Under the pieces are notes generated by a model. That model was not told the DNA's origin, ran no database searches, and saw only the letters and a program-made list of their open reading frames with translations. Shown here one piece after another: positions 1 to 63,032 of a DNA stretch of 63,032 nt; positions within the stretch are counted from its first letter, which is position 1, and the number at the start of each line of letters is the position of its first letter. The DNA is from an uncultured Lentisphaerales bacterium (GTDB taxonomy: Bacteria; Verrucomicrobiota; Lentisphaeria; JABSQK01; CAJWLW01), in NCBI GenBank assembly GCA_964460215.1, contig CAYWQM010000015.1:1-63032 (forward strand), given 5' to 3'. The translations under genes were made by a program, and so were the position numbers.

Positions 1-252
1 ACACCGAAACAAAGAAGCGGCCGAACCGTGTTGCCGCAGTCAACAGTGCTCGGCGCAACAGCGCTCGAGAATTTGCCTGGAATTTCTTGACAAGAATGTC
101 TATGCCATTCGGTTCTTGCCTTGGCCGCAAGGTCGATAACCACATGATAAAACAACAAAAAAAACAGGCATGAGTGTGCGTCACTGGACTTGAAAAGGCT
201 GTTCGCACTCAGGCTAATGGCAAAGCTGGAGCCGTGGAACCGTGTAGGAGCC

Positions 253-1158
253 TTAGATTAAAGCGTCACCGGCGTGGGCAGCGGCATAGGCATCGAGGTA
301 AGCCAAAAAAACTTTTTCCACCTGGCGGGTGATTTTACCCCCGCCCTCGGGGAACTTCAGCACGGTCCCGTCTTCAAGCCGCAGTGACGCGCACGGCATT
401 ACGTCGCGGGTTGCGCTGGTGACAAAACATTCAGTCGCATCGTATAAGTCGTTGGCGTGAATGTCGATCTCCCGGCTCTCCAGTCCGAACTCTTGCAGAG
501 CACGATGGATGTGTTTTTTGGTCAAGCCTTTCAGGTTGCCCGATGCCGGGGTGACGAGCTGCTCGCCGATGACAAACCAGGCGTTACTGTTTGCCGCTTC
601 CGTTACAAGGCCTTCCGGGCTAAGGATGATGCAGTCATCGGCACCGAGTTGCCGGGCCTGGGTAATCGCCAGGATGTTGTTCAGGTAATTGCCGCCCTTG
701 ATGTTCGGGTCCAGCGCGTTAACGGGGTTTCGCCGTATCGATGGCACTGCCATATCCATGCCACGGGAATAGAATTCCGGGTTGCGCGCCGGCAGCGTGC
801 TGACGATGATCACATAACGAGTTTTTAGTTCCGGGTTTGGATACAGGTCTACGGGACCCTCGCCTCGAGTGATCTGGTAACGTACATAAATATCATCCTC
901 ACGATGCGCCCCTGTTGCCTGGACGGTATGCCGGATTTCACTGATCAGTTCTTCCCGGCTCTGCGTGATGGCCATGCCGATCAGGGCCGCAGAGTTCTCG
1001 AGCCGCTCGAAATGATCTGCCATGAAAACAGGCACACCCCGATAGGTGCGGAAAACCTCGTAGACTGAGTCCCCGTATAAAAAACCACGGTCCATGGCGG
1101 GAATCGTCGCCTCTTCCATCGGTGTGATTTTCCCATCCACATTGATCATCGGATTCAT
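253..1158 (-). CDS. PLP-dependent aminotransferase class IV (D-amino acid / branched-chain aminotransferase / ADC lyase family)
   Basis: Motifs DRGFLYGDSVYE, HFERLENSA, NIKGGNYL (catalytic Lys), EAANSN, GLTK, ECFVTSAT. Start ATG 1158 preferred over TTG 1170. Confidence 0.9.
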   Translation of the reverse strand: MNPMINVDGKITPMEEATIPAMDRGFLYGDSVYEVFRTYRGVPVFMADHFERLENSAALIGMAITQSREELISEIRHTVQATGAHREDDIYVRYQITRGEGPVDLYPNPELKTRYVIIVSTLPARNPEFYSRGMDMAVPSIRRNPVNALDPNIKGGNYLNNILAITQARQLGADDCIILSPEGLVTEAANSNAWFVIGEQLVTPASGNLKGLTKKHIHRALQEFGLESREIDIHANDLYDATECFVTSATRDVMPCASLRLEDGTVLKFPEGGGKITRQVEKVFLAYLDAYAAAHAGDALI

Positions 1159-1214
1159 ATCAGCTGGCAAACCCTGGTTGGAACTGGTTCATGTGCGTGT
1201 TTTGCAGGCCGGCA

Positions 1215-1320
1215 CCTGCTGCGGGCAACGGACCTCACCGCTGCGCCGGAGAAGGTCTGACTTCCAACTGTCCGGTCGCGCTATATGAGAGGCGGTTGCC
1301 ACGTCCATCCGGGATACAGG
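1215..1320 (-). ncRNA. Candidate structured RNA (long interrupted rod) directly 3' of tRNA-Ser; family unassigned
   Basis: Nested complementary blocks (+ coordinates): CCTG1215/CAGG1317, GGCAAC1224/GTTGCC1295, CCTC1233/GAGG1289, GCGCCGGA1243/TCCGG..GCGC1271, GAAG1251/CTTC1261. Confidence 0.3.
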
Positions 1321-1323
1321 TAT

Positions 1324-1414
<91 letters not shown>

Positions 1415-1451
1415 AGTAGCCCGTAATTACGTTAATAAGACGGGCTGGGAA

Positions 1452-1481
1452 ACTATACAGCGGAAAATGTGAAACGCGCAA
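1452..1481 (-). promoter_or_regulatory. Putative sigma70 promoter of tRNA-Ser
   Basis: TTGCGC-N18-TATAGT on the minus strand, about 40 nt upstream of the tRNA. Confidence 0.5.
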
Positions 1482-1705
1482 CAAACTGACAGAATGCGGA
1501 ACTTCCATAAGACGGAAAGGGAACACTCCAACCCCCTGTGATTGCCGTCGGGCTTGCAACCTGAGTGGCGGCGGTTGCAAATTTATTGATCACGGGCGAA
1601 GGTAGCAGCACCAGCGACAAGAATGGTGCATGGCCCCCGTCTCGCCTCAACCTGGCAGGCGGATCGTGGTACATGTCCGCTTTTCAACTAATTGGAGAGG
1701 GAATA

Positions 1706-3577
1706 ATGCCGACCACTGACCGAGCGCCCACTTCTCGGTATAGTGTTCTGATCGTTGACGACGAGCCGGCAATTCGCGACAGCCTCGAAATGCTCACTGC
1801 CGCGGAGTATCAGGTCCACGCCGCCTGTTCGGTGCGCGGTGCATTGGATGCGATGAGCGATTTCATGCCGGATGTCATTCTGCTTGACCTGTGCATGCTT
1901 GAGACCAATGGCATCGAAGGACTGCGCCAGATCCGGCAATGCGATGCGGATGTATCTGTGGTGATTATTTCCGGATACGGCAGCGACGAGATGATCCAGG
2001 AAGCGATGCGCAGCGGTGCCACCGACTACATCGGCAAGCCGTTCGACCTCGCTGAATTTCGCGAAAAGATCGAGATCAATGTCGAGAAGACACAGCGTAT
2101 GCGTCGGCGTCACTCTGCCGGTGAGCCGCCGGCTGATCGGCACGTGGCGTCGCGACAGGTTGCAGGCGCCGATGACGTGGCGCTGCTGCCTGAGCTTGGC
2201 CGTGAGTTGTGCCACGACCTGGCGAACAACCTCACGACCGTCAAGGTCCCCATGCAGGTGATCGCCGAGTTCATGGAGAAGCAGGGCGGCGGTGAAACTG
2301 TCGACGGGCTGCAGAAGTTGCTTAATTCCGGCCTTGAACAGCTCGATCGCTGTCTCGAGATTATCGAGAAGTTCGATGCCAAAAACAGCGTTATCGGCGA
2401 ATCGCGACGCACGCGCGTGGCGCTCGACGAGGTCCTCAATGATGTCCTCGAGGTCAGCCGCCTCAAGATTAGGGAGAGCCGGGTAGCCGTCGAGTTGACG
2501 GCGCATCTCCAGGCGTGCACCATCGAAGGTGATCGCATCCAGCTTTTCAGGGCCTTGAACAATATCGCGGTCAATGCGCTCGAGGCCATGCAGGAAACCG
2601 GCGGCAACCTCGAAATCAGCTGCAACGCCAAGGGCAAGTTCTCAGAAGTAAGGATTGCCGATGACGGGCCCGGGATACCGGCGGACCGGCTATCGAAGAT
2701 TTTTAAGTCGCAGTATACCACCAAGGAGCGCTCGCCTGCCGGTCTCGGACTGAGTATTGCCAAGCGGGTGATTGACGATCACGAGGGTGATATACAGGTG
2801 AGCAGTGTCGCTGGCAAGGGCACGACGTTTACGATTCAGCTCCCGGGAGCGCCCACCGGCAAGCTGAGCGCCATGGAGCCAGCCGCCATCGCCTGTTCAA
2901 AGGTTGCCGTTCTCTACGTGGACGACGAAGAGAAGCCGCTGAAAGAGTTCAAGGAGATGCTCGGCGAGGAATGCCCGGTGCTGACGGCAGCGTCGGGGCG
3001 TGACGGTTTACAGCTGTTACAGGACAATGAGGATGTTGGCGTCGTCATTGTCGATCAGCAGATGCCCGAAGAGGGCGGTGCCGAGCTGCTTGAAAAATGT
3101 CGACTGCTGCGCCCCGATGTCGTCCGCATTCTTGCGACAGGCTACTCCGATATCGAGATCATTATTGAAGCGGTGAACGCCAGACGGGTCTATCACTGCG
3201 TTGCCAAGCCCTGGGACCTGCCGCAACTCAAGCGCACGCTGTTGCAGGCACGACAGCATTTCGTCGATATCGCAGAAAACGGTGACTGCGCCGAACGCTC
3301 GACGCAACTCTATCACGATTTGTTGATTGCGAGCCTGCACCGGGCGCTGCAGTCGATCACGATGACCATGAACCATCAAATCAACAACTCGATGGTGCCG
3401 ATCAAGCTTTTTTTCGATTTGCTGCCGGGTAAGCTCAAGGAAGCGGGGATAGATATCGATGCGCTCGCAGATAACGCGTTTTGGCAGGATCTGCATAAGA
3501 ACGCGCAGAACGAGATGCTCAGAATTTCTGATAACCTGCGTGACCTGCGCAATGCCATTCAGTTGCCGAAGTCGTGA
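1706..3577 (+). CDS. Cytoplasmic hybrid sensor kinase/response regulator (REC-HisKA-HATPase-REC-HisKA-like tail)
   Basis: REC motifs VLIVDDE/LLDLCM/YIGKPF; H-box CHDLANNL; N box NIAVNALEAM; G boxes DDGPGI and GLGLSIA; second REC YVDDEE/VDQQMP/AKPWD. RBS GGAGAGG before ATG 1706. Confidence 0.88.
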   Translation: MPTTDRAPTSRYSVLIVDDEPAIRDSLEMLTAAEYQVHAACSVRGALDAMSDFMPDVILLDLCMLETNGIEGLRQIRQCDADVSVVIISGYGSDEMIQEAMRSGATDYIGKPFDLAEFREKIEINVEKTQRMRRRHSAGEPPADRHVASRQVAGADDVALLPELGRELCHDLANNLTTVKVPMQVIAEFMEKQGGGETVDGLQKLLNSGLEQLDRCLEIIEKFDAKNSVIGESRRTRVALDEVLNDVLEVSRLKIRESRVAVELTAHLQACTIEGDRIQLFRALNNIAVNALEAMQETGGNLEISCNAKGKFSEVRIADDGPGIPADRLSKIFKSQYTTKERSPAGLGLSIAKRVIDDHEGDIQVSSVAGKGTTFTIQLPGAPTGKLSAMEPAAIACSKVAVLYVDDEEKPLKEFKEMLGEECPVLTAASGRDGLQLLQDNEDVGVVIVDQQMPEEGGAELLEKCRLLRPDVVRILATGYSDIEIIIEAVNARRVYHCVAKPWDLPQLKRTLLQARQHFVDIAENGDCAERSTQLYHDLLIASLHRALQSITMTMNHQINNSMVPIKLFFDLLPGKLKEAGIDIDALADNAFWQDLHKNAQNEMLRISDNLRDLRNAIQLPKS

Positions 3578-4030
3578 ATATTAGGATTATGCTGATGGCT
3601 GGAGCCAGCATGCTCTTTTGCCATCTTGATCCTCGACAAGGCTGCCGCTGAAGTCGCGGGCTGCGCCGCAATGCCCCCGCAGTGCGATATTCGCGGAAGC
3701 TCTCGATTTCGGGGAGCCGGTGTAACCAGTCCGCAAGCCGTGCCCTGAATTGGCAAATCCATGCAAAGCCCTGGATCGGAGAGACCCGGCAGGTGCTTGA
3801 TTTTCGTGACGTGACAGTCCACCTTATATCCTCGTACCCCAGCACATATGCCCCCCCGATTCGGATAAACAGGTGCTGTTTCCAGGGGGCGTGCGTACGA
3901 CATTCGTGGACACGCGGGCGAACTCTACCGATGAACAGACAGTGCCAACGCGTATTTACCCTGACAGGACTTCCCGTGTCCATTGCAACTGCCGCAACCC
4001 ACTAACAGCATACCGTTGCCCTGATTGGCC

Positions 4031-5440
4031 ATGAACACATCCGTTATAACTATGCCTTCCCTGGTCATTGTCGGGCGCCCGAACGTCGGTAAATCCGCCC
4101 TGTTCAACCGCGTTATGCAACGGCGCATCACCATCGTTCACGAGCAACCCGGAGTGACCCGCGATCGCGTCACTGCAGTAGGCGATTGGTGCGGCAAACA
4201 CTTTCGGCTCGTCGATACAGGCGGGCTCAATGTCTTTCGCGGTGGGCATAAGGCGGACGGCGTCTTTGACGAGATGATTCGCGAGCAGTTGGAAGAGGCC
4301 GTGGTCGATGCCGACTTGATCATTTTTGTCGTTGATGCCATTGCGGGCCTCATGCCACTCGACCGTGAGGTGGCCGGATGGCTGCGCCAGCTTGGCAAGC
4401 CGGTGGTCGTCGCCGCCAACAAGGCCGACAACGACAAGATCGCCGTCGGGGCCGGGGAGTTTGCAGAAACCGGGTTCACCGATATCTATCCGATCTCCTG
4501 CCTGCATGGTCGGGGGGTCGCCGACCTGCTGGATCATGCAACTGCTGACTTCGCAATGAACGAGCCCGAGCCCGACGAGGTGCCGGCGATCAACATTGCG
4601 CTGGTCGGTCGGCCAAACGTCGGCAAGTCGTCGACAGTCAACCGCCTGCTCGGCGAGAATCGAGTCATTGTCAGCGAGGTGCCCGGCACCACCCGTGATG
4701 CCGTCGATATCCCCTTCGAGATCGAGCTGCACGGAGCCAGGGTCAAGGCGAACCTGATTGATACTGCCGGTATCAAAAAGCGTACGAAGACCAGTTCAGT
4801 CGTTGAGTTTTTCGGCCTGGCACGGGCACGTAGCGCTATTCGCCGCGCCGATATTGTCCTGGTGTTGATCGATGCCACGGAACCGGGGACGGCGCAGGAT
4901 AAGCGCATCTGCCGACTGGTTCTCGATGAGGGCAAGCCGTGTGTGCTTCTGGCCAACAAATGGGACCTTGCCGGTAAGGAGGTCAAGCAGAAAGAGCTCT
5001 TCGAAAGCATCGCCTGGGAAATCCCTTTCCTCGATTACGCGCCGATCCTGACTTGTTGCGCTATCAGCGGCTATAATTTTGGTGAGATCCTGCCGTCCAT
5101 CATCACGATTCACGAGCAGATGGGGATCGATATCCCGACGCCGCTGGTCAATCGTGTGGTTCAGGACCTGGTGGCGCGTGTACCCCCGCCCTCCGGCGGC
5201 GTTACACGACTGAAGATTTATTACGGCACCTACAAGTCGCAACGGCCGCCGACCTTCATACTCTTCGTGAACGACGTCAAGAGTTGCCGGGGCAATTATG
5301 TCGCCTTCCTGAAGAACCAGTTCCGTCGCGCCTTCGGCCTCGACGGGTTGCCGATTTTTATCGAGTTCCGGGAACGCCGACGTGGCGAGTTCCACAATGC
5401 GCCAGACAAGAAGCGTGGCAAGAGTATTGCCTCGAAGTGA
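4031..5440 (+). CDS. der: Ribosome biogenesis GTPase Der (EngA)
   Basis: Two tandem G domains (GRPNVGKS x2, DTGG/DTAG, NKAD/NKWD) and a C-terminal KH-like domain. Start 4031 or 4052. Confidence 0.97.
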   Translation: MNTSVITMPSLVIVGRPNVGKSALFNRVMQRRITIVHEQPGVTRDRVTAVGDWCGKHFRLVDTGGLNVFRGGHKADGVFDEMIREQLEEAVVDADLIIFVVDAIAGLMPLDREVAGWLRQLGKPVVVAANKADNDKIAVGAGEFAETGFTDIYPISCLHGRGVADLLDHATADFAMNEPEPDEVPAINIALVGRPNVGKSSTVNRLLGENRVIVSEVPGTTRDAVDIPFEIELHGARVKANLIDTAGIKKRTKTSSVVEFFGLARARSAIRRADIVLVLIDATEPGTAQDKRICRLVLDEGKPCVLLANKWDLAGKEVKQKELFESIAWEIPFLDYAPILTCCAISGYNFGEILPSIITIHEQMGIDIPTPLVNRVVQDLVARVPPPSGGVTRLKIYYGTYKSQRPPTFILFVNDVKSCRGNYVAFLKNQFRRAFGLDGLPIFIEFRERRRGEFHNAPDKKRGKSIASK

Positions 5441-5619
5441 ACGGCGATGAATCACGACAGGTTGCGTCTGTCGAATCCGCGAATTCGCGCCTGCTTCTGC
5501 CAGTTCTGGCCCGGTTGTCACGTTTTTATGGAAGAGGCATCCCGGGAGCAGACGGCAACAGGATTGGGAGCGAACGGACGCGTAGACAGTTTTCACATCA
5601 TCCAACAGCGTTTTTGTAA

Positions 5620-6201
5620 GTGATCGACATTGAAATTATTCTTGCCTCACGTTCGCAACGGCGGCTGGACCTGCTGACTGCTGCTGGCATTTCCTGCCGG
5701 ACAGTGGCCGCGGATATCGAGGAAACCGTCCTGCCCGACGAACGGCCCGAGGCTCTTGTCTGCCGTCTCGCCCGGCTCAAGGCCGTGGCTGTTGCACCGC
5801 AGTTTCCCAGTGACATCGTCCTCGGCTCGGACACCATCGTTTACCAGGAACCCGATGTGTTGGGGAAGCCCGCCGACTACGCGCAGGCAAGTGAGTTTCT
5901 CGCCAGGCTCAGCGGCAAGACGCATCAGGTCTATACCGGTGTCTGTCTGTACCGGGAAAATCCTCATTTACTCGATATCTGGTACGCCTGTACCGACGTC
6001 ACATTCAGATCACTCACTGCGGACGATGTCGAAAGCTATCTCGCCTGCACGCAGCCGCTCGATAAAGCCGGTGGCTATGGTATCCAGGATCAAGGCGATC
6101 TGATCATCGAGAAAATTCGTGGACTCCGCAGCAACGTCGTCGGGTTGCCGATCGAAGAAGTCACCGAACGCCTCGCCGGACACATCGACACCGATGCTTG
6201 A
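5620..6201 (+). CDS. maf: Maf family nucleoside-triphosphate pyrophosphatase
   Basis: ILASRSQRR, LGSDTIV, GKP, DKAGGYGIQ, NVVGLP. Confidence 0.94.
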   Translation: MIDIEIILASRSQRRLDLLTAAGISCRTVAADIEETVLPDERPEALVCRLARLKAVAVAPQFPSDIVLGSDTIVYQEPDVLGKPADYAQASEFLARLSGKTHQVYTGVCLYRENPHLLDIWYACTDVTFRSLTADDVESYLACTQPLDKAGGYGIQDQGDLIIEKIRGLRSNVVGLPIEEVTERLAGHIDTDA

Positions 6202-7444
6202 ATTCAGCGACAGGCCCTATGTTTTCGTGCCGCCGAAGATGAATAGGCTGTTATTGGCGCTGATGCGCCAGTACAACCTGCGGCGCTTGCTGCCAAGCCC
6301 GGCAAAGCGCATGTCCCGCATCATCGTGACAAATCCTGAAGTGCTGCATGCCGTGCGGTCGACGGCCGGGAACCATCTGCTCTTTCTCCCGAATCACTCG
6401 ACCCACTGCGATCCGGAGATCATGATCGAGTGCCAGCGGCAGCTTGGTGTCAGGTCCTTATTCATGGCAGCCTATGACATTTTCCTGCGCAGCCGACTGG
6501 AGGCCTGGATCATTCAGCATTGCGGCGTTTTCTCGGTCGATCGCGACGGCAGTGATCGCCGCGCCATAGCTGCTGCCATGGAAACGTTGACGGCCGGACG
6601 CTTTGCTCTGACTATTTTTCCGGAAGGCAACGTACAGTTTACCAATGACAACGTGGAAGCCTTCCTGCAAGGTGCTGCCTTCATCGCCTTGAAGGCAGCG
6701 AAGTCCCTTGATGGGGCGGGCGATATTCATGCTGTACCGGTATCGATCAAGGCGACACACGTCACCGATGCGCGACCGGCGATTTGCCGGCGGCTCGCTG
6801 AAATTGCCGTGACTGCAGGCACTGGGTTTGACCGGGATCGGGACTTTCAGGACGAGCTGCGTCGCATCGGCATGATCGTTCTCCGTCGGGAACTCGAGCA
6901 GCATGATTATCCACTGCCGGAAGGGCCCATCGATGATCTCGGAACGGTGCTTCGCGAGGTCACAACAACGATCGTTGAGGCACTGGAAACTGCTATTTCG
7001 CGGCCGCCGAAGCCGCGCGATACGCTGGTCGACCGGATTCGTGCCATCCGCCGGTTCGTGCATGAGTGTTTGCTTGACCCGGGCCTGGCCGATCAGCACG
7101 CGCAAGCGCATGTGTGGGCGCGACAGGCTATGCTGGCGTTCCGGGTGTCGAGCTACAGCGGTGACTATGTCGCGACGAAACCGACTGTCGATCGGGTCGG
7201 GGAGACGGTCGAGAAGCTCACGGAGGACCAGACTTCGACGATGCCGCCGGCGTATGCCGAGCGACATGCGTACGTCCGCCTGGGCACTCCCGTACCTTTA
7301 TCCGCATATCGTACGGCGTTTGAGGAGAGCCCCAGACAGGCAGTCCAGGCGCTGACGGACGAGTGGGAGGCAATGGTGCAGGCGGGACTCGATGCGTTGA
7401 ATGCAGAGCTGCAGACACCTGGTGCAGAGCTGTTCAGTCAATGA
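6194..7444 (+). CDS. PlsC-family glycerolipid acyltransferase
   Basis: PNHSTHCD (HX4D), FSVDR, IFPEG. ATG overlaps the end of maf. Confidence 0.85.
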   Translation: MLEFSDRPYVFVPPKMNRLLLALMRQYNLRRLLPSPAKRMSRIIVTNPEVLHAVRSTAGNHLLFLPNHSTHCDPEIMIECQRQLGVRSLFMAAYDIFLRSRLEAWIIQHCGVFSVDRDGSDRRAIAAAMETLTAGRFALTIFPEGNVQFTNDNVEAFLQGAAFIALKAAKSLDGAGDIHAVPVSIKATHVTDARPAICRRLAEIAVTAGTGFDRDRDFQDELRRIGMIVLRRELEQHDYPLPEGPIDDLGTVLREVTTTIVEALETAISRPPKPRDTLVDRIRAIRRFVHECLLDPGLADQHAQAHVWARQAMLAFRVSSYSGDYVATKPTVDRVGETVEKLTEDQTSTMPPAYAERHAYVRLGTPVPLSAYRTAFEESPRQAVQALTDEWEAMVQAGLDALNAELQTPGAELFSQ

Positions 7445-7883
7445 CTTTCGTCTGTGGCTCGGGGCTTATGCCCGGTGGGCGGAGACGTCTGGACGTGCTC
7501 TGGTTCGGGTCGAGGAGGAAGTTCGCTTTCTCGGCGAACACCGTGATCTGGAATTGCGTCCGAATGACCATGTCATGAAAGTTTTGTCGCAGATCCTTTA
7601 ACGTTTCGCGGTCGGTCTCGCTGCCGGCGATGCCGAGCAATGCTGCCTGGCTATGCTTCTGGCGCAGTCCGCTGATGTAGTCGTAGTCCTGACCGAGAGT
7701 CGGTATGTCGACAATCACCAGATTGAACGGCTCACTTTCGGAGTCGAGGATCTCATCCGCTTCGCTGGTGCCGGCAGCAGTGACAATCTCGTGGCCCTGA
7801 CTCGTCAGTACGTGCGCATAGAAGTTCCGAAGGTCCGCGTCTTTGTCGATTACCAAAATTCGATGGATGACTGGTTCAGCCAT
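7434..7883 (-). CDS. Atypical response-regulator receiver domain protein
   Basis: RILVIDKDADLR...NLVIVDI; lacks the conserved Lys-Pro motif. RBS GGGAG before ATG 7883. Confidence 0.6.
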   Translation of the reverse strand: MAEPVIHRILVIDKDADLRNFYAHVLTSQGHEIVTAAGTSEADEILDSESEPFNLVIVDIPTLGQDYDYISGLRQKHSQAALLGIAGSETDRETLKDLRQNFHDMVIRTQFQITVFAEKANFLLDPNQSTSRRLRPPGISPEPQTKVID

Positions 7884-7956
7884 GTACTGATACTCCCGCC
7901 CGGTGAACACATGCAGGCCTACTATAACAGTCGCCCGGGGGCTGTGAACAATAAGG

Positions 7957-9078
7957 TCAGTTCAGCCAGAGCTTGGTGGCCAGGTCCCCGACGAAATAGC
8001 CGATGACGGCAACGCCCAATCCGACCACGAACATGTCGAAACCGCTGCGCCAGAGGCCGCGGCCAGTGAAAAAACTGCGGGCAGCACCGACGACGAAATG
8101 TGATATCATAGCCAGTGTAAATGACAACCAGATTGCCGCACTGCCCTGGAACATGAAAAAAGGTGCAACCGGAATAATTGCACCGATGGCCGTTGCCAGG
8201 CCAGTGATCCAGCCTTCGCGAATAGGCGTTCCGTATTCGTCGCCGAGGCGTAATTCCTCGCGGATCATTTCCTCCAGCGCCTTTTCGGGGGAGGCCATGA
8301 TTTCGGAAGCGATCTGCTTTGCTCTTTCGGGCAGGACGCCGCGGCTTTCATACATGAGTGCCAGCTCTTCCTCCTCTGCCTCGGGCATCAGTTCGATCTC
8401 TTCTTTTTCCATGGCGATTTCGTGCATACGCACTTCCTGCGTACTCTTTGCTGCAAGATAGCTGGAAGAGCCCATGGAAAGGGCGTCCGCGATGGTGCCG
8501 GCGAGACCGGTCAGCAGGATATAGTTTGGATTGAGATCGGCGGCAAGGACGCCAGCGATCAGCCCGGCGATCAACCCGAAGTTGGCGGTCAGCCCGTCGT
8601 TGAACCCATAAACAACATTGGCCAGGGTGCCGGTAGAATCGATCCGGTGCCATGGTTCGCCTTCAACCCCGGCGATTTTTGCCAGTGCATCGGCGTGCTT
8701 GGCGGAGTCGCGGGCCAGTTCCAGTGCCGTGTCTGCGGCTTCTCCGGGGTCGGTTCGGGCGTGCATGTTGAGGTAGATGCGTACCTCCTGGCCTTCCTCA
8801 TGCAACAGCAGTTTGATGATGCTGCCAGGCCCGAATCGCCGGGCCCACCAGGCCAGTATGCGACTTCGTAAAGTCGGGGCCGGTGGCGGTAGGTGGACGT
8901 TTTTCTCGGCCAGTAGTCGGGCCCAGATCGCGGTATGACGCTCCTCCATATCCGCCAGGCGGGTATACAATCCCTTTTTCTCGGGATCGCCCTCGACGTC
9001 TGCCAGTGTGCGGTACAGAAACTCGGCGTCGGCTTCGTCCTGCCAATGATGGCGCCATTCTCGGAGATCATCTGCCAT
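7957..9078 (-). CDS. Rubrerythrin/ferritin-like + VIT1/CCC1 iron transporter (MbfA-like)
   Basis: N-terminal E..EERH..E..KH di-iron-type helices; VIT1 motifs VYGFNDGL, ADALSMG, EEEELA. Confidence 0.88.
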   Translation of the reverse strand: MADDLREWRHHWQDEADAEFLYRTLADVEGDPEKKGLYTRLADMEERHTAIWARLLAEKNVHLPPPAPTLRSRILAWWARRFGPGSIIKLLLHEEGQEVRIYLNMHARTDPGEAADTALELARDSAKHADALAKIAGVEGEPWHRIDSTGTLANVVYGFNDGLTANFGLIAGLIAGVLAADLNPNYILLTGLAGTIADALSMGSSSYLAAKSTQEVRMHEIAMEKEEIELMPEAEEEELALMYESRGVLPERAKQIASEIMASPEKALEEMIREELRLGDEYGTPIREGWITGLATAIGAIIPVAPFFMFQGSAAIWLSFTLAMISHFVVGAARSFFTGRGLWRSGFDMFVVGLGVAVIGYFVGDLATKLWLN

Positions 9079-9530
9079 CAGTCAGTCCACCGTTTTTTGA
9101 AGCAGTATCTGCGCTGGTTATTTGACGAAACCCGTTGGTGCAAGTCCGCAACGGTTGGTCCGGTACAACACTCGCGACGGGGTGCTGATAACAACACGGC
9201 TTGCCTTGCCATCGAGTACCTCGCAAATTGTCCTTGTTCGATCCGTTGCGCGCTGAATGCTGCGTGACGCCGAACAATTCCCCATTTTTTTTGACGCCAT
9301 GAGAGTCCGTGCGCCATAATAGAAACCGGGATCAATCTACGGTGCGTTACGGAGTTCGCAAATTAAGCGCCCGCGATTGGAGATAGTCCATTGGATACGG
9401 AAAGGCAATGACCGCCGTTGTTGGCTCGGTAAGTTGTGAGTCGTTATGGGCGTGCACACCGTGTGCTTCGGGGAATTGGGTAATTGTAAAACCGGGCTAT
9501 GATGCTCGGCAAGCGGGGATATTCTGAGGG

Positions 9531-11093
9531 ATGCGGATGCTGTGGAATTATATCGGCTTTGACAGCTCGCGAATGACGGTGCAGGGATTAGTCCGTCAGT
9601 TCGCTGTTGTGTTCGGGATTTTTGCGATTATCGGTCTCTCCTGGCCATGGCTCGTTCAATTGGTGAGCGAACGGGCGCGCATCTCGCAGGCGTACGAAAA
9701 CGGATTAGGATCCGGCGATCGCCTGCTGATTGAGTATCTTGAGCGCTCCCCGGATGCGACATGGGCTTGGTATACGCTGGTGACGCAGCCGCGACACGAT
9801 GATACGGGACTGGACAAGTCCGAGCTGCTGTCACGCATAGAAACCTGCCCGGTACTGCCGCCGGTTGTTTTGCGGGCCTGGTACTACCTGTACACGGACG
9901 GCACCGAGCGTGCTTTGCATGAACTGGATGGCGGCGGGGATGTCCAGACTCATCTGGCACGAATCCGGATTTACCTCGCGAACATGTCTTTGGAAGAGGC
10001 ACTTGCTGCGGCAGGGGAGGCTGTTGCGGCGCATCCCGACAGTGTGAAGGCGCGTGCCTATGCGATCGACCTGCTGACTCAGTTCGGACGTTTTGACGAG
10101 GCGCAGGCGCTACTGGAGGACGCGGACTATGAGGTGCCCGGGATAGCGGGCGCCAAGGCCCGGATCTATCTACATGCCGGCGACTATGTGCGTATGTCGA
10201 TCGCGACGGTGGCAGATGAAGTGAGCAGTTACCCACTGCGCGCTCCGTCGGTGATCGCTTCACTGATCTGCGGCTTGGCCTGGCTGGCGTTTGTGCTGCA
10301 CATGGGCCGTGTCTCGGCCTGGTCGCGAGGTGACAGGGGAGTGGCTGTCGTAGCCCTGCTCTGCGGTTTCGCCAGTGCAATTGTCTGCCTCATTCCGATC
10401 TACCTGATGGAACCGTATTTTACTTTTCCTTCGGAGGACCTGGTCTACAACTTTCTCTACTGTGTGATCGCTATCGGAATCAAGGAAGAACTTGTGAAGT
10501 TGTTGCTGGTGATCCCGCTGCTGCCGTATCTGGTCCGGCAGCGAGACCGCCTGAAGATCCTGTCGATCACCTCTATCGTCGGTCTCGGTTTCGCGATGAA
10601 CGAGAACATCGGATATTTCCTTGGCGGCGGCAGTGTCGTTGTGTCTCGATTCCTGACGGCGAATTTCTTTCACATGGTACTGACCGGCTACTGCGGCTAT
10701 TACCTGGTTCGGGCTGTCCAGGGCGGCGGCGGGCATTGGAATGTCTTTGCCCTCCAGGTGTTGAAGATGTCTGCGATCCATGGCATTTACGATTTGCTGC
10801 TGACTATGGATGCCGTGCTGGAGGGGGTGAGTCTGTTTGCCATGGCTGTTTATATCTGGCTGTCCCAGGTGTATCTGCGACTGGTCCTGGAAAGTGACCG
10901 CGAGACGGCGCGAAAACTGCCGTTGACACGGCTTTTTGTCGCGCTGATGGCGGTAGTTACAGGCAGTGCATTTGTTCTGGGTACGAGCTATCTGCCACCG
11001 CGCGTGGCGCTTGAGAACACGGTTTTTGGGGCAGTCGGGGTGGGGGTTATCACCGTCATGTTCTTTCGTGAGTTCAGGGAACGTGTCTACTGA
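9531..11093 (+). CDS. PrsW-family intramembrane glutamic protease with N-terminal TPR-like region
   Basis: GIKEELVK, GLGFAMNEN, FFHM, IHGIYD motifs; multiple TM helices. Confidence 0.8.
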   Translation: MRMLWNYIGFDSSRMTVQGLVRQFAVVFGIFAIIGLSWPWLVQLVSERARISQAYENGLGSGDRLLIEYLERSPDATWAWYTLVTQPRHDDTGLDKSELLSRIETCPVLPPVVLRAWYYLYTDGTERALHELDGGGDVQTHLARIRIYLANMSLEEALAAAGEAVAAHPDSVKARAYAIDLLTQFGRFDEAQALLEDADYEVPGIAGAKARIYLHAGDYVRMSIATVADEVSSYPLRAPSVIASLICGLAWLAFVLHMGRVSAWSRGDRGVAVVALLCGFASAIVCLIPIYLMEPYFTFPSEDLVYNFLYCVIAIGIKEELVKLLLVIPLLPYLVRQRDRLKILSITSIVGLGFAMNENIGYFLGGGSVVVSRFLTANFFHMVLTGYCGYYLVRAVQGGGGHWNVFALQVLKMSAIHGIYDLLLTMDAVLEGVSLFAMAVYIWLSQVYLRLVLESDRETARKLPLTRLFVALMAVVTGSAFVLGTSYLPPRVALENTVFGAVGVGVITVMFFREFRERVY

Positions 11094-11128
11094 TTAACCT
11101 GCTTGTCGCTTCTTTATCGTCAGTTCAC

Positions 11129-11156
11129 TTGTCATTCTTGAACAGTTGCGTACTAT
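11129..11156 (+). promoter_or_regulatory. Putative sigma70 promoter upstream of the XRE regulator
   Basis: TTGTCA-N16-TACTAT. Confidence 0.45.
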
Positions 11157-11284
11157 AGGCGCTTTCGCAGTGCCGCTTATGCTGTGAATCAAGCTGATGC
11201 CGGGAAATTTATGCGGCCTGAAAAGTTGATCAGACAGGGGCGTTGGCCAATGGTTCACGCAGATTCAGGCTTTCGGGGGGTGGT

Positions 11285-11704
11285 ATGAGGAACATTGATT
11301 GGGCGAACCTGGTAGTCGCCATTATGGATCGCCTTATCATTTCCCAGGCAGAGCTGGCAAAGCGCTGCAAGGTGGCGCAACAGACTGTATCGACTTGGAA
11401 GAAGGGAACGCGTACGCCCAGTGTTTTTGCCCGGCGGCAGTTGATGGAATTTGCCGGCGAAGCTGAACTGAATCTCATCTTCTTTAGCCGCGGCGCAGAG
11501 TCCGGTTCAGGGCACGATGTCCCCGAACATGGGGACCGGGTGGCCGGGATGACGGAAGATGGCGCCGGATATTGCCCGCAGACAACTGAATATGTGGCGG
11601 TTTTGCAGCAGTTACCGCCACACATTGCCGAAGAGGTGCTGGAATACGCCCGCTTAAAGCTCGACTCACATCGCGGTATGAAGATCGATCCCAATCGCCC
11701 TTGA
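11285..11704 (+). CDS. XRE-family helix-turn-helix transcriptional regulator
   Basis: SQAELAKRCKVAQQTVSTWKKGTRTP. Confidence 0.85.
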   Translation: MRNIDWANLVVAIMDRLIISQAELAKRCKVAQQTVSTWKKGTRTPSVFARRQLMEFAGEAELNLIFFSRGAESGSGHDVPEHGDRVAGMTEDGAGYCPQTTEYVAVLQQLPPHIAEEVLEYARLKLDSHRGMKIDPNRP

Positions 11705-11891
11705 TTCGAGCCGCCTCGATCGTTGCCCTGAACTACTCACGAACCGTTATCTCATCGCCCTGAGCTGCTCGCAGTGCGGGCCAGCTTCATAAAGGCACCT
11801 GACTGTCATTGTTCATCTCATGACTATGTGTCGTGGATTCTGCCGGGTCACACAGTAAATTGATGAAAAATAAATGCATAGAGGTTTAGTC

Positions 11892-13298
11892 ATGCCCGAC
11901 AACAATGCGACAATCACTGCCTTGCGCGAGGCTCTGGAAGTTTCACCGGACAACGTACCGTTGCGGTGCCATCTGGGCGAGACGCTACTGACCGACAACG
12001 AGATCGAAAACGCCGAGGTGGAGTTCCGCAAAGTGCTGAGTTTCGACCCGAAATCGGACCGGGCGAAGTTGGGTCTCAGTCGCGCCTACGGTGCACAAGG
12101 AAAGAACAGCGCTGCCTTGGTCATCGTCGAGGACCTGGCGGCAGCACCCGATGCCCCTGCCATGGTGCTGGTGACTTGTGCAGAGGTTTTTCTGAAGAAC
12201 AACATGCGCGACGATGCCCTGACCACCTATAGACGGGCGCTCGATCGTGACCCAGGTGTTGCTGACAGCATTCTGGCGGCTCGGCTCGGGATCACTCCGG
12301 AGGCTGCCCGATCCGGGAATGTCTGGGAGGAGGACGTAGAAGAAGAAGAAGAGGAAGACAGCGACAGCTTTATCGTCGACGGCCGCCGCCGGCAAAGTGC
12401 GGAAGGCGACGACGAGGACATGTTCACGGAGACCGAGCGACCGGATATAGACTTTTCCGCTGTCGGCGGTATGGAAGACGTCAAGGACGAGATCCGCCTG
12501 AAGATTATTCTGCCGATGAGTAACAAGGAGCTGTACGCCACTTACGGCAAGAAGGCTGGTGGAGGAATTCTCCTGTATGGCCCGCCAGGTTGCGGCAAGA
12601 CACACATCGCCCGAGCCACTGCCGGTGAAGTCAAGGCCGGGTTCATGTCGATCGGCCTGAACGATGTGCTCGACATGTGGATTGGCCGCAGTGAAGAAAA
12701 ACTGCACGCGATCTTCGAGCAGGCGCGCAACAACACACCATGCGTCCTGTTTTTCGATGAGGTCGATGCACTTGGTGCCAGCCGCAGTGATATCCGCTCG
12801 GGTACCGGCGGTCGCCATCTGATCAACCAGTTTTTGGCGGAGCTTGATGGCGTCGACAGCAACAACGAGGGCGTCCTGATTCTCGCCGCGACCAATGCAC
12901 CCTGGCACGTCGACAGCGCCTTTCGACGCCCCGGTCGATTTGACCGGGTTATTTTTGTGCCGCCACCCGACGACCTCGCACGCGAAGAAATCCTTGGCCT
13001 ACAGCTCCACGGCAAGCCGGTCGATAATGTCGATTGCAAAAAGGTTGCCCGGAAACTCTCCGATTTCTCCGGCGCCGACATCGCTGCGATCGTCGACGTC
13101 ACCGTGGAGGATAAACTGCGCGCCGCGATGCAGTCCGGGGTGCCGGTGCCGATCGCCACGGGGGATCTGCTCAAGGCCTCGGGGAAGCTGAAGCCGACGA
13201 CCAAGGACTGGCTTGCTTCGGCACGCAACTATGCCCTGTACTCGAACGAGTCCGGTCTTTACGACGACGTGCTCACCTACCTGAAAATCAGAAAGTAA
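11892..13298 (+). CDS. AAA+ ATPase with N-terminal TPR domain and acidic linker
   Basis: Walker A GPPGCGKT, Walker B LFFDEVD, SRH ATNAPWHVDSAFRRPGRFD; TPR helices; EEEEEEDSD linker. Confidence 0.92.
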   Translation: MPDNNATITALREALEVSPDNVPLRCHLGETLLTDNEIENAEVEFRKVLSFDPKSDRAKLGLSRAYGAQGKNSAALVIVEDLAAAPDAPAMVLVTCAEVFLKNNMRDDALTTYRRALDRDPGVADSILAARLGITPEAARSGNVWEEDVEEEEEEDSDSFIVDGRRRQSAEGDDEDMFTETERPDIDFSAVGGMEDVKDEIRLKIILPMSNKELYATYGKKAGGGILLYGPPGCGKTHIARATAGEVKAGFMSIGLNDVLDMWIGRSEEKLHAIFEQARNNTPCVLFFDEVDALGASRSDIRSGTGGRHLINQFLAELDGVDSNNEGVLILAATNAPWHVDSAFRRPGRFDRVIFVPPPDDLAREEILGLQLHGKPVDNVDCKKVARKLSDFSGADIAAIVDVTVEDKLRAAMQSGVPVPIATGDLLKASGKLKPTTKDWLASARNYALYSNESGLYDDVLTYLKIRK

Positions 13299-13356
13299 TG
13301 GTGTGGCGGAGCAATAAGCCTTTACCACGCCGCTATTCCGTCACACTGCCCCTCTC

Positions 13357-14583
13357 ATGAGTGAAAATCTGCAACGGGCCCAACTGTTGATTGATCAGGG
13401 GCGCTATGATGATGCCTGCAAAGTGCTCATGGTGGCGCTTGCGGAGACGCCGGATCATCCGGACGTCCATCTGCTGCTGGCTTTCTGCATGAGTGAGAAG
13501 GGGGATCATGCCAAGGCTGTTGAGCATGCGGAATCCGCCATCGCGCGACAGCCCGAGTACGCCTATGCCCATTATGCCTATGCCAGTGTGCTGCTGGGCG
13601 CCGGCAAGCAGCGTCAGGCGCTGGCGCCGGCTATGGAGTCGGTGCGCCTGGAGACCGACAACCCGACCAACCACGGGATCGTTGCCGTCGTGCACATGAT
13701 GCTCAGGAACTGGCGTGAGGCCTGCGAGGCCGCCGAGGCGGGACTGCGCCTCGACCCGCAGAACGGTGGTTGCCTGAACGTCCGGGCAATCGCTTTACGC
13801 TCACTCGGGTTAACCGATGAATCCGGGTTGTCGATCGATTCCGCCCTCAGCCGTGACCCGGAGGATTCGTGGTCGCATGCGAACAAAGGCTGGAACGAAC
13901 TGCATACCGGCGAGGCCAACAGTGCTGTCGACAGCTTCAAGGAAGCTCTGCGTCTGGATCCCAATTCGGAGTGGGCGCGCGCCGGCCTGGTCGAAGCATT
14001 CAAGGCACGCAACCCGGTGTACGCCTGCATCCTGCGCTATTTCCTGTGGATGTCGAAGCTCAAGCCCGGGGTGCAGATCGGACTGATTATTGGCGCAGTC
14101 GTCGGCGTCCAGCTCATTCTGTACATCTCGCAGGCGGTGCCGGCGCTGGCGCTGGCCGGTCAGGTCCTGGTGTTCTTGTACATCCTCTTTGTCTTGACGA
14201 GCTGGTGTGCCGTGCCGTTTTTTAATCTGCTGCTGCGTTTCCATCACGAGGGGCGGCACGCTCTGACCGGCCGGGAGCGTCGCTCCGCCACCTGGCTCGG
14301 CATAGTACTGCTGTTGATTCTAACAGTGGATGTGTTTTTCATGACCCAGGGCGTGTTCAACCTGTGGTCTCTGCTGTTCCCGGTGCTCCTCGTATTCCCG
14401 ACCGTGACTGCCTGCCGAGCTCGTCCGATAGGCCCGAAGGTGCTGACTACACTCTATACATTGGCCGCGGCTGTATTGCTGATCGGAGCCCTCTTCGGGG
14501 AGCGCGAGGACTGGGAAAATCCCTACATCTGGATGTGCGTGCTGTCGACCTGGTTCGTCAATCTCGTACCGACTCACGACTGA
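13357..14583 (+). CDS. TPR-repeat protein with C-terminal membrane domain
   Basis: About 6 TPR-like repeats followed by about 6 hydrophobic helices. Confidence 0.82.
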   Translation: MSENLQRAQLLIDQGRYDDACKVLMVALAETPDHPDVHLLLAFCMSEKGDHAKAVEHAESAIARQPEYAYAHYAYASVLLGAGKQRQALAPAMESVRLETDNPTNHGIVAVVHMMLRNWREACEAAEAGLRLDPQNGGCLNVRAIALRSLGLTDESGLSIDSALSRDPEDSWSHANKGWNELHTGEANSAVDSFKEALRLDPNSEWARAGLVEAFKARNPVYACILRYFLWMSKLKPGVQIGLIIGAVVGVQLILYISQAVPALALAGQVLVFLYILFVLTSWCAVPFFNLLLRFHHEGRHALTGRERRSATWLGIVLLLILTVDVFFMTQGVFNLWSLLFPVLLVFPTVTACRARPIGPKVLTTLYTLAAAVLLIGALFGEREDWENPYIWMCVLSTWFVNLVPTHD

Positions 14584-14630
14584 TGCACTGTGCCGCAAAG
14601 GGCAAGTGAACTTCACCTGGAGCGTTGAAG

Positions 14631-14756
14631 ATGACTGAAGAGGAAGCACTTGCTGCACGGCGACGAACACGGTGGATGGTGATTCCAGGCGACTTCGAGG
14701 TTGACCAGTTCATGGCGCTTATGCAGCAGCATGCTGAACGCACGGAGCGAAGATAG
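14631..14756 (+). CDS. Possible small protein (41 aa, MTEEEALAARRRTRWMVIPGDFEVDQF...)
   Basis: Open frame below the ORF-track cutoff, with GGAG about 9 nt upstream; no recognisable homology. Confidence 0.25.
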   Translation: MTEEEALAARRRTRWMVIPGDFEVDQFMALMQQHAERTERR

Positions 14757-14886
14757 GATTAACGGCTTGCGCGGTTCGAGGTCTACGACAGGGAAGCGCA
14801 TGCCATGGAAGATGCTGTATTGCCATGACACACGCACTGTTTTAAGTTCTGCGAGTTGCCAGAGTTCATGACTCCCGGGTATTCCA

Positions 14887-17800
14887 ATGGTTATGCTTTG
14901 CCGCTGCTGTTTCTTCGCAAGCACCGTTTTTTTTGTGCTCTTATTCGTCGTTCGTCCGGCGGCCGGAAAAGCTGACCCCGCGTCGATCGAGGCCATCGAA
15001 AAGCACATTGCCCGGCTGCAGGGGCGCATCGACAAGTCGCGTGTCGATACACAACCGGAAACGATGAGCCTGCAGGTAGCCCAGCAGTTCATCGAGCACA
15101 TCGGCTGGGATCTTGCCAATCGCAAAGACCTGGCGAAGGCGCTGGCTGCGTCGCACCTGTCCAATGCCGAGGCCGAGGCGCAGGCGCGGGCATTGCCGGA
15201 ACGCCAGGGGCTGCAGGTGATTGGCCTGCTGGAGGATGCGCTCAATCGCCTGGACGCTCTCAAGACGCGCAAGGGTTTGCGGCGTACGCCTGGTCCGGTC
15301 GACTGGCAGGAGTTGACGATTCGGGCGCACACCTTCCGCAGCGGTGACCGGATTGTCTTCCCCGGCGGCTTCGGGGAGATTCCCGATGCCGACGATCTCG
15401 GAGCGGTGGCGGCGCTCGGTGGCGCCTTCGCTGCCGGTTGGGCAGCTCCCGATGGCGTCATCAAAACGGACGGTGATGTCAACAGCCGCACGATCAGGCA
15501 GGTTCAGAAACATTTCGAACGTACACGCGCTGTGGGGATGCAAAGCGAGCTGACCCTGTCGCACCTGACGAAGACCGGGGTCGGCAAGCGCTACGACGGC
15601 ATCCGCGATGTTAAGTACGGCGGCGTTCAGTACGACATCGACCACCCGGATGTGCGGCGCATGTGGAAACGCGTGATCGAGACGGTTGCGCCTAAAGCTG
15701 CGCTGGCCGGAAAATTTTTCGCCTGGCGCCTGGTTGAGCGTCCCGCCTTCCCGACGGGTACGAAGGTGTCGACCCACACGATCGAGAAGTACAGCGCCTG
15801 GCTGCAGGAACATCACAGCGGCATCGCCGCACTTAACAAGCACTGGGGCACAGCGCATGCATCGTTTGATGTAATCACTGCACCCGGCAAGAAAACGGGC
15901 GCTGGTGAGTGGCACGACTGGTGTGTGTTCAATGGGTGGCGCGTCGATCAGTGGCTGGCCATGCTGCAGGATCTCTGTCGGACGCATCTGGATTCTGCGG
16001 TGGCTTATCCGATGCTTGGTGAGATTGTCGGATTGCCGGTTGCCGGTGACCGCCCGCAGGATGGTCATGCAGTCAGTGGTCTTGATCTGGAGTCGATTGC
16101 AAACGCTTTTCCGATGGTCGCTTTCAGCGCCCCGACACCGGCGCTGGCGGGTGACCCCTGGCTTTTTGATTGGCGTGCGAGCGCTCTGACGTTTGATCTC
16201 ATGCGGTCGATTGCCCCCGATACTTTGCTGCTGGCGACGAATTGGCGTGGATTGGGTGCGGGTGAGCAGCGGCATCCGGAACTGTCCGCCGGACACATTC
16301 GTTGTGCGTTGTGGATGCTGCACCTGCACGGCGCCGGTGGTTCGCAGGCGGCGGATTGGTTGCGGGCCGAGTCGAAACCGGTTAAGTCCGGCGCCGAAGA
16401 TTTCCATGCCAGCATCCTGACGCAGCCGCGAATGCTGGATGAGTACGCTCGCACCGTGTACGAAATGAATGCCTGGGCGTCAATCATCGACAGCGTCGCC
16501 CGGGCGCCGTCAGCCATTCACGTCTTGTACTCGCCGGCGGCGGCGGCGCAAAGCGGTGATCATATGTTGACGTTGCTCGAGACGTACGAGTCGCTTGTTG
16601 GACTCGGTGGCGGTGTGTCGTTTCTGAGTGAATCGATGCTCGAGAAGGGGGTTCCCGACAGTTGCCGATGGCTGGTCGTGCCGGCGGTTGACTACATTGG
16701 CGAAACAGCACTCGACCAATTGCGTGGGTTCGCCGGAAACGGCGGGCATGTGTCGCTGGTCGGTGACTGCCTGACGCACGATCTGCATGGTCGAGTACAT
16801 GATGCAGCGGTGATTGCTTGGTCTGCCGGGCAGCATCGGCTGGCGCCCGGGCCCGCTACTGTCTTGTTTCCGGAGTTCGCAGCGAGAGCTGCCGAGATCC
16901 GCGCAAGGATGCCGTTGTCGTGTATTACGGCCGATGGCAAATCGCTGGCCGGACTTGTGTGGCGGCAGATTCCCTGGAACGGAGGTATTCTCACGGCTAT
17001 TACCAATCCGCGTCGGGAAACTGTGCCGGTGGCCTTCAAGCTGGGCGATCGCCTGCTCGGTTCATCGTATGACCTGATCGATGGCGGCAAGCGGGACATG
17101 AAAAAATTTCATCTGGAGCCGTATGCAGTCCATCTGTTCTACTTCGGCAGCGAGGAGAACAGCAAGGCTGTGGCAGAATCACTGACCCAGAGTAATCCGG
17201 GGCGTGCCGTCGTGCGCGCGTTGCGCCGCCAACACAAGCAGGCTGTTGCAGTCGATGCTGCCAAAGCAGCAGCCGACCTGTTGCAGCCGATGTCATCGAT
17301 GGACTTTGATCCGCCCCGTAAACTCGTAATGCTCGGCTGTAGCTATGCGTTCCTGTCCTCGCAGAAGCGGGACCTGGACAACCGCGTTCGCCGGGGCGAC
17401 AGAAGCGGTCGGACACGACGGTTGCAGGCGCATTACAGTGAACGAAATTATGGCCTGTCGACAGTCGTTAAAAGTGAAGCGGAGAAGCATGCCGTACGGA
17501 GACGGGCCCGGCTGAAGGCCGCGACGCGCCGGCTGGACCGCCTGGAGAAGAGTGATGATCCCGAGCCCGCCGAACTGGCGATGGCGCGATCGGAAAAGCA
17601 ACGGCAAGAGCTGCTCTATGATGCCTTTCGTGGTGACCTCAATCCCGCCGTGGGCGCCGGCAGGAATTCTGTGCATTCACTAAAAAGCCGAAACACACCT
17701 AAACTTTTGGGACGCACTCTTGGCGGCGACTTATATAAAACATCGGCCCAAGTCGGCGAGAAATACATCGTCGTGACGTTCTGGTCGAGCAGGTCGCCGG

Positions 17801-18159
17801 CATCGATTGCAGCAACGCGCGCGTTGGCCCGGGTTTCGCGAGAACTGGATGGTGACAGGGTCGATGTCGTGGCAATTAATATCGGCGACGATCGCCAGAG
17901 TATTTTAGATGCTTTCGAGACATTGCCAGAGAATGTCATACTCCTGCAGGGATTAAAGCCGGAGAAAAAGCCGAATGCGAAGAAAGAGCCGAAGACGATG
18001 ATCGAAACCTGCAAACTGAAGATTCTGCCGACATCGCTGGTGATCGACAACTCCGGCACTACCAAGCTGGTGCTTGTTGGCAATGATCGGGACAACGCCA
18101 AGCGCCTGATCAAGCGCGTAGAGTTGTTGGTCTACGATGACGAGACATCGGATGATTAG
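14887..18159 (+). CDS. Secreted GH42-like (beta-galactosidase-type) protein fused to a C-terminal thioredoxin-fold (TlpA-like) domain
   Basis: Signal peptide; YDIDHP, WLQEHHSGIAALNKHWGT, WHDW; trimerisation-like domain; C-terminal YIVVTFWSSRSPAS...VVAINIGD...LPTSLVID. Confidence 0.7.
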   Translation: MVMLCRCCFFASTVFFVLLFVVRPAAGKADPASIEAIEKHIARLQGRIDKSRVDTQPETMSLQVAQQFIEHIGWDLANRKDLAKALAASHLSNAEAEAQARALPERQGLQVIGLLEDALNRLDALKTRKGLRRTPGPVDWQELTIRAHTFRSGDRIVFPGGFGEIPDADDLGAVAALGGAFAAGWAAPDGVIKTDGDVNSRTIRQVQKHFERTRAVGMQSELTLSHLTKTGVGKRYDGIRDVKYGGVQYDIDHPDVRRMWKRVIETVAPKAALAGKFFAWRLVERPAFPTGTKVSTHTIEKYSAWLQEHHSGIAALNKHWGTAHASFDVITAPGKKTGAGEWHDWCVFNGWRVDQWLAMLQDLCRTHLDSAVAYPMLGEIVGLPVAGDRPQDGHAVSGLDLESIANAFPMVAFSAPTPALAGDPWLFDWRASALTFDLMRSIAPDTLLLATNWRGLGAGEQRHPELSAGHIRCALWMLHLHGAGGSQAADWLRAESKPVKSGAEDFHASILTQPRMLDEYARTVYEMNAWASIIDSVARAPSAIHVLYSPAAAAQSGDHMLTLLETYESLVGLGGGVSFLSESMLEKGVPDSCRWLVVPAVDYIGETALDQLRGFAGNGGHVSLVGDCLTHDLHGRVHDAAVIAWSAGQHRLAPGPATVLFPEFAARAAEIRARMPLSCITADGKSLAGLVWRQIPWNGGILTAITNPRRETVPVAFKLGDRLLGSSYDLIDGGKRDMKKFHLEPYAVHLFYFGSEENSKAVAESLTQSNPGRAVVRALRRQHKQAVAVDAAKAAADLLQPMSSMDFDPPRKLVMLGCSYAFLSSQKRDLDNRVRRGDRSGRTRRLQAHYSERNYGLSTVVKSEAEKHAVRRRARLKAATRRLDRLEKSDDPEPAELAMARSEKQRQELLYDAFRGDLNPAVGAGRNSVHSLKSRNTPKLLGRTLGGDLYKTSAQVGEKYIVVTFWSSRSPASIAATRALARVSRELDGDRVDVVAINIGDDRQSILDAFETLPENVILLQGLKPEKKPNAKKEPKTMIETCKLKILPTSLVIDNSGTTKLVLVGNDRDNAKRLIKRVELLVYDDETSDD

Positions 18160-18176
18160 AGGGTAAAACTACTAAA

Positions 18177-19079
18177 ATGACTGTTCCGGCACATCTGATT
18201 GCGGGGTTTCTTGGATCCGGCAAGACAACGTTGTTGAACTACCTGCTTCACCATGTGCCGCCGGGATTGCGGCCAGCGGTTATTGTCAATGATTTTGGCA
18301 AGGTGACGATTGATGGCAGGCTTGTCGAGGGTGACGCTTTGGCGATGGTCGAGCTGGCATCCGGCTGTATCTGTTGTTCGCTGCAGGGTGCACTGGTCGA
18401 TGGTCTGGTTGAGCTGGTGGAAGGACATGCGCCGGATGTCATTCTAATCGAGTCGAGCGGCATTGCGCAGCCGGCTGAGTTGCCTCCCGTGTTTGGGTAC
18501 ACTGACCTGTCGAGCGTAGTTGATCTTGGCAATGTCGTGTGCGTTGTCGATGCGACGACCTTCAGCCGGTACGCTCCGCAGATGCCGATGCTTCGCCTGC
18601 AGGTGGAACAGGCGAATACGATCGTGCTGAATAAGGTTGCCGATACGTTGCCGGAAACCCTGGTGGAGGTAAGGCAGCAGCTCGAGTATCTGGTACAGCC
18701 CGAGGCAGTCATTGTCGACAGTAATTTTTGCGAACTCGATGTCGGCCTGATCTACGATCAACGGCCGACCTATTTCGTGGAGCGCCCGTCTGCCGATATC
18801 GTGCCGGATCACGGTTTTCACAGTTACACGATTGAAGAGAGTGCGGCAACCTATGACTGCGAGCGCCTGTGTATCTGGCTCGATACCCTGGTCGGGCAGG
18901 TTGAGCGGGCGAAGGGAATGTTGCGTACGACCGCCGGCATGAAGCTTGTCCAGCTCACGCCGGGAGCAGTCGAGGTGTCCGACTGGCTCGGGCCGGAAAC
19001 ATCGTCGAGAATTGTTTTCGTCGGCAGGCAGTTGCAGGGTAGGGCGTTGACCGAGGCGTTGCAGGGGCTGCAGGTATAG
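18177..19079 (+). CDS. COG0523 (CobW-like) metallochaperone GTPase
   Basis: GFLGSGKTT, VNDFG, GCICC, IESSG, NKVA, RAKG. Confidence 0.92.
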   Translation: MTVPAHLIAGFLGSGKTTLLNYLLHHVPPGLRPAVIVNDFGKVTIDGRLVEGDALAMVELASGCICCSLQGALVDGLVELVEGHAPDVILIESSGIAQPAELPPVFGYTDLSSVVDLGNVVCVVDATTFSRYAPQMPMLRLQVEQANTIVLNKVADTLPETLVEVRQQLEYLVQPEAVIVDSNFCELDVGLIYDQRPTYFVERPSADIVPDHGFHSYTIEESAATYDCERLCIWLDTLVGQVERAKGMLRTTAGMKLVQLTPGAVEVSDWLGPETSSRIVFVGRQLQGRALTEALQGLQV

Positions 19080-19164
19080 TTTTTTTCACTCCATACCTTG
19101 CTGCTGTGAAGACGGGACTTTCCTGACATTTGCATCTTGTCCTGTTTTGCGTATTGTCCAACCT

Positions 19165-20223
19165 ATGCAACAACCACGCTACGAGTATGCCGATCTTCTA
19201 TCTCTCGGTGCCGCGATATTCGAATGGGCCGGGTTGCCGAGTGATAAGGCTGGCATAACCGCCCGTTGTCTGTTGACCGCGGACCTGATGGGGCACACAA
19301 CCCACGGCTTGCAACTGTGCCGGGCGTACATCAAGCAGTTCGAGTCGGGCAACTGGCGGACCGATGGTGAAATTGAGGTGATGTCGGACAACGGCGGCAG
19401 CATCGTGTGGAACGCGAACTATCTACCGGGTCCGTGGGTCACCGATCGTGCAGTACATACCTTGATCGAGCGTGTCGATGAGGTCGGAGTAGCGACACTG
19501 GCTATCCGTGAGTGTTCGCATGTCGGTTGCCTCCAGGCGTATCTGCCGGCAGCGACAGAGCATGGCTGCATGATGATCCTAATGTGCTCCGATCCGTTCA
19601 CTCGCTCCGTAGCGCCGTTCGGTGGCATTGATCCGCTGTTTACGCCTAATCCAATTGCTGTCGGCATTCCGACGGAGAAGGATCCGATCCTGGTCGACGT
19701 CAGTTGCTCGATCACCACCAACGGCAGCGTCATGCGCACGCATTCCGCCGGCGAGCGGTTGCCCGGAGAATGGTTGCTGACGGCTGACGGTGAATTGACG
19801 GACGACCCCGGTGCCGCTGCGGCGGACCCGCCGGCAACTGTATTGCCAATCGGCGGTATGGACTACGGCCACAAAGGCTATGCCTTGGCCTTGATGGTCG
19901 AAGCGCTGACACAGGGGCTGTCGGGCTACGGGCGCAGCGATGCACCGGATCGCTGGGGAACGAGCATGTTCATTCAACTGTTGGGGCCGCAGGCTTTTGC
20001 CGGCAACGCGGCCTTCACGGAGCAAACCGAATGGCTGCGCGAGGCTTGCTGCGATTCGAGGCCGCGCCCGGACTGTGAAGCTGTGCGGGTTCCGGGACAG
20101 CGAGCCCAGGAGTTGCAGCGTGAAATGCTGGCAAACGGCGTCGTTTTAGCCCCGCCTGTAGAAGAGTCGTTGCGGCGTTGCTGTGATGATGCCGACCTTA
20201 TTTTTCCTGAAGCGAGGGGATGA
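19165..20223 (+). CDS. Ldh_2 family (malate/L-lactate/ureidoglycolate-type) oxidoreductase
   Basis: ADLMGHTTHGL, SHVG, TPNPIA, GHKGYAL, VRVPG. Confidence 0.9.
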   Translation: MQQPRYEYADLLSLGAAIFEWAGLPSDKAGITARCLLTADLMGHTTHGLQLCRAYIKQFESGNWRTDGEIEVMSDNGGSIVWNANYLPGPWVTDRAVHTLIERVDEVGVATLAIRECSHVGCLQAYLPAATEHGCMMILMCSDPFTRSVAPFGGIDPLFTPNPIAVGIPTEKDPILVDVSCSITTNGSVMRTHSAGERLPGEWLLTADGELTDDPGAAAADPPATVLPIGGMDYGHKGYALALMVEALTQGLSGYGRSDAPDRWGTSMFIQLLGPQAFAGNAAFTEQTEWLREACCDSRPRPDCEAVRVPGQRAQELQREMLANGVVLAPPVEESLRRCCDDADLIFPEARG

Positions 20224-20226
20224 TCA

Positions 20227-21069
20227 ATGAGCCGACCCGATGAAGACGCCAGACGCGCTTACTGGACGGCATCGCTCGATGCCGCCAATGCCTTGATGGA
20301 CCAGGTCATGACGCATCGATACGAGGAGTCCGGAGAACCGCTGGGCTCGATTCCCGATGCCATGGCGGCGGCTGGCGTCGAGGTGCAGTTTTCCGACAGC
20401 CGTTTGGCTGACGAATTTGATCGCCTGTTTTACATCCGCGAGGGGCTGTTGCCGCATCTCATTGATGTTGCCCGTGAAATGAACGACCGTGGCTGGATTT
20501 TGAAAATTGAAGATGGCTTTCGCACGCAGGAAATGCAGACCTGCCTCGGGCGCTCGCCACGGACGTTCGATCAGGTCGTCCGGATGTGCGTCTGGGAGTG
20601 TCACGGCGAGCTGCCGTCGCTGGAGTTGCTGTTCAAGCGCGCCCGCGCGATGGTGGCGCAGAACCCGATCTGTGGGACCCACACTCAGGGGGCAGCTGTC
20701 GATATTTCTGTTTACCGTCGGGATGACGGCTCGGAACTCTGCCGTGGCAAACCGTACCTGGAAATGAGCGAAATCACGCCGATGACCTCGCCGTTTATCT
20801 CGGCGGAGCAGCACGCCAACCGTGAGCAGATCACGACGGTCATGGAGCGCCATGGCTTCATGCATTACCCAGGTGAATTCTGGCATTACAATCAGGGCGA
20901 TGTACTCTATCAAATTCTTATGAAGTCCGACGCTCCGGGCCGCTATGGGCCGGTACATTGGGACAGGACGACCAACGCTATCGTGACGTATGATGACCCG
21001 TGCGGGCGGTTGACCGATGAAGTGAAATTGGAATCCCTCTTGCATGAGGCACTGGCTCGAATTGGCTGA
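20227..21069 (+). CDS. M15D (VanX/DdpX-like) D-Ala-D-Ala dipeptidase family protein
   Basis: IEDGFRT, GTHTQGAAVD (H-x6-D), EFWHY Zn motifs. Confidence 0.85.
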   Translation: MSRPDEDARRAYWTASLDAANALMDQVMTHRYEESGEPLGSIPDAMAAAGVEVQFSDSRLADEFDRLFYIREGLLPHLIDVAREMNDRGWILKIEDGFRTQEMQTCLGRSPRTFDQVVRMCVWECHGELPSLELLFKRARAMVAQNPICGTHTQGAAVDISVYRRDDGSELCRGKPYLEMSEITPMTSPFISAEQHANREQITTVMERHGFMHYPGEFWHYNQGDVLYQILMKSDAPGRYGPVHWDRTTNAIVTYDDPCGRLTDEVKLESLLHEALARIG

Positions 21070-21133
21070 TTGGGCTAGTCGGGTGCCGTGCCATCTATAA
21101 CTGAACAGGCAATCACAACCAGAGACCCAGATC

Positions 21134-22219
21134 ATGGCTGACAAGCATCTCGTATTTGTAACATCATGTGATACCGGTGACGACGGTGCGATCCACGCTT
21201 TTCACTTGGATGCCAACAGTGGTGCGCTGGAAGCGGTGCATCGTACGGGCAATCTCGACAATGTGTTTTTCATCGCTCTTTCGCCTGACAGGAAATATCT
21301 GTATGCGACAGGCGCGTCCGGCAGTTTTAACGATGCCGAAGGTCACACTGCGGCTTTCGAAATTATCGGTGACAATGGTGAATTGAAGGAGTTGAATCGT
21401 CAGTCGTCGAAAGGCCAGACGAATTGTTACGTCCAGATTGATCCTGGCGGCAAGGCTGTCGTCATCGCAAACTACTCGAGCGGCGATGTCGGGTCGTACC
21501 CGGTGCAGCCTGACGGGTCACTGGGGGAAATGCAGTCGTTTTTTCAGCACGAGGGCGCCAGCCTGGTCGATGCGGGACGGCAGGAGGCGGCACACGCGCA
21601 TTGTGCCGAGATCAGCCCGGACGGGAACTATCTGTACGCCTGTGATCTTGGGCTCGACCAGATTCGCTGCTATAATCTCTATGCTGCAACCGCGACTCTG
21701 ACGCCCAGTTTGCAGCCGTACGTCCGCACTGTCGCCGGCGGCGGGCCTCGTCATTTCGCTTTTCACCCCAACGGCCGCTTTGCCTACGCGAACAACGAGC
21801 TGGCAAACTCTGTCAACGTTTTCAGCTATTGTCCCGATACGGGCATTCTCATCGAACGCCAGGTGATTTCTTCGTTGCCCGACGACTTCGACGGTGAGAG
21901 CTATACCGCCGATATCAAGATCTCCCCGTGCGGTTCCTGGCTATACTGTACGAATCGCCTGCACGACAGTATTGCAGTTTACGGCATCGGCGAGGATGGT
22001 TGTCTCACCCTGGTGGAGGTTGTGCCGGGGCGGGGAAATTACACCCAGAATCTGGCGATCACGCCGGACGGCGGCATACTCCTGGCAGCGAACATCGATA
22101 GCGCAGAACAGGGTGGGGCGAATCTCGTGGCATTTCGTATCGACGGCGACACCGGCCGCTTGACAGCTGTGGGTGAGGCGATTCCGCTGCCGCATCCGTC
22201 ATGCATCATGATCGCGTGA
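21134..22219 (+). CDS. Lactonase, 7-bladed beta-propeller (6-phosphogluconolactonase-like)
   Basis: ANYSSG, AHAH, CDLGLD, GPRHFAFHP, TNRLHDSI. Confidence 0.9.
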   Translation: MADKHLVFVTSCDTGDDGAIHAFHLDANSGALEAVHRTGNLDNVFFIALSPDRKYLYATGASGSFNDAEGHTAAFEIIGDNGELKELNRQSSKGQTNCYVQIDPGGKAVVIANYSSGDVGSYPVQPDGSLGEMQSFFQHEGASLVDAGRQEAAHAHCAEISPDGNYLYACDLGLDQIRCYNLYAATATLTPSLQPYVRTVAGGGPRHFAFHPNGRFAYANNELANSVNVFSYCPDTGILIERQVISSLPDDFDGESYTADIKISPCGSWLYCTNRLHDSIAVYGIGEDGCLTLVEVVPGRGNYTQNLAITPDGGILLAANIDSAEQGGANLVAFRIDGDTGRLTAVGEAIPLPHPSCIMIA

Positions 22220-22300
22220 GGTGAATCTGTCCAGGGTGCTGCCGAAGACCCGGTAAGGGTCGGGGAAAAGCATAGTTGAATAAGCATGCGAATGCTCAAC

Positions 22301-23887
22301 TCAACGCCTGACACCTTTCCACAGACGCAGTTTTATCTTTTTGTATTCCTTGATGTCAGTGAGCTCGCGCCATTCGTAGAACGGTGATATTGGCATGCGG
22401 TGGCGTCCGAGCACGTAGACACTTTGTACGCCTATCGGCAGGTCTGCGATGTCGTTGATCCGGACGACTCGGTGATCGAGGTAATAGCACTCGGATGGAT
22501 AAAGGTCGTGGCCCGGTATGATTTCGTAGACTGTGACGCCTGTCGGCAGGTCTGCGGAAAAGCTGCGGGCGAAGTCGCGGCTGTGGCTGTTGTACAGGTG
22601 ATTGTAGACCTGGATGCTGCCGGCGACGGTGAGTTGCAAAGCCATCGCTGATCCAGCAACCAGCAGCCAGACGGGAGCTTTGCGACGGCCAAGCCAGATA
22701 GCGGTGACAATGCCGGCGGCGGCGAGCATGCATCCACCGCTTAGTAGAAGCATAGGTGTCGGGACCTGCCAGCTAATCATCTGTAGGCGGAGCAGCACAC
22801 CGATCACTGCCGTGGCGATAATTCCGGCAGCGGCGATGCCGGACAACGCCAGGGGCAGCATGCGTAATTGGCGCTTATAGCGACGGATCAGCAGTTCGTA
22901 GTTCATGCCCAGCAGGATCGCTGCCGGCCCGATCAGTGGCAGCAGCACCTTCGAGTCACTGGCAGGAATGATCCAGAAAAAATAGAAAAGCGAGTAGACG
23001 ATAGCTCGGAGGTATTGGCACAGTACGGGGTTTTTCTCGAGTGGATGGAAGGCAGCACTAAATCCCGGCCAGGCAAGAAAGGCCCAGGGGAGGAAGCCGA
23101 TCACCGCGCGCACAGGGAATTCGATGACCCGGCGCAGGTAGCCGACCGCATGCTCAACCGGAGTAAACTCCTGAAACACCCGCACGATCTCTTCTTTGAC
23201 GAATGGTACTAACAGCACCCAGCCGATCATGCCGATAACCAGGACTGCCAGCGGGAACAGGTGCTCCAGTTTCCAGAAACGTCGGATGACCTTTAGCGGT
23301 CGCCGCATAAGCAGCAGCGGAAAATAGAAATAAAACAGTGCCAGGGGGCCACCTGTAAAGAGGGCACATGCCAGCAGCAGGTGTGAAGTGCTCCAGGCAT
23401 ACATCCAGCGCTTGCGCTCGCGACTGAGAAGGTAAAACGAAATCCAAGCGGCATTGATGAAGAGGGCGAAAAGCATGTCGTTCTTGGCAACGCCGCCGAT
23501 ACTAATGGCCGCCAGGCTCGTACAGACTGCAGCACCTGTAGCTAAGGTCCCGCAACCGGGAGCCGCGCGATGTACGGTAAACATGCATATCAATGCCAGT
23601 AGCACCGTGGGCAGGATGCCGACCAGCCGGATGGTGACTTCGTTGAGCCCGACGGTCATTGAAATCAAACCCAACACCCAGGCACACATCGGGGCGGTTA
23701 GTATGGCGGACCCCTGGAAATGCGGTGTTACGAAGTCGTTGTTATGCAGCATCTCCCGGGCGATTGTCGCGTGTAGCGCTTCTTCGTGCGACAGCTCGGG
23801 CAGGAACATGGCGGGCACGGAAAGCAACAGGAACGCCCCGATCAGGAGCGTGACGTGCGTTGGTGAGGCGCCGGATTCGGTGTGCAT
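22301..23887 (-). CDS. ArnT/PMT_2-like GT-C membrane glycosyltransferase
   Basis: EEALHATIAREML...TPHFQG...PMCAW; DMLF; FLPWAFL; many TM segments. Confidence 0.8.
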   Translation of the reverse strand: MHTESGASPTHVTLLIGAFLLLSVPAMFLPELSHEEALHATIAREMLHNNDFVTPHFQGSAILTAPMCAWVLGLISMTVGLNEVTIRLVGILPTVLLALICMFTVHRAAPGCGTLATGAAVCTSLAAISIGGVAKNDMLFALFINAAWISFYLLSRERKRWMYAWSTSHLLLACALFTGGPLALFYFYFPLLLMRRPLKVIRRFWKLEHLFPLAVLVIGMIGWVLLVPFVKEEIVRVFQEFTPVEHAVGYLRRVIEFPVRAVIGFLPWAFLAWPGFSAAFHPLEKNPVLCQYLRAIVYSLFYFFWIIPASDSKVLLPLIGPAAILLGMNYELLIRRYKRQLRMLPLALSGIAAAGIIATAVIGVLLRLQMISWQVPTPMLLLSGGCMLAAAGIVTAIWLGRRKAPVWLLVAGSAMALQLTVAGSIQVYNHLYNSHSRDFARSFSADLPTGVTVYEIIPGHDLYPSECYYLDHRVVRINDIADLPIGVQSVYVLGRHRMPISPFYEWRELTDIKEYKKIKLRLWKGVRR

Positions 23888-24214
23888 GGGGAAATCCTGG
23901 GAGGAGCACTCGGGATTTTTACCGGAAATCGGCAGGGAACGTAGTGCTTTTGCGTGACAAAACGACGTATCTAACTTACCGACATGCAGTTGGCATATCA
24001 ACAATTGCACGGCGATTTGTCGTTGCAGGAGGGGGATTTCCTGCTATGTTTAGATATACGCGAGTTGCCACGACTTGGTCGGGTGAATAGATACTTGGCA
24101 TTGACTTTTAACGCTCAGAGTTCCCTGGGTTGAAATTCATCCGTTGCGTTTTATTCAGTTGTGGCGAGTTTTTAGTGAACTTGGAGTTTGTGGATTCTCA
24201 ATTTCGGGGTTGTT

Positions 24215-24595
24215 ATGGTAGAACTGGACTTTTCCAAATCAGAAGACGGCCTGATCCCTGCCATCGCACAGGATTTCGAAACGGGCGAAGTGCTGATGCT
24301 GGCCTTCATCAACGACCAGGCTTGGCAGCATACTCTGGAAACCGGTAATGCCACCTACTGGTCACGTTCGCGTGGGAAATTATGGGTCAAGGGCGAAAGC
24401 TCTGGCAACGTGCAAAAAATCAAGGAAATCCTTGTCGACTGCGATGATGATGCCGTAGTTTACAAGATCGAGCAAGTCGGTGGCGCTGCCTGCCATACCG
24501 GCTACCGTACCTGCTTCTATCGCCGTGTTGACGGGGACGAGCTGGATGCTGTCGGCGACCCGGTCTTTGACCCCGATGAAGTCTATGGTAAATAG
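24215..24595 (+). CDS. hisI: Phosphoribosyl-AMP cyclohydrolase
   Basis: [30 protein letters not shown]. Confidence 0.96.
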
Positions 24596-24647
24596 GGCAT
24601 TGAATGAATGGCCTCCACTGGTCATCCCCAAATGGGAAACATGATTT

Positions 24648-25520
24648 ATGGATAAACTGCAACTTGGCATTCCCAAAGGCAGCCTGCAGGACAGTACGGT
24701 TGAGATGTTCGGCAAGGCGGGCTATCGCATCACCGTCAGTTCGCGCTCGTATTATCCGAGTATCGACGCTCCGGAGATCGAGTGCACACTGATCCGGGCA
24801 CAGGAGATGGCACGGTACGTTGATGAAGGCATTCTCGATGCCGGACTCACGGGCCACGATTGGGTGGTTGAATCCGGCGCCGAAGTCGTCGAAGTGGCGG
24901 AACTGGTCTATGGCAAGGTCGGTCGCCGGCCGTTGCGCTGGGTGTTGGCGGTGCCTGAGGACTCGCCGATCTCCGGCCCCCAGGACCTGCAGGGCAAGCG
25001 TATTGCCACCGAGGCGGTTGGCATGACGGAACGATACCTGGCTGAACACAACGTCGAGGCCATGGTCGAATTCAGTTGGGGCGCGACCGAGGTGAAGCCG
25101 CCGCGCTTGGCGGACGCTATCGTTGAGATTACCGAGACCGGTTCGTCTCTGCGTGCCAACAACCTCAAAATTATCGACACATTGTGTACGTCAACGACCC
25201 GGTTGATCGCCAACGAGATTGCCTGGAAGAACGAGTTCAAATCGCGCAAGATCAAGCGCCTGGCAATGCTGCTGCAAGCCGTGCTGAATGCGGAAAGCCG
25301 CGTGGGACTCATGCTCAACGTGCGCAAGTCAGATGTCGCCAAAGTCCTTGACATGCTGCCGGCCCTGCGGCGCCCGACTGTGTCGCCTCTGGTTGACGAT
25401 GATTGGGTGGCCCTGACCACGATCGTTGACGAGTATGTGGTGCGGGATCAAATCCCGAAGCTGAAAGAAGCCGGCGCCGAGGGGATTGTTGAATATCCAC
25501 TCAATAAGATCGTGGAGTGA
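24648..25520 (+). CDS. hisG: ATP phosphoribosyltransferase (long form)
   Basis: [28 protein letters not shown]-terminal PTVSPL regulatory domain. Confidence 0.96.
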
Positions 25521-25524
25521 TGCC

Positions 25525-26115
25525 ATGAACAGCAGCCGATTCCGTGGTGGAATTTTCAGTGTTCTCATCGCCTGCCTGCTCACCGGTTGTGGCAAAGGGG
25601 CGGTGTCTTCCGAGTCGGCTGATGATCCTCAATTGAGCCCGAAGACAGACGGTTCCGGGACGCAGATGGCAGATCGACCTGCGAAGTACCACTATGTGAT
25701 CGAAGCCGAAGTAGTGAAGAACCTCAGTGGGTCGATGACGATTGCTGAAGACCCGGACGCCGGCGGTGGGAAGTTTGTGCGTGTGCCAGTGAGGGAGAAG
25801 GACGCTGAACCCACCGGTCGCCTTGAAATTACACTGGATTTGCCGGTGAAGCGGGAAGCCTATTTCTGGTTCCGCACCCTGTGGAAGAGCGAATGCAACA
25901 ATTCATTGTTTCTGCAGGTGCCGGGACGGCCGAAAATGGAGGTTGGTGGGGACGGCAACTATAAGCGCTGGCACTGGGTTAGGCTCCCCGGTAGCGTGCC
26001 GTAGGAGGATGGCAGCCAGAAGATTCTGATAACCGAACGTGAGGACGATGTGGGAATCGATCAGGTCGTGGTGACGACTAATGAACGATTCGTTCCTGTC
26101 GAAATCGAAGACTAA
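25525..26115 (+). pseudogene. Lipoprotein with carbohydrate-binding-like beta-sandwich, interrupted by in-frame TAG at 26002
   Basis: Lipobox LLTGC; IEAE and WHWV motifs. The frame continues after TAG as EDGSQKILITEREDDVGIDQVVVTTNERFVPVEIED to TAA 26115, which looks like a natural domain end. Confidence 0.7.
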
Positions 26116-26137
26116 AGGAACCTGAACCTTCAGGACC

Positions 26138-27937
26138 ATGGCGAAAAAAAAGCACAACTACGACGAAAGTAAACTCAAGAAACTCAGTTCCCTCGAGCAT
26201 ATTCGTCTGCGTCCCGGCATGTATATCGGCCGCATGGGCAACGGCAATCACACGGACGACGGCATCTACGTGTTGTTCAAGGAAGTGGTCGACAACGGCG
26301 TCGACGAATACATCATGGGCTTCGGCAAGAAGATCGAGGTCAGTGTCGAGGATAACACCGTTGAAGTCCGAGATTACGGACGGGGCATTCCGCAGGGCAA
26401 GTTGGTGGAGTGCGTCACGGAGATCAATTTCGGCGGCAAGTTCAACGACGATGTCTTTCAATTTTCGGTCGGCATGAATGGCGTCGGCCTCAAGGCGGTC
26501 AATGGGTTGTCATCGAAATTTGTCGTGACCTCCTACCGCGCCGGAAAGTTCAAGCGTGCGACTTTCGCGAACGGCAAGTTGAAGGATCAGACGCGCGGTA
26601 AGACTTCGGAAGAAGACGGCACCAGTGTGCGCTTCGTGCCGGACCTCAAGCTGTTCCCGAAGTACAAGTTCAATCTCAACTTCATAATCCGGCGCATGTG
26701 GAACTATGCGTATCTCAACAGCGGCCTGTCCCTCTATCTGGATGGTAAGCGTATCCATTCGCGTAACGGCCTGTTCGATCTGCTGTCGGAGAAAGTCGAA
26801 GGTGATTCGCTGTATGAGATCGTGCATCACCGCGAAGTGATGATGGAGTTTGCCTTTTGCCACACCAGTAATTTCGGGGAGACTTACTTCTCCTTCGTCA
26901 ACGGCCAGTACACCAACGACGGGGGGACGCACCAGTCCGGATTCCGCGAGGGTATCCTCAAGGGAGTTTCGGAATACGCCCGCAAATCACTCGAAGGCGA
27001 CGATGTGCGGAACGGGATCTTCGGCGCTATTTCGATTAAGCTCAAGGAGCCGATCTTCGAGTCGCAGACCAAGAACAAACTGGGCAACACCGAAATCCGA
27101 ACTGACCTGGTGAAGAAGGTCAAGGACGCTGTGGCCAAGTACCTGTTCCAGAACAAGGGCGTCGCCGATGTCCTGATGGAGAAGGTCTCGCAGAACGAGA
27201 AGATGCGCAAGGAGATCCAGGCGGTCAAGAGGGCGAGCAAGGAGAAGGCGAAGAAGCTGTCGCTGAAGATTCCCAAGCTGCGTGACAGCAAGTATCACCT
27301 GAGCGATAACTCGAAGCACGGCACCGAAACCATGATTTTCCTGGCGGAGGGTGACTCGGCTGTCGGTCCGATGATCAGTAGTCGCGACGTTCATCGCCAA
27401 GCTATCTTCCCACTCAAGGGTAAGCCGCTTAACTGTTACGGAAAAAAACGGGATCTCATCATCAGTAACGATGAGTTCTACTGCATCATGCGTGCGCTTA
27501 ACATCGAGGATGGCCTCGACGGGTTGCGTTATGAAAAAGTCATCATCGCCACCGATGCCGATGATGACGGCATGCACATCCGAAACCTGCTGCTGACTTA
27601 CTTTCTCTATTACTTCAAAGAGTTGATCATGTCCGACCACCTCTACATCCTCGAGACGCCGCTGTTCAAGGTGCGCGACAAGAGTTCAACAGTTTATTGC
27701 TACGACGAGGGGGAACGTGATCATTCGCTTGAGACGCTTGGCGGCAAGCCGGAGATCACGCGCTTCAAAGGACTCGGAGAAATCTCCCCGAAAGAGTTTG
27801 GACAGTTTATCGGTGACGATATGCGCCTGACGAAAGTGTCCATCGACAAAATCCACGAAGTCGGCGAACTGCTCGAGTTTTTCATGGGCAGCAATACCCC
27901 GGAGCGCCGCGAATTCATTATGCAGAACCTGATTTGA
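26138..27937 (+). CDS. parE: Type IIA topoisomerase subunit B (topoisomerase IV ParE)
   Basis: RPGMYIG, EVVDN, DYGRGIP, GMNGVG, AEGDSA, PLKGK, ATDADDDG, RFKGLGE; short form. Confidence 0.92.
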   Translation: MAKKKHNYDESKLKKLSSLEHIRLRPGMYIGRMGNGNHTDDGIYVLFKEVVDNGVDEYIMGFGKKIEVSVEDNTVEVRDYGRGIPQGKLVECVTEINFGGKFNDDVFQFSVGMNGVGLKAVNGLSSKFVVTSYRAGKFKRATFANGKLKDQTRGKTSEEDGTSVRFVPDLKLFPKYKFNLNFIIRRMWNYAYLNSGLSLYLDGKRIHSRNGLFDLLSEKVEGDSLYEIVHHREVMMEFAFCHTSNFGETYFSFVNGQYTNDGGTHQSGFREGILKGVSEYARKSLEGDDVRNGIFGAISIKLKEPIFESQTKNKLGNTEIRTDLVKKVKDAVAKYLFQNKGVADVLMEKVSQNEKMRKEIQAVKRASKEKAKKLSLKIPKLRDSKYHLSDNSKHGTETMIFLAEGDSAVGPMISSRDVHRQAIFPLKGKPLNCYGKKRDLIISNDEFYCIMRALNIEDGLDGLRYEKVIIATDADDDGMHIRNLLLTYFLYYFKELIMSDHLYILETPLFKVRDKSSTVYCYDEGERDHSLETLGGKPEITRFKGLGEISPKEFGQFIGDDMRLTKVSIDKIHEVGELLEFFMGSNTPERREFIMQNLI

Positions 27938-27943
27938 GGAACC

Positions 27944-30073
27944 ATGGGCAAGGAAGAACAACTTCTGCTTGAACTGAACGAATCCAAAGCCATGTCAGAA
28001 GAACAGGAACCCGAAGAAATCCCGGAGTCCCCGGAAGAGGTCGACCAGCTCGCCGGCGATGATGCCGGCGACGACGCTGGTGCTGGCGACGGTGGCGGCG
28101 ACGGTGATGATGGTGATGGCGTAGATGCTGCTGCCTCATCCGAGCCCAGCGCGCTGCGGCAGATGATGTCGCAGTACTTCATGGAGTACGCTTCCTACGT
28201 CATCAAAGACCGTGCGATTCCGGCTATCAACGACGGTCTGAAGCCGGTGCAGCGACGTATCCTGTATTCGCTCCGGGAGATGGATGACGGGAAGTACCAC
28301 AAGGTTGCCAACATCGTTGGCAACACCATGAAGTACCATCCGCACGGTGACATGTCGATCTACAACGCGCTGGTCCATGTCGCCAACAAGGAATACTTCA
28401 TCGACCGCCAGGGGAATTTCGGCAACATCTACACCGGCGACGTTGCGTCTGCGGCGCGGTACATCGAGTGCCGTCTTTCGTTGTTGGCCAAGGAAGTTCT
28501 GTTCAACAAGGAAGTCACCGAATTTGTCGATACTTACGATGGTCGCAACGTCGAGCCTGTCGTTTTGCCGGCGAAAATCCCGTTGCTTTTGCTGCAGGGA
28601 GCCGAGGGGATCGCCGTTGGTATGTCCACACGGGTTCTACCGCATAATTTTAACGAAGTGCTGAAGGCGCAGATCAGCATCCTGCGCAAACGAAAATTCG
28701 CGATTTATCCGGACTTTCTTCACGGCGGTTCGATGGACGTCTCCGAATACGAGGACGGGTTCGGCAAGATCCGGTTGCGGGCGACTATCGAGATTGCCAG
28801 TGAAAAAAAGCTGATCATCCGCGAGATCCCTGCGACGACGACGACGGAGGGGTTGATTGCGACGATCGAGGATGCCGTGAACAAAGGCAAGCTCAAGATT
28901 TCCTCGATCAACGATTATACCGCAGAAACGGTCGAGATAGAAATAAACCTGCCCCGCAATGTCTATGCTGACCGCACTGTCCAGGCCTTGTATGCTTATA
29001 CGGACTGTCAGGTGTCGATCTCCTGCAACTGCCTGGTTATCCAGGATAATATGCCGGTGGAACTGCCGGTGTCCGATGTCCTGCGCCACAATACGGAGCG
29101 ATTGGTCAACACGCTGCGCAGTGAGTTGGAAATAGAATTGCAGAAGCTGCGTGACCATTACCACGAACGCAGTCTGGTGCAGATTTTTATCGAAAACCGC
29201 ATCTACAAGAAGATCGAGAAATGTGAAACGTTCGAGGCGGTGATGGCTGCTGTCCATAAAGGCTTGAAACCGCACGTCACGAATTTCGAGCGCCCGGTGA
29301 CCGATGATGATGTCACGAGGTTGCTGCAGATTGCGATTCGCCGCATCTCACTTTTTGATTTGAACAAGAACCAGGAGGATCTGCGGCGAACGCTCGAACA
29401 GATTGCCGAGATCGAGCATAACCTGGCAAACATCGTGCCGTTCACGATCGCTTATCTAAAGGACCTGAGAAAGCGTTACGGCTCCCAGTACAAGCGCCGT
29501 ACGACGATTGAGGACATTGAAGTCGTCGATGTACGGTCAATTGCCTTGAGCGATGTCAAAGTCGGCATCGACAAGAGCAACGGCTACATAGGTACGGAAG
29601 TGAAGTCGGATGTGGTTATGAACTGTACCGAGTTTGATCGGCTGGTGATCATAAAACCGAACGGCACGTACAAAGTGGTGCCGATTCCCGAGAAACTGTA
29701 TGTCGGTCGCGTTGCTTATCTGGGCAAGTCGAACAAGGAGCTGGTGTTCAGTATGCTCTACAAGGAACGCAAGACGCGTGAATGCTTTGCCAAGCGTTTC
29801 ATGATCGACAAGTACATCATGGACCGCGAGTACAGCACGGTGCCGAAAGGGTGCAAGGTCGAGAAGCTCTCAGACCGGCTTGGTGTCGTGCTGCGATGCC
29901 AGTTCGAACCGGCTCCGCGCCAGAAGAAGGATCACGCCGACGTCAAGTTCGATGACATCCCGATCCGAGGCAATTCTGCGAAAGGCTACCGTGTTGCGAC
30001 GAAGCGGATTGCCAAGGTCCTGCAGCTCAAGCGCGGCATCGAACAGAGCGCCGGCGACGCGGATTCAGACTGA
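27944..30073 (+). CDS. parC: Type IIA topoisomerase subunit A (topoisomerase IV ParC)
   Basis: DGLKPVQRR, YHPHGD, AARYIE (catalytic Tyr), GIAVGM; no GyrA-box seen; acidic Gly/Asp-rich N-terminus. Confidence 0.9.
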   Translation: MGKEEQLLLELNESKAMSEEQEPEEIPESPEEVDQLAGDDAGDDAGAGDGGGDGDDGDGVDAAASSEPSALRQMMSQYFMEYASYVIKDRAIPAINDGLKPVQRRILYSLREMDDGKYHKVANIVGNTMKYHPHGDMSIYNALVHVANKEYFIDRQGNFGNIYTGDVASAARYIECRLSLLAKEVLFNKEVTEFVDTYDGRNVEPVVLPAKIPLLLLQGAEGIAVGMSTRVLPHNFNEVLKAQISILRKRKFAIYPDFLHGGSMDVSEYEDGFGKIRLRATIEIASEKKLIIREIPATTTTEGLIATIEDAVNKGKLKISSINDYTAETVEIEINLPRNVYADRTVQALYAYTDCQVSISCNCLVIQDNMPVELPVSDVLRHNTERLVNTLRSELEIELQKLRDHYHERSLVQIFIENRIYKKIEKCETFEAVMAAVHKGLKPHVTNFERPVTDDDVTRLLQIAIRRISLFDLNKNQEDLRRTLEQIAEIEHNLANIVPFTIAYLKDLRKRYGSQYKRRTTIEDIEVVDVRSIALSDVKVGIDKSNGYIGTEVKSDVVMNCTEFDRLVIIKPNGTYKVVPIPEKLYVGRVAYLGKSNKELVFSMLYKERKTRECFAKRFMIDKYIMDREYSTVPKGCKVEKLSDRLGVVLRCQFEPAPRQKKDHADVKFDDIPIRGNSAKGYRVATKRIAKVLQLKRGIEQSAGDADSD

Positions 30074-30074
30074 A

Positions 30075-31244
30075 CTATTTCTCGATGAATTTGGCGATCC
30101 GCGCCATTGCTTCCTCGATATTCTTCATGCTGGTGGCATATGAGCATCGAATGAAGCCCTCTCCGGAGCTGCTGAAGGCGACGCCGGGAACGACGGCGAC
30201 CTTTTGTTCATGCAGCAGACCGTGGGCAAATTCAGTCGCGGTCAGGCCGGTAGAGGTGATATTCGGATAGACATAGAAGGCCCCTTCCGGTGGTGTGCAG
30301 TGCAGCCCCATGTCGTTGAACCTCTTGACGATGACGTTGCGGCGCTGGTAGTATTCCTCTTTCATCGCCTCCATGTCGGCACGGCCGTTGCGGAAGGCCT
30401 CGATTGCAGCTTCCTGTGCCACGATCGAAGCGCAAAGCATCGAGTACTGGTGGATTTTCATCATTGCCTCGATCAGTTCCGGCGGACCGCAAGCGTAACC
30501 GATGCGAAAGCCCGTCATGGCGTAGGCCTTGCTCATGCCGTGCAGGAAAATTGTGCGCTCTCGCATGCCGGGGAATGCCGCAATGCTCTGGCAGGCTTCG
30601 CCCCAGGTGAGCTCGGCGTAAATCTCATCGGTGATGACCAACAGGTCATGCTGCACTGCAACCTGCGCAACCAGCTTTTTCTGTTCGAATGACAGATTGG
30701 CGCCAGTCGGGTTGTTGGGAAAGTTCAGCAGGATAGCCTTTGTTTTTTTGGTGATTGCTTGCTCCAGCTTGTCCGGTTCGAGGGTGAACGCTTCGGATTC
30801 GACCGTCTGGACCGGTACTGGGACCGCGTGTGCCATCTGGATGCTTGGAGCGTAGGAGACGTAGCATGGCTCGTGGTACACCACCTCGTCGCCCGGATCG
30901 AGGATGGCGCGAAGAATCAGGTCGAGTGCCTCGCTCACCCCTACTGTGACGATGCATTCCGTAGCGGCGTGATAGCGTACGCCGAAATTGGCAGCTACAT
31001 AATCGCAGGCAGCTTCACGCAGTCGCAGCAGCCCGAGGTTGGAAGTATAATTCGTGTGGCCCTTCTCGAGTGCGTAGATGGTCGCTTCCCGTATGCCCCA
31101 GGGGGTCGCAAAGTCGGGTTCTCCCACGCCGAGAGAAATGACGTCGTCCATCTCGTTGACCAGCTCGAAAAAATCGCGAATTCCCGAGCGTGGCAGTGCT
31201 GCGATGTGTGTGGCGAGCCACTTTGATTGTTCGTTTTTCGACAT
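30075..31244 (-). CDS. PLP-dependent aminotransferase class I/II (AlaT/YugH-like)
   Basis: LGVGEPDF, PNNPTG, DEIYAE, SKAYAMTGFRIG. Confidence 0.93.
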   Translation of the reverse strand: MSKNEQSKWLATHIAALPRSGIRDFFELVNEMDDVISLGVGEPDFATPWGIREATIYALEKGHTNYTSNLGLLRLREAACDYVAANFGVRYHAATECIVTVGVSEALDLILRAILDPGDEVVYHEPCYVSYAPSIQMAHAVPVPVQTVESEAFTLEPDKLEQAITKKTKAILLNFPNNPTGANLSFEQKKLVAQVAVQHDLLVITDEIYAELTWGEACQSIAAFPGMRERTIFLHGMSKAYAMTGFRIGYACGPPELIEAMMKIHQYSMLCASIVAQEAAIEAFRNGRADMEAMKEEYYQRRNVIVKRFNDMGLHCTPPEGAFYVYPNITSTGLTATEFAHGLLHEQKVAVVPGVAFSSSGEGFIRCSYATSMKNIEEAMARIAKFIEK

Positions 31245-31297
31245 GTTCCCTTGCGTTGAAAAAGATTAGAGCCGGCAGTCACCGGTTTTTGAGCTCG

Positions 31298-31780
31298 TCA
31301 AGGCGTTACGCTGAGCCTTTCGTAATCTTCCTCGTCGTCAGCGGTGAAGCCGCATTCCTTGTACTTCTTCAGCATGAAATGTGTCCGTGTCGAAGTGACG
31401 CCGTCCATCGGCGCCAGTTTGCTGGATACAAACCCAGCGATGTCCTGCAGTGAGTCGCCGACAATCATGAGTTGAAGATCATAGTTGCCGGACACCAGCA
31501 TGACGTCGGAGACCTGTGAGAACTTACTGATCTTACGGGCGATATTGTCGAAACCGTCGTCACGTTCTGGTTGCACGGAGACCTCGATCAGGGCGCGAAC
31601 AGGGGGCTTGTCGAAGGCTTCTTCATTGACCAGGGCGCAGTAGCCGTAGATCGTCTTGCCCTTTTCACATTCCTCGATGATTCCGGTCACAGTCGCCACA
31701 TCGGTGGCCAGGCGATCGGCAATTTCGGATGCGGATAAGCGGGCATCTTTCTTTAACAGATTGAGAATTTTTTCCTTCAT
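31298..31780 (-). CDS. Lrp/AsnC family transcriptional regulator
   Basis: N-terminal HTH and VSGNYDL; paired with a class I aminotransferase as in yugG-yugH. Confidence 0.92.
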   Translation of the reverse strand: MKEKILNLLKKDARLSASEIADRLATDVATVTGIIEECEKGKTIYGYCALVNEEAFDKPPVRALIEVSVQPERDDGFDNIARKISKFSQVSDVMLVSGNYDLQLMIVGDSLQDIAGFVSSKLAPMDGVTSTRTHFMLKKYKECGFTADDEEDYERLSVTP

Positions 31781-32394
31781 GGTACCAACTCCGGTATGTG
31801 CAGTTCCTGGCCGATGATGATGAGGTCAGACTCGAGATTGTTTCGTTCCTTGATTGTAGCGACAGATGCGTTGAATGCCAGCGCAATGGCACTCAGTGTG
31901 TCGCCTTTCGCAACGGTGTATGTTCGGTTGCCCGCCTTCGGTTGGCTGGTATCGGGTACTGGCGTTGGAGCCGTAGTGGTGCTGGAGACAATCAGAAACC
32001 TGACAGTTTCGGCCAGTTTTCGATCAGCGGCATCTCGGGACTTTGCCTCCGCTTCGATCTGCTGACTGAGAGCTTCGATGTTCTCAGCGAGCATTACGCT
32101 TAATTGCTGATTGCCGAGAGCGATACTCTGCTGCTGGCTTTCGAGGCGTTTAAGCTGTTTCTGTAGGCGGGTTACATAGTCGCGTGAAGCCTGCAATTCG
32201 CCACTCAGCTTGTTGAGTTGCTCGTCGCGTACTCTGAGGTCCTCACGATAGGCGGCCCGCTGGGCGTTGATCTCGTGAATGATCTCGGCCTTGAAAGTGT
32301 GCATCTCGACGCTGCCATCGAGCCCGGCCGGGGCCGCTAAGAGAGTGGCAGGGAAGAGCATGGCGAAACAAAGCCGTTGTATACGATTTTTCAT
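31777..32394 (-). CDS. Secreted coiled-coil LysM domain protein
   Basis: Signal peptide, coiled coil, YTVAKGDTLSAIA...IIIGQELHIP. Confidence 0.88.
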   Translation of the reverse strand: MKNRIQRLCFAMLFPATLLAAPAGLDGSVEMHTFKAEIIHEINAQRAAYREDLRVRDEQLNKLSGELQASRDYVTRLQKQLKRLESQQQSIALGNQQLSVMLAENIEALSQQIEAEAKSRDAADRKLAETVRFLIVSSTTTAPTPVPDTSQPKAGNRTYTVAKGDTLSAIALAFNASVATIKERNNLESDLIIIGQELHIPELVP

Positions 32395-32402
32395 CGTCAA
32401 TC

Positions 32403-33209
32403 TCAATTGTTGACCAGTTGTCGGATAAGGACTACAGCACCTGCGGCCAGACAATAGTAGCCGAAATGCGACAGTTTGCCGCGAAGTATTATGTGCAGCA
32501 AAAACGACAGCGACAAATAGCCAACGATCATAGCCACGACAAATCCGATGGCGAGCACCTCCAGCGGGACGCTGATTGCAGCCGCGTCGGCCTGTGAATG
32601 CTGGGAGATTAGTTCAACCAGTTCGGCACTGGCGATGGCTGGGATCGCCAGCAGGAATGAGAACTTTGCCGCACTGGCAGCATCGATCCCGAGCCGTGTG
32701 GCGATAGCTATCGTGGCGCCGCTGCGCGAAATTCCGGGCACCATTGCCAGGCATTGCATGAGTCCGATACAAATCGCAGTACGCCAGGTAATTGATTTTG
32801 CTGTTGCAGTGTTTGCAGTGTTCGCAGTGTTTGCAGTCGGCCGATGTACGAATAACAGAACAATGCCAGTAATGATGAGGCCGCCGCCTGTCAGCCAGGG
32901 GTCCTGATAGATTTCCTTGACCCACGACCGAAGAAGCACGCCGGGAAACGCCAGCGGCAGTGTCCCGATAAAGAGCAAGCCGATCATGTGCCTGTTCTTT
33001 GGCTGCATGAGAGCCGTGATCTCGCGCCGATAACAGACGATAATGGCGACCAGGGTGCCGCTGTGCAGGACCAAATTGATGAACAGGTGGTCGTGCTCGA
33101 CGCCGAGCCCGAGCTGCAGAAGGTTCAAGTGCCCCGAGGAACTGACCGGTAAAAACTCAGTGATCCCCTGAACTATCGCAAGCAGTACAATCTTGAGCGT
33201 TTCGGTCAA
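32403..33209 (-). CDS. uppP: Undecaprenyl-diphosphate phosphatase
   Basis: QGITEFLPVSSSGHL, PGISRSGAT, FSFLLAIP. Confidence 0.95.
   Translation of the reverse strand: MTETLKIVLLAIVQGITEFLPVSSSGHLNLLQLGLGVEHDHLFINLVLHSGTLVAIIVCYRREITALMQPKNRHMIGLLFIGTLPLAFPGVLLRSWVKEIYQDPWLTGGGLIITGIVLLFVHRPTANTANTANTATAKSITWRTAICIGLMQCLAMVPGISRSGATIAIATRLGIDAASAAKFSFLLAIPAIASAELVELISQHSQADAAAISVPLEVLAIGFVVAMIVGYLSLSFLLHIILRGKLSHFGYYCLAAGAVVLIRQLVNN
32802..32837. repeat. 9-bp tandem repeat x4 (GTTTGCAGT-like) inside uppP, encoding TAN-TAN-TAN-TAT
   Basis: tgttgcagt gtttgcagt gttcgcagt gtttgcagt. Confidence 0.85.
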
Positions 33210-33306
33210 GGGGCGGCGGACCGGATGGGGGCGTGGGGGACGAGGCGGCGGTTGAAAAAAGCACAGTCATGCAGCAATGCAAAGATAGAGCTTTTCGAGC
33301 TGCCAA

Positions 33307-34548
33307 TCATTTGTCGCGGATTTGTCCCGCACATGCCAGGCTCAATGCTTCGACGCTCTGGACTTCTACGAATCCCTGGGAACTGACCGGGTTAAGCCCT
33401 TCGCTGGCTTCCATGGAAGAATCGGCTTCATTGTACAGATTCGCCGCACAGTCGGTCAGTGACTGAAAGTAGATATTACCTTTGTACAGTCCGACGGTTA
33501 CCGTAGCTGTTGCAAACTCCGCAAATACGTCGATAGCCGCGCGTGCTGCGCGAGTTGCAGGGTCGAACCAGCGGCCGTCATAAATCTGATCTGCAATGAA
33601 ACTGGATAAACTCCGAAACACGGCGGTTGCGCGTCGGTCGAGAACGGCCTGATAGACCTGCAAAAGGCAGAACCCGAGGAGTTCCATGCCGGGAGCCTCG
33701 TAGACACCACGGCTTTTGGTGCCCACAACCCGGTTCTCCAAAGCGTTCTTCATGCCGATGCCGTTGCGTCCGGCGATATCGTTGGCTGTGCGCATGCCGG
33801 AGAGGGGAGTTACCGCTTCGCCGTTGATCGCCACTACCCGTCCATTTTCGAAGCGGATAGTGATATTTTCGATCTTGTCGGGGGCGTCGTGTGGCCACAC
33901 TCCCATCGTTGGTTCGACGATGGTTGACGGCGTATCGAGGCTTTCGAGATCTTCAGCCTCATGCGAAAGCCCAGCAAGGTTGGCATCGGTTGAGTAGCGC
34001 TTCTTATCGCCGACGTCGGATTCGATGCCGAATTTCATCAGGTACTCGGCCATTTGCTTGCGGCCGGGAAACTCTTCGAGCAGACCCGCATCGCGCCAGG
34101 GTGCGTACACCCGCATTCCCGGTGCCAGGACGTTGGTGTAGCGTTCGAAGCGGACCTGGTCGTTGCCCCGTCCGGTGGCGCCATGGGCCAGGGTCGTGCA
34201 GCCGTGCGTCTTCATTTCGTCGATCAGGCCGCGTACCGTCACGGCGCGAGCGATACCGGTCGTGTTCCAGTAGCCGCCGTCGTAGGTGGCCTGCGCCTTG
34301 ATGACTTCATAGCAGGCCTCGGCCATGTCGTCCTTGAGATCGACGATAAAGGTGTCGGCGCCGCAAGGTGCCATCTTCTCGACGATATCATTGATGTCGG
34401 CTTCGTCCGGTTGGTCGAGGTCGGCAGAGAAGCAGACGACATCGATGCCGAGTTCCAGCAGCTTTTTGGTAATAGTGCGGCTGTCGAGTCCGCCGGACAC
34501 GCAGATGCCCAACCGCTCGCCTGCGAGCGTGTCAATAGAGTTCTTCAT
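33307..34548 (-). CDS. argG: Argininosuccinate synthase
   Basis: SGGLDS, HGATGRGNDQVRF, YSTDANL, ENRVVGTKSRGVYEAPG. Confidence 0.96.
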   Translation of the reverse strand: MKNSIDTLAGERLGICVSGGLDSRTITKKLLELGIDVVCFSADLDQPDEADINDIVEKMAPCGADTFIVDLKDDMAEACYEVIKAQATYDGGYWNTTGIARAVTVRGLIDEMKTHGCTTLAHGATGRGNDQVRFERYTNVLAPGMRVYAPWRDAGLLEEFPGRKQMAEYLMKFGIESDVGDKKRYSTDANLAGLSHEAEDLESLDTPSTIVEPTMGVWPHDAPDKIENITIRFENGRVVAINGEAVTPLSGMRTANDIAGRNGIGMKNALENRVVGTKSRGVYEAPGMELLGFCLLQVYQAVLDRRATAVFRSLSSFIADQIYDGRWFDPATRAARAAIDVFAEFATATVTVGLYKGNIYFQSLTDCAANLYNEADSSMEASEGLNPVSSQGFVEVQSVEALSLACAGQIRDK

Positions 34549-34599
34549 AGGGCAGACGGGGCGGGATTATTGCGGATACTTGTTCTGCTATCGTGACCG

Positions 34600-35259
34600 T
34601 TACTCAAGAATGTTCCCGAGGGTGTCCGGATGATTCGGAAAAGGAAAAGAGATGATGTCAGTGGCACTGTTCCACAAGCTGCTGCTGCTGGCCCATATGC
34701 CCTTGGACAAGCCGGATACCGGTTTTCCCTCACAGGCCTGTCCACTGGTGTAGTGGAAGAAGTCCTCTGGTATGACAACGGCATTGCTGACGCCACGAAA
34801 GGCTTTGTTTTCCATGCGCTTCGAGGCCGACGGCAGGTCCATGGGAGACGGTTCGACATTGAGTTGGTAGGCAAATGTCGAGTCATAGTTGGTGCCGTAA
34901 CCTTCGTTGCTGGAAGGATCGATAGCCCAGAAACCAGCAAGCTCACTGGCGCCGGTTATCAAGCGCCCGGTGCCGTGGAGAACACCTCGGCCCAGGCCGA
35001 AGATACCGCCAAATAATTTGTTCCCGACGCCGGCAGTCTCCCCGCCTGCAGCACCTTGCCTGATGCCCCGCGTGGTCTGGACCGGAATCTCGAGCCAGCA
35101 GGTTGAGAGATTGATGACGCCACGCAGACCCTTCTGGGAGCGGGATCTTTCTTTGCCAACTTCTTCAGCAGCGCTGGCGTCGGGCTTGGCGAAGGTGTCG
35201 CTGTAACCGCCAGAGGCAATGAGGCACATGGCAAAAATCATAATAGGAAAACGAAACAT
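34600..35259 (-). CDS. Secreted/membrane protein with two TIGR04073-like ('KxxRGxxN...EIP') helical modules
   Basis: Signal peptide; KGLRGVINLSTCWLEIP and KAFRGVSNAVVIPED. Confidence 0.6.
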   Translation of the reverse strand: MFRFPIMIFAMCLIASGGYSDTFAKPDASAAEEVGKERSRSQKGLRGVINLSTCWLEIPVQTTRGIRQGAAGGETAGVGNKLFGGIFGLGRGVLHGTGRLITGASELAGFWAIDPSSNEGYGTNYDSTFAYQLNVEPSPMDLPSASKRMENKAFRGVSNAVVIPEDFFHYTSGQACEGKPVSGLSKGIWASSSSLWNSATDIISFPFPNHPDTLGNILE

Positions 35260-35326
35260 GGCAGCCTCTAACAGTTGGTTGACGAAAACAAGGTCGAATC
35301 AACGACGACATAAGCGCCGGGGGCGC

Positions 35327-36511
35327 TCAATGCATGCGCCAGTCGGTCTCGGCCAGGCCGGGTTCGAAGTAGAACTCCGGCTCGATAATCGGGTCGGTCT
35401 GCGTGGGGAACGTCAGTACCTCGTACGGACCAACGAAAACAGACCGGATTGCAGCCCGATAGAAGCCGCGGAAGATGCCTTCAGTTAATGCCGCTGAACC
35501 GCCTTTCTCTTCGTTGATACTTTGGATGTTTCGCGGTACCTCTAGCAGTCCGAAGACGATATTGTTGAGTCCGCGACCGAGCTTTCGACCCTTGTCACGG
35601 CCCGGTTCCGGATGCCAGTCATCCTTTTTGAAATCGAGCATAACCGTGCCGCCGATGAAGTCGAGGGCTTCATAGAACTCGAAGGCGATAAATGGATGTA
35701 CCAAGCCGAGTACGGCTTCAGCGCGGATAGCCGCTTCTTTGGAGCCGTCCATATGTTGGTCGAGTAGCGAAAGCATGTTCATTTCGCTCTCGCTCTGGTC
35801 AAACTGTTCAGCCAATAGTTCGTTGGCGCGGGATCTTGAAGTGTAACGCCGGAAATGCAGCGAATCGTCTTCGCTGGATTCCACGCGCCGGTCACCGAAG
35901 GCCGCCGTGGCATAGCCGTGCTTGACCTGATGGACCCGTTGCTTGTGGCCGGTGCCTGGAATCAGCTTGACGATGGCACTCGGCAACAGATACAGGTTTG
36001 ATGAGTTGCCTGTCGGAATGTTGATGCCGCCCTCGCCAAGTATTGGCTGCATGACAAGGGTGCTCGGTCCATCCATGCCAAACCAGCTCCAAGGCGACTC
36101 GGGGTTGGCTCCGTTTGAGCCGAAGATGTGGCGCTCGTTGCGCCACATCGCGAGATGCTCGCCACCGTAAAATGGGGAGCCGAACAGATTGGGGCCGAAT
36201 TCCCAGCCGTGACCGTCGTGCCCATGGTAGGCGATGCCTTTCTCGCGGGCGATATACATGGCTCCGAACGAGGCGTTTTCGGTTACCGCCAATTCGGCGC
36301 CGATTCCGATACTGCCAGCGATGCCGAAATGAACGATGTCGTTGAAGTCCATGACCCGGTTGTACGGATAAAAGAAAATCTTGACAAGAGAGCGCTCGAG
36401 TTTGCTTGCCTGGTAGGTTTCGGCCCGGACGCTGTCGGCGGTGCTTAGGCTGCCTATGATCAGAGCGGCCAAGAGGGTGGCGCGTACAGAAATGAGGGAG
36501 AAGTGGGTCAT
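35327..36511 (-). CDS. Secreted protein with C-terminal TIGR04073-like module
   Basis: Signal peptide; C-terminal RKLGRGLNNIVFGLLEVP...GPYEVLTFP...IIEPEF. Confidence 0.65.
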   Translation of the reverse strand: MTHFSLISVRATLLAALIIGSLSTADSVRAETYQASKLERSLVKIFFYPYNRVMDFNDIVHFGIAGSIGIGAELAVTENASFGAMYIAREKGIAYHGHDGHGWEFGPNLFGSPFYGGEHLAMWRNERHIFGSNGANPESPWSWFGMDGPSTLVMQPILGEGGINIPTGNSSNLYLLPSAIVKLIPGTGHKQRVHQVKHGYATAAFGDRRVESSEDDSLHFRRYTSRSRANELLAEQFDQSESEMNMLSLLDQHMDGSKEAAIRAEAVLGLVHPFIAFEFYEALDFIGGTVMLDFKKDDWHPEPGRDKGRKLGRGLNNIVFGLLEVPRNIQSINEEKGGSAALTEGIFRGFYRAAIRSVFVGPYEVLTFPTQTDPIIEPEFYFEPGLAETDWRMH

Positions 36512-36717
36512 ATTAAGGGTCCTTCCGCTGGTGAACTCATGTTTTTGAGTGTGTTTACTGGCCGGCAGACGGTAAAAAGATGTCCAGCCAAAACTCGGGG
36601 ATACTATAGTCCTGCCTCCAGTATCCTTGCAAGCGGCGCAGAATAAAATATTTACAGCTGGAATCGATAAATTGCGGCGTGGTCGCGATGGACGACTGAG
36701 GGGCATGGACAGGCAAT

Positions 36718-37443
36718 TTATTCTGCAGAATTCACCTTGCTGTCGGGGCCCTGGCCTTCGTGGATTGCGGCCAGTGCAGCCCTTGCGGCATTTTCTTCCG
36801 CGGTCTGGCGCTTGCCTGCCTGGCCCTGGCCGTAGCAGCGATCGCCGATCATTACGTTGATCGTATGCGTGCGGTCGTGGTCGGGGCCGCTCACGTTCTT
36901 GAGTTCATAGACGGGCTTGAGGTGCAGTTCACGTTGAGTCCACTCCTGCAGCTCACCTTTAGGGTTCTCTCCCTGCAGTAATTGGTGTACATCATCGCAA
37001 TACCGGTCGATCAGCTCGTTGAGCAGCCGTGCCGGCGGCTCGAGATTGTTGTCGCTGTCCAGGTATATCGCTCCGATCAGGGCCTCAAAAGCGTCGCATA
37101 GGATGGAGTCGCGTTCGTCGCCGTGATTCTGCTTCTCTCCCTGCCCGAGCCGCAGGTACTTGCCCAGCTCGATCAACCGCGCCAGGCCTGCCAACGTCGG
37201 CTGTTTGCTTAGGGCCGCCCGGATTTTTGTCAGTGTGCCTTCCGGTTCCAGCGGCAGCGCCCGGTAGAGGCGATCCGTGACGATGATTTGAATGACCGCA
37301 TCCCCGAGAAACTCTAACCGCTGGTTGTCGGCGGGGGTGTTTGGATACTCCGCACGAAAAGACGGATGTGTCAGCGCTTCGAGCTGTAATGCGGAATTGC
37401 GGAACTCATACTGGATAGCGAGCTGTAGATCGTTCATCGGCAT
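36718..37443 (-). CDS. rnc: Ribonuclease III
   Basis: NQRLEFLGDAV, DAFEALIGAIYLD, dsRBD (NPKGELQEW, GPDH). Confidence 0.97.
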   Translation of the reverse strand: MPMNDLQLAIQYEFRNSALQLEALTHPSFRAEYPNTPADNQRLEFLGDAVIQIIVTDRLYRALPLEPEGTLTKIRAALSKQPTLAGLARLIELGKYLRLGQGEKQNHGDERDSILCDAFEALIGAIYLDSDNNLEPPARLLNELIDRYCDDVHQLLQGENPKGELQEWTQRELHLKPVYELKNVSGPDHDRTHTINVMIGDRCYGQGQAGKRQTAEENAARAALAAIHEGQGPDSKVNSAE

Positions 37444-37533
37444 GGATTCGAAGGGCTTTCAGGTTTCAGGGCTGTCGACTACAAGGTGATGCGCGTTGAC
37501 CTCATTCCCCGGGCCTGAGGGAAGATCATTTTC

Positions 37534-39240
37534 TCACGCTGAACGCACTTCCTGCAGTTGGACCTGCGGGTGACAGTTGCCCTGGTACTCGTTCAGTTCC
37601 GGGCAGGCGGCAACATCCCAGGGGCTTTCAGGAAAATCCTCGGGTACCTGGCCGAAGGCGATGAACGGCATGTCGACCCCGGTGCCGTCAGTCAGGGTGC
37701 CGCGGGTGTTGCGGCTGCCGGCGAGTTGCAGGCGGTCGCACTTCACGTGGCGGAACCGAAAGCGTGGCGCCGGATGACTGTGCCCGAATGGCTGCAGATC
37801 CTCGAGCTCGGCGAAGAACTGGTCGTCGAGTAGATCGAAGCGGATGTCCCCCTCAAGCTTCAGGCGCTGCTTGAAGCTTGAGGGGCTGGCGGCGCTCTGA
37901 AGACGGATGTTTTCCTCGAAAGCACTGTCGAATCGTGGCAGGTTCTTTTCGTGCAAGCTCACGCCACTGGCCATCGGGTGGCCGCCGTATCGGGTCAGGT
38001 GTTCCTGGCAAGCGGTGAGTGCCTCGACCAGGTTGATTCCATCTATGCTTCGCCCGGAACCGTTGGCTTCGCCGTCGTTGTTGATGCTCAGCACGACGCA
38101 CGGGCGATGGTAGCTTTGCACCAGTCGCGAGGCGACGATGCCGATAACCCCGAGATGCCAACCGCGGCCGTATACGACGATCGCGGCTTTGTTAGACAGC
38201 TCGCGGTCGATGATTTGTGCCTCGGCTGCAGCCAGCGTCTCCTGCTCCTGCAACTGCCGGTCGCGATTGTAGTTATTCAGAATGTCTGCCAGGGTGTGGG
38301 CCTCGACAATGCTCTCGCACTGCAACAGCTTCACGGCGTCCGTGGCATCCCCCATACGCCCCGCGGCATTGAGCCGCGGCGCCAGGCGATAGGTAATGTC
38401 TGTTGCCTTGATGCGTTGCTGCAGCTTTGCCGTCTCGCACAGCGCCCGGATGCCCGGGCGCCGTTGCGCCGCCAGAACGCGCATGCCGTGTTTCACCAGG
38501 CAGCGATTCTCACCGACTAACGGCACAATGTCCGCCACTGTGCCGAGCGCCACCAGGTCGAGTCCTTCCTTGAGGTCGACGGACATGCCGCTGATGTTGC
38601 TTTCCAAGCCATACTTCAGGAAAGCATGGCACAGTTTGAAGGTAACTCCGACCCCGGCGAGGTTGTGTAGATCCTGGAGATTGTCGTAGAGTTTTGGATT
38701 GATTACTGTGTGGGCGGGGGGCAGGATCTCACGCGGTTCGTGGTGGTCGCAGATGATCACGTCGATGCCGAGTTCGTTGGCTGCGACGGTAGCCTCGTAA
38801 CTGTTGATTCCACAGTCGACAGTGATCAGTAGGCATGGACTGCCTGCTGCAGCTTTGACTACGGACTGCGGCGTCAGGCCATAGCCATCTTCCGTGCGGT
38901 GCGGAATGAAACAGCGTACCTTGGCGCCGCTTTCGCGCAGAACCCAGGCGAGTAACGTGGTGGAGGTCACGCCATCGACGTCGTAGTCCCCATGGATGAT
39001 GATCTGTTCACGCTCGCGAACGGCTTGCCAGATTCGACCGGCGGCACGTTCCATGCCCAACATGAGATAGGGGTCGCTTAAGTTGCTCAGGCGCGGCCGC
39101 AGGAAACTCTCGACTTCGTCCAGAGGTGTGCGGCGATTGGCCATGACCATGGCTGCCGGGCGTGAGAGGCCGTAGTCCCCGATCAGTTGTGAAAGAACAT
39201 CATCGTCTTGTGTGGCAATATCCCATATTAGATCCGCCAT
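37534..39240 (-). CDS. recJ: Single-stranded DNA exonuclease RecJ
   Basis: GDYDVDG, GYGL, TVDCG, CDHH, GTVAD, PRLNAAGR, GSGRS, GGHPMASG. Confidence 0.97.
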   Translation of the reverse strand: MADLIWDIATQDDDVLSQLIGDYGLSRPAAMVMANRRTPLDEVESFLRPRLSNLSDPYLMLGMERAAGRIWQAVREREQIIIHGDYDVDGVTSTTLLAWVLRESGAKVRCFIPHRTEDGYGLTPQSVVKAAAGSPCLLITVDCGINSYEATVAANELGIDVIICDHHEPREILPPAHTVINPKLYDNLQDLHNLAGVGVTFKLCHAFLKYGLESNISGMSVDLKEGLDLVALGTVADIVPLVGENRCLVKHGMRVLAAQRRPGIRALCETAKLQQRIKATDITYRLAPRLNAAGRMGDATDAVKLLQCESIVEAHTLADILNNYNRDRQLQEQETLAAAEAQIIDRELSNKAAIVVYGRGWHLGVIGIVASRLVQSYHRPCVVLSINNDGEANGSGRSIDGINLVEALTACQEHLTRYGGHPMASGVSLHEKNLPRFDSAFEENIRLQSAASPSSFKQRLKLEGDIRFDLLDDQFFAELEDLQPFGHSHPAPRFRFRHVKCDRLQLAGSRNTRGTLTDGTGVDMPFIAFGQVPEDFPESPWDVAACPELNEYQGNCHPQVQLQEVRSA

Positions 39241-39429
39241 CAGGTTCCCTGTCAGGTTATTGTTGTCGCTCGTTGACGTTCAATATAGCGCGTGTCCGCG
39301 ATTCCGCCCGACCACGATTTTTCGCTGAAGACCGGTGTTTCATGTCACACTGAAAACTGTCGCATGGCGAATGTTTGAATTTTTTTGCACCTGCTAAATT
39401 CACCAGCCACCGAGGCTGCGGCTGTAGTC

Positions 39430-39459
39430 TTTTTATTGGAATGATTATTCCAATAAAAA
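39430..39459. promoter_or_regulatory. Perfect 13-bp AT-rich inverted repeat (terminator or operator)
   Basis: TTTTTATTGGAAT-GATT-ATTCCAATAAAAA, directly after the stop of the gcvP remnant and about 190 nt upstream of recJ. Confidence 0.6.
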
Positions 39460-39460
39460 A

Positions 39461-39790
39461 CTATGGCGACGGCTCGAGTGATGCCAGGTCCGGGTGGCGG
39501 GCAGCGCGAGTTTCGTCGAGGCGGGTCACCGGATAGGTGTGTGGTGCCTGCAGTAGCGAGTCCGGATCGGTTTCGATTCGCTCGAGGATTCTCAAAATCG
39601 CATCGACAAAATCGTCGAGTCCGGCGAGGTACCGGTTCACTTCGTATTCAGAGCGACCTTCGGGAATCGCCGAAAGGTCAGGTGCTGGTATGCCGACACC
39701 GGCTTGCTGCCAGAGGGTGTCGATGGAATCCACGCCGATAGTGGCGAGCATTTCCCGGCGGTCTTCGTCTGTATTCGCTATGTACGGCAT
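39461..39790 (-). pseudogene. gcvP: Chimeric remnant of glycine dehydrogenase: N-terminus of GcvPA fused in frame to C-terminus of GcvPB
   Basis: MPYIANTDEDRREMLATIGV..PEGRSEYEV (GcvPA start) joined to LDDFVDAI...APHTYPVTRLDETRAARHPDL (GcvPB end); 109 aa, with the PLP-binding cores absent. Confidence 0.88.
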
Positions 39791-39805
39791 AAGTGGTGCC
39801 GCGGA

Positions 39806-40174
39806 TCAACTGCCGGTGATGAATTCTTCGTATTCGGCATCGCTCATCAGCGCTTGTATCTCGTCTTCGTTGACGTTGTCGAGTTTACAAAGCCAGCCTT
39901 TTTCCTCGGGTGAATCGTTGACTACTTCCGGGCTGTCCTCGACAGCCGTGTTGACCGCGGAGATACGGCCTCCGACGGGGCTGTAAATGTCCGAGGCTGC
40001 CTTGACCGATTCAACCGTGCCGATGCTGTCACCCTGTTTGACATCCGTGTCGACTTCCGGAAGTTCGATGAATGTGATGTCCCCTAGTTCATGGGCGGCA
40101 TGCGCCGAAATGCCGACTGTTGCCAGGCCCTCTTCCAAGTTGATCCATTCATGTTCTTCGGTGTACTTCTTCAA
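39806..40174 (-). CDS. gcvH: Glycine cleavage system H protein (intact)
   Basis: [27 protein letters not shown] (lipoyl Lys), GWL. AGGAGG precedes TTG 40174 (alternative GTG 40180). Confidence 0.96.
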
Positions 40175-40350
40175 TTGCACCTCCTGTTCGATTAACTGCA
40201 GAAATTTGTTGCGCGTTGCATTGTCATTCCGCTGTGCGGTATGATCGCGTTAGACGGATGCTGTATCGGCCGCGGGGCAGTGAAACCGTGCACAACCGAA
40301 TTAACGTGAATTTCAGAAAAATCAAGAGTCGGCGGGCAAAGTCTGCAATT

Positions 40351-41007
40351 TCATTTGCCGCGGGCCGGGCCGGCATCATAAAACGGCAGCGCGACGATTT
40401 CGCCGTCGATCTCAGCGCGTCCTGTCCGGGCGCTGACTGGTGTACCCGGCGACAGTTGTCCGCCGCTGGTATAAGCCAGGGCAATGGCACATTCCAACGA
40501 GGGGGAAAAGGCGCCTGAGGTCACGGTGCCGATGGCCTGGCCGCCGGCGTCTGCCACTTCGCTTCCCTCGCGCGCTGCGCGCGGCTTTCGAAGCGGATCG
40601 AGTGAGGTACTTGCGCGGCCGTTCATGCAACGCTGCACGACCGACGAATTCGTGGTCCGGATCGATGAGTCCGCCGAATCCGGCATCGAGTGGTGTACTG
40701 TCGCGGTTCATTTCGTGTCCGTACAACGGATAGCCCATTTCAAGCCGCAGCGTGTCGCGGGCGCCGAGTCCGGCTGGCTGGACCTGCGGAATTGCCGTGA
40801 GCAGCTCCCATACAGCACCGGCTGCACCACGCGGCAGCGGAACTGGCCCATGTGGCTGCAGTCGAAAATAGAGGCAATCGTTCGGGTATGACGGTGCTCT
40901 GCGAGAATCGACGTGTATTGTACGGGCATCGACCACCCGGCGAACGGGACCATTCTGGCACCGGCAGCTTGATGCCAGGCATCGAGTGCAAGGGTTTGGT
41001 TCAGCAT
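40351..41007 (-). pseudogene. gcvT: Aminomethyltransferase GcvT pseudogene (internal deletion plus frameshifts)
   Basis: Three frames carry GcvT pieces: [20 protein letters not shown]; [21 protein letters not shown]; [21 protein letters not shown]. The middle of the protein is missing. Confidence 0.9.
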
Positions 41008-41031
41008 AAAAGGTAACTGAGCACACTTCTA

Positions 41032-41733
41032 ATGATTTTCTACGGTGTTAATCCGGTGATTGAGGCATTGCGCGCGGAATTTCCGCTGCAGCATATCTAC
41101 ATCGACACCCGCAAAAAGAACCCGGCTGTCAGTAAGGTCGAGCAACTTGCCAAGCAAAACGCCGTCCCGGTCAAGCGTCTGCCGGACCTGCGCAGCCTGA
41201 CGAAGTCACCCGACCACCAGGGTGTCTGTGCCGAGTGTGAAGAGCTCGGTACTACGCCGCTGCCGGACGGCCCGATCGATGCCGACTTGGTCGTTATGTT
41301 CGATGGTATCGAGGATCCGCACAATTTCGGCGCTGCCTTGAGGGTCTGTGAGGGATTAGGCGTGCGGCACGTGATTTATCACAAGGGCAACAGCAGCGGT
41401 ATTACGCCGGCGGCGGTAAAAGTTTCAACTGGCGCGGTCTTTCATCTGAACCTCTATCATTCGAATCTCAACACCGCCATGAAGAAGCTCAAGCGCGAGC
41501 GGGTCTCGATCAACGTGCTCGATGGTTCCGGCGACTTGTCGATCTACGACTGGCAGCCGCAGTCGCCTGCTTGTCTGGTTATCGGGTCAGAAGGGAAGGG
41601 CGTGCGCTTCGCTATTCTGCGTCAGGCCGATCAGGTGCTGCAGATCCCCATGCATGGGCATGTGAACTCGCTGAACGTATCCTGCGCCCTGAGCGCGACG
41701 CTGGCAGTCGTGGCGGGGAAAGCAAAGCAATAG
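41032..41733 (+). CDS. rlmB: TrmH/SpoU-family RNA methyltransferase (RlmB-like)
   Basis: [42 protein letters not shown]. Confidence 0.88.
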
Positions 41734-41794
41734 GGAAGATGGAAAAGGACTTTGCTAGGCGGCATCCCTTCGGGTGCAAGTATCGGCCGCAGCC

Positions 41795-42169
41795 TTATTC
41801 CCCGACGACAGGTTGATCGCGGTCTTTCCAGACAAATGAGGGGTCCAGCAAGGGGTCGTAATTGCCCGGGGCCTGGATGATAAAAGTGGCCGTCTCGATT
41901 ACGCCAACGGCGGTGCGCACGATGGCCATGCCGAATCCCGACACCGTGCCTTGTGTAAAGCTCGCTGCCGACCTTTCATCGATCGTGGCTCGCGTAATCT
42001 GGCGCGGCACTTCGCCAATGCCGGTGACAGTATTGGTCACGCCGCGGATCAGTTTGCGCGACATCAGCGTTATGTGCCCTTCCATCGGGTCACCGGCGTA
42101 GTTTTTGTCAGCGGCAACTGCGAAGCTCGCAGCGATCAGGAACAAAAGACAGCATGTAACAGATTTCAT
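41795..42169 (-). CDS. TIGR04073-like small secreted protein
   Basis: Signal peptide; RKLIRGVTNTVTGIGEVP...RTAVGVIETATF...YDPLLDPSFVW. Confidence 0.7.
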   Translation of the reverse strand: MKSVTCCLLFLIAASFAVAADKNYAGDPMEGHITLMSRKLIRGVTNTVTGIGEVPRQITRATIDERSAASFTQGTVSGFGMAIVRTAVGVIETATFIIQAPGNYDPLLDPSFVWKDRDQPVVGE

Positions 42170-42249
42170 GAATCAGCCTCGTTGAGAGAGATTATGGTTG
42201 GCTACGAAATAAAGTAAAGAGATCAGACACCATTACAATCGATAGAGCC

Positions 42250-43656
42250 ATGGCCGACAGCCCCGACAGCGAACCTCGCAACACATATATAATAGTCACC
42301 GGCGCGCTGCTGTTGTTATGCGTTGGGGGGATCACAATCATCAGCAGGTGGTTTCCGTATGGTGCGGAGCATAGTCAGGGGCCGGTCGTGGGGTTTGTGG
42401 CTGTCTAAGCCGGCGCCAGGATTGTTTATCTAGTGGCGTTGTGGCGCCTGGGGCGGTTGCAGGGCAGGGCGGTCTCGATAATTTTCGTTTTCGCCATCGC
42501 CATGCGGCTGTTGCTGCTGCTTTCGAATCCGATTCTCGAGGACGATTTCTACCGCTATATCTGGGACGGGCACGTGGTGCTCGCCGGGTGCAGCCCATTC
42601 GCGGCGGCGCCCGAATATATTGATATCGAAAGTATTGAGCCGGATCCCGATAAGCGTGCGGCCGCAACGTTTGTGCATGAAAACATCAACTTTCCGTGGG
42701 TCAAGACGATCTATCCGCCGGCGGCGCAGGTTGTGTTTGCTGCGGAGGCGCTGATCTTCGGCTGGCTTCCCAGCGGCTTCAAATACATGTGCTTCGCTAT
42801 CGAGCTGCTAGTGCTCTGGCTCATGTGGCGTGTTGTACATGCGCTGAAACTGGCGCCGGCAACGATTCTGATTTATGCCTGGAATCCGCTGCTGCTGAAA
42901 GAAGTCAACAACTCTCACCACATCGACATTGTCTGTACGCTGCTGTTGACGCTTTTCGTGCTTGCCCTGATCCGACAGCGTGGGTACATCGCGATGCTCA
43001 TGCTGATGCTCGCGGCCTTCGTAAAACTCACGCCGGTTCTGCTGGTGCCGCTGTTGCTTGCCTATCTTTGGCGAACCGGCAAGCGTCGGCAGGCGGGCTG
43101 GAATGGAGTCATCTGCGTTTGTCTCGGTGTTATCGGTGCGGCGCTTTGCCATGTCGGTGCGGAGACAGACCCTTTCAGCGGCATCAAGGCGTTTGCCGAT
43201 GGCTGGGAGATGAACGCGGCGTTGTTTCCTCTCGGGCGCGCCTTGCTCGAGTCCGCCGGCGCGGCGCCCGCCGCCGCGGCCCGCATGGCCAAGCTGATCC
43301 TTTTCGGTGGGCTTTGCCTGTTCATTCTCTGTGGGGTCCGCAAAGTCAGGGACCTGCCTTCCCTGTGGCGCTGGTGTGCGTGGACGCTGGTCATCCTCTT
43401 TCTGATTTCACCGGTCGGCAATCCCTGGTATCTGGTGTGGCTCCTGCCGTTTCTGCTGGTTACCCGGCATCCCATCGTGGTGGCGTTGATGTTTGTGACG
43501 ATGTTGTATTACCTGTCGCTGGTCATGGCGGACGGCAATGCATCGGATCAGGTCTACTATGGGATTGCGGCGATAGAGTACACCTTGTTCCTGTGGTTTC
43601 TGATTCGCTATCTGGTCAGCGTCTGTAAAAAATCGAGAGCCCCGGGGACTGGATAG
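42250..43656 (+). pseudogene. GT-C (GT87/DUF2029-like) membrane glycosyltransferase interrupted by in-frame TAA at 42406
   Basis: EDDFYRYIWDG, TIYPP, YAWNPL, HID, PWY motifs. The frame extends upstream through TAA to ATG 42250, adding a TM helix. A restart at GTG 42433 is possible. Confidence 0.7.
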
Positions 43657-43757
43657 TGACCGGTCTGCGAATTGCCTTTGCCCAATGGGCCTGGCTATCT
43701 CCAGCCCCGAGATGGTGTGACGGCAGAGCAAGTCTTCCGGCAACCCTCCCGGTGCGA

Positions 43758-44354
43758 CTACTTGCGGTATTGCCGTTGCAGGATCAGCAGAGCGATGAAG
43801 TCGTAAAGCGCATGGAGGCCGATGACCACCAGCAGATTGATGGATGCGATATAGAGCCAACCGAAAGCCGCACCGAGTACGGTTGCCAGGAAGAAGTACG
43901 TGCGCGTGATGTAATGACAGAACCCAAACGCGATTGATGCCAGGACGATCGCCGGGATACTGCCGATGTGGCTGGCAAGCTCGCCCTGGAGGAATCCGCG
44001 GAACAGCCATTCCTCCCCGACCCCGGCAGCGATCGACACCGCCGCGAGTTCGAGCCAGTGACAGTTGCGTATGAGCGGCCGGAGCACGCGCTCCAGAATC
44101 TCTCGAATGCGTCGTAAAGGTGCTGCACTTGTCCGCAGGAGGATCATGAACAGAAGCAGCAGCGCAGCCGTGGCGAATATGCTGAGAGCCAGATCCAGCC
44201 AGCTCCATGAGGTCGACACGGGCTGATCGAACAGCCGGCAGGCGATCAGGGCAACTGCCAGCAGCGCGCCTTCTGTCACCATAGCCCAGGTGAGGAAGGT
44301 CCAGCGTCCGGATATCACCGGCTGCTCATTGTCTTGATTTATGTCCTGATTCAT
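43758..44354 (-). CDS. CPBP (Abi/CAAX type II) intramembrane metalloprotease
   Basis: GEEWLFRG, FGFCH, HALYD. Confidence 0.9.
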   Translation of the reverse strand: MNQDINQDNEQPVISGRWTFLTWAMVTEGALLAVALIACRLFDQPVSTSWSWLDLALSIFATAALLLLFMILLRTSAAPLRRIREILERVLRPLIRNCHWLELAAVSIAAGVGEEWLFRGFLQGELASHIGSIPAIVLASIAFGFCHYITRTYFFLATVLGAAFGWLYIASINLLVVIGLHALYDFIALLILQRQYRK

Positions 44355-44469
44355 CCGGTTTGGCCCTTGGATTGGACGTTTGATTCTCGCGGCAACTATA
44401 TTACTGGTGTTGTTGTCAAACTGTTACACACGGCAGCTGCAGTTGCCAGAACTTGCCACACGGTTTCAT

Positions 44470-45399
44470 GTGAAGCTCATAACCGATACAAAACTCGACC
44501 TCATTCGCCAGGGTGACCTCGACGTTCTCGTTGAGTTGGACCGGCATGGGTTGCTCATGGGGCCCGGTGAGACGGTGGCGGCTTTTGCCGAGCGTCTGGA
44601 GGCTCTGCGCGGCAACATGCAGGAGTTCACGTCGGAAATCGACGCAGCCGGGGAAGTCGAAGTTTTCGACATTGCATTGGAAAAGTCCAGCACCATCCCC
44701 CGCGATGCCTTTCGCAGTGCACAGCAATTGACGGGTGAGCTATACGATTTTGAAATCGACTGGGTGCCGGGCTTCTATACCAACAAGCGCATGGGCCTGC
44801 TTTTTGCAGGTTGTGCATTGTACTCTTCCGACGATTACTTCGCGCTCTTCATCGTGCGCAAGGCGTTCGAAAAAAAGGAGCGCTGGCTGATCTACAGCCG
44901 TACTGAGTTGCTGGCGCACGAGCTTTGTCATATCGCGCACATGGGATTCAATGTCGTTGACTTTGAAGAAATGTTCGCGTACCAGACGTCACCGAGCCGT
45001 TTTCGTCGGGCGATCGGCGGGCTGTTCCGTACGCCGATGGATTCGTACGCTGTTCTGGGGTCGACATTTCTCCTGGCCGGCGCGCAGATCGTCAACCGGC
45101 TGTATCTGGGGATGGTGCCGATTTATCAATTCCCGATTTCTTTGTTCGCGATGATTGTGATTGTCTGTTTCGGTGTCGTAGGTGGCCGTTACCTGAAGAG
45201 CCTTAGCATATACGGTCGCGCCCGGGCACGGTTGCGCGAACTGGTTGATGAGGTGCCGGCCCGAGCTATCCTTTTTCGCTGCAGCGGTGCTGAAATTCGG
45301 GAGATCGCGGATACCGCGGAGCCGCGGGCCTGGTTGGCGGCCCGGGCGGAACAGGACATCCGCTGGCGGGTGATTTTGCACAAATACCCGATTCGCTGA
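44470..45399 (+). CDS. Hypothetical membrane-associated zincin-like protein
   Basis: YSRTELLAHELCHIAH...FEEMFAYQTS (HExxH plus a downstream E); two TM helices. Confidence 0.65.
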   Translation: MKLITDTKLDLIRQGDLDVLVELDRHGLLMGPGETVAAFAERLEALRGNMQEFTSEIDAAGEVEVFDIALEKSSTIPRDAFRSAQQLTGELYDFEIDWVPGFYTNKRMGLLFAGCALYSSDDYFALFIVRKAFEKKERWLIYSRTELLAHELCHIAHMGFNVVDFEEMFAYQTSPSRFRRAIGGLFRTPMDSYAVLGSTFLLAGAQIVNRLYLGMVPIYQFPISLFAMIVIVCFGVVGGRYLKSLSIYGRARARLRELVDEVPARAILFRCSGAEIREIADTAEPRAWLAARAEQDIRWRVILHKYPIR

Positions 45400-45422
45400 A
45401 AGCGGCCATTATGCGATCTGCA

Positions 45423-46226
45423 TTATTCGGCCTTTGCACTTTCCCATTTCTGAGACCAGGTCGGGAGCTTTGTCTGCAAATCCGGTGCGTTCTGCTGTTT
45501 GCATGCTACGGCAAACCAGAACTCGCCGCACAATGCACTTACAGAAGTCATTGTTTGCTGCAGTTCTTTGGCGGCTGATGTTTTTTTCAGGTATTTTTCA
45601 TAGCAGTGAATCTTGTATGCCGTAGCGAGCCAGGTTATCGGGAACAACAATGGGTACAGCAGGAACGACTTGAACTTGTACACCACGGCAGTGAACTCCA
45701 TGAGTTGAAGACTGTGGGATCGGAGCTGATACAGAAAGGTTGGCAAATGCGGCGGGTAGTTGTGGAATGCAAAGGCATATTCGCGGGGCACGTCGAAGCC
45801 GATAAATGCCCTTTTCGCCTTGACGAATCCGGTCAGGAAGAAGTGCAGTCGGGAGGCCAGTCGCGTAGTGTTTTGTGTCATGACAATGACGTGGCCGTTG
45901 TCAGTGCATACGCGGGCAAGTTCGCTTAACGCATGGTCATGGTCGCTGAGGTGCTGGATGACGTCGAGCAGCAATACGGCGTCGAATGAACTGTCTTCAT
46001 ACGGCAGTTCACTCAGGATATCGATGCCGTTGTCGATGTCAAGATCTGCGATGACGCCTTCGTATTTCGTGAAGTTTGTGCCCTTGACCCGATACCCCTG
46101 TTGTTGAAGAGCGTTCAGCACCTCCCCGCTGCCACAGCTGATTTCGAGTATGCGGCTGCCGTCCGGCACATATTTGCAGACCAACTCAACTGATTTGGCT
46201 TTTCGGGTTTCACTGGATTTTGACAT
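45423..46226 (-). CDS. Class I SAM-dependent methyltransferase (type 11)
   Basis: ILEISCGSG, LPYEDSSFDAV, DVIQHL, LARV. Confidence 0.85.
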   Translation of the reverse strand: MSKSSETRKAKSVELVCKYVPDGSRILEISCGSGEVLNALQQQGYRVKGTNFTKYEGVIADLDIDNGIDILSELPYEDSSFDAVLLLDVIQHLSDHDHALSELARVCTDNGHVIVMTQNTTRLASRLHFFLTGFVKAKRAFIGFDVPREYAFAFHNYPPHLPTFLYQLRSHSLQLMEFTAVVYKFKSFLLYPLLFPITWLATAYKIHCYEKYLKKTSAAKELQQTMTSVSALCGEFWFAVACKQQNAPDLQTKLPTWSQKWESAKAE

Positions 46227-47075
46227 GGAGCATAGCCGGGGTGTTGGGGCTGTTTTTTTATCTTCCAGGGACGGTTATATCTGCCGGATCGCAGTTATGG
46301 AACCCACAGAGTTGAGCAAAATACACTCAAAGGAAGACCCTTTGCAAGGAATTCCGCGGGCGTATGCGCGTTTCAGGCAATTAAAACGTATGGAAATACT
46401 GTGTACAGTTGGGGTTTTAACGACAATTCATATATTGCCGTCGTTGACCACCGCCACCCGATATCTGCGCACTAAGGGGCGAGATCTCATGCCCGTCTAT
46501 TGACACAACGCTATTCTGCTGCGAGTCGCTCCTGCCGTACTATGACAATCTGTCAATGTATTCCGTAGAGGGAGAAACTGTTTTTTTGCCGTTGTGGCGT
46601 TGGTATGAGTGGACGATTGTCATTCTCTTTCGGACTTCACCAGTCGTGATGCCTGGGACATAGGTGGCTGCTGCCATTTTTGGAGGTCTCCCGAAACCCC
46701 ATCGTTGCGTTGATGTTCGTGAGGATATTGCATTGCCTGTCGCTGGTTCTGTTGACCGTAATGCATCGGATCAAGTATATTACGGATTGCAGCGATAGAG
46801 TACGGTTTGTTCCTGGCACGCTGATCTGATCAGTGCTAGCAAAAAGTCCAGAGCCCCGGAGGCGCGATAGTGGTCGGTCAGCGAATCATTTTGATGTGGT
46901 CGCTTCGGCGCCAATGTGGTAGATGAGGCGCCAGCCCGAGCCATCCTTTCCACTTAGTGACGCTAAAATTCGGGAGATTGGTATATAGCGGAGCCGCCAG
47001 CCGGGTTTTATGGGATCCTCCAAACTTGCTAACGCCTATTTTTTCCGTTTTCCCTGATTAGTTTTATACCTAAAG

Positions 47076-48023
47076 GTGCTGAGGAGAGTACATCGATGCT
47101 TATTTCATACACCCGCGCCAAACTTATGCAATGGTTTCCTCGCCTGCGCCGCGGCAGTAAGCGGAAGGCGTATTGCCTCTGCCAGCGTAAGGTCTGACGT
47201 GCGCGGAATCGATAGCATCCGGGCTGACTTGCCGATCGAATTGTCGTCCGGGATGACTACGCGTTGGCTCCTCAGTGATCGATGCTGGACCGTTGCTGCG
47301 TCAGCTGTTGATGCGCACCTGCAGGGGGTTGCCGGCAATTTTACGATCGAGCAACTCAAGGCTGCAGCCAACCGCGATATCTTTCGGTGCAGTGTCATCG
47401 ATTCGGCGGTGCGTGTTATCGTGAAAACCTTTCCGATGCGTACGCTCAAGCAGAAGCTCTACTGCTATAAGCGGTACGGTCCGAGCGAAGCGAGAAACCT
47501 TATTACTGCACGTAAGCGTGGACTACAGGTCCCGGCGATTTACGGATTCGGCTAGGTGAAGCGTGGGTTGCTGGTCAAACGGACGATGGTCTTGATGGAG
47601 GATCTTCAGGATTTTTCGCCACTCAGCGTCATCGAGAACGTCAATGGTGAGGATGCCAAAATGATGATGTTGCGCCCCGTCGCAGATGCGTTGCTATCTC
47701 TGTATGTCGCTGGCTGCAATCACATTGATCTCGGTGCCGAGAATATTTTTGTGAGTGATGCGGTCCCGGTGGATGTGCGTCTCATCGATTTCATGTACGC
47801 GGCATTCCTGCCCGCGCCCAGCACTACGGTGCTGGCGTTTCAGGCAGCCTATGTCAGCGACAGTCTTCGCTGCCGGGGGGTTGCGGAATCGACATGCCGT
47901 CAATGGGCCGTAGACTTGTTCAGTAGGAACGAAGTGGACGCTGAGGTCGAGGGACTGATTGAGAAATACGACAACTTCCGGGGCTCCCGTCTTTCCCGAA
48001 AGGAGCGTCTGGCACTCGCGTGA
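47076..48023 (+). pseudogene. LPS/Kdo-kinase (WaaP/InaA-like) family protein interrupted by in-frame TAG at 47553
   Basis: VIVK, EARNL..GLQVP..YGFG*VKRGLL..LMEDL, HIDLGAENIF, LIDF. The two track ORFs abut in the same frame. Start uncertain. Confidence 0.72.
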
Positions 48024-48082
48024 GTGCTGGCGAGGGTCGGTGTTCTATACTGGTGAGATGTGAGGTCAGCTATCGATGCAGT

Positions 48083-49096
48083 TCACCGTCGTAGCAGAAA
48101 AACCCGGCGTCCATCCCTTGCCAGCCCGATCTCTTTCGAGTCATTGAAACACGAACGCTCAAGAATGAAGGCGATGAACTCCTCTTCCTCCATGTTCTTG
48201 TAAATCTCGGGTTTGTCGAGTTCCTCGAAACGATGTGGTTCGAAAAACATGTACGCTGCATCCAGTCGTCCCAGCAACCCGCAGAACTTCTCCAGCATCG
48301 CTGGGTCACGAATAAAATGATGAAAGATATTCAGCCCGAGAATAAGATCGTACGTCAGCGGTCCGGGCAGGTCAAAGATGCTCGATTCGATGAACTCAAA
48401 CGACCGGTTCATGGCGCGCCTGAGTCGCTTGATGAACAGTGCGTTTTTCGAATTGTGATCGACCGCCGTGCACTTCAACCCGAGTCTTGTCATCACGTGG
48501 GACCAGTATCCCCAGTTTGCTCCGATATCCAGGACTGTGCCGTTGGTGATCGGCATGTGCGGCGCTATTAATTCGAGGCGCTCATCGCCGTGACCGTAGG
48601 GGGCGCGGATTAGATCCGGATGATGGATCTTTTGGTAGACCACGTTGCGGTGGGCACCAGCGAAATTGAGTACCTGATTGCGGAAGCGCTGCCACTGTGG
48701 ATGCACGAACGCGATTCGTACAGGGATTTCATTCGTAGCAGTGTCGAGCCTTATCAGCTGTTGTTCACCGGTGACAACAATCGGATCGCCGTCCCGGCCG
48801 ATCGCCAGTGTAACAGGCGATTCGCTCTGTACATCGTCGGATTCCGCATGCCCGTCACTTGCGAGTCGACGTTCTAACCTGTCCCAGTCACCTTTCAGTA
48901 CATCCGTTTTGCCGATCGCTGCCGTTGCCATGTCACGAAAGGCGTTGGGAATGCCGTATTTTAGTTCGTGCGGATTGGCGCTGCCCAGATTGTCTATGTG
49001 GAAGCACTCGTCTTTTCGGAATCGGAACTCCGTTCGCTTTTTCCACAACGAATATTTGATCGACATATTCATGCCTCCAGCAGGATGCATGAACAC
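48083..49096 (-). CDS. SAM-dependent methyltransferase with N-terminal degenerate ParB/Srx-like region
   Basis: VLDIGANWGYW, YDLILGLNIFHHF, MFFEP; N-terminal LAIGRDG...IPVRIAFVHPQW. Confidence 0.75.
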   Translation of the reverse strand: MFMHPAGGMNMSIKYSLWKKRTEFRFRKDECFHIDNLGSANPHELKYGIPNAFRDMATAAIGKTDVLKGDWDRLERRLASDGHAESDDVQSESPVTLAIGRDGDPIVVTGEQQLIRLDTATNEIPVRIAFVHPQWQRFRNQVLNFAGAHRNVVYQKIHHPDLIRAPYGHGDERLELIAPHMPITNGTVLDIGANWGYWSHVMTRLGLKCTAVDHNSKNALFIKRLRRAMNRSFEFIESSIFDLPGPLTYDLILGLNIFHHFIRDPAMLEKFCGLLGRLDAAYMFFEPHRFEELDKPEIYKNMEEEEFIAFILERSCFNDSKEIGLARDGRRVFLLRR

Positions 49097-49263
49097 TAAA
49101 GCCTAATGCGGGATTCGGAAGCAGCCGTATTGTGCGTTTGGGGAGACCGAACCGGTTTGTTTGCAATGCTGTTGCAGGCAGGCCGTTCTTCAGGTTGCCA
49201 ATCCACGTTTGCCGCGCAACACGTCGGTTCTTTACAATTGTGCTTCCATTGCTACGATAACAC

Positions 49264-51600
49264 ATGGCAAATGACAACATCAGTCCGATGCCGACACAGC
49301 TTGCGTGGCGGCTTAGTCTGTTCCTCCTGGTCCTGACGCTGGTCGCCTACCTGCCGGCGCTGCGTTGCACCTACATCTGGGACGACGACGACTACGTCAC
49401 CGAGAATGCGACGCTGCCGACTGTCGATGGCCTGCGACGGATTTGGCTGGAGCCCGGCGCTGTGCCACAGTATTATCCCCTCGTGCACACGTCCTTCTGG
49501 ATCGAGTACCGGATATGGAAACTGCACCCGTTCGGCTTTCACCTGGTCAATGTGCTTCTTCACGCCATCACGGCCATGTTCCTGTGGCGATTGCTGCGTC
49601 GATTGTCGGTGCCCGGGGCGTGGCTGATTGCGGCCATTTTCGCGGTACATCCAGTGACCGTCGAGTCGGTCGCGTGGGTTACCGAACGGAAGAACGTGCT
49701 TTGTGCAGTCTTCTATTTCGCCAGCCTCCTGGTCTACTGGCGATTTGCCACCGGTGCCGAGCAGCGCGGACGCGGGCGGCTGTACGCCCTGGCGTTGGGA
49801 CTGTTTGTTGCAGGCCTGCTCAGCAAGACCGTGGCTTGTTCGATGCCGGCCGTCGTGCTTGTCCTGATGTGGTGGCGGCATCCGGAAAAGCTTCGACGCC
49901 AGGCCGTGTTGCTGCTGCCGTTTTTTATCGTTGGTCTCGGGATGGCCGTGATGACGGTGTGGATGGAAAGGCATGTTGTCGGTGCTGTCGGCGCCGAATT
50001 CGACTTGTCGATGGTGGACCGTTGCGGAATCGCCGGGCGGGCGCTGTGGTTCTATGCCGGAAAGGTTTTGCTGCCGTATCCGCTGATTTTCGTTTATCCG
50101 CGATGGACGACTGATCCGCTGCCGGTGTCGGCTATTTTCTCGGCGATCGCGGCGGTGACGGTGCTGGTTGGACTTTTCTGCGGATGCCGCCGCTGGGGAC
50201 GCGGCCCCCTGGCCGGGGCGCTGATTTTTGCGGGGGTACTTTTGCCGGCGCTCGGATTCATCGATGTGTATCCGATGCGATATGCTTTCGTTGCCGATCA
50301 TTTTCAGTACCTGGCGATGCCGGCGATGATTGCCATGATTGTCGTTGCGTTGATTAGCATCCTACAGCGTTATGGTGTCGGCGCTGTCGTGAATGCGGAC
50401 AGTACTCGTCGAATCCGGCTGATTTGCGCCTTAGTGCTGCTCGTACTTGTTGCAGCGACCTGGAACCGATGCCTGGCGTTTTACGATGCCGAGACGCTGT
50501 GGCGCGATACGCTGAAAAAGAACGACTCTGCCTGGATCGCCCACAATAATCTGGGCAAGGTTCTGCTTGACCGTGGTGAGCCGGTGTCGGCGATCGACCA
50601 TTTCAAACGCGTTGTCGAGCTCAAGCCGGATCACGGCAATGGCTGGAATAACCTTGGTCTGGCCTATACGCGGCTCGGGCAGTACGAGGCTGCCGAACTT
50701 GCCCTGGATGAGGCCAGGATGTTGCGTCCACGTGACGAGACGATCCTGGTCAATTATGCGACACTCCTGGTTCGGCAGGAACGTTTTGACGAAGCCGGCG
50801 ATATTTATCTTCAGGTGATTGACTATTATCCGGACTCTCTACCGGCCTACATGAACCTGGGGAACATGCTGGCGGGCCTGCAGAAGCATGGTGCTGCCGA
50901 ACGCGTTTATGCGAAAGCACGGGAGTTGCAGCCGGATAACCCCGTATTGCTTTACAACCTGGGTAACCTGGCCCGCGATCGTGAGGACCTGACGCTGGCG
51001 CTTGAGTATTATCAAGGAGCCGTAACGGTAGCTCCCGATTATATCGATGCGCTCAGCAATATCGACATACTTCGCCGCCGCCAAGCGGTTGCTCTGGCGC
51101 ACAACGATGCCGGCGAGAACCTGGCACAACTCGGTCAACACGAAGCGGCTTTGGCTGCCTACGCCGAGTCGTTGCAACATTGGGCCACGTATCCGTCGGC
51201 CCAGCTTAACACGGTCGACTCCCAGGCGGCGCTGGGGCGTTTTGCCGAGGCGGTGACGATGTGTCGTCAGTTACTGATGCTGGATGCTGGGGCGGTGCCG
51301 GCGCAGCGGCGCTTGGCCTGGATTCTGGCCACTGCTCCCGACGAGAATGTCCGGCGTCCGAAGGAAGCGGTGGCGTTGGCATCGGCAGCTGTATCCGCAA
51401 CCGCGGGTGAGGTGCCGGAGTTGCTCGATATTTTGGCTGCGGCGCAGGCCGCGTCGGGGAACTTTCGGGAGGCGCTCGATCAAGTCGGCACGGCTATAGA
51501 ACTGGCGGTGGCGCAGGAGCGGAATGATCTGCTGGCAGCCTTGGGGAAGCGCCGGGACCTCTATGAACAGGGCCGACCGTATCTCGAGCCGAAGCACTGA
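49264..51600 (+). CDS. TMTC-like GT-C glycosyltransferase (protein O-mannosyltransferase-type) with C-terminal TPR repeats
   Basis: YIWDDDDYVTEN, YYPL, HLVNVLLH, HPVTVESVAWVTERK, LSK, ADHFQY; many TPRs; LAWILAT end motif. Confidence 0.88.
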   Translation: MANDNISPMPTQLAWRLSLFLLVLTLVAYLPALRCTYIWDDDDYVTENATLPTVDGLRRIWLEPGAVPQYYPLVHTSFWIEYRIWKLHPFGFHLVNVLLHAITAMFLWRLLRRLSVPGAWLIAAIFAVHPVTVESVAWVTERKNVLCAVFYFASLLVYWRFATGAEQRGRGRLYALALGLFVAGLLSKTVACSMPAVVLVLMWWRHPEKLRRQAVLLLPFFIVGLGMAVMTVWMERHVVGAVGAEFDLSMVDRCGIAGRALWFYAGKVLLPYPLIFVYPRWTTDPLPVSAIFSAIAAVTVLVGLFCGCRRWGRGPLAGALIFAGVLLPALGFIDVYPMRYAFVADHFQYLAMPAMIAMIVVALISILQRYGVGAVVNADSTRRIRLICALVLLVLVAATWNRCLAFYDAETLWRDTLKKNDSAWIAHNNLGKVLLDRGEPVSAIDHFKRVVELKPDHGNGWNNLGLAYTRLGQYEAAELALDEARMLRPRDETILVNYATLLVRQERFDEAGDIYLQVIDYYPDSLPAYMNLGNMLAGLQKHGAAERVYAKARELQPDNPVLLYNLGNLARDREDLTLALEYYQGAVTVAPDYIDALSNIDILRRRQAVALAHNDAGENLAQLGQHEAALAAYAESLQHWATYPSAQLNTVDSQAALGRFAEAVTMCRQLLMLDAGAVPAQRRLAWILATAPDENVRRPKEAVALASAAVSATAGEVPELLDILAAAQAASGNFREALDQVGTAIELAVAQERNDLLAALGKRRDLYEQGRPYLEPKH

Positions 51601-51622
51601 CTTCAGAAACCGTCACAGCGGT

Positions 51623-52297
51623 TCAGAAGTCGAAGTCGAAGCCGTTGTCATCCATGGGCTGTTGCGCCTGTTCATGGAATTCTCCCGCCTGCCAGAGCTC
51701 GACGACGTGCTTGGTTGTTAGCCAATCGCCTTCGAAGAAAACGTAGCCATTATTTCGCAGGGTCTTGCCGATCATTTTTTCGCGTTTTTCAGCCAGGTAA
51801 GCGCGGTATTCGTCACGTTTTCCATAGAACTTTCGGTCGACATACTTTTCCTGGAATTTTTTCGCCTTGTCTTTCTTGAAGGCGGTGAAGGGGAAGTCGT
51901 CGCGGTGGACCTTGATGCTGTCAACACGGATGAAACGGCCGCCGATGTGGGCAATCGTGCCTTTGATAGTGCGGCCGCGCGTCGTGATTTGAACGAGGTC
52001 GCCGACTTCGTAGTAGGGATATAGCTTTTTCGCTTCTTTCTCGACTTGAACAAGAAGGCTGTCGGAAAATTTTTCCTTGACACTTGCCTCGACCTTACGG
52101 TCAATCAAATGTTCGATGCGCATGACCGACAGGTATTCCTGTTTGTCCAGGTGGCGCAAGTCGATCTTGTACTTCTTAAGGATCTCAGGCGGTGGTATAT
52201 CTCCGTCGGCGACAGCGAGGGGGCTTGCTGCCAAAACGGCTAAAATAATGGTGCACGAGAGAAGCAGTCGGGAGGGACCTGGGCACTTTCTCTTCAT
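51623..52297 (-). CDS. Hypothetical secreted basic protein
   Basis: Signal-peptide-like N-terminus, Lys/Glu-rich body, possible KOW/SH3-like segment (YEVGDLVQITTRG). Confidence 0.6.
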   Translation of the reverse strand: MKRKCPGPSRLLLSCTIILAVLAASPLAVADGDIPPPEILKKYKIDLRHLDKQEYLSVMRIEHLIDRKVEASVKEKFSDSLLVQVEKEAKKLYPYYEVGDLVQITTRGRTIKGTIAHIGGRFIRVDSIKVHRDDFPFTAFKKDKAKKFQEKYVDRKFYGKRDEYRAYLAEKREKMIGKTLRNNGYVFFEGDWLTTKHVVELWQAGEFHEQAQQPMDDNGFDFDF

Positions 52298-52513
52298 ATG
52301 AGATGGCTGGGTTGTGAGGTGATTGTCCCGCATTGCGGATACTATAGGGCAGAATGCCCATGCAGCAAAGCAGCAGCTTGGATCTTGCAGCGGACGCAAT
52401 GGCACTCGGTAGGTTGGGGCAGGGGGCGCTGCGCAGGTCAGGGTTTGTAGAACTGGCTTACAGGAGTGAAAAAAAAACTATGCCGCGCTCAGGTGGATTT
52501 TCGGTATGCGGGA

Positions 52514-53635
52514 TCAGTCCGGCAGCTGCCAGCGGGACCACAGCAAAGAACTCCGATAGTCCCCGGGTACTTTCTGGTAGTAGACGGAAAACAGGCTGCC
52601 GTCGCCCATTTCAACGGTCGAGGGATAGCCAAGATCCCAGTCCGGGCCGTCGTCACGAAGGATGATGTCGTGCTCCCAGGTCGCTCCCTCGTCATTGCTG
52701 ATGGCGACACGCTGTCCGAACGGCACCAGGCGATAACCGTAAGTCAAAATCAATGCACCGGATGAATGGCGTAACAGGTGCGGCGGTGAACCAGAAAAAT
52801 TCAGCGGCTTCGAGACCGACCAGTTTTTCCCGCCATCCGTCGATTCCGACTGCATCATGCTGAAAGGCAAAATGCCCGCTTGGCCAAGGTCGCCTTCGAT
52901 TCGTTCCATGCAGATCAGTTTGCCTGAGGGCAGTTCGACAACATGCGGTTCAGTATAGCTGGGGGCTTGTGTTTTTGGATACAGCGGCAGCTCGCCGACG
53001 ATTGTCCAGGTAAGTCCATTGTCGCTGCTGCGGGCGGCGCTTACCGGGCTGTTGTCGAGTTCGTCCCGGTCGATCATGAAACGATTGCCGACGTATACGA
53101 GGTCGCCGTCACGGAGTTTAATCGGACCGTGTGGGGTGTATAGCGGAACACGCACCTTGTCGCTCCATGTTTCCCCGCTGTCAGAGCTGAGCATGATCCA
53201 CGATCCGAGATGCGGCGCAGCGACAGCGTCAGTGAGCGCATCAAGCGTTGGTGTCCAACTGTCCACTTCGGCAGTGCCAACCAGATCAATGAATGCCTCT
53301 TTGATTTCCGGGTCCTCCAGCTGGAGACGATTGTTGACGCTGGCCCAGCTCAAAAGAACATTTCCACCGCCCAGGTCGAGTACGCCGACGTCACGGTCGT
53401 CGAGCGGCGACTCGTGGACGACACGCGGCGGCGACCACGTTTGGCCGTCGTCCTTGCTGGTGTTCAATACGGTCTTGCCATACGGACAGATGTGTTCGGC
53501 GCGCAGTCCGGAGCTGCCGACAAGCATTGTGCCGTTGTCCAGACGTTCGACGGTCGGCCAGCCGAAGTAGCCGAAGTCATCGCCCGGCAGTTGGCAGACG
53601 ATGCCGTGTTCAGCGGATAAATGTTTTGCAGTCAT
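52514..53635 (-). CDS. Sialidase-family (BNR/Asp-box) beta-propeller glycosidase
   Basis: Asp-boxes SKDDGQTW, SSDSGETW, SSDNGLTW, STDGGKNW, SNDEGATW; DLGYP. Confidence 0.88.
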   Translation of the reverse strand: MTAKHLSAEHGIVCQLPGDDFGYFGWPTVERLDNGTMLVGSSGLRAEHICPYGKTVLNTSKDDGQTWSPPRVVHESPLDDRDVGVLDLGGGNVLLSWASVNNRLQLEDPEIKEAFIDLVGTAEVDSWTPTLDALTDAVAAPHLGSWIMLSSDSGETWSDKVRVPLYTPHGPIKLRDGDLVYVGNRFMIDRDELDNSPVSAARSSDNGLTWTIVGELPLYPKTQAPSYTEPHVVELPSGKLICMERIEGDLGQAGILPFSMMQSESTDGGKNWSVSKPLNFSGSPPHLLRHSSGALILTYGYRLVPFGQRVAISNDEGATWEHDIILRDDGPDWDLGYPSTVEMGDGSLFSVYYQKVPGDYRSSLLWSRWQLPD

Positions 53636-53861
53636 GTTCTTCCTTCGATTTTGATGGGAGAGAAAAAACCGTCTTTGGCTCGGTCGCGGGGTTCGGTGAA
53701 TCAGCCCCTGGTGAAATAGGCATAGTATGCGTGAACGCACAGACACTAATAGTGTTGGCTATTACTTTCAAAGCATGGTCGGATTCAGGCGGTCGCGAGT
53801 CGGCGTGCGATTGACTGCCGGTTGTTGTTGCCATGTTGTCTTTAATTTCGGTGTGTGCGTT

Positions 53862-54620
53862 CTACGCTTCTCGGACTGCCTTTGCAACGTCGCCCAGCAA
53901 TCGGTACAACATTGTCGCGGGTTCGCCAGCGCAGATGAAATGGTAGCCTTCCTTGCGTAGTGTGACAGCGTCGCCGATGCGCCACATTGCTTTTCCGGCG
54001 TTGTCAGCGGCAGCCCTGAGCAGGATCATAGCGTCCTTATGCTTCGGATGATCCGGGTCCCAGAGGACGCCGAGCCTGGCGGCAAGGTCGTAAGGGCCGA
54101 CGCCCAGCGCGGTGACGATTTCGTGCTGCGCGATCGCATCGACGTTGTCGAGACCCTTCAGGCTCTCGATCTGCGGAATAATGATCAGGTCATCCTCGAC
54201 TTCCGTCTTCCAGTTGTCGTAGTGAAAGTCGCTCACCCACATGTTGCCGGAGCCGCCTGGCCGTCGATTGCCGCGTGGCGGCATGTAAATTCCCTGCTGC
54301 ACTTCGTCGAGCATCGCGGTATCTTCGATCATCGGCAGCAACAGTCCGCATGGCCCGAGGTCCATAACTGTGCGGATCGAGTTGACATCGGTCTTTTGCG
54401 GCCGGACCAGTATTGGGAAATCAGCCATACGCCCGATTGCACAAATGTCGGCGACCAGCGCGTGGCCGTGGTCCTTGTGTTCCAGGTCGGCGATCAGATA
54501 GTCATAGCCCTGGGCGATCGCGGCCTCCACGAGTTCGACCCACAGGTGAAACGTTGCCAGCAAGCCGATCGTCGGTTCCGTGTTACTGAGTTTCTCCTTG
54601 AGAATTTTTGCTGCCTTCAT
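53862..54620 (-). CDS. HpcH/HpaI aldolase family protein
   Basis: DLEH, LVRP, PRGNR, PQIES, VGPYDL. Confidence 0.9.
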   Translation of the reverse strand: MKAAKILKEKLSNTEPTIGLLATFHLWVELVEAAIAQGYDYLIADLEHKDHGHALVADICAIGRMADFPILVRPQKTDVNSIRTVMDLGPCGLLLPMIEDTAMLDEVQQGIYMPPRGNRRPGGSGNMWVSDFHYDNWKTEVEDDLIIIPQIESLKGLDNVDAIAQHEIVTALGVGPYDLAARLGVLWDPDHPKHKDAMILLRAAADNAGKAMWRIGDAVTLRKEGYHFICAGEPATMLYRLLGDVAKAVREA

Positions 54621-54755
54621 CTAACGATGCCCCATTCGGGTGTGTTTAGAGAATCAATGAAAAGTTGTTATTCTTCCCAAAAGTAAACGAACTACAACAG
54701 TATCGAGCGTTGATTGAATATCCACCGAAACTTGCCATCAAGAGCTTCAGGGACA

Positions 54756-54783
54756 TTGGCACACATGGCATCTGCTGTATAGT
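54756..54783 (+). promoter_or_regulatory. Putative sigma70 promoter of the methyltransferase operon
   Basis: TTGGCA-N16-TATAGT; GGAGG RBS at 54803 before ATG 54812. Confidence 0.5.
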
Positions 54784-54811
54784 AAGGGTTGCGCTTGATA
54801 ACGGAGGTTTC

Positions 54812-55441
54812 ATGTCCCAAACGCTTGATATTGGAAAACGCATCGAACTTGTCTCGATGGATCGTCATTTTCACGACATTTCCTTGGGCTTGTACTGCCT
54901 GGACGGAGCTGATGGTGCCGAATTCCTGGTGCACAGCTACAGCAGGCTTGCGGGAGTCTCTGAGCGTGTTGCGTTCGTTGTCGAGGCGATGAAAACCATG
55001 GGGGGGCTTGTTGCTGCTGAAGAGGGGCGCCTGCGGTTCCCCTGCGGGAGTGAACACAACCGTGGCGTGCGCCGGGTTTTTCTGGACATTTGCAAGCTGG
55101 CTCCCGATGAGCCGCCGGCCGCTCGGGAACTCAATGTTTTTGATCAGAACGCCGATGCGACTGTCACAGTAACTTCAGTCGCCGGCGGTCGTTATACGTT
55201 TGCCGCGGACAAGGATAGTGACAAAGCAGCGATGCGCACCGGCGCTATCGCCAACGGCATTGTCAAGCTTGCCGAGACGATCTTGGATGACGATACCGCG
55301 GTCAGTTTTGAATGCGGTCATTGTCACGATGTTCTGGTTGCCCAGTTATTGCCGCGGGCAAATAATGTGCGTGCTGCGGTGCGCGAGCAGGAGGCAGCAG
55401 CAAACCGTGGCGTTTTGGCGGCACCGAGCCAACAGGAGTAG
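54812..55441 (+). CDS. Hypothetical protein with duplicated F-x-C-G-x2-H module (first gene of the corrinoid operon)
   Basis: RFPCGSEH and SFECGHCH; strong RBS; 5 nt gap to the next gene. Confidence 0.8.
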   Translation: MSQTLDIGKRIELVSMDRHFHDISLGLYCLDGADGAEFLVHSYSRLAGVSERVAFVVEAMKTMGGLVAAEEGRLRFPCGSEHNRGVRRVFLDICKLAPDEPPAARELNVFDQNADATVTVTSVAGGRYTFAADKDSDKAAMRTGAIANGIVKLAETILDDDTAVSFECGHCHDVLVAQLLPRANNVRAAVREQEAAANRGVLAAPSQQE

Positions 55442-55446
55442 GGGAT

Positions 55447-56484
55447 ATGGCAGAAGCAATCAAATCAATGACCAGTCGGCAGCGTGTAATGGCGGCTTTG
55501 AATCGGGAGCCGGTCGATCGCACCCCGGTCTGCAACCCGACGTCGGTGGCTACGGTCGAGCTTATGGACCTGGTGGACGCACCCTTTCCGCAAGCCAATC
55601 GGGAACCCGAGCTGATGGCGCGCCTGGCAGCCACCGGTTATACCGAGCTCGGGTTCGACACGATCATGCCCGTTTTTTCGATCATCCAGGAATCTTCCGC
55701 TATGGGATGCAAGATCCAGTGGGAACAGAAGGACAACTGGCCGACGGTCAAGATGCGTGAGCCCATCTGGGAAACAGCGGACGATATAAAGATTCCGGCT
55801 GACTTGTGCACACATCCCGATACGAAGTGCGTGACCGAGGCGATAAAAATTCTGCGCAAAGAATACGGTGACGAGGTGGCGATCATCGGCAAGACCATGG
55901 GGCCATGGTCGATGGGCTACCATTGTTTCGGTGTCGAGCCGTTCCTGCTCCTCTCCCTCGACGATCCGGGTAAGACCAAACTGTGCCTGGACCGTATGAA
56001 AGAGGCAACCGTCGATTTCGGCATCGCCCAGGCGGAAGCCGGTGCGGATGCCATAACGCTGCCGGATCATGCCACCGGCGACCTGGTCAGCGGCGAGTAC
56101 TATGAACGCTACCTGCGCGACCTGCATATAGAGTTTGCCGAGCGCATTCCGATCCCGATCATCCTGCACATCTGCGGACGTACTGTCGACCGCATGGACT
56201 ATATCGCGCAGACAGGGATGCACGCGTTCCACTACGATTCGAAGAACAAACCGGCGGAGTCCATGGCGATTGTCGGTGATCGCATTTCGCTGGTCGGCAA
56301 CATCAATAATCCGGAGACTCTCTTTTCGAAGGGGCCGGAGGAAGTGAGTGCCGAAGTCATAGAAAACCTCGATGCCGGCGTACAGTTGGTTGGGCCTGAG
56401 TGCGCCATCCCGCTGCAGACCGCTGTCGAAAACCTCAAAGCCATTCCTCGGACCGTACGTGACTGGCATAAGAACGTCGCCTGA
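55447..56484 (+). CDS. MtaA/CmuA-family (uroporphyrinogen decarboxylase fold) Zn methyltransferase
   Basis: MTSRQRVMAAL..VDRTP, GPWS, ILHICG (HxC), LVGNIN, GPECAIP. Confidence 0.92.
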   Translation: MAEAIKSMTSRQRVMAALNREPVDRTPVCNPTSVATVELMDLVDAPFPQANREPELMARLAATGYTELGFDTIMPVFSIIQESSAMGCKIQWEQKDNWPTVKMREPIWETADDIKIPADLCTHPDTKCVTEAIKILRKEYGDEVAIIGKTMGPWSMGYHCFGVEPFLLLSLDDPGKTKLCLDRMKEATVDFGIAQAEAGADAITLPDHATGDLVSGEYYERYLRDLHIEFAERIPIPIILHICGRTVDRMDYIAQTGMHAFHYDSKNKPAESMAIVGDRISLVGNINNPETLFSKGPEEVSAEVIENLDAGVQLVGPECAIPLQTAVENLKAIPRTVRDWHKNVA

Positions 56485-56510
56485 ACAGCGACTCATGAAG
56501 GAGCTTCCGG

Positions 56511-57266
56511 ATGGCCGAGATCGGTGATATTGCCAACGCTTTCATACGCAGCGAGATCGAGGAGTTTATCGAGCGCCCCGAAGAGATCGAGCGCATGGTC
56601 AACATGTTCGCTGCCGCCAGTGAACGGATGCAGGATATCGCGGCGGCGCTGATCGACGGGGACAATACCACCTGCGACGAGCTGACCAAACTGGCTCTGG
56701 ACGATGGGGTCACTGCCCTTGAAGTCATGGACAACGGCTTGATCGCCGGCATGAGCATTGTCGGGATCAAGTTCCGCGAGAACTTTATTTTCGTCCCCGA
56801 AGTTCTGGCCTGCGCCCGTGCCATGAAGGCCGGCATGGCCTACATCGAGCCGATCCTTTCCGCTTCCGGCGTCGAGCCGATCGGCACAGCCGTCATGGGA
56901 ACGGTCAAGGGCGATTTACACGATATCGGCAAGAACCTCTGTATCATGATGCTGCGCGGCGCCGGTTTCATCGTTCACGATCTCGGCGTCGATGTTTCGC
57001 CCGATGATTTCATAGAAGCGATTGAAGAACACTCGGCGCCGTTGCTGGGGATGTCCGCGTTGTTGACGACGACCATGCCTAACATGGGATTGACGATCGA
57101 GGCATTTATCGACGAAGGAATGCGCGACGACCTGAGAATCATGGTCGGCGGTGCACCGGTCACCCAGGAATTTGCCGATGACATGGGGGCCGACGGCTAT
57201 GGCAAGGATGCCATGGCCTGCGTCGAGCTGGCCCGCAGCCTGATGGCTGACATCAAAGCAGGGTAG
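56511..57266 (+). CDS. Corrinoid (B12-binding) protein, MttC/MtaC-like
   Basis: GLIAGM..VG..F, FVPEVL, GTVKGDLHDIGKNL, SALLTTT, MVGGAP. Confidence 0.96.
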   Translation: MAEIGDIANAFIRSEIEEFIERPEEIERMVNMFAAASERMQDIAAALIDGDNTTCDELTKLALDDGVTALEVMDNGLIAGMSIVGIKFRENFIFVPEVLACARAMKAGMAYIEPILSASGVEPIGTAVMGTVKGDLHDIGKNLCIMMLRGAGFIVHDLGVDVSPDDFIEAIEEHSAPLLGMSALLTTTMPNMGLTIEAFIDEGMRDDLRIMVGGAPVTQEFADDMGADGYGKDAMACVELARSLMADIKAG

Positions 57267-57270
57267 GTTC

Positions 57271-57537
57271 ATGGTTATGGAAAAGATTGATCCTGAAGAG
57301 TACCAGAAACGGCTTGACCGGATAACGGAAATCTTCAGCGGTATTGTCGAACAGTCTGATGTGCAGTCCACTCGCCGTTGTCCGTACCGTGACCGGCTGG
57401 ACCGATGCACCGCGAAGTTCGGCTGCCAGAACCAGCGCAAGCCGCTCGAGAAAGGCGGCCTGCGTCAATGTGGCGGCGACGACAAGATCGACTATCGCAG
57501 TGCCTGGGAGACCGATGCGCCGGAAGAGGCGGAGTAG
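57271..57537 (+). CDS. Small four-cysteine hypothetical protein
   Basis: RCPYRDRLDRCTAKFGCQNQR...QCGGDDK; tightly packed in the operon. Confidence 0.75.
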   Translation: MVMEKIDPEEYQKRLDRITEIFSGIVEQSDVQSTRRCPYRDRLDRCTAKFGCQNQRKPLEKGGLRQCGGDDKIDYRSAWETDAPEEAE

Positions 57538-57614
57538 ATCCGGTCTGTTTTTTGAAGTTCAACAAGTCCCGAGTGTCGTATGGCACTCGGGATTTTGCTT
57601 TATCTGAGCGAAAT

Positions 57615-59246
57615 ATGGCAAAGGCGACATACAACAAAGCTACCTGTGATGTGATGCCTGGGAAGACTGTTTTCGATCATGCCGACGCACTCGATCTCGC
57701 ATTGCCTACCACGTGCGGTCGCCAGGGGCAGTGCCACGAATGTATCGTCGAGGTGGAAGAAGGCATGGACTGCCTAAACAAGCGGACCGGCAGCGAGGAT
57801 TTTCTCAAGGAAAACTACCGGCTCGCCTGTCAGGCCGTCGTCACCGATGAGACCTCGGACCTCAAGATTGCGCCGTTGCATCAGAGCCCGAGGATCCTCA
57901 GTGCCAGCCGCGAAAAAGCTTCCGAGTTCGACCCCATCGTCACCCGCATCGGCGATGTCGTCTACTACGACGGCGAGGAGATCGACACCTACCGCGGTCA
58001 CATGTACGGCCTTGCCATGGACCTGGGCACAACAACTGTCGTTATGGCGCTGATGGATCTTGAGACCGGCAGGGCGGTGACTGTCAGCTCTTTCGAGAAT
58101 CCCCAGAAGTTCGGCGGCAGCGATGTGATGCATCGCATTTCCTACGACCGCGATTTCCGTGGCAAGCTGCAGCGAGTGATTGTTCAGACGATTAACCACG
58201 AAATCAGGGAAATGGGGCGGCGCCTCGGGTTTAAGCGTCAGGAAATCTATGAGATCGTTGTTGTCGGCAACTCGACGATGCGTGACATGTTGTTTAAGTA
58301 CGATGTGCAGCCTATCGGGCAGCGGCCTTATCGATCGACAACCGAAGTCGACGTTCTCGAGGGGCGGCGCCAGACCACTGCGGTCACTGAGAAGGCGAGG
58401 GCACTCGGTTTGATGACAAATCCGAAGGCACTGATCTACGGTCTGCCGCTGGCCTCCGGTCACGTTGGTGCCGACGTCGCTGCCGACCTTTTGGCGATCG
58501 ACGTCGAGGCCCGTGAGGAATGCTTCATGCTGATCGACGTCGGAACCAATACCGAGGTTGTGATCGGCTATCAGGGGCGTATGATGTGCGCCTCCTGCCC
58601 GGCAGGGCCGGCCTTTGAAGGCGGACTCGTAAAGTATGGCATGCGCGGCGGCGACGGCGCCATCGAGTCAATACACTGGGCGGATGATCAATGGGCTTAC
58701 AATACCATTGGCGATGTGCCGCCCATGGGGCTCTGCGGTTCCGGGCTGATCGATCTGCTGGCGGATTTGCGTTGCCGTGATGTGATGACTCCCAAAGGGG
58801 TTTTTCAGGACAAGCAGTATGAGCTGCCGATCGTCCCGGACCATGGCATTACCCTGTCCCGAGAAGATGCCAGTAACCTCGCCCAAGCGAAGGCAGCAAG
58901 CTATTGCGGACAGTACATTGTCATGCGGACATTCGGGGTTGGTCCGGGCGATATCGACAAACTGTATCTGGCGGGCGGCTTTGCGAATTATCTTGATGTT
59001 GCCAACGCCGTGGCGATTGGTTTCCTGGCGCCAGTGCCTGAAGAGCGCGTTGTGAAAATCGGCAATGCTGCTGTCCACGGGGCTATGGAAGCGATGATGT
59101 CAAAGCGCAAACGGCAGGTGATCGATGAATGCCTGCGCAAAATAGAACATATCGAACTGGAGACTACGCCCGACTTTTTCGAAGTTTTCGTCGAGGCTTG
59201 CCAGTTCAAACCAATGCCGGCGGAGCTCGTCGTCAATCCGGGCTGA
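57615..59246 (+). CDS. ASKHA-domain reductive activator of corrinoid proteins (RACo-type) with N-terminal 2Fe-2S domain
   Basis: CGRQGQCHEC...RLAC; DLGTT, DVGTNTE, GPAFEG, GLCGSG, LAGGF. Confidence 0.93.
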   Translation: MAKATYNKATCDVMPGKTVFDHADALDLALPTTCGRQGQCHECIVEVEEGMDCLNKRTGSEDFLKENYRLACQAVVTDETSDLKIAPLHQSPRILSASREKASEFDPIVTRIGDVVYYDGEEIDTYRGHMYGLAMDLGTTTVVMALMDLETGRAVTVSSFENPQKFGGSDVMHRISYDRDFRGKLQRVIVQTINHEIREMGRRLGFKRQEIYEIVVVGNSTMRDMLFKYDVQPIGQRPYRSTTEVDVLEGRRQTTAVTEKARALGLMTNPKALIYGLPLASGHVGADVAADLLAIDVEAREECFMLIDVGTNTEVVIGYQGRMMCASCPAGPAFEGGLVKYGMRGGDGAIESIHWADDQWAYNTIGDVPPMGLCGSGLIDLLADLRCRDVMTPKGVFQDKQYELPIVPDHGITLSREDASNLAQAKAASYCGQYIVMRTFGVGPGDIDKLYLAGGFANYLDVANAVAIGFLAPVPEERVVKIGNAAVHGAMEAMMSKRKRQVIDECLRKIEHIELETTPDFFEVFVEACQFKPMPAELVVNPG

Positions 59247-59258
59247 TCGGAGTCTGTC

Positions 59259-60896
59259 ATGGTCGAAGAACCTCAAAAAACTGCAAGTCCAAGCGGCGCC
59301 TGGAACAAGTCTTCGTTTCGAGCACTGCTGCAGGATGCCGACACCTTTGTTCACTGTGTAGAGCTGGTGACTTCGCGTGGGCTGATCACGGAACGCAGCG
59401 GTCGTCGCGTGCTGAAGGTGGCTCGTCAACTCGTCGAGCATCCTGACATTCATGCGCTCAGCATCACGGACAATGCTGGCGGCAACCCGATGATCAATGC
59501 CGACACGATGGGCACCGACCTCATTTCGCGTGGGCAGGAAGTGATCATCCATCTCTCGTGCAAGGACTGGAACCGCAATGCCCTGCAGGGACGTGCCTGG
59601 CAGCTGTCGAGCGACGGGTTCCGAAATATCCTGGCCCTGTCAGGCGACTGTCCCGTTGGCGGTTATCATGGCCAGGCCAGTGGCGTTTTCGACATTGATT
59701 CGGTTGGCCTGCTGCAAATGCTGAAGGAGATGAACGATGGCGGGCCGGTGGATAGTGGCAAGCCGCCGGCGCAATCTACCGAGCTTTTTCTAGGCGCTGT
59801 CGTTACCAATCACAAGAAGCTGGAGAACGAGGTGATGCCGCAGTACTTCAAGCTGGCAAAGAAAGTCCGTGCCGGTGCCGAGTTCATCATTTCGCAGATC
59901 GGCTATGATGCCCGCAAGCAGGATGAATTGATAAAGTATATGCAGATGCACAATCTGAACGTGCCGTTGGTCGGCAACGTCTACGTTCTGGGCGCCCGTG
60001 CGGCCCGCTATTTTCACTCCGGAAAAGTGCCTGGCGTCGTCGTCACCGACAAGCTCATGCAGCTGGTCGAGAAGCACGCTGCCGACGCGGACAAGGGAAA
60101 GTCCTTCTTCCTGGAATTCGCTGCGATGCAGTGTGCAATCCTCAAGGGCCTGGGGTATCGGGGCGTATATATCGGCGGTCATCTCACCTACGACGATTAC
60201 GCGCTTGTGCTCGAACGCGCCGCCAGTTACAGCGACACCGATTGGAAAACTTTTGCCGGCAACATCTGCTACCAGCAACCCGATGAATTCTTCTATTTCG
60301 AGCAGAATACGATGACGCGTCTCAACACGACGACGGTCAATCGGCTGTACAAGCGCTCCAAGGATGCGGCGATGGTCGACCAGTCTCGCCGCCGTGCCCC
60401 GATCACGTATCGCCTCAATCGAGTCCTGCACGACAAGGTATTCGAGCGCGGCACTATGGGGTTCAAGGCAGCCAGGAAAATCAGTGAGGTTGTCGACAGG
60501 GCGCCCGCTGTCATTAAAAAAATTGTCCACGGCGCCGAGCATGTCGCCAAGATCGCGACTTTCGACTGCCGGGACTGTGGTGATTGTTCACTGCCGGAGA
60601 TTGCGTACCTCTGTCCAGAGTCGCAGTGCGCCAAGAACCAGCGTAACGGTCCTTGCGGCGGTACTCGCCAGGGGAAGTGCGAAGTCGGTGAGAAGGAATG
60701 TATCTGGGCTTTGGCGTACGATCGCCTGAAAGCCTATGGTGAGGAGGAGACAATGCTTGATGGACCGGTTGTCATCAAGAACGGTGCCCTGGAGGGCACC
60801 AGTGCCTGGGCCAACCGGTTCCTCGAAAGGGACCATCAGGCAGACGACAGCGAGACAACGCCGGGAGCCGGCGTTGACAAGAAATCCAACAGTTGA
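59259..60896 (+). CDS. metF: Methylenetetrahydrofolate reductase fused to C-terminal MetV-like Cys-rich domain
   Basis: ITDNAGG, HLSCKDWNR, LALSGD, KKVRAGAEFIISQ; CRDCGDC..CPESQCAKNQRNGPCGG..CEV..CIW. Confidence 0.9.
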   Translation: MVEEPQKTASPSGAWNKSSFRALLQDADTFVHCVELVTSRGLITERSGRRVLKVARQLVEHPDIHALSITDNAGGNPMINADTMGTDLISRGQEVIIHLSCKDWNRNALQGRAWQLSSDGFRNILALSGDCPVGGYHGQASGVFDIDSVGLLQMLKEMNDGGPVDSGKPPAQSTELFLGAVVTNHKKLENEVMPQYFKLAKKVRAGAEFIISQIGYDARKQDELIKYMQMHNLNVPLVGNVYVLGARAARYFHSGKVPGVVVTDKLMQLVEKHAADADKGKSFFLEFAAMQCAILKGLGYRGVYIGGHLTYDDYALVLERAASYSDTDWKTFAGNICYQQPDEFFYFEQNTMTRLNTTTVNRLYKRSKDAAMVDQSRRRAPITYRLNRVLHDKVFERGTMGFKAARKISEVVDRAPAVIKKIVHGAEHVAKIATFDCRDCGDCSLPEIAYLCPESQCAKNQRNGPCGGTRQGKCEVGEKECIWALAYDRLKAYGEEETMLDGPVVIKNGALEGTSAWANRFLERDHQADDSETTPGAGVDKKSNS

Positions 60897-60907
60897 GGGG
60901 AAGCAGC

Positions 60908-61939
60908 ATGAGTGTACAAGATCGCCGGGACAATTTTATAATCATCGGCGAAAACATTCACACCACCCGTATCGTTTTACGCAAGGGCCGGTTCGTTGTC
61001 CAGGGGGAGGACGGTGCAGAGCGTATTCGTTTTACGACGCCGGATGGTGACCGCTTTTTGAATGTGCCGGAGAAAATGCAGCGTTCAGCAGACTTCGAAG
61101 AGGGGCGGGTCAAGTATGTCCAGGCCGGTATTCATGCCGCCATGTCGGACAACGCCGAGGAGGTTGAACTCGGCATGGCTTTCCTGCAGAACATGGTGCG
61201 GCGTCAGGTCGAAGCTGGTGCGAACTTCCTCGATCTCAATGTCGACGAAATTTCGATCCGCCGGAAGGAGCAGGAAGCGGCGATGCGTTGGTTGGTGCCG
61301 ACCATTGCCGGCATGTGCGATACGCCGCTGTCGATTGATTCCTCATGAATCGGGACGATTGCTGCAGGACTTGAAGCCGCCGACAGCGATCGTCCGGTGA
61401 TGCTTAATTCAGCTTCGCTGGAACGCCTCGATGCACTTGACCTGGCTGTGCAGTACAACTGCCACGTCATTGCTACCGCAGCCGGCTTTGATGGCATGCC
61501 GCAGAACACGGAAGAGCGCGTTGCCAACGCTTCGCAGGTTGTCGATGCCGCTGTTGATAAAGGGATTCCACTGAATCGCATCTACATCGATCCGCTCATC
61601 TTTCCGATCTCCGTGGATGCTGAGTTCGGCATTCATTGTCTCGAAGCGATTCGACAGTTACGTGAGAAGTATGGGGCGGAGGTACACATAAGCGGTGGCT
61701 TCAGCAATGTCTCCTTTGGTATTCCAGTGCGGCGTTTGGTGAATGACGCCTTCACGAATCTGGCTGATGATGCGGGTGCCGACAGCGGCATCATCGATCA
61801 TGAGACCAGTCCATTAGAGCGTGAGTTTTCGGCCGATCGCGAGTCCGGGCCGTACAAGCTGGCCGAGAGCATGTTGCTGGGGAACGATGAGTTCTGCAAG
61901 ACCTATCTGAAGGCCTTTCGCGCCGGTGAGCTCCAGTAG
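60908..61939 (+). CDS. AcsE/MeTr-like methyltetrahydrofolate:corrinoid methyltransferase (pterin-binding domain) with in-frame UGA at codon 147 (recoded or pseudogene)
   Basis: IIGENIH, QVEAGANFLDLNV, PLSIDSS*IGTIAAGLE, MLNS, IDPLIFPI, GGFSNVSFG. The same frame continues across TGA 61346. Confidence 0.85.
61349..61398 (+). other. Stem-loop immediately 3' of in-frame UGA (SECIS-like)
   Basis: ATC(G)GGACGATTGCTG pairs with CAGCGATCGTCCGGT (15 bp including 2 G-U, one bulge); small inner hairpin GG(A)CT-TGA-AGCC. Confidence 0.5.
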
Positions 61940-61965
61940 GTTCGGCGTGGGCGCAGCGGCTGGGG

Positions 61966-62736
61966 TTATGGTACTTCGTGAACTGCCCAGGCATTGTGAT
62001 CGCTCGTCTGCTGGCTCCAGCCCGTGTGTCCGTCGCCGTAGAGAAGGTTGAACCCGTCGTTGTGCTGGTAGCCCACCTTGCGGTCGCTGGTGGTGCCGTT
62101 CAGGCTTGAGTTGACCTTGCCGTTGCCGTTCTGGTCCAATTGCCCGTGGTCGGTCTGGTCGAATCGCTGGATGGCGATCGAGGAAGATGGCGAGGAAAAC
62201 TGGGCGTTGGGCGAATCCACGATAAGTATTTTTGAGGAAATATCGGTGATTCGATTGAAACGGACCGGGTAGGTACTGTTGTCTGTCGTCCAGCCGAAAG
62301 TTGTTGTCGGCATGAACCCCGTCAGCGTGGCGCCGGCCCATCTCGCCCCTGACGTGCCGGGTGCGATTGCATTCATGATGTAGGTCGCATCGGTGAGCTC
62401 ATTATATTTTCCCTGGCCACCGAATGGATTAAACATATTGGCCTGGTCGACGGCGGGGCAGCGCACAAAATCCGCGTCTTGTCCGGCAAGATCCACGTAC
62501 AGATAGTTCAACCAATGGCCGACTGGATCATCAGGTTGCACCGGGAACAGGAAACCCTCGTTGTCGGCGGCATACATCTGAGCCGAGGTCCCGAACTGCT
62601 TGAGGTTCGACATGCATTTTATGCCCACGGCTTTTGCTTTTGTCTTATTGAGTGCCGGCAGCAGCATGGACGCCAGGATGGCGATGATGGTAATCACCAC
62701 CAATAGTTCGATCAACGTAAATCGTTGTGATCGCAT
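61966..62736 (-). CDS. Prepilin-type N-terminal cleavage/methylation protein (DUF1559-like) with H-X9-DG motif
   Basis: [44 protein letters not shown]. Confidence 0.92.
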
Positions 62737-63032
62737 TGAACGCGTTCCTGGAAGGCACGGGTTTCCGGGTGCTGGAGATGATGTGGCGCCGTGGCAATAA
62801 CTATGGGGGCGGGCGATTCGATTGCAACTGGCGTATAGGAATCGTCTTTTTTCGTCGAACGGTCGACGCGGCCAACGCTCAACTCAGTGCTATTGCATAT
62901 CGAACATCTGCCCATGGCATGAAGAGCGCGAGAAAGCATTAGGGCTATTCAAATGTCACAGTAGTTCCCAGGCTCATCACCACATAGCCTTTGCCGTACT
63001 CGAATTCCACTGCATTGATATAACGTTGCCTG

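Follow-up and report, generated by a model that had tools for sequence, protein, structure and literature searches.

A Lentisphaeria operon that probably links a split methionine synthase to an MtaA-like zinc methyltransferase with an undescribed partner protein

Introduction

The closest described hub to the locus analyzed here is that of marine Rhodobacteraceae. In the accessible parts of the two reports on it, Phaeobacter inhibens has a three-part MetH and a RamA-like protein (Price et al. 2018, PMC5764234), and in Ruegeria pomeroyi MtgC and MtgD have a dual function and MetF2 is adjacent (Mausz et al. 2025, PMC12478193). S-methyltransferases of the UroD superfamily carry a His-Cys-Cys site and the O-demethylases swap out the Cys residues, a rule taken from the available sections of one preprint (PMC10418091). 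In the dichloromethane mec cassette, MecF is an MtrH-family protein and the marine gene order is mecBCFGHE (10.1101/2021.08.30.458270). The operon described here, found in a marine Lentisphaeria genome, probably links a split methionine synthase to an MtaA-like zinc methyltransferase with an undescribed partner protein.

Results

The window, i.e., the whole 63,032-nt stretch of DNA that was analyzed, holds seven co-directional ORFs (g1 to g7) on the + strand at 54812-61939, and all of them lie where an earlier note, made from the sequence alone, had placed them. The gaps between them are 5, 26, 4, 74, 12, and 11 nt; the lower bound of the range given before (4-77 nt) was right and the upper one is 74. 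The gene names are backed by Pfam and NCBIfam profiles, which agree with the enzymes named earlier for URO-D, B12, RACo, MTHFR, and Pterin_bind, and g1 to g6 are intact and single-copy in the source genome. A sigma-70-like promoter candidate, TTGGCA-16 nt-TATAGT (54756..54783, +), lies 29 nt 5′ of the g1 start and matches the consensus at 10/12 positions. The single promoter-like element proposed for the operon can thus be located, but such sites are not enriched, with 6 across the region versus 3.8 +/- 2.2 in shuffles. Between g4 and g5, a stem-loop of 14 bp that ends in a T-rich tail (57564..57595, +) looks like a terminator or a processing site. Only 0.05-0.07 of the sampled words were present in five RNA runs.

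A total of 336 loci were confirmed, the best 80 were kept, and synteny was scored on the 67 whose sequence extends 9 kb or more downstream from g1. Gene order was colinear in 67/67 loci from at least 8 phyla, and the objection that the genes might not be co-conserved elsewhere therefore falls. Within these 67 loci g2 was present in 65, g3 and g4 in 52 each, g5 in 49, g6 in 34, and g7 in 33. The carriers are Poribacteria, Latescibacterota, Bryobacterales, Gemmatimonadota, Alpha- and Betaproteobacteria, Ca. Moanabacter, and Lentisphaeria; the loci come mainly from sponge-symbiont MAGs, and the module is common to many sponge-symbiont and seawater bacteria. Since g1 was found in 0/200 other sampled genomes of the source's phylum, the cluster is patchily distributed and was probably transferred, and it is not a PVC feature. 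In 15 Poribacteria loci g1 (13 also with g2) occurs without g3-g7. All five tested Poribacteria genomes with such a lone g1/g2 locus have g3-g4-g5 at a second locus and also a 1229-1266-aa MetH-like ORF, so the system is kept even with MetH. Judged by this gene arrangement, g1-g2 is a module separate from the hub g3-g7.

A GntR/FCD regulator lies divergently upstream in 44 of the best 80 of the 336 loci and is the conserved neighbor in the other phyla. The upstream aldolase and sialidase-like (BNR) genes, once offered as a hint to the substrate, are neighbors in 3 Lentisphaeria loci only. Many loci are flanked by housekeeping genes (LipA, MnmG, CtpA), which fits a biosynthetic role equally with a catabolic one. 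No transporter gene was found among the conserved neighbors, which fits a small permeant substrate.

The first gene, g1 (54812..55441, +), encodes a 209-aa protein of an orphan family that matched no Pfam or NCBIfam family. It has two alpha/beta half-domains, each bearing one F-x-C-G-x-x-H (FPCGSEH and FECGHCH), which confirms the two CGxxH motifs read before; C78, H82, C168, and H172 are invariant in 20/20 aligned homologues, and the C-terminal tail RGVLAAPSQQ is conserved. There were 97 homologues found, and a search of 1.84 billion proteins returned 280 representatives at E<=0.001, none of them a fusion of g1 with a URO-D protein. The AF2 model is confident (pLDDT 89.4, pTM 0.86) and had no Foldseek match at E<=0.001, the best VIA Z being 6.8. 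We conclude that g1 is a real new component, undescribed before. The second accessory protein for which novelty had been suggested, g4 (57271..57537, +), proved to be of another kind. This 88-aa module, in which four Cys (C37, C46, C52, C67) are invariant, matched no Pfam or NCBIfam family and its AF2 model reached a pLDDT of only 68, but it is fused to RACo in 40/59 loci (separate in 18, off the locus edge in 1). It is the counterpart of an N-terminal RACo activase domain, separately encoded here. Both g1 and g4 may bind metal.

The product of g2 (55447..56484, +) is an MtaA/CmuA-family zinc methyltransferase of the URO-D fold. It scores 217 bits against PF01208 (URO-D) and, at 254.3 bits, exceeds the TIGR01463 (MtaA/CmuA) cut-off of 235.4, and it stays below the NCBIfam equivalog cut-offs for MtaA (238.5 vs 400) and MtbA (198.1 vs 600). 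Among solved structures it comes closest to the CoM methylase MtaA (4ay7, E 3.2e-54), and the HxC and C motifs of the two line up. The zinc set His241-x-Cys243...Cys319 is invariant in 18/18 aligned sequences, and the median identity to non-Lentisphaeria orthologues is 82%. The source genome is a 197-contig MAG, 94.6% complete, so that the absences of MttB, DUF1638, and MetH reported here mean not found rather than proven. A search limited to MttB found none in the cluster or in the genome, and g2 is therefore the only substrate-facing candidate, as the earlier note had argued. Because the His-Cys-Cys site is invariant and the closest solved relative methylates CoM, the sequence points to a sulfur or selenium ligand, and it speaks against the O-methylated sugars that had been listed among the substrates.

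A catabolic demethylase for methyl halides, in the manner of CmuA, or for O-methyl compounds (methylated sugars, methoxy-aromatics) would also be consistent with g2 passing the MtaA/CmuA cut-off, and URO-D MT I, corrinoid protein, pterin MT II, and RACo together have the layout of a four-component O-demethylase. The lack of a transporter suits volatile methyl halides, MetF accompanies the cmu genes, and halogenated and methoxylated metabolites occur in sponges and seawater. However, g2 lacks the fused corrinoid domain of CmuA, and the aldolase and BNR neighbors are confined to the 3 Lentisphaeria loci. The characterized chloromethane MT I, CdmB, neither has nor needs zinc according to the accessible part of its description, and O-demethylases reportedly lose the Cys ligands that are invariant here (available sections of PMC10418091). 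We consider this alternative improbable.

The genes g1 and g2 adjoin, with the g2 match starting <=150 nt past the g1 end in 65/75 loci, and their products are predicted to bind each other. Modeling of the complex gave ipSAE values of 0.77, 0.82, and 0.82 against 0.00 for the best of 3 controls, with a partner pLDDT >=84 and a contact agreement >=67%. The mark used was reached by 58/80 solved complexes and 2/110 mismatched pairs, counts that are only rough because our own alignments were used. The predicted interface comprises residues 2-26 and 42-46 of g1 and residues 37-46 and 323-331 of g2, beside the zinc ligand C319, and on both proteins it lies within invariant stretches.

The remaining genes encode the hub proteins. 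The corrinoid protein g3 (56511..57266, +) has a B12 cap (B12-binding_2) and a Rossmann domain (B12-binding), with GDLHDIG as its DxHxxG motif in the translation. It is the sole B12-binding protein over the cut-off in the source genome and scores 202.6 bits against the NCBIfam MtgC model NF047996, below the cut-off of 370. A RACo/RamA-type ATP-dependent reductive activase for corrinoid proteins is encoded by g5 (57612..59246, +; the ORF opens at 57405); it consists of a 2Fe-2S ferredoxin domain (Fer2), a middle domain, and an ASKHA C-terminal domain (PF00111, PF17651, PF14574), and its 292 bits against the AcsV model are below the cut-off of 800. The methylenetetrahydrofolate reductase g6 (59259..60896, +), with a MetV-like C-terminal domain (MTHFR_C) fused on, scores 60.5 bits against PF02219 and 93.1 bits against PF12225; it is the top MTHFR match genome-wide, with one distant paralogue on contig C107. 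The last gene, g7 (60908..61939, +), encodes a MeTr/MtgD-like methyl-THF:corrinoid methyltransferase (82.5 bits vs PF00809 when read through its one TGA), the sole pterin-binding protein in the source genome apart from FolP.

MetH was not found in the source genome. Full-length MetH occurs in 8/8 sampled genomes of the same order versus 0/3 of the source's own family, which has split pieces only; among five cluster-bearing genomes of other phyla it is full-length in 2 and absent from 3. Contig C49, unlinked to the operon, encodes a 332-aa homocysteine S-methyltransferase (PF02574) that is 63% identical to the gene after g7 in one Poribacteria locus. A gene for this enzyme trails the cluster in 13 of the best 80 of the 336 loci, and the enzyme is also present in all five of the other cluster-bearing genomes that were checked. 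The operon thus probably serves as the split methionine synthase of the source organism, with g3, g7, RACo, and MetF probably its only B12-dependent methionine synthase core.

The missing MetH of the genome and its family could also mean that g2 itself methylates homocysteine and that the operon amounts to no more than a split methionine synthase, reactivated by RACo and supplied with an MTHFR of its own. The role of g1 would then be that of a helper, for example a zinc chaperone or an analogue of DUF1638, which was not found in the source genome. The His-Cys-Cys site would suit a thiol such as homocysteine, and 82% conservation is what a core enzyme would show. On the other hand, the source and the five other genomes have the dedicated PF02574 enzyme, the source copy being orthologous to the cluster-linked one; full-length MetH coexists in the 5/5 Poribacteria and 2/5 other genomes; and g1 contacts g2 in the best-run predicted interface and has no link to the activase genes. 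This account has only a small chance of being right.

The TGA in g7 (61346-61348, +; context SIDSS*IGTI) means that the operon is not complete as assembled, contrary to what had been claimed, and that the hub may be broken in this assembly. It is private to the source assembly: the contigs of 3/3 other runs covering the place have T at 61348 (TGT), as does the nearest relative, and the same-genus counterpart is an uninterrupted 347-aa ORF. Stop codons occur in 0/37 homologous matches of the N-part and 0/35 of the C-part; in the 35 matches spanning the column the residues are N 28, K 2, S 2, C 1, Q 1, and D 1. These findings would also suit a true nonsense mutation in an operon that is decaying or misassembled here and no longer a working unit. 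We regard that as very improbable, since g1 to g6 are all intact and present once, and losing its sole folate methyltransferase should be costly for a genome that lacks MetH. Besides, a single-base assembly or consensus error would look identical, and so would selenocysteine read-through, for which the genome has selA, selB, and tRNA-Sec. A stable hairpin with a 12-bp stem (61353..61395, +) begins 5 nt past the TGA (-25.5 kcal/mol; z -2.9 over 60 nt and -3.65 over 81 nt), and its sequence recurs in runs X2 and X7, whose contigs have TGT.

Discussion

We favor, at somewhat better than even chances, the reading that the operon is a split methionine synthase or Mtg-type hub with one substrate-specific methyltransferase, g1-g2, which passes methyl groups from a methyl-S or methyl-Se donor to methionine and the folate C1 pool. 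In this hub, g3 would be the corrinoid protein, g7 would exchange methyl groups between it and THF in both directions, g4+g5 would act as the ATP-dependent reductive activase, and g6 would be the MTHFR. With the homocysteine S-methyltransferase of C49, the hub would convert CH2-THF to CH3-THF, then to CH3-Co(III)-g3, and then transfer the methyl to homocysteine, giving methionine. As a heterodimeric zinc-dependent MtaA-type enzyme, g1-g2 would strip the methyl off a small methylated sulfur compound and load Co(I)-g3; candidate donors are methanethiol, dimethylsulfide, methylmercaptopropionate or another methylthio-acid, or the selenium analogues. From g3, the methyl would go to homocysteine or, via g7, to THF and then, via g6, to methylene-THF, so that g3 and g7 would have a dual use.

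The reaction could also run in the biosynthetic direction, with g7 loading g3 from CH3-THF made by g6, and g1-g2, like MtaA acting on coenzyme M, moving the methyl from CH3-Co(III)-g3 to a thiol or selenol that is not homocysteine; sulfide or methanethiol, giving a volatile methyl sulfide, or a thiol cofactor could be the acceptor. MtaA, the nearest characterized relative of g2 (MtaA 238, MtbA 198 bits), runs that way, the operon includes MetF, the flanks are housekeeping genes, and the conserved neighbors include neither catabolic nor transport genes. Nevertheless, this direction is unlikely: in MtgBCDE, the closest described hub, the extra methyltransferase is on the donor side and the adjacent MetF2 oxidizes methyl-THF, the divergent GntR/FCD regulator suggests induction by a metabolite, and the neighborhood shows no acceptor-forming pathway.

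Our preferred reading, with a donor-side g1-g2, comes closest to the split MetH/MtgBCDE-RamA-MetF2 systems of the Rhodobacteraceae. As far as the available parts of the sources describe them (PMC5764234, PMC12478193), these share with our locus a free-standing corrinoid protein, a bidirectional pterin methyltransferase, a ferredoxin-domain activase of the RamA/RACo type, a MetF paralogue adjoining the pterin enzyme, a homocysteine S-methyltransferase that is often unlinked, genomes without MetH, and an extra donor-side methyltransferase that plugs into the shared corrinoid protein. That extra enzyme is the MttB-family MtgB there and a URO-D protein of the MtaA/CmuA type plus g1 here, where, in addition, DUF1638 was not found, the activase has the 4-Cys g4, and MetF is fused to MTHFR_C. 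Because there is no MttB-family MtgB and g3 is below the NF047996 cut-off, glycine betaine is not an expected substrate.

The soluble CoM methyltransferases of methanogens (MtaA/MtbA/MtsA/MtpA) and the type 1 mlp clusters of bacteria, in the accessible sections of their description (Kountz & Balskus, PMC10418091), share an MtaA-like His-Cys-Cys URO-D enzyme, encoded in the mlp clusters beside a corrinoid protein and a RACE/RACo activase, and methyl-S/Se chemistry is inferred on both sides. According to the same sections, an mlp cluster encodes 2-3 Mlp paralogues but lacks an H4folate methyltransferase, and such clusters are reported from obligate anaerobes only, whereas our locus has one URO-D enzyme with MeTr, MetF, and g1 and occurs in marine and sponge-associated lineages. 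The four-component O-demethylases of acetogens and Desulfitobacterium likewise share all four roles with our locus, and the superfamilies too: MT I is a URO-D enzyme, MT II binds pterin, the activating enzyme is of the RACo type, and the fourth part is a B12 protein. The zinc ligands here are instead of the S-type, no sign of aromatic metabolism is seen nearby, and g1, g4, and MetF-MetV are extra. The chloromethane CmuAB/MetF and anaerobic dichloromethane mec systems also use a first methyltransferase of the MtaA/CmuA family, MetF being linked in cmu, and neither has a described g1 counterpart; the mec cassette, to which the earlier note likened the operon, departs from it in having an MtrH-family enzyme on the folate side and another gene order. 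The same note had feared that the cluster might be just a split methionine synthase module or a known operon, and this is half true: g3, g7, RACo, and MetF match an already known hub, but the g1-g2 pair is not part of it and is what is new.

Organization of the operon

The seven co-directional open reading frames (ORFs) that an earlier note had placed at 54812-61939 were borne out. All of them, g1 to g7, lie on the + strand, are separated by gaps of 4 to 74 nt, and occur as single copies in G000, the genome to which the window belongs. The first, g1 (54812-55441), had no match in Pfam or NCBIfam. It is followed by g2 (55447-56484), assigned by both databases to the URO-D/MtaA-CmuA family, by the corrinoid protein g3 (56511-57266), which has a B12 cap and a B12-binding domain, and by the four-cysteine module g4 (57271-57537), again without a match in Pfam or NCBIfam. 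The remaining genes are g5 (57612-59246), a RACo activase with ferredoxin, middle, and ASKHA domains; g6 (59259-60896), a fusion of MTHFR with the MetV-like C-terminal domain PF12225; and g7 (60908-61939), a pterin-binding methyltransferase that carries an in-frame TGA at 61346-61348. The g5 ORF opens at 57405, and the domain boundary indicated by fused orthologues is the ATG of 57612. The single promoter-like element reported in front of the operon is present at 54756-54783, but the region is not enriched in sites of this kind. A search of positions 53800-63032 against Rfam gave nothing at E ≤ 1, neither a riboswitch nor a SECIS family. Genes for an aldolase of the HpcH family and for a BNR protein lie upstream of the operon in divergent orientation. 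Other genes of the window appear unrelated to the operon: downstream, one for a prepilin-type N-terminal-methylation protein (61966-62736) and, upstream (42433-49096), those for a GT87-family glycosyltransferase, two SAM-methyltransferases, and a 778-amino acid TPR protein.

Distribution and synteny

When one genome of each prokaryotic species was scanned, 336 loci with relatives of g1 were identified. The best 80 of these 336 loci belong to Poribacteria (39), Latescibacterota (17), Alphaproteobacteria (6), Bryobacterales (6), Gemmatimonadota (4), Lentisphaeria (3), Ca. Moanabacter (1), Betaproteobacteria (1), and unnamed bacteria (3). The carriers seen were uncultivated MAGs throughout, and the closest g1 homologues (86-96% identical) come from MAGs labelled as Lentisphaeria. 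DNA near-identical to the window was found in 20 public sequencing runs from 12 studies, all labelled as seawater, marine, or marine plankton metagenomes. The earlier note had framed the cluster in terms of PVC bacteria. This framing does not hold since g1 was found in none of the 200 other genomes sampled from the window's phylum, while its loci are scattered elsewhere; for the same reason, the cluster is patchy in distribution and was probably spread horizontally.

The proteins of the window were compared by tblastn with the best 80 of the 336 loci, and counts were taken from the 67 that extend 9 kb or more past g1 on the downstream side. The gene order was colinear in all 67, confirming that the operon genes are conserved together elsewhere. 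Within this set g2 was present in 65 loci, g3 and g4 in 52 each, g5 in 49, g6 in at least 34, and g7 in at least 33, the last two numbers being lower bounds because some loci stop short of g6 and g7. The median identity to non-Lentisphaeria orthologues was highest for g2 (82%) and g3 (78%), followed by g5 (63%), g6 and g7 (62% each), g4 (59%), and g1 (49%). The anatomy of the cluster is well supported.

Several neighbors recur among the best 80 of the 336 loci. A divergent GntR/FCD regulator adjoins the cluster in 44 of the 80, representing seven phyla. A stand-alone PF02574 homocysteine S-methyltransferase follows g7 in 13 loci, and in 20 a 93-amino acid PF13769 ('Virulence_fact') protein is encoded directly 3′ of g7 (e.g., L021:19736-20017); the carriers of the latter are Poribacteria, Latescibacterota, Gemmatimonadota, and Moanabacter, and it is absent from the window. 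A CobW/ZigA-like metallochaperone GTPase found after g7 in two alphaproteobacterial loci (L004:9509-10375 and L007:6152-7033) would be consistent with a role in supplying the system with zinc or cobalt. In 17 loci, for example in Poribacteria, a PhyH dioxygenase gene separates g5 from g6, and in 12 such a gene lies downstream, a recurrence that may be due to chance in PhyH-rich genomes. The remaining neighbors examined were mostly housekeeping genes or lineage-specific enzymes. The aldolase and BNR genes of the window recur only in the three Lentisphaeria loci among the best 80, and a functional link to them was dropped since they adjoin the cluster only in this class. An APH-family kinase is encoded upstream of the GntR regulator in 12 loci (including L010:8045-9052) from Latescibacterota, Gemmatimonadota, and Betaproteobacteria. 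Its sole NCBIfam match, weak and partial, is to S-methyl-5-thioribose kinase (MtnK), with 58.8 bits against a cut-off of 275. This MtnK-like kinase and the 2-hydroxyacid dehydrogenases near some loci are at most a hint of methylthio-acid substrates. No description of the gene set was found in the literature on corrinoid methyltransferases of Poribacteria and sponge symbionts, and the gene-neighborhood data of PMC12478193 and PMC10418091 may contain members of the cluster.

The split methionine synthase-type hub

The corrinoid protein g3 matched PF02607 (75.1 bits) and PF02310 (93.2 bits), has GDLHDIG as its DxHxxG motif, and is the only B12-binding protein over the cut-off in G000. When read through the TGA, g7 matched PF00809 with 82.5 bits, and its C-terminal part matched PRK07535 with 140.2 bits, below the cut-off of 259; it is the only pterin-binding protein of G000 apart from FolP. 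The activase g5 scored 219.6 bits with PF14574, 139.9 with PF17651, and 32.7 with PF00111, as a RamA/RACo-type activase in place of the activation domain of MetH. G000 has two weak MTHFR matches, of which g6 is the better, and no canonical high-scoring MetF was found in this genome. As G000 is 94.6% complete and consists of 197 contigs, absences are given here as 'not found'. A distant paralogue of g6, with 23% identity over 405 amino acids, is encoded by a 498-amino acid ORF at G000:C107:7588-8658. A three-part MetH together with a RamA-like protein was described in Phaeobacter (PMC5764234). Because their arrangement is the one described there, g3, g5, g6, and g7 are considered a split methionine synthase-type hub. 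The earlier note had allowed that the cluster could be just a split methionine synthase support module. This turned out to be the case for these four genes, and g1-g2 remain new.

In a class-level sample, canonical MetH (TIGR02082 over the cut-off) was found in none of the three genomes of the window's family, G000 included, which have split pieces only. The full-length protein was present in all eight genomes sampled from the same order. Five cluster-bearing genomes of other phyla were divided, three without and two with MetH. As for acceptors of the methyl group, contig C49 of G000 encodes a 332-amino acid PF02574 homocysteine S-methyltransferase (33271-34209; 192.6 bits), which is 63% identical to the copy located after g7 in the Poribacteria locus L005. 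A dioxygenase of the PhyH family and a CN-hydrolase are encoded beside the C49 gene (L090). G000 also has three short ORFs of 356-372 amino acids that are MetE-like (PF01717; C63:22199-23182, C49:17665-18672, and C5:66771-67676), a size typical of 'core-MetE' enzymes. Such enzymes are reported to use methyl-corrinoids, and the three proteins could be further acceptors for methyl-g3. An unusual 579-amino acid fusion of homocysteine S-methyltransferase and SAM-dependent methyltransferase domains is also encoded in G000 (C31:42093-42962; L091:694-2433).

The small protein g4 had been regarded as a possible new accessory component. In 40 of 59 loci, the g4 match is the N-terminus of a single ORF of 625-675 amino acids that also includes RACo; 18 loci encode it on its own as a small ORF, and in one it falls off the locus edge. 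Therefore, g4 is an additional domain of the RACo activase, of a putatively metal-type, four-cysteine kind, here encoded apart; it is previously undescribed, as proposed, but not an independent component. Residues C37, C46, C52, and C67 and the frame RCPY...DYRxAW were invariant in 21 of 21 sequences. The AF2 model was confident in the N-terminal helix only, with a pLDDT of 50-67 in the Cys-rich part, too uncertain for a structure search; a fold that needs a metal would fit this model. A 14-bp stem-loop with a T-rich tail (57564-57595) lies inside the 74-nt gap between g4 and g5, at a position that corresponds to the continuous g4-RACo reading frame of other lineages. It may act as an attenuator or mark a site of mRNA processing.

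The in-frame TGA in g7

The operon had been described as complete, and the in-frame TGA at 61346-61348 in g7 had been missed. A peptide across this codon, if translated, would read SIDSS-U/C-IGTIAAGLEAADSDRPVMLNSASLER. One reading is that TGA encodes selenocysteine, and G000 does possess the machinery: selA (505.7 bits) and selB (323.7 bits) are adjacent on contig C12 (54642-58083) and a tRNA-SeC is encoded at G000:C83:19072-19167. A 12-bp hairpin, a candidate SECIS-like element, starts 5 nt past the TGA and extends to 61395 (z -2.9 to -3.65). The same hairpin is found unchanged beside TGT in the sequencing runs X2 and X7, and the z value at the same place in a 92%-identical relative is -0.97. 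In 35 homologous matches, the TGA column holds N in 28, K in 2, S in 2, and Q, D, and C in one each, the sole Cys belonging to the nearest Lentisphaeria relative, where the codon is TGT. The contigs of all three runs covering the position (three studies, 97.3-99.5% identical) have T at 61348. No stops were present in the other g7 homologous matches (0 of 37 for the N-terminal part, 0 of 35 for the C-terminal part), and a genome of the same genus has an uninterrupted g7 ORF of 347 amino acids. No second TGA-bearing copy was seen. Since the covering runs read TGT, the same-genus ORF is intact, and the homologues are free of stops, the TGA is private to this assembly. It more likely reflects an error in the consensus or a nonsense variant at strain level, and its reading as selenocysteine is quite improbable.

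The g1-g2 module

At E ≤ 0.001, a search of 1.84 billion proteins gave 280 representatives of the g1 family. The relatives listed are about 200-260 amino acids long or fragments, with two exceptions of 345 and 359 amino acids that match only over the first ~140 positions, and none is long enough for a fusion to a URO-D domain. The AF2 model of g1 (pLDDT 89.4, pTM 0.86) consists of two beta3-alpha-(FxCGxxH)-alpha halves. The evidence for an internal duplication is confined to the model's secondary-structure pattern; BLASTP produced no alignment between the halves. Foldseek found no match to the model in the PDB at E ≤ 0.001, and a search of the ESM Atlas gave no usable match. In a wide search with VIA-align, the KipI-like domain from urea carboxylase ranked first with a Z of 6.8, ahead of HIT, ACT, and BMC domains. 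Because this value is within the background range quoted for the tool, these candidates were rejected and no fold was assigned. The g1 protein thus represents a compact orphan family, and its model has no convincing structural relative.

The g1 and g2 genes go together. In 65 of 75 loci, no more than 150 nt separate the end of g1 from the start of the g2 match. Fifteen Poribacteria loci have g1, accompanied by g2 in 13 of them, apart from the other cluster genes. All five such Poribacteria genomes compared have g3-g4-g5 at a second locus and also carry a MetH-sized ORF, indicating that the g1-g2/g3-g5 system is retained despite MetH. Prediction of the g1-g2 complex gave ipSAE values of 0.77, 0.82, and 0.82, and the best of three controls 0.00; this level was attained in 58 of 80 solved complexes and in 2 of 110 mismatched pairs, a calibration that is only approximate here because our own alignments were used. 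Partner pLDDT was at least 84 and contact agreement at least 67%. The predicted interface joins invariant stretches of g1 (residues 2-26 and 42-46) to residues 37-46 and 323-331 of g2, beside the putative zinc ligand C319. As a model score rather than a measurement, the prediction supports binding of g1 to g2.

The g2 protein scored above the cut-offs of TIGR01463 (MtaA/CmuA; 254.3 bits, cut-off 235.4), PRK06252 (261.1, cut-off 244), and PF01208 (URO-D fold; 217.1, cut-off 23.9). It scored below those of the MtaA equivalog NF040654 (methylcobamide:CoM methyltransferase; 238.5 bits, cut-off 400) and the MtbA equivalog NF041608 (198.1, cut-off 600). When g2 was compared by tblastn with 72,556 plasmids, no match exceeded 28% identity, most were to hemE, and no cmuA was obtained. 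The protein aligns over its full length with the CoM methylase MtaA (4ay7; E 3.2e-54), and its LHICG and GPECAIP segments match the HxC and C motifs of that enzyme, whose residues are presumably the zinc ligands of MtaA. The corresponding H241, C243, and C319 were invariant in 18 of 18 g2 orthologues. The ligand assignment in MtaA is backed by the text of PMC10418091, which also describes a His-Cys-Cys zinc sphere in UroD-superfamily S-methyltransferases and the replacement of one or both Cys in O-demethylases. CdmB, a characterized chloromethane MT I, is devoid of zinc (PMC13222342). Since His-Cys-Cys is invariant in g2, Cys is replaced in the O-demethylases, and CdmB is zinc-free, the sequence favors sulfur or selenium as the ligand rather than the O-methylated sugars listed among the earlier candidate substrates.

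Proposed reaction and its significance

In the pathway that we propose, g1-g2 would be a heterodimeric MtaA-type zinc methyltransferase linking a methylated sulfur (or selenium) compound to g3, which g4 and g5 would hold in the Co(I) state. The methyl group would be shuttled between g3 and THF by g7, g6 would interconvert methyl- and methylene-THF, and the unlinked PF02574 protein could pass the methyl group from g3 to homocysteine. The donor direction, from substrate to Co(I), is favored by analogy with MtgB of the Mtg system, and a metabolite-type regulator is conserved upstream. The reverse direction, in which g1-g2 would methylate a thiol, is less likely. No transporter genes were seen among the cluster neighbors examined, as might be expected if the donors are small and permeant, like methanethiol or DMS. 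That the substrate of g1-g2 is a methyl-sulfur or methyl-selenium compound is purely what we infer. To our knowledge, a cobalamin-dependent route for methyl-sulfur demethylation in aerobes has long been postulated and never identified. We tentatively suggest, as a possibility with the odds against it, that g1-g2 is a new two-subunit zinc methylthiol/thioether (or methylselenide):corrinoid methyltransferase with which aerobic marine and sponge-symbiont bacteria demethylate DMSP-derived methanethiol, DMS, and methylmercaptopropionate straight into methionine and the folate C1 pool by that route, g1 being a new fold that gates or completes the active site.

If this proposal is true, one conserved gene pair would mark an unrecognized B12-dependent route for methylated compounds of sulfur or selenium. 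Its carriers, 336 species-level genomes, are mostly sponge symbionts (Poribacteria, Latescibacterota, Acidobacteriota, and Gemmatimonadota) and pelagic bacteria. The role of split methionine synthases as demethylation hubs, a recent discovery, would be extended from N-osmolytes to another substrate class, the cobalamin demand already known in marine and host-associated communities would be added to, and a concrete, clonable candidate for aerobic methyl-sulfur demethylation would be available. Whatever the substrate, g1 represents an orphan family with a confident model and an unmatched fold that is predicted to contact an MtaA-type enzyme through a specific interface, and both g1 and the four-cysteine domain of the activase are straightforward biochemical targets.

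Comparison with known systems

The likeness to known enzyme sets proposed earlier stands in part. The cluster resembles the four-component O-demethylases, as well as the mlp clusters, in parts, and is unlike the cmu and mec systems. The mec cassette was dropped as a model, having a folate-side enzyme of another family and another gene order. Among known systems, the MtgBCDE/RamA/MetF2 split methionine synthase hub comes closest, and the cluster differs from it in four respects. DUF1638 (PF07796), the partner of RamA in Phaeobacter and Ruegeria, was not found in G000, and no MttB-type (PF06253) protein was found in the cluster or in G000. The activase includes a four-cysteine domain, and the place of the MttB-type donor enzyme is taken by an MtaA/CmuA-type enzyme to which a new partner, g1, has been added.
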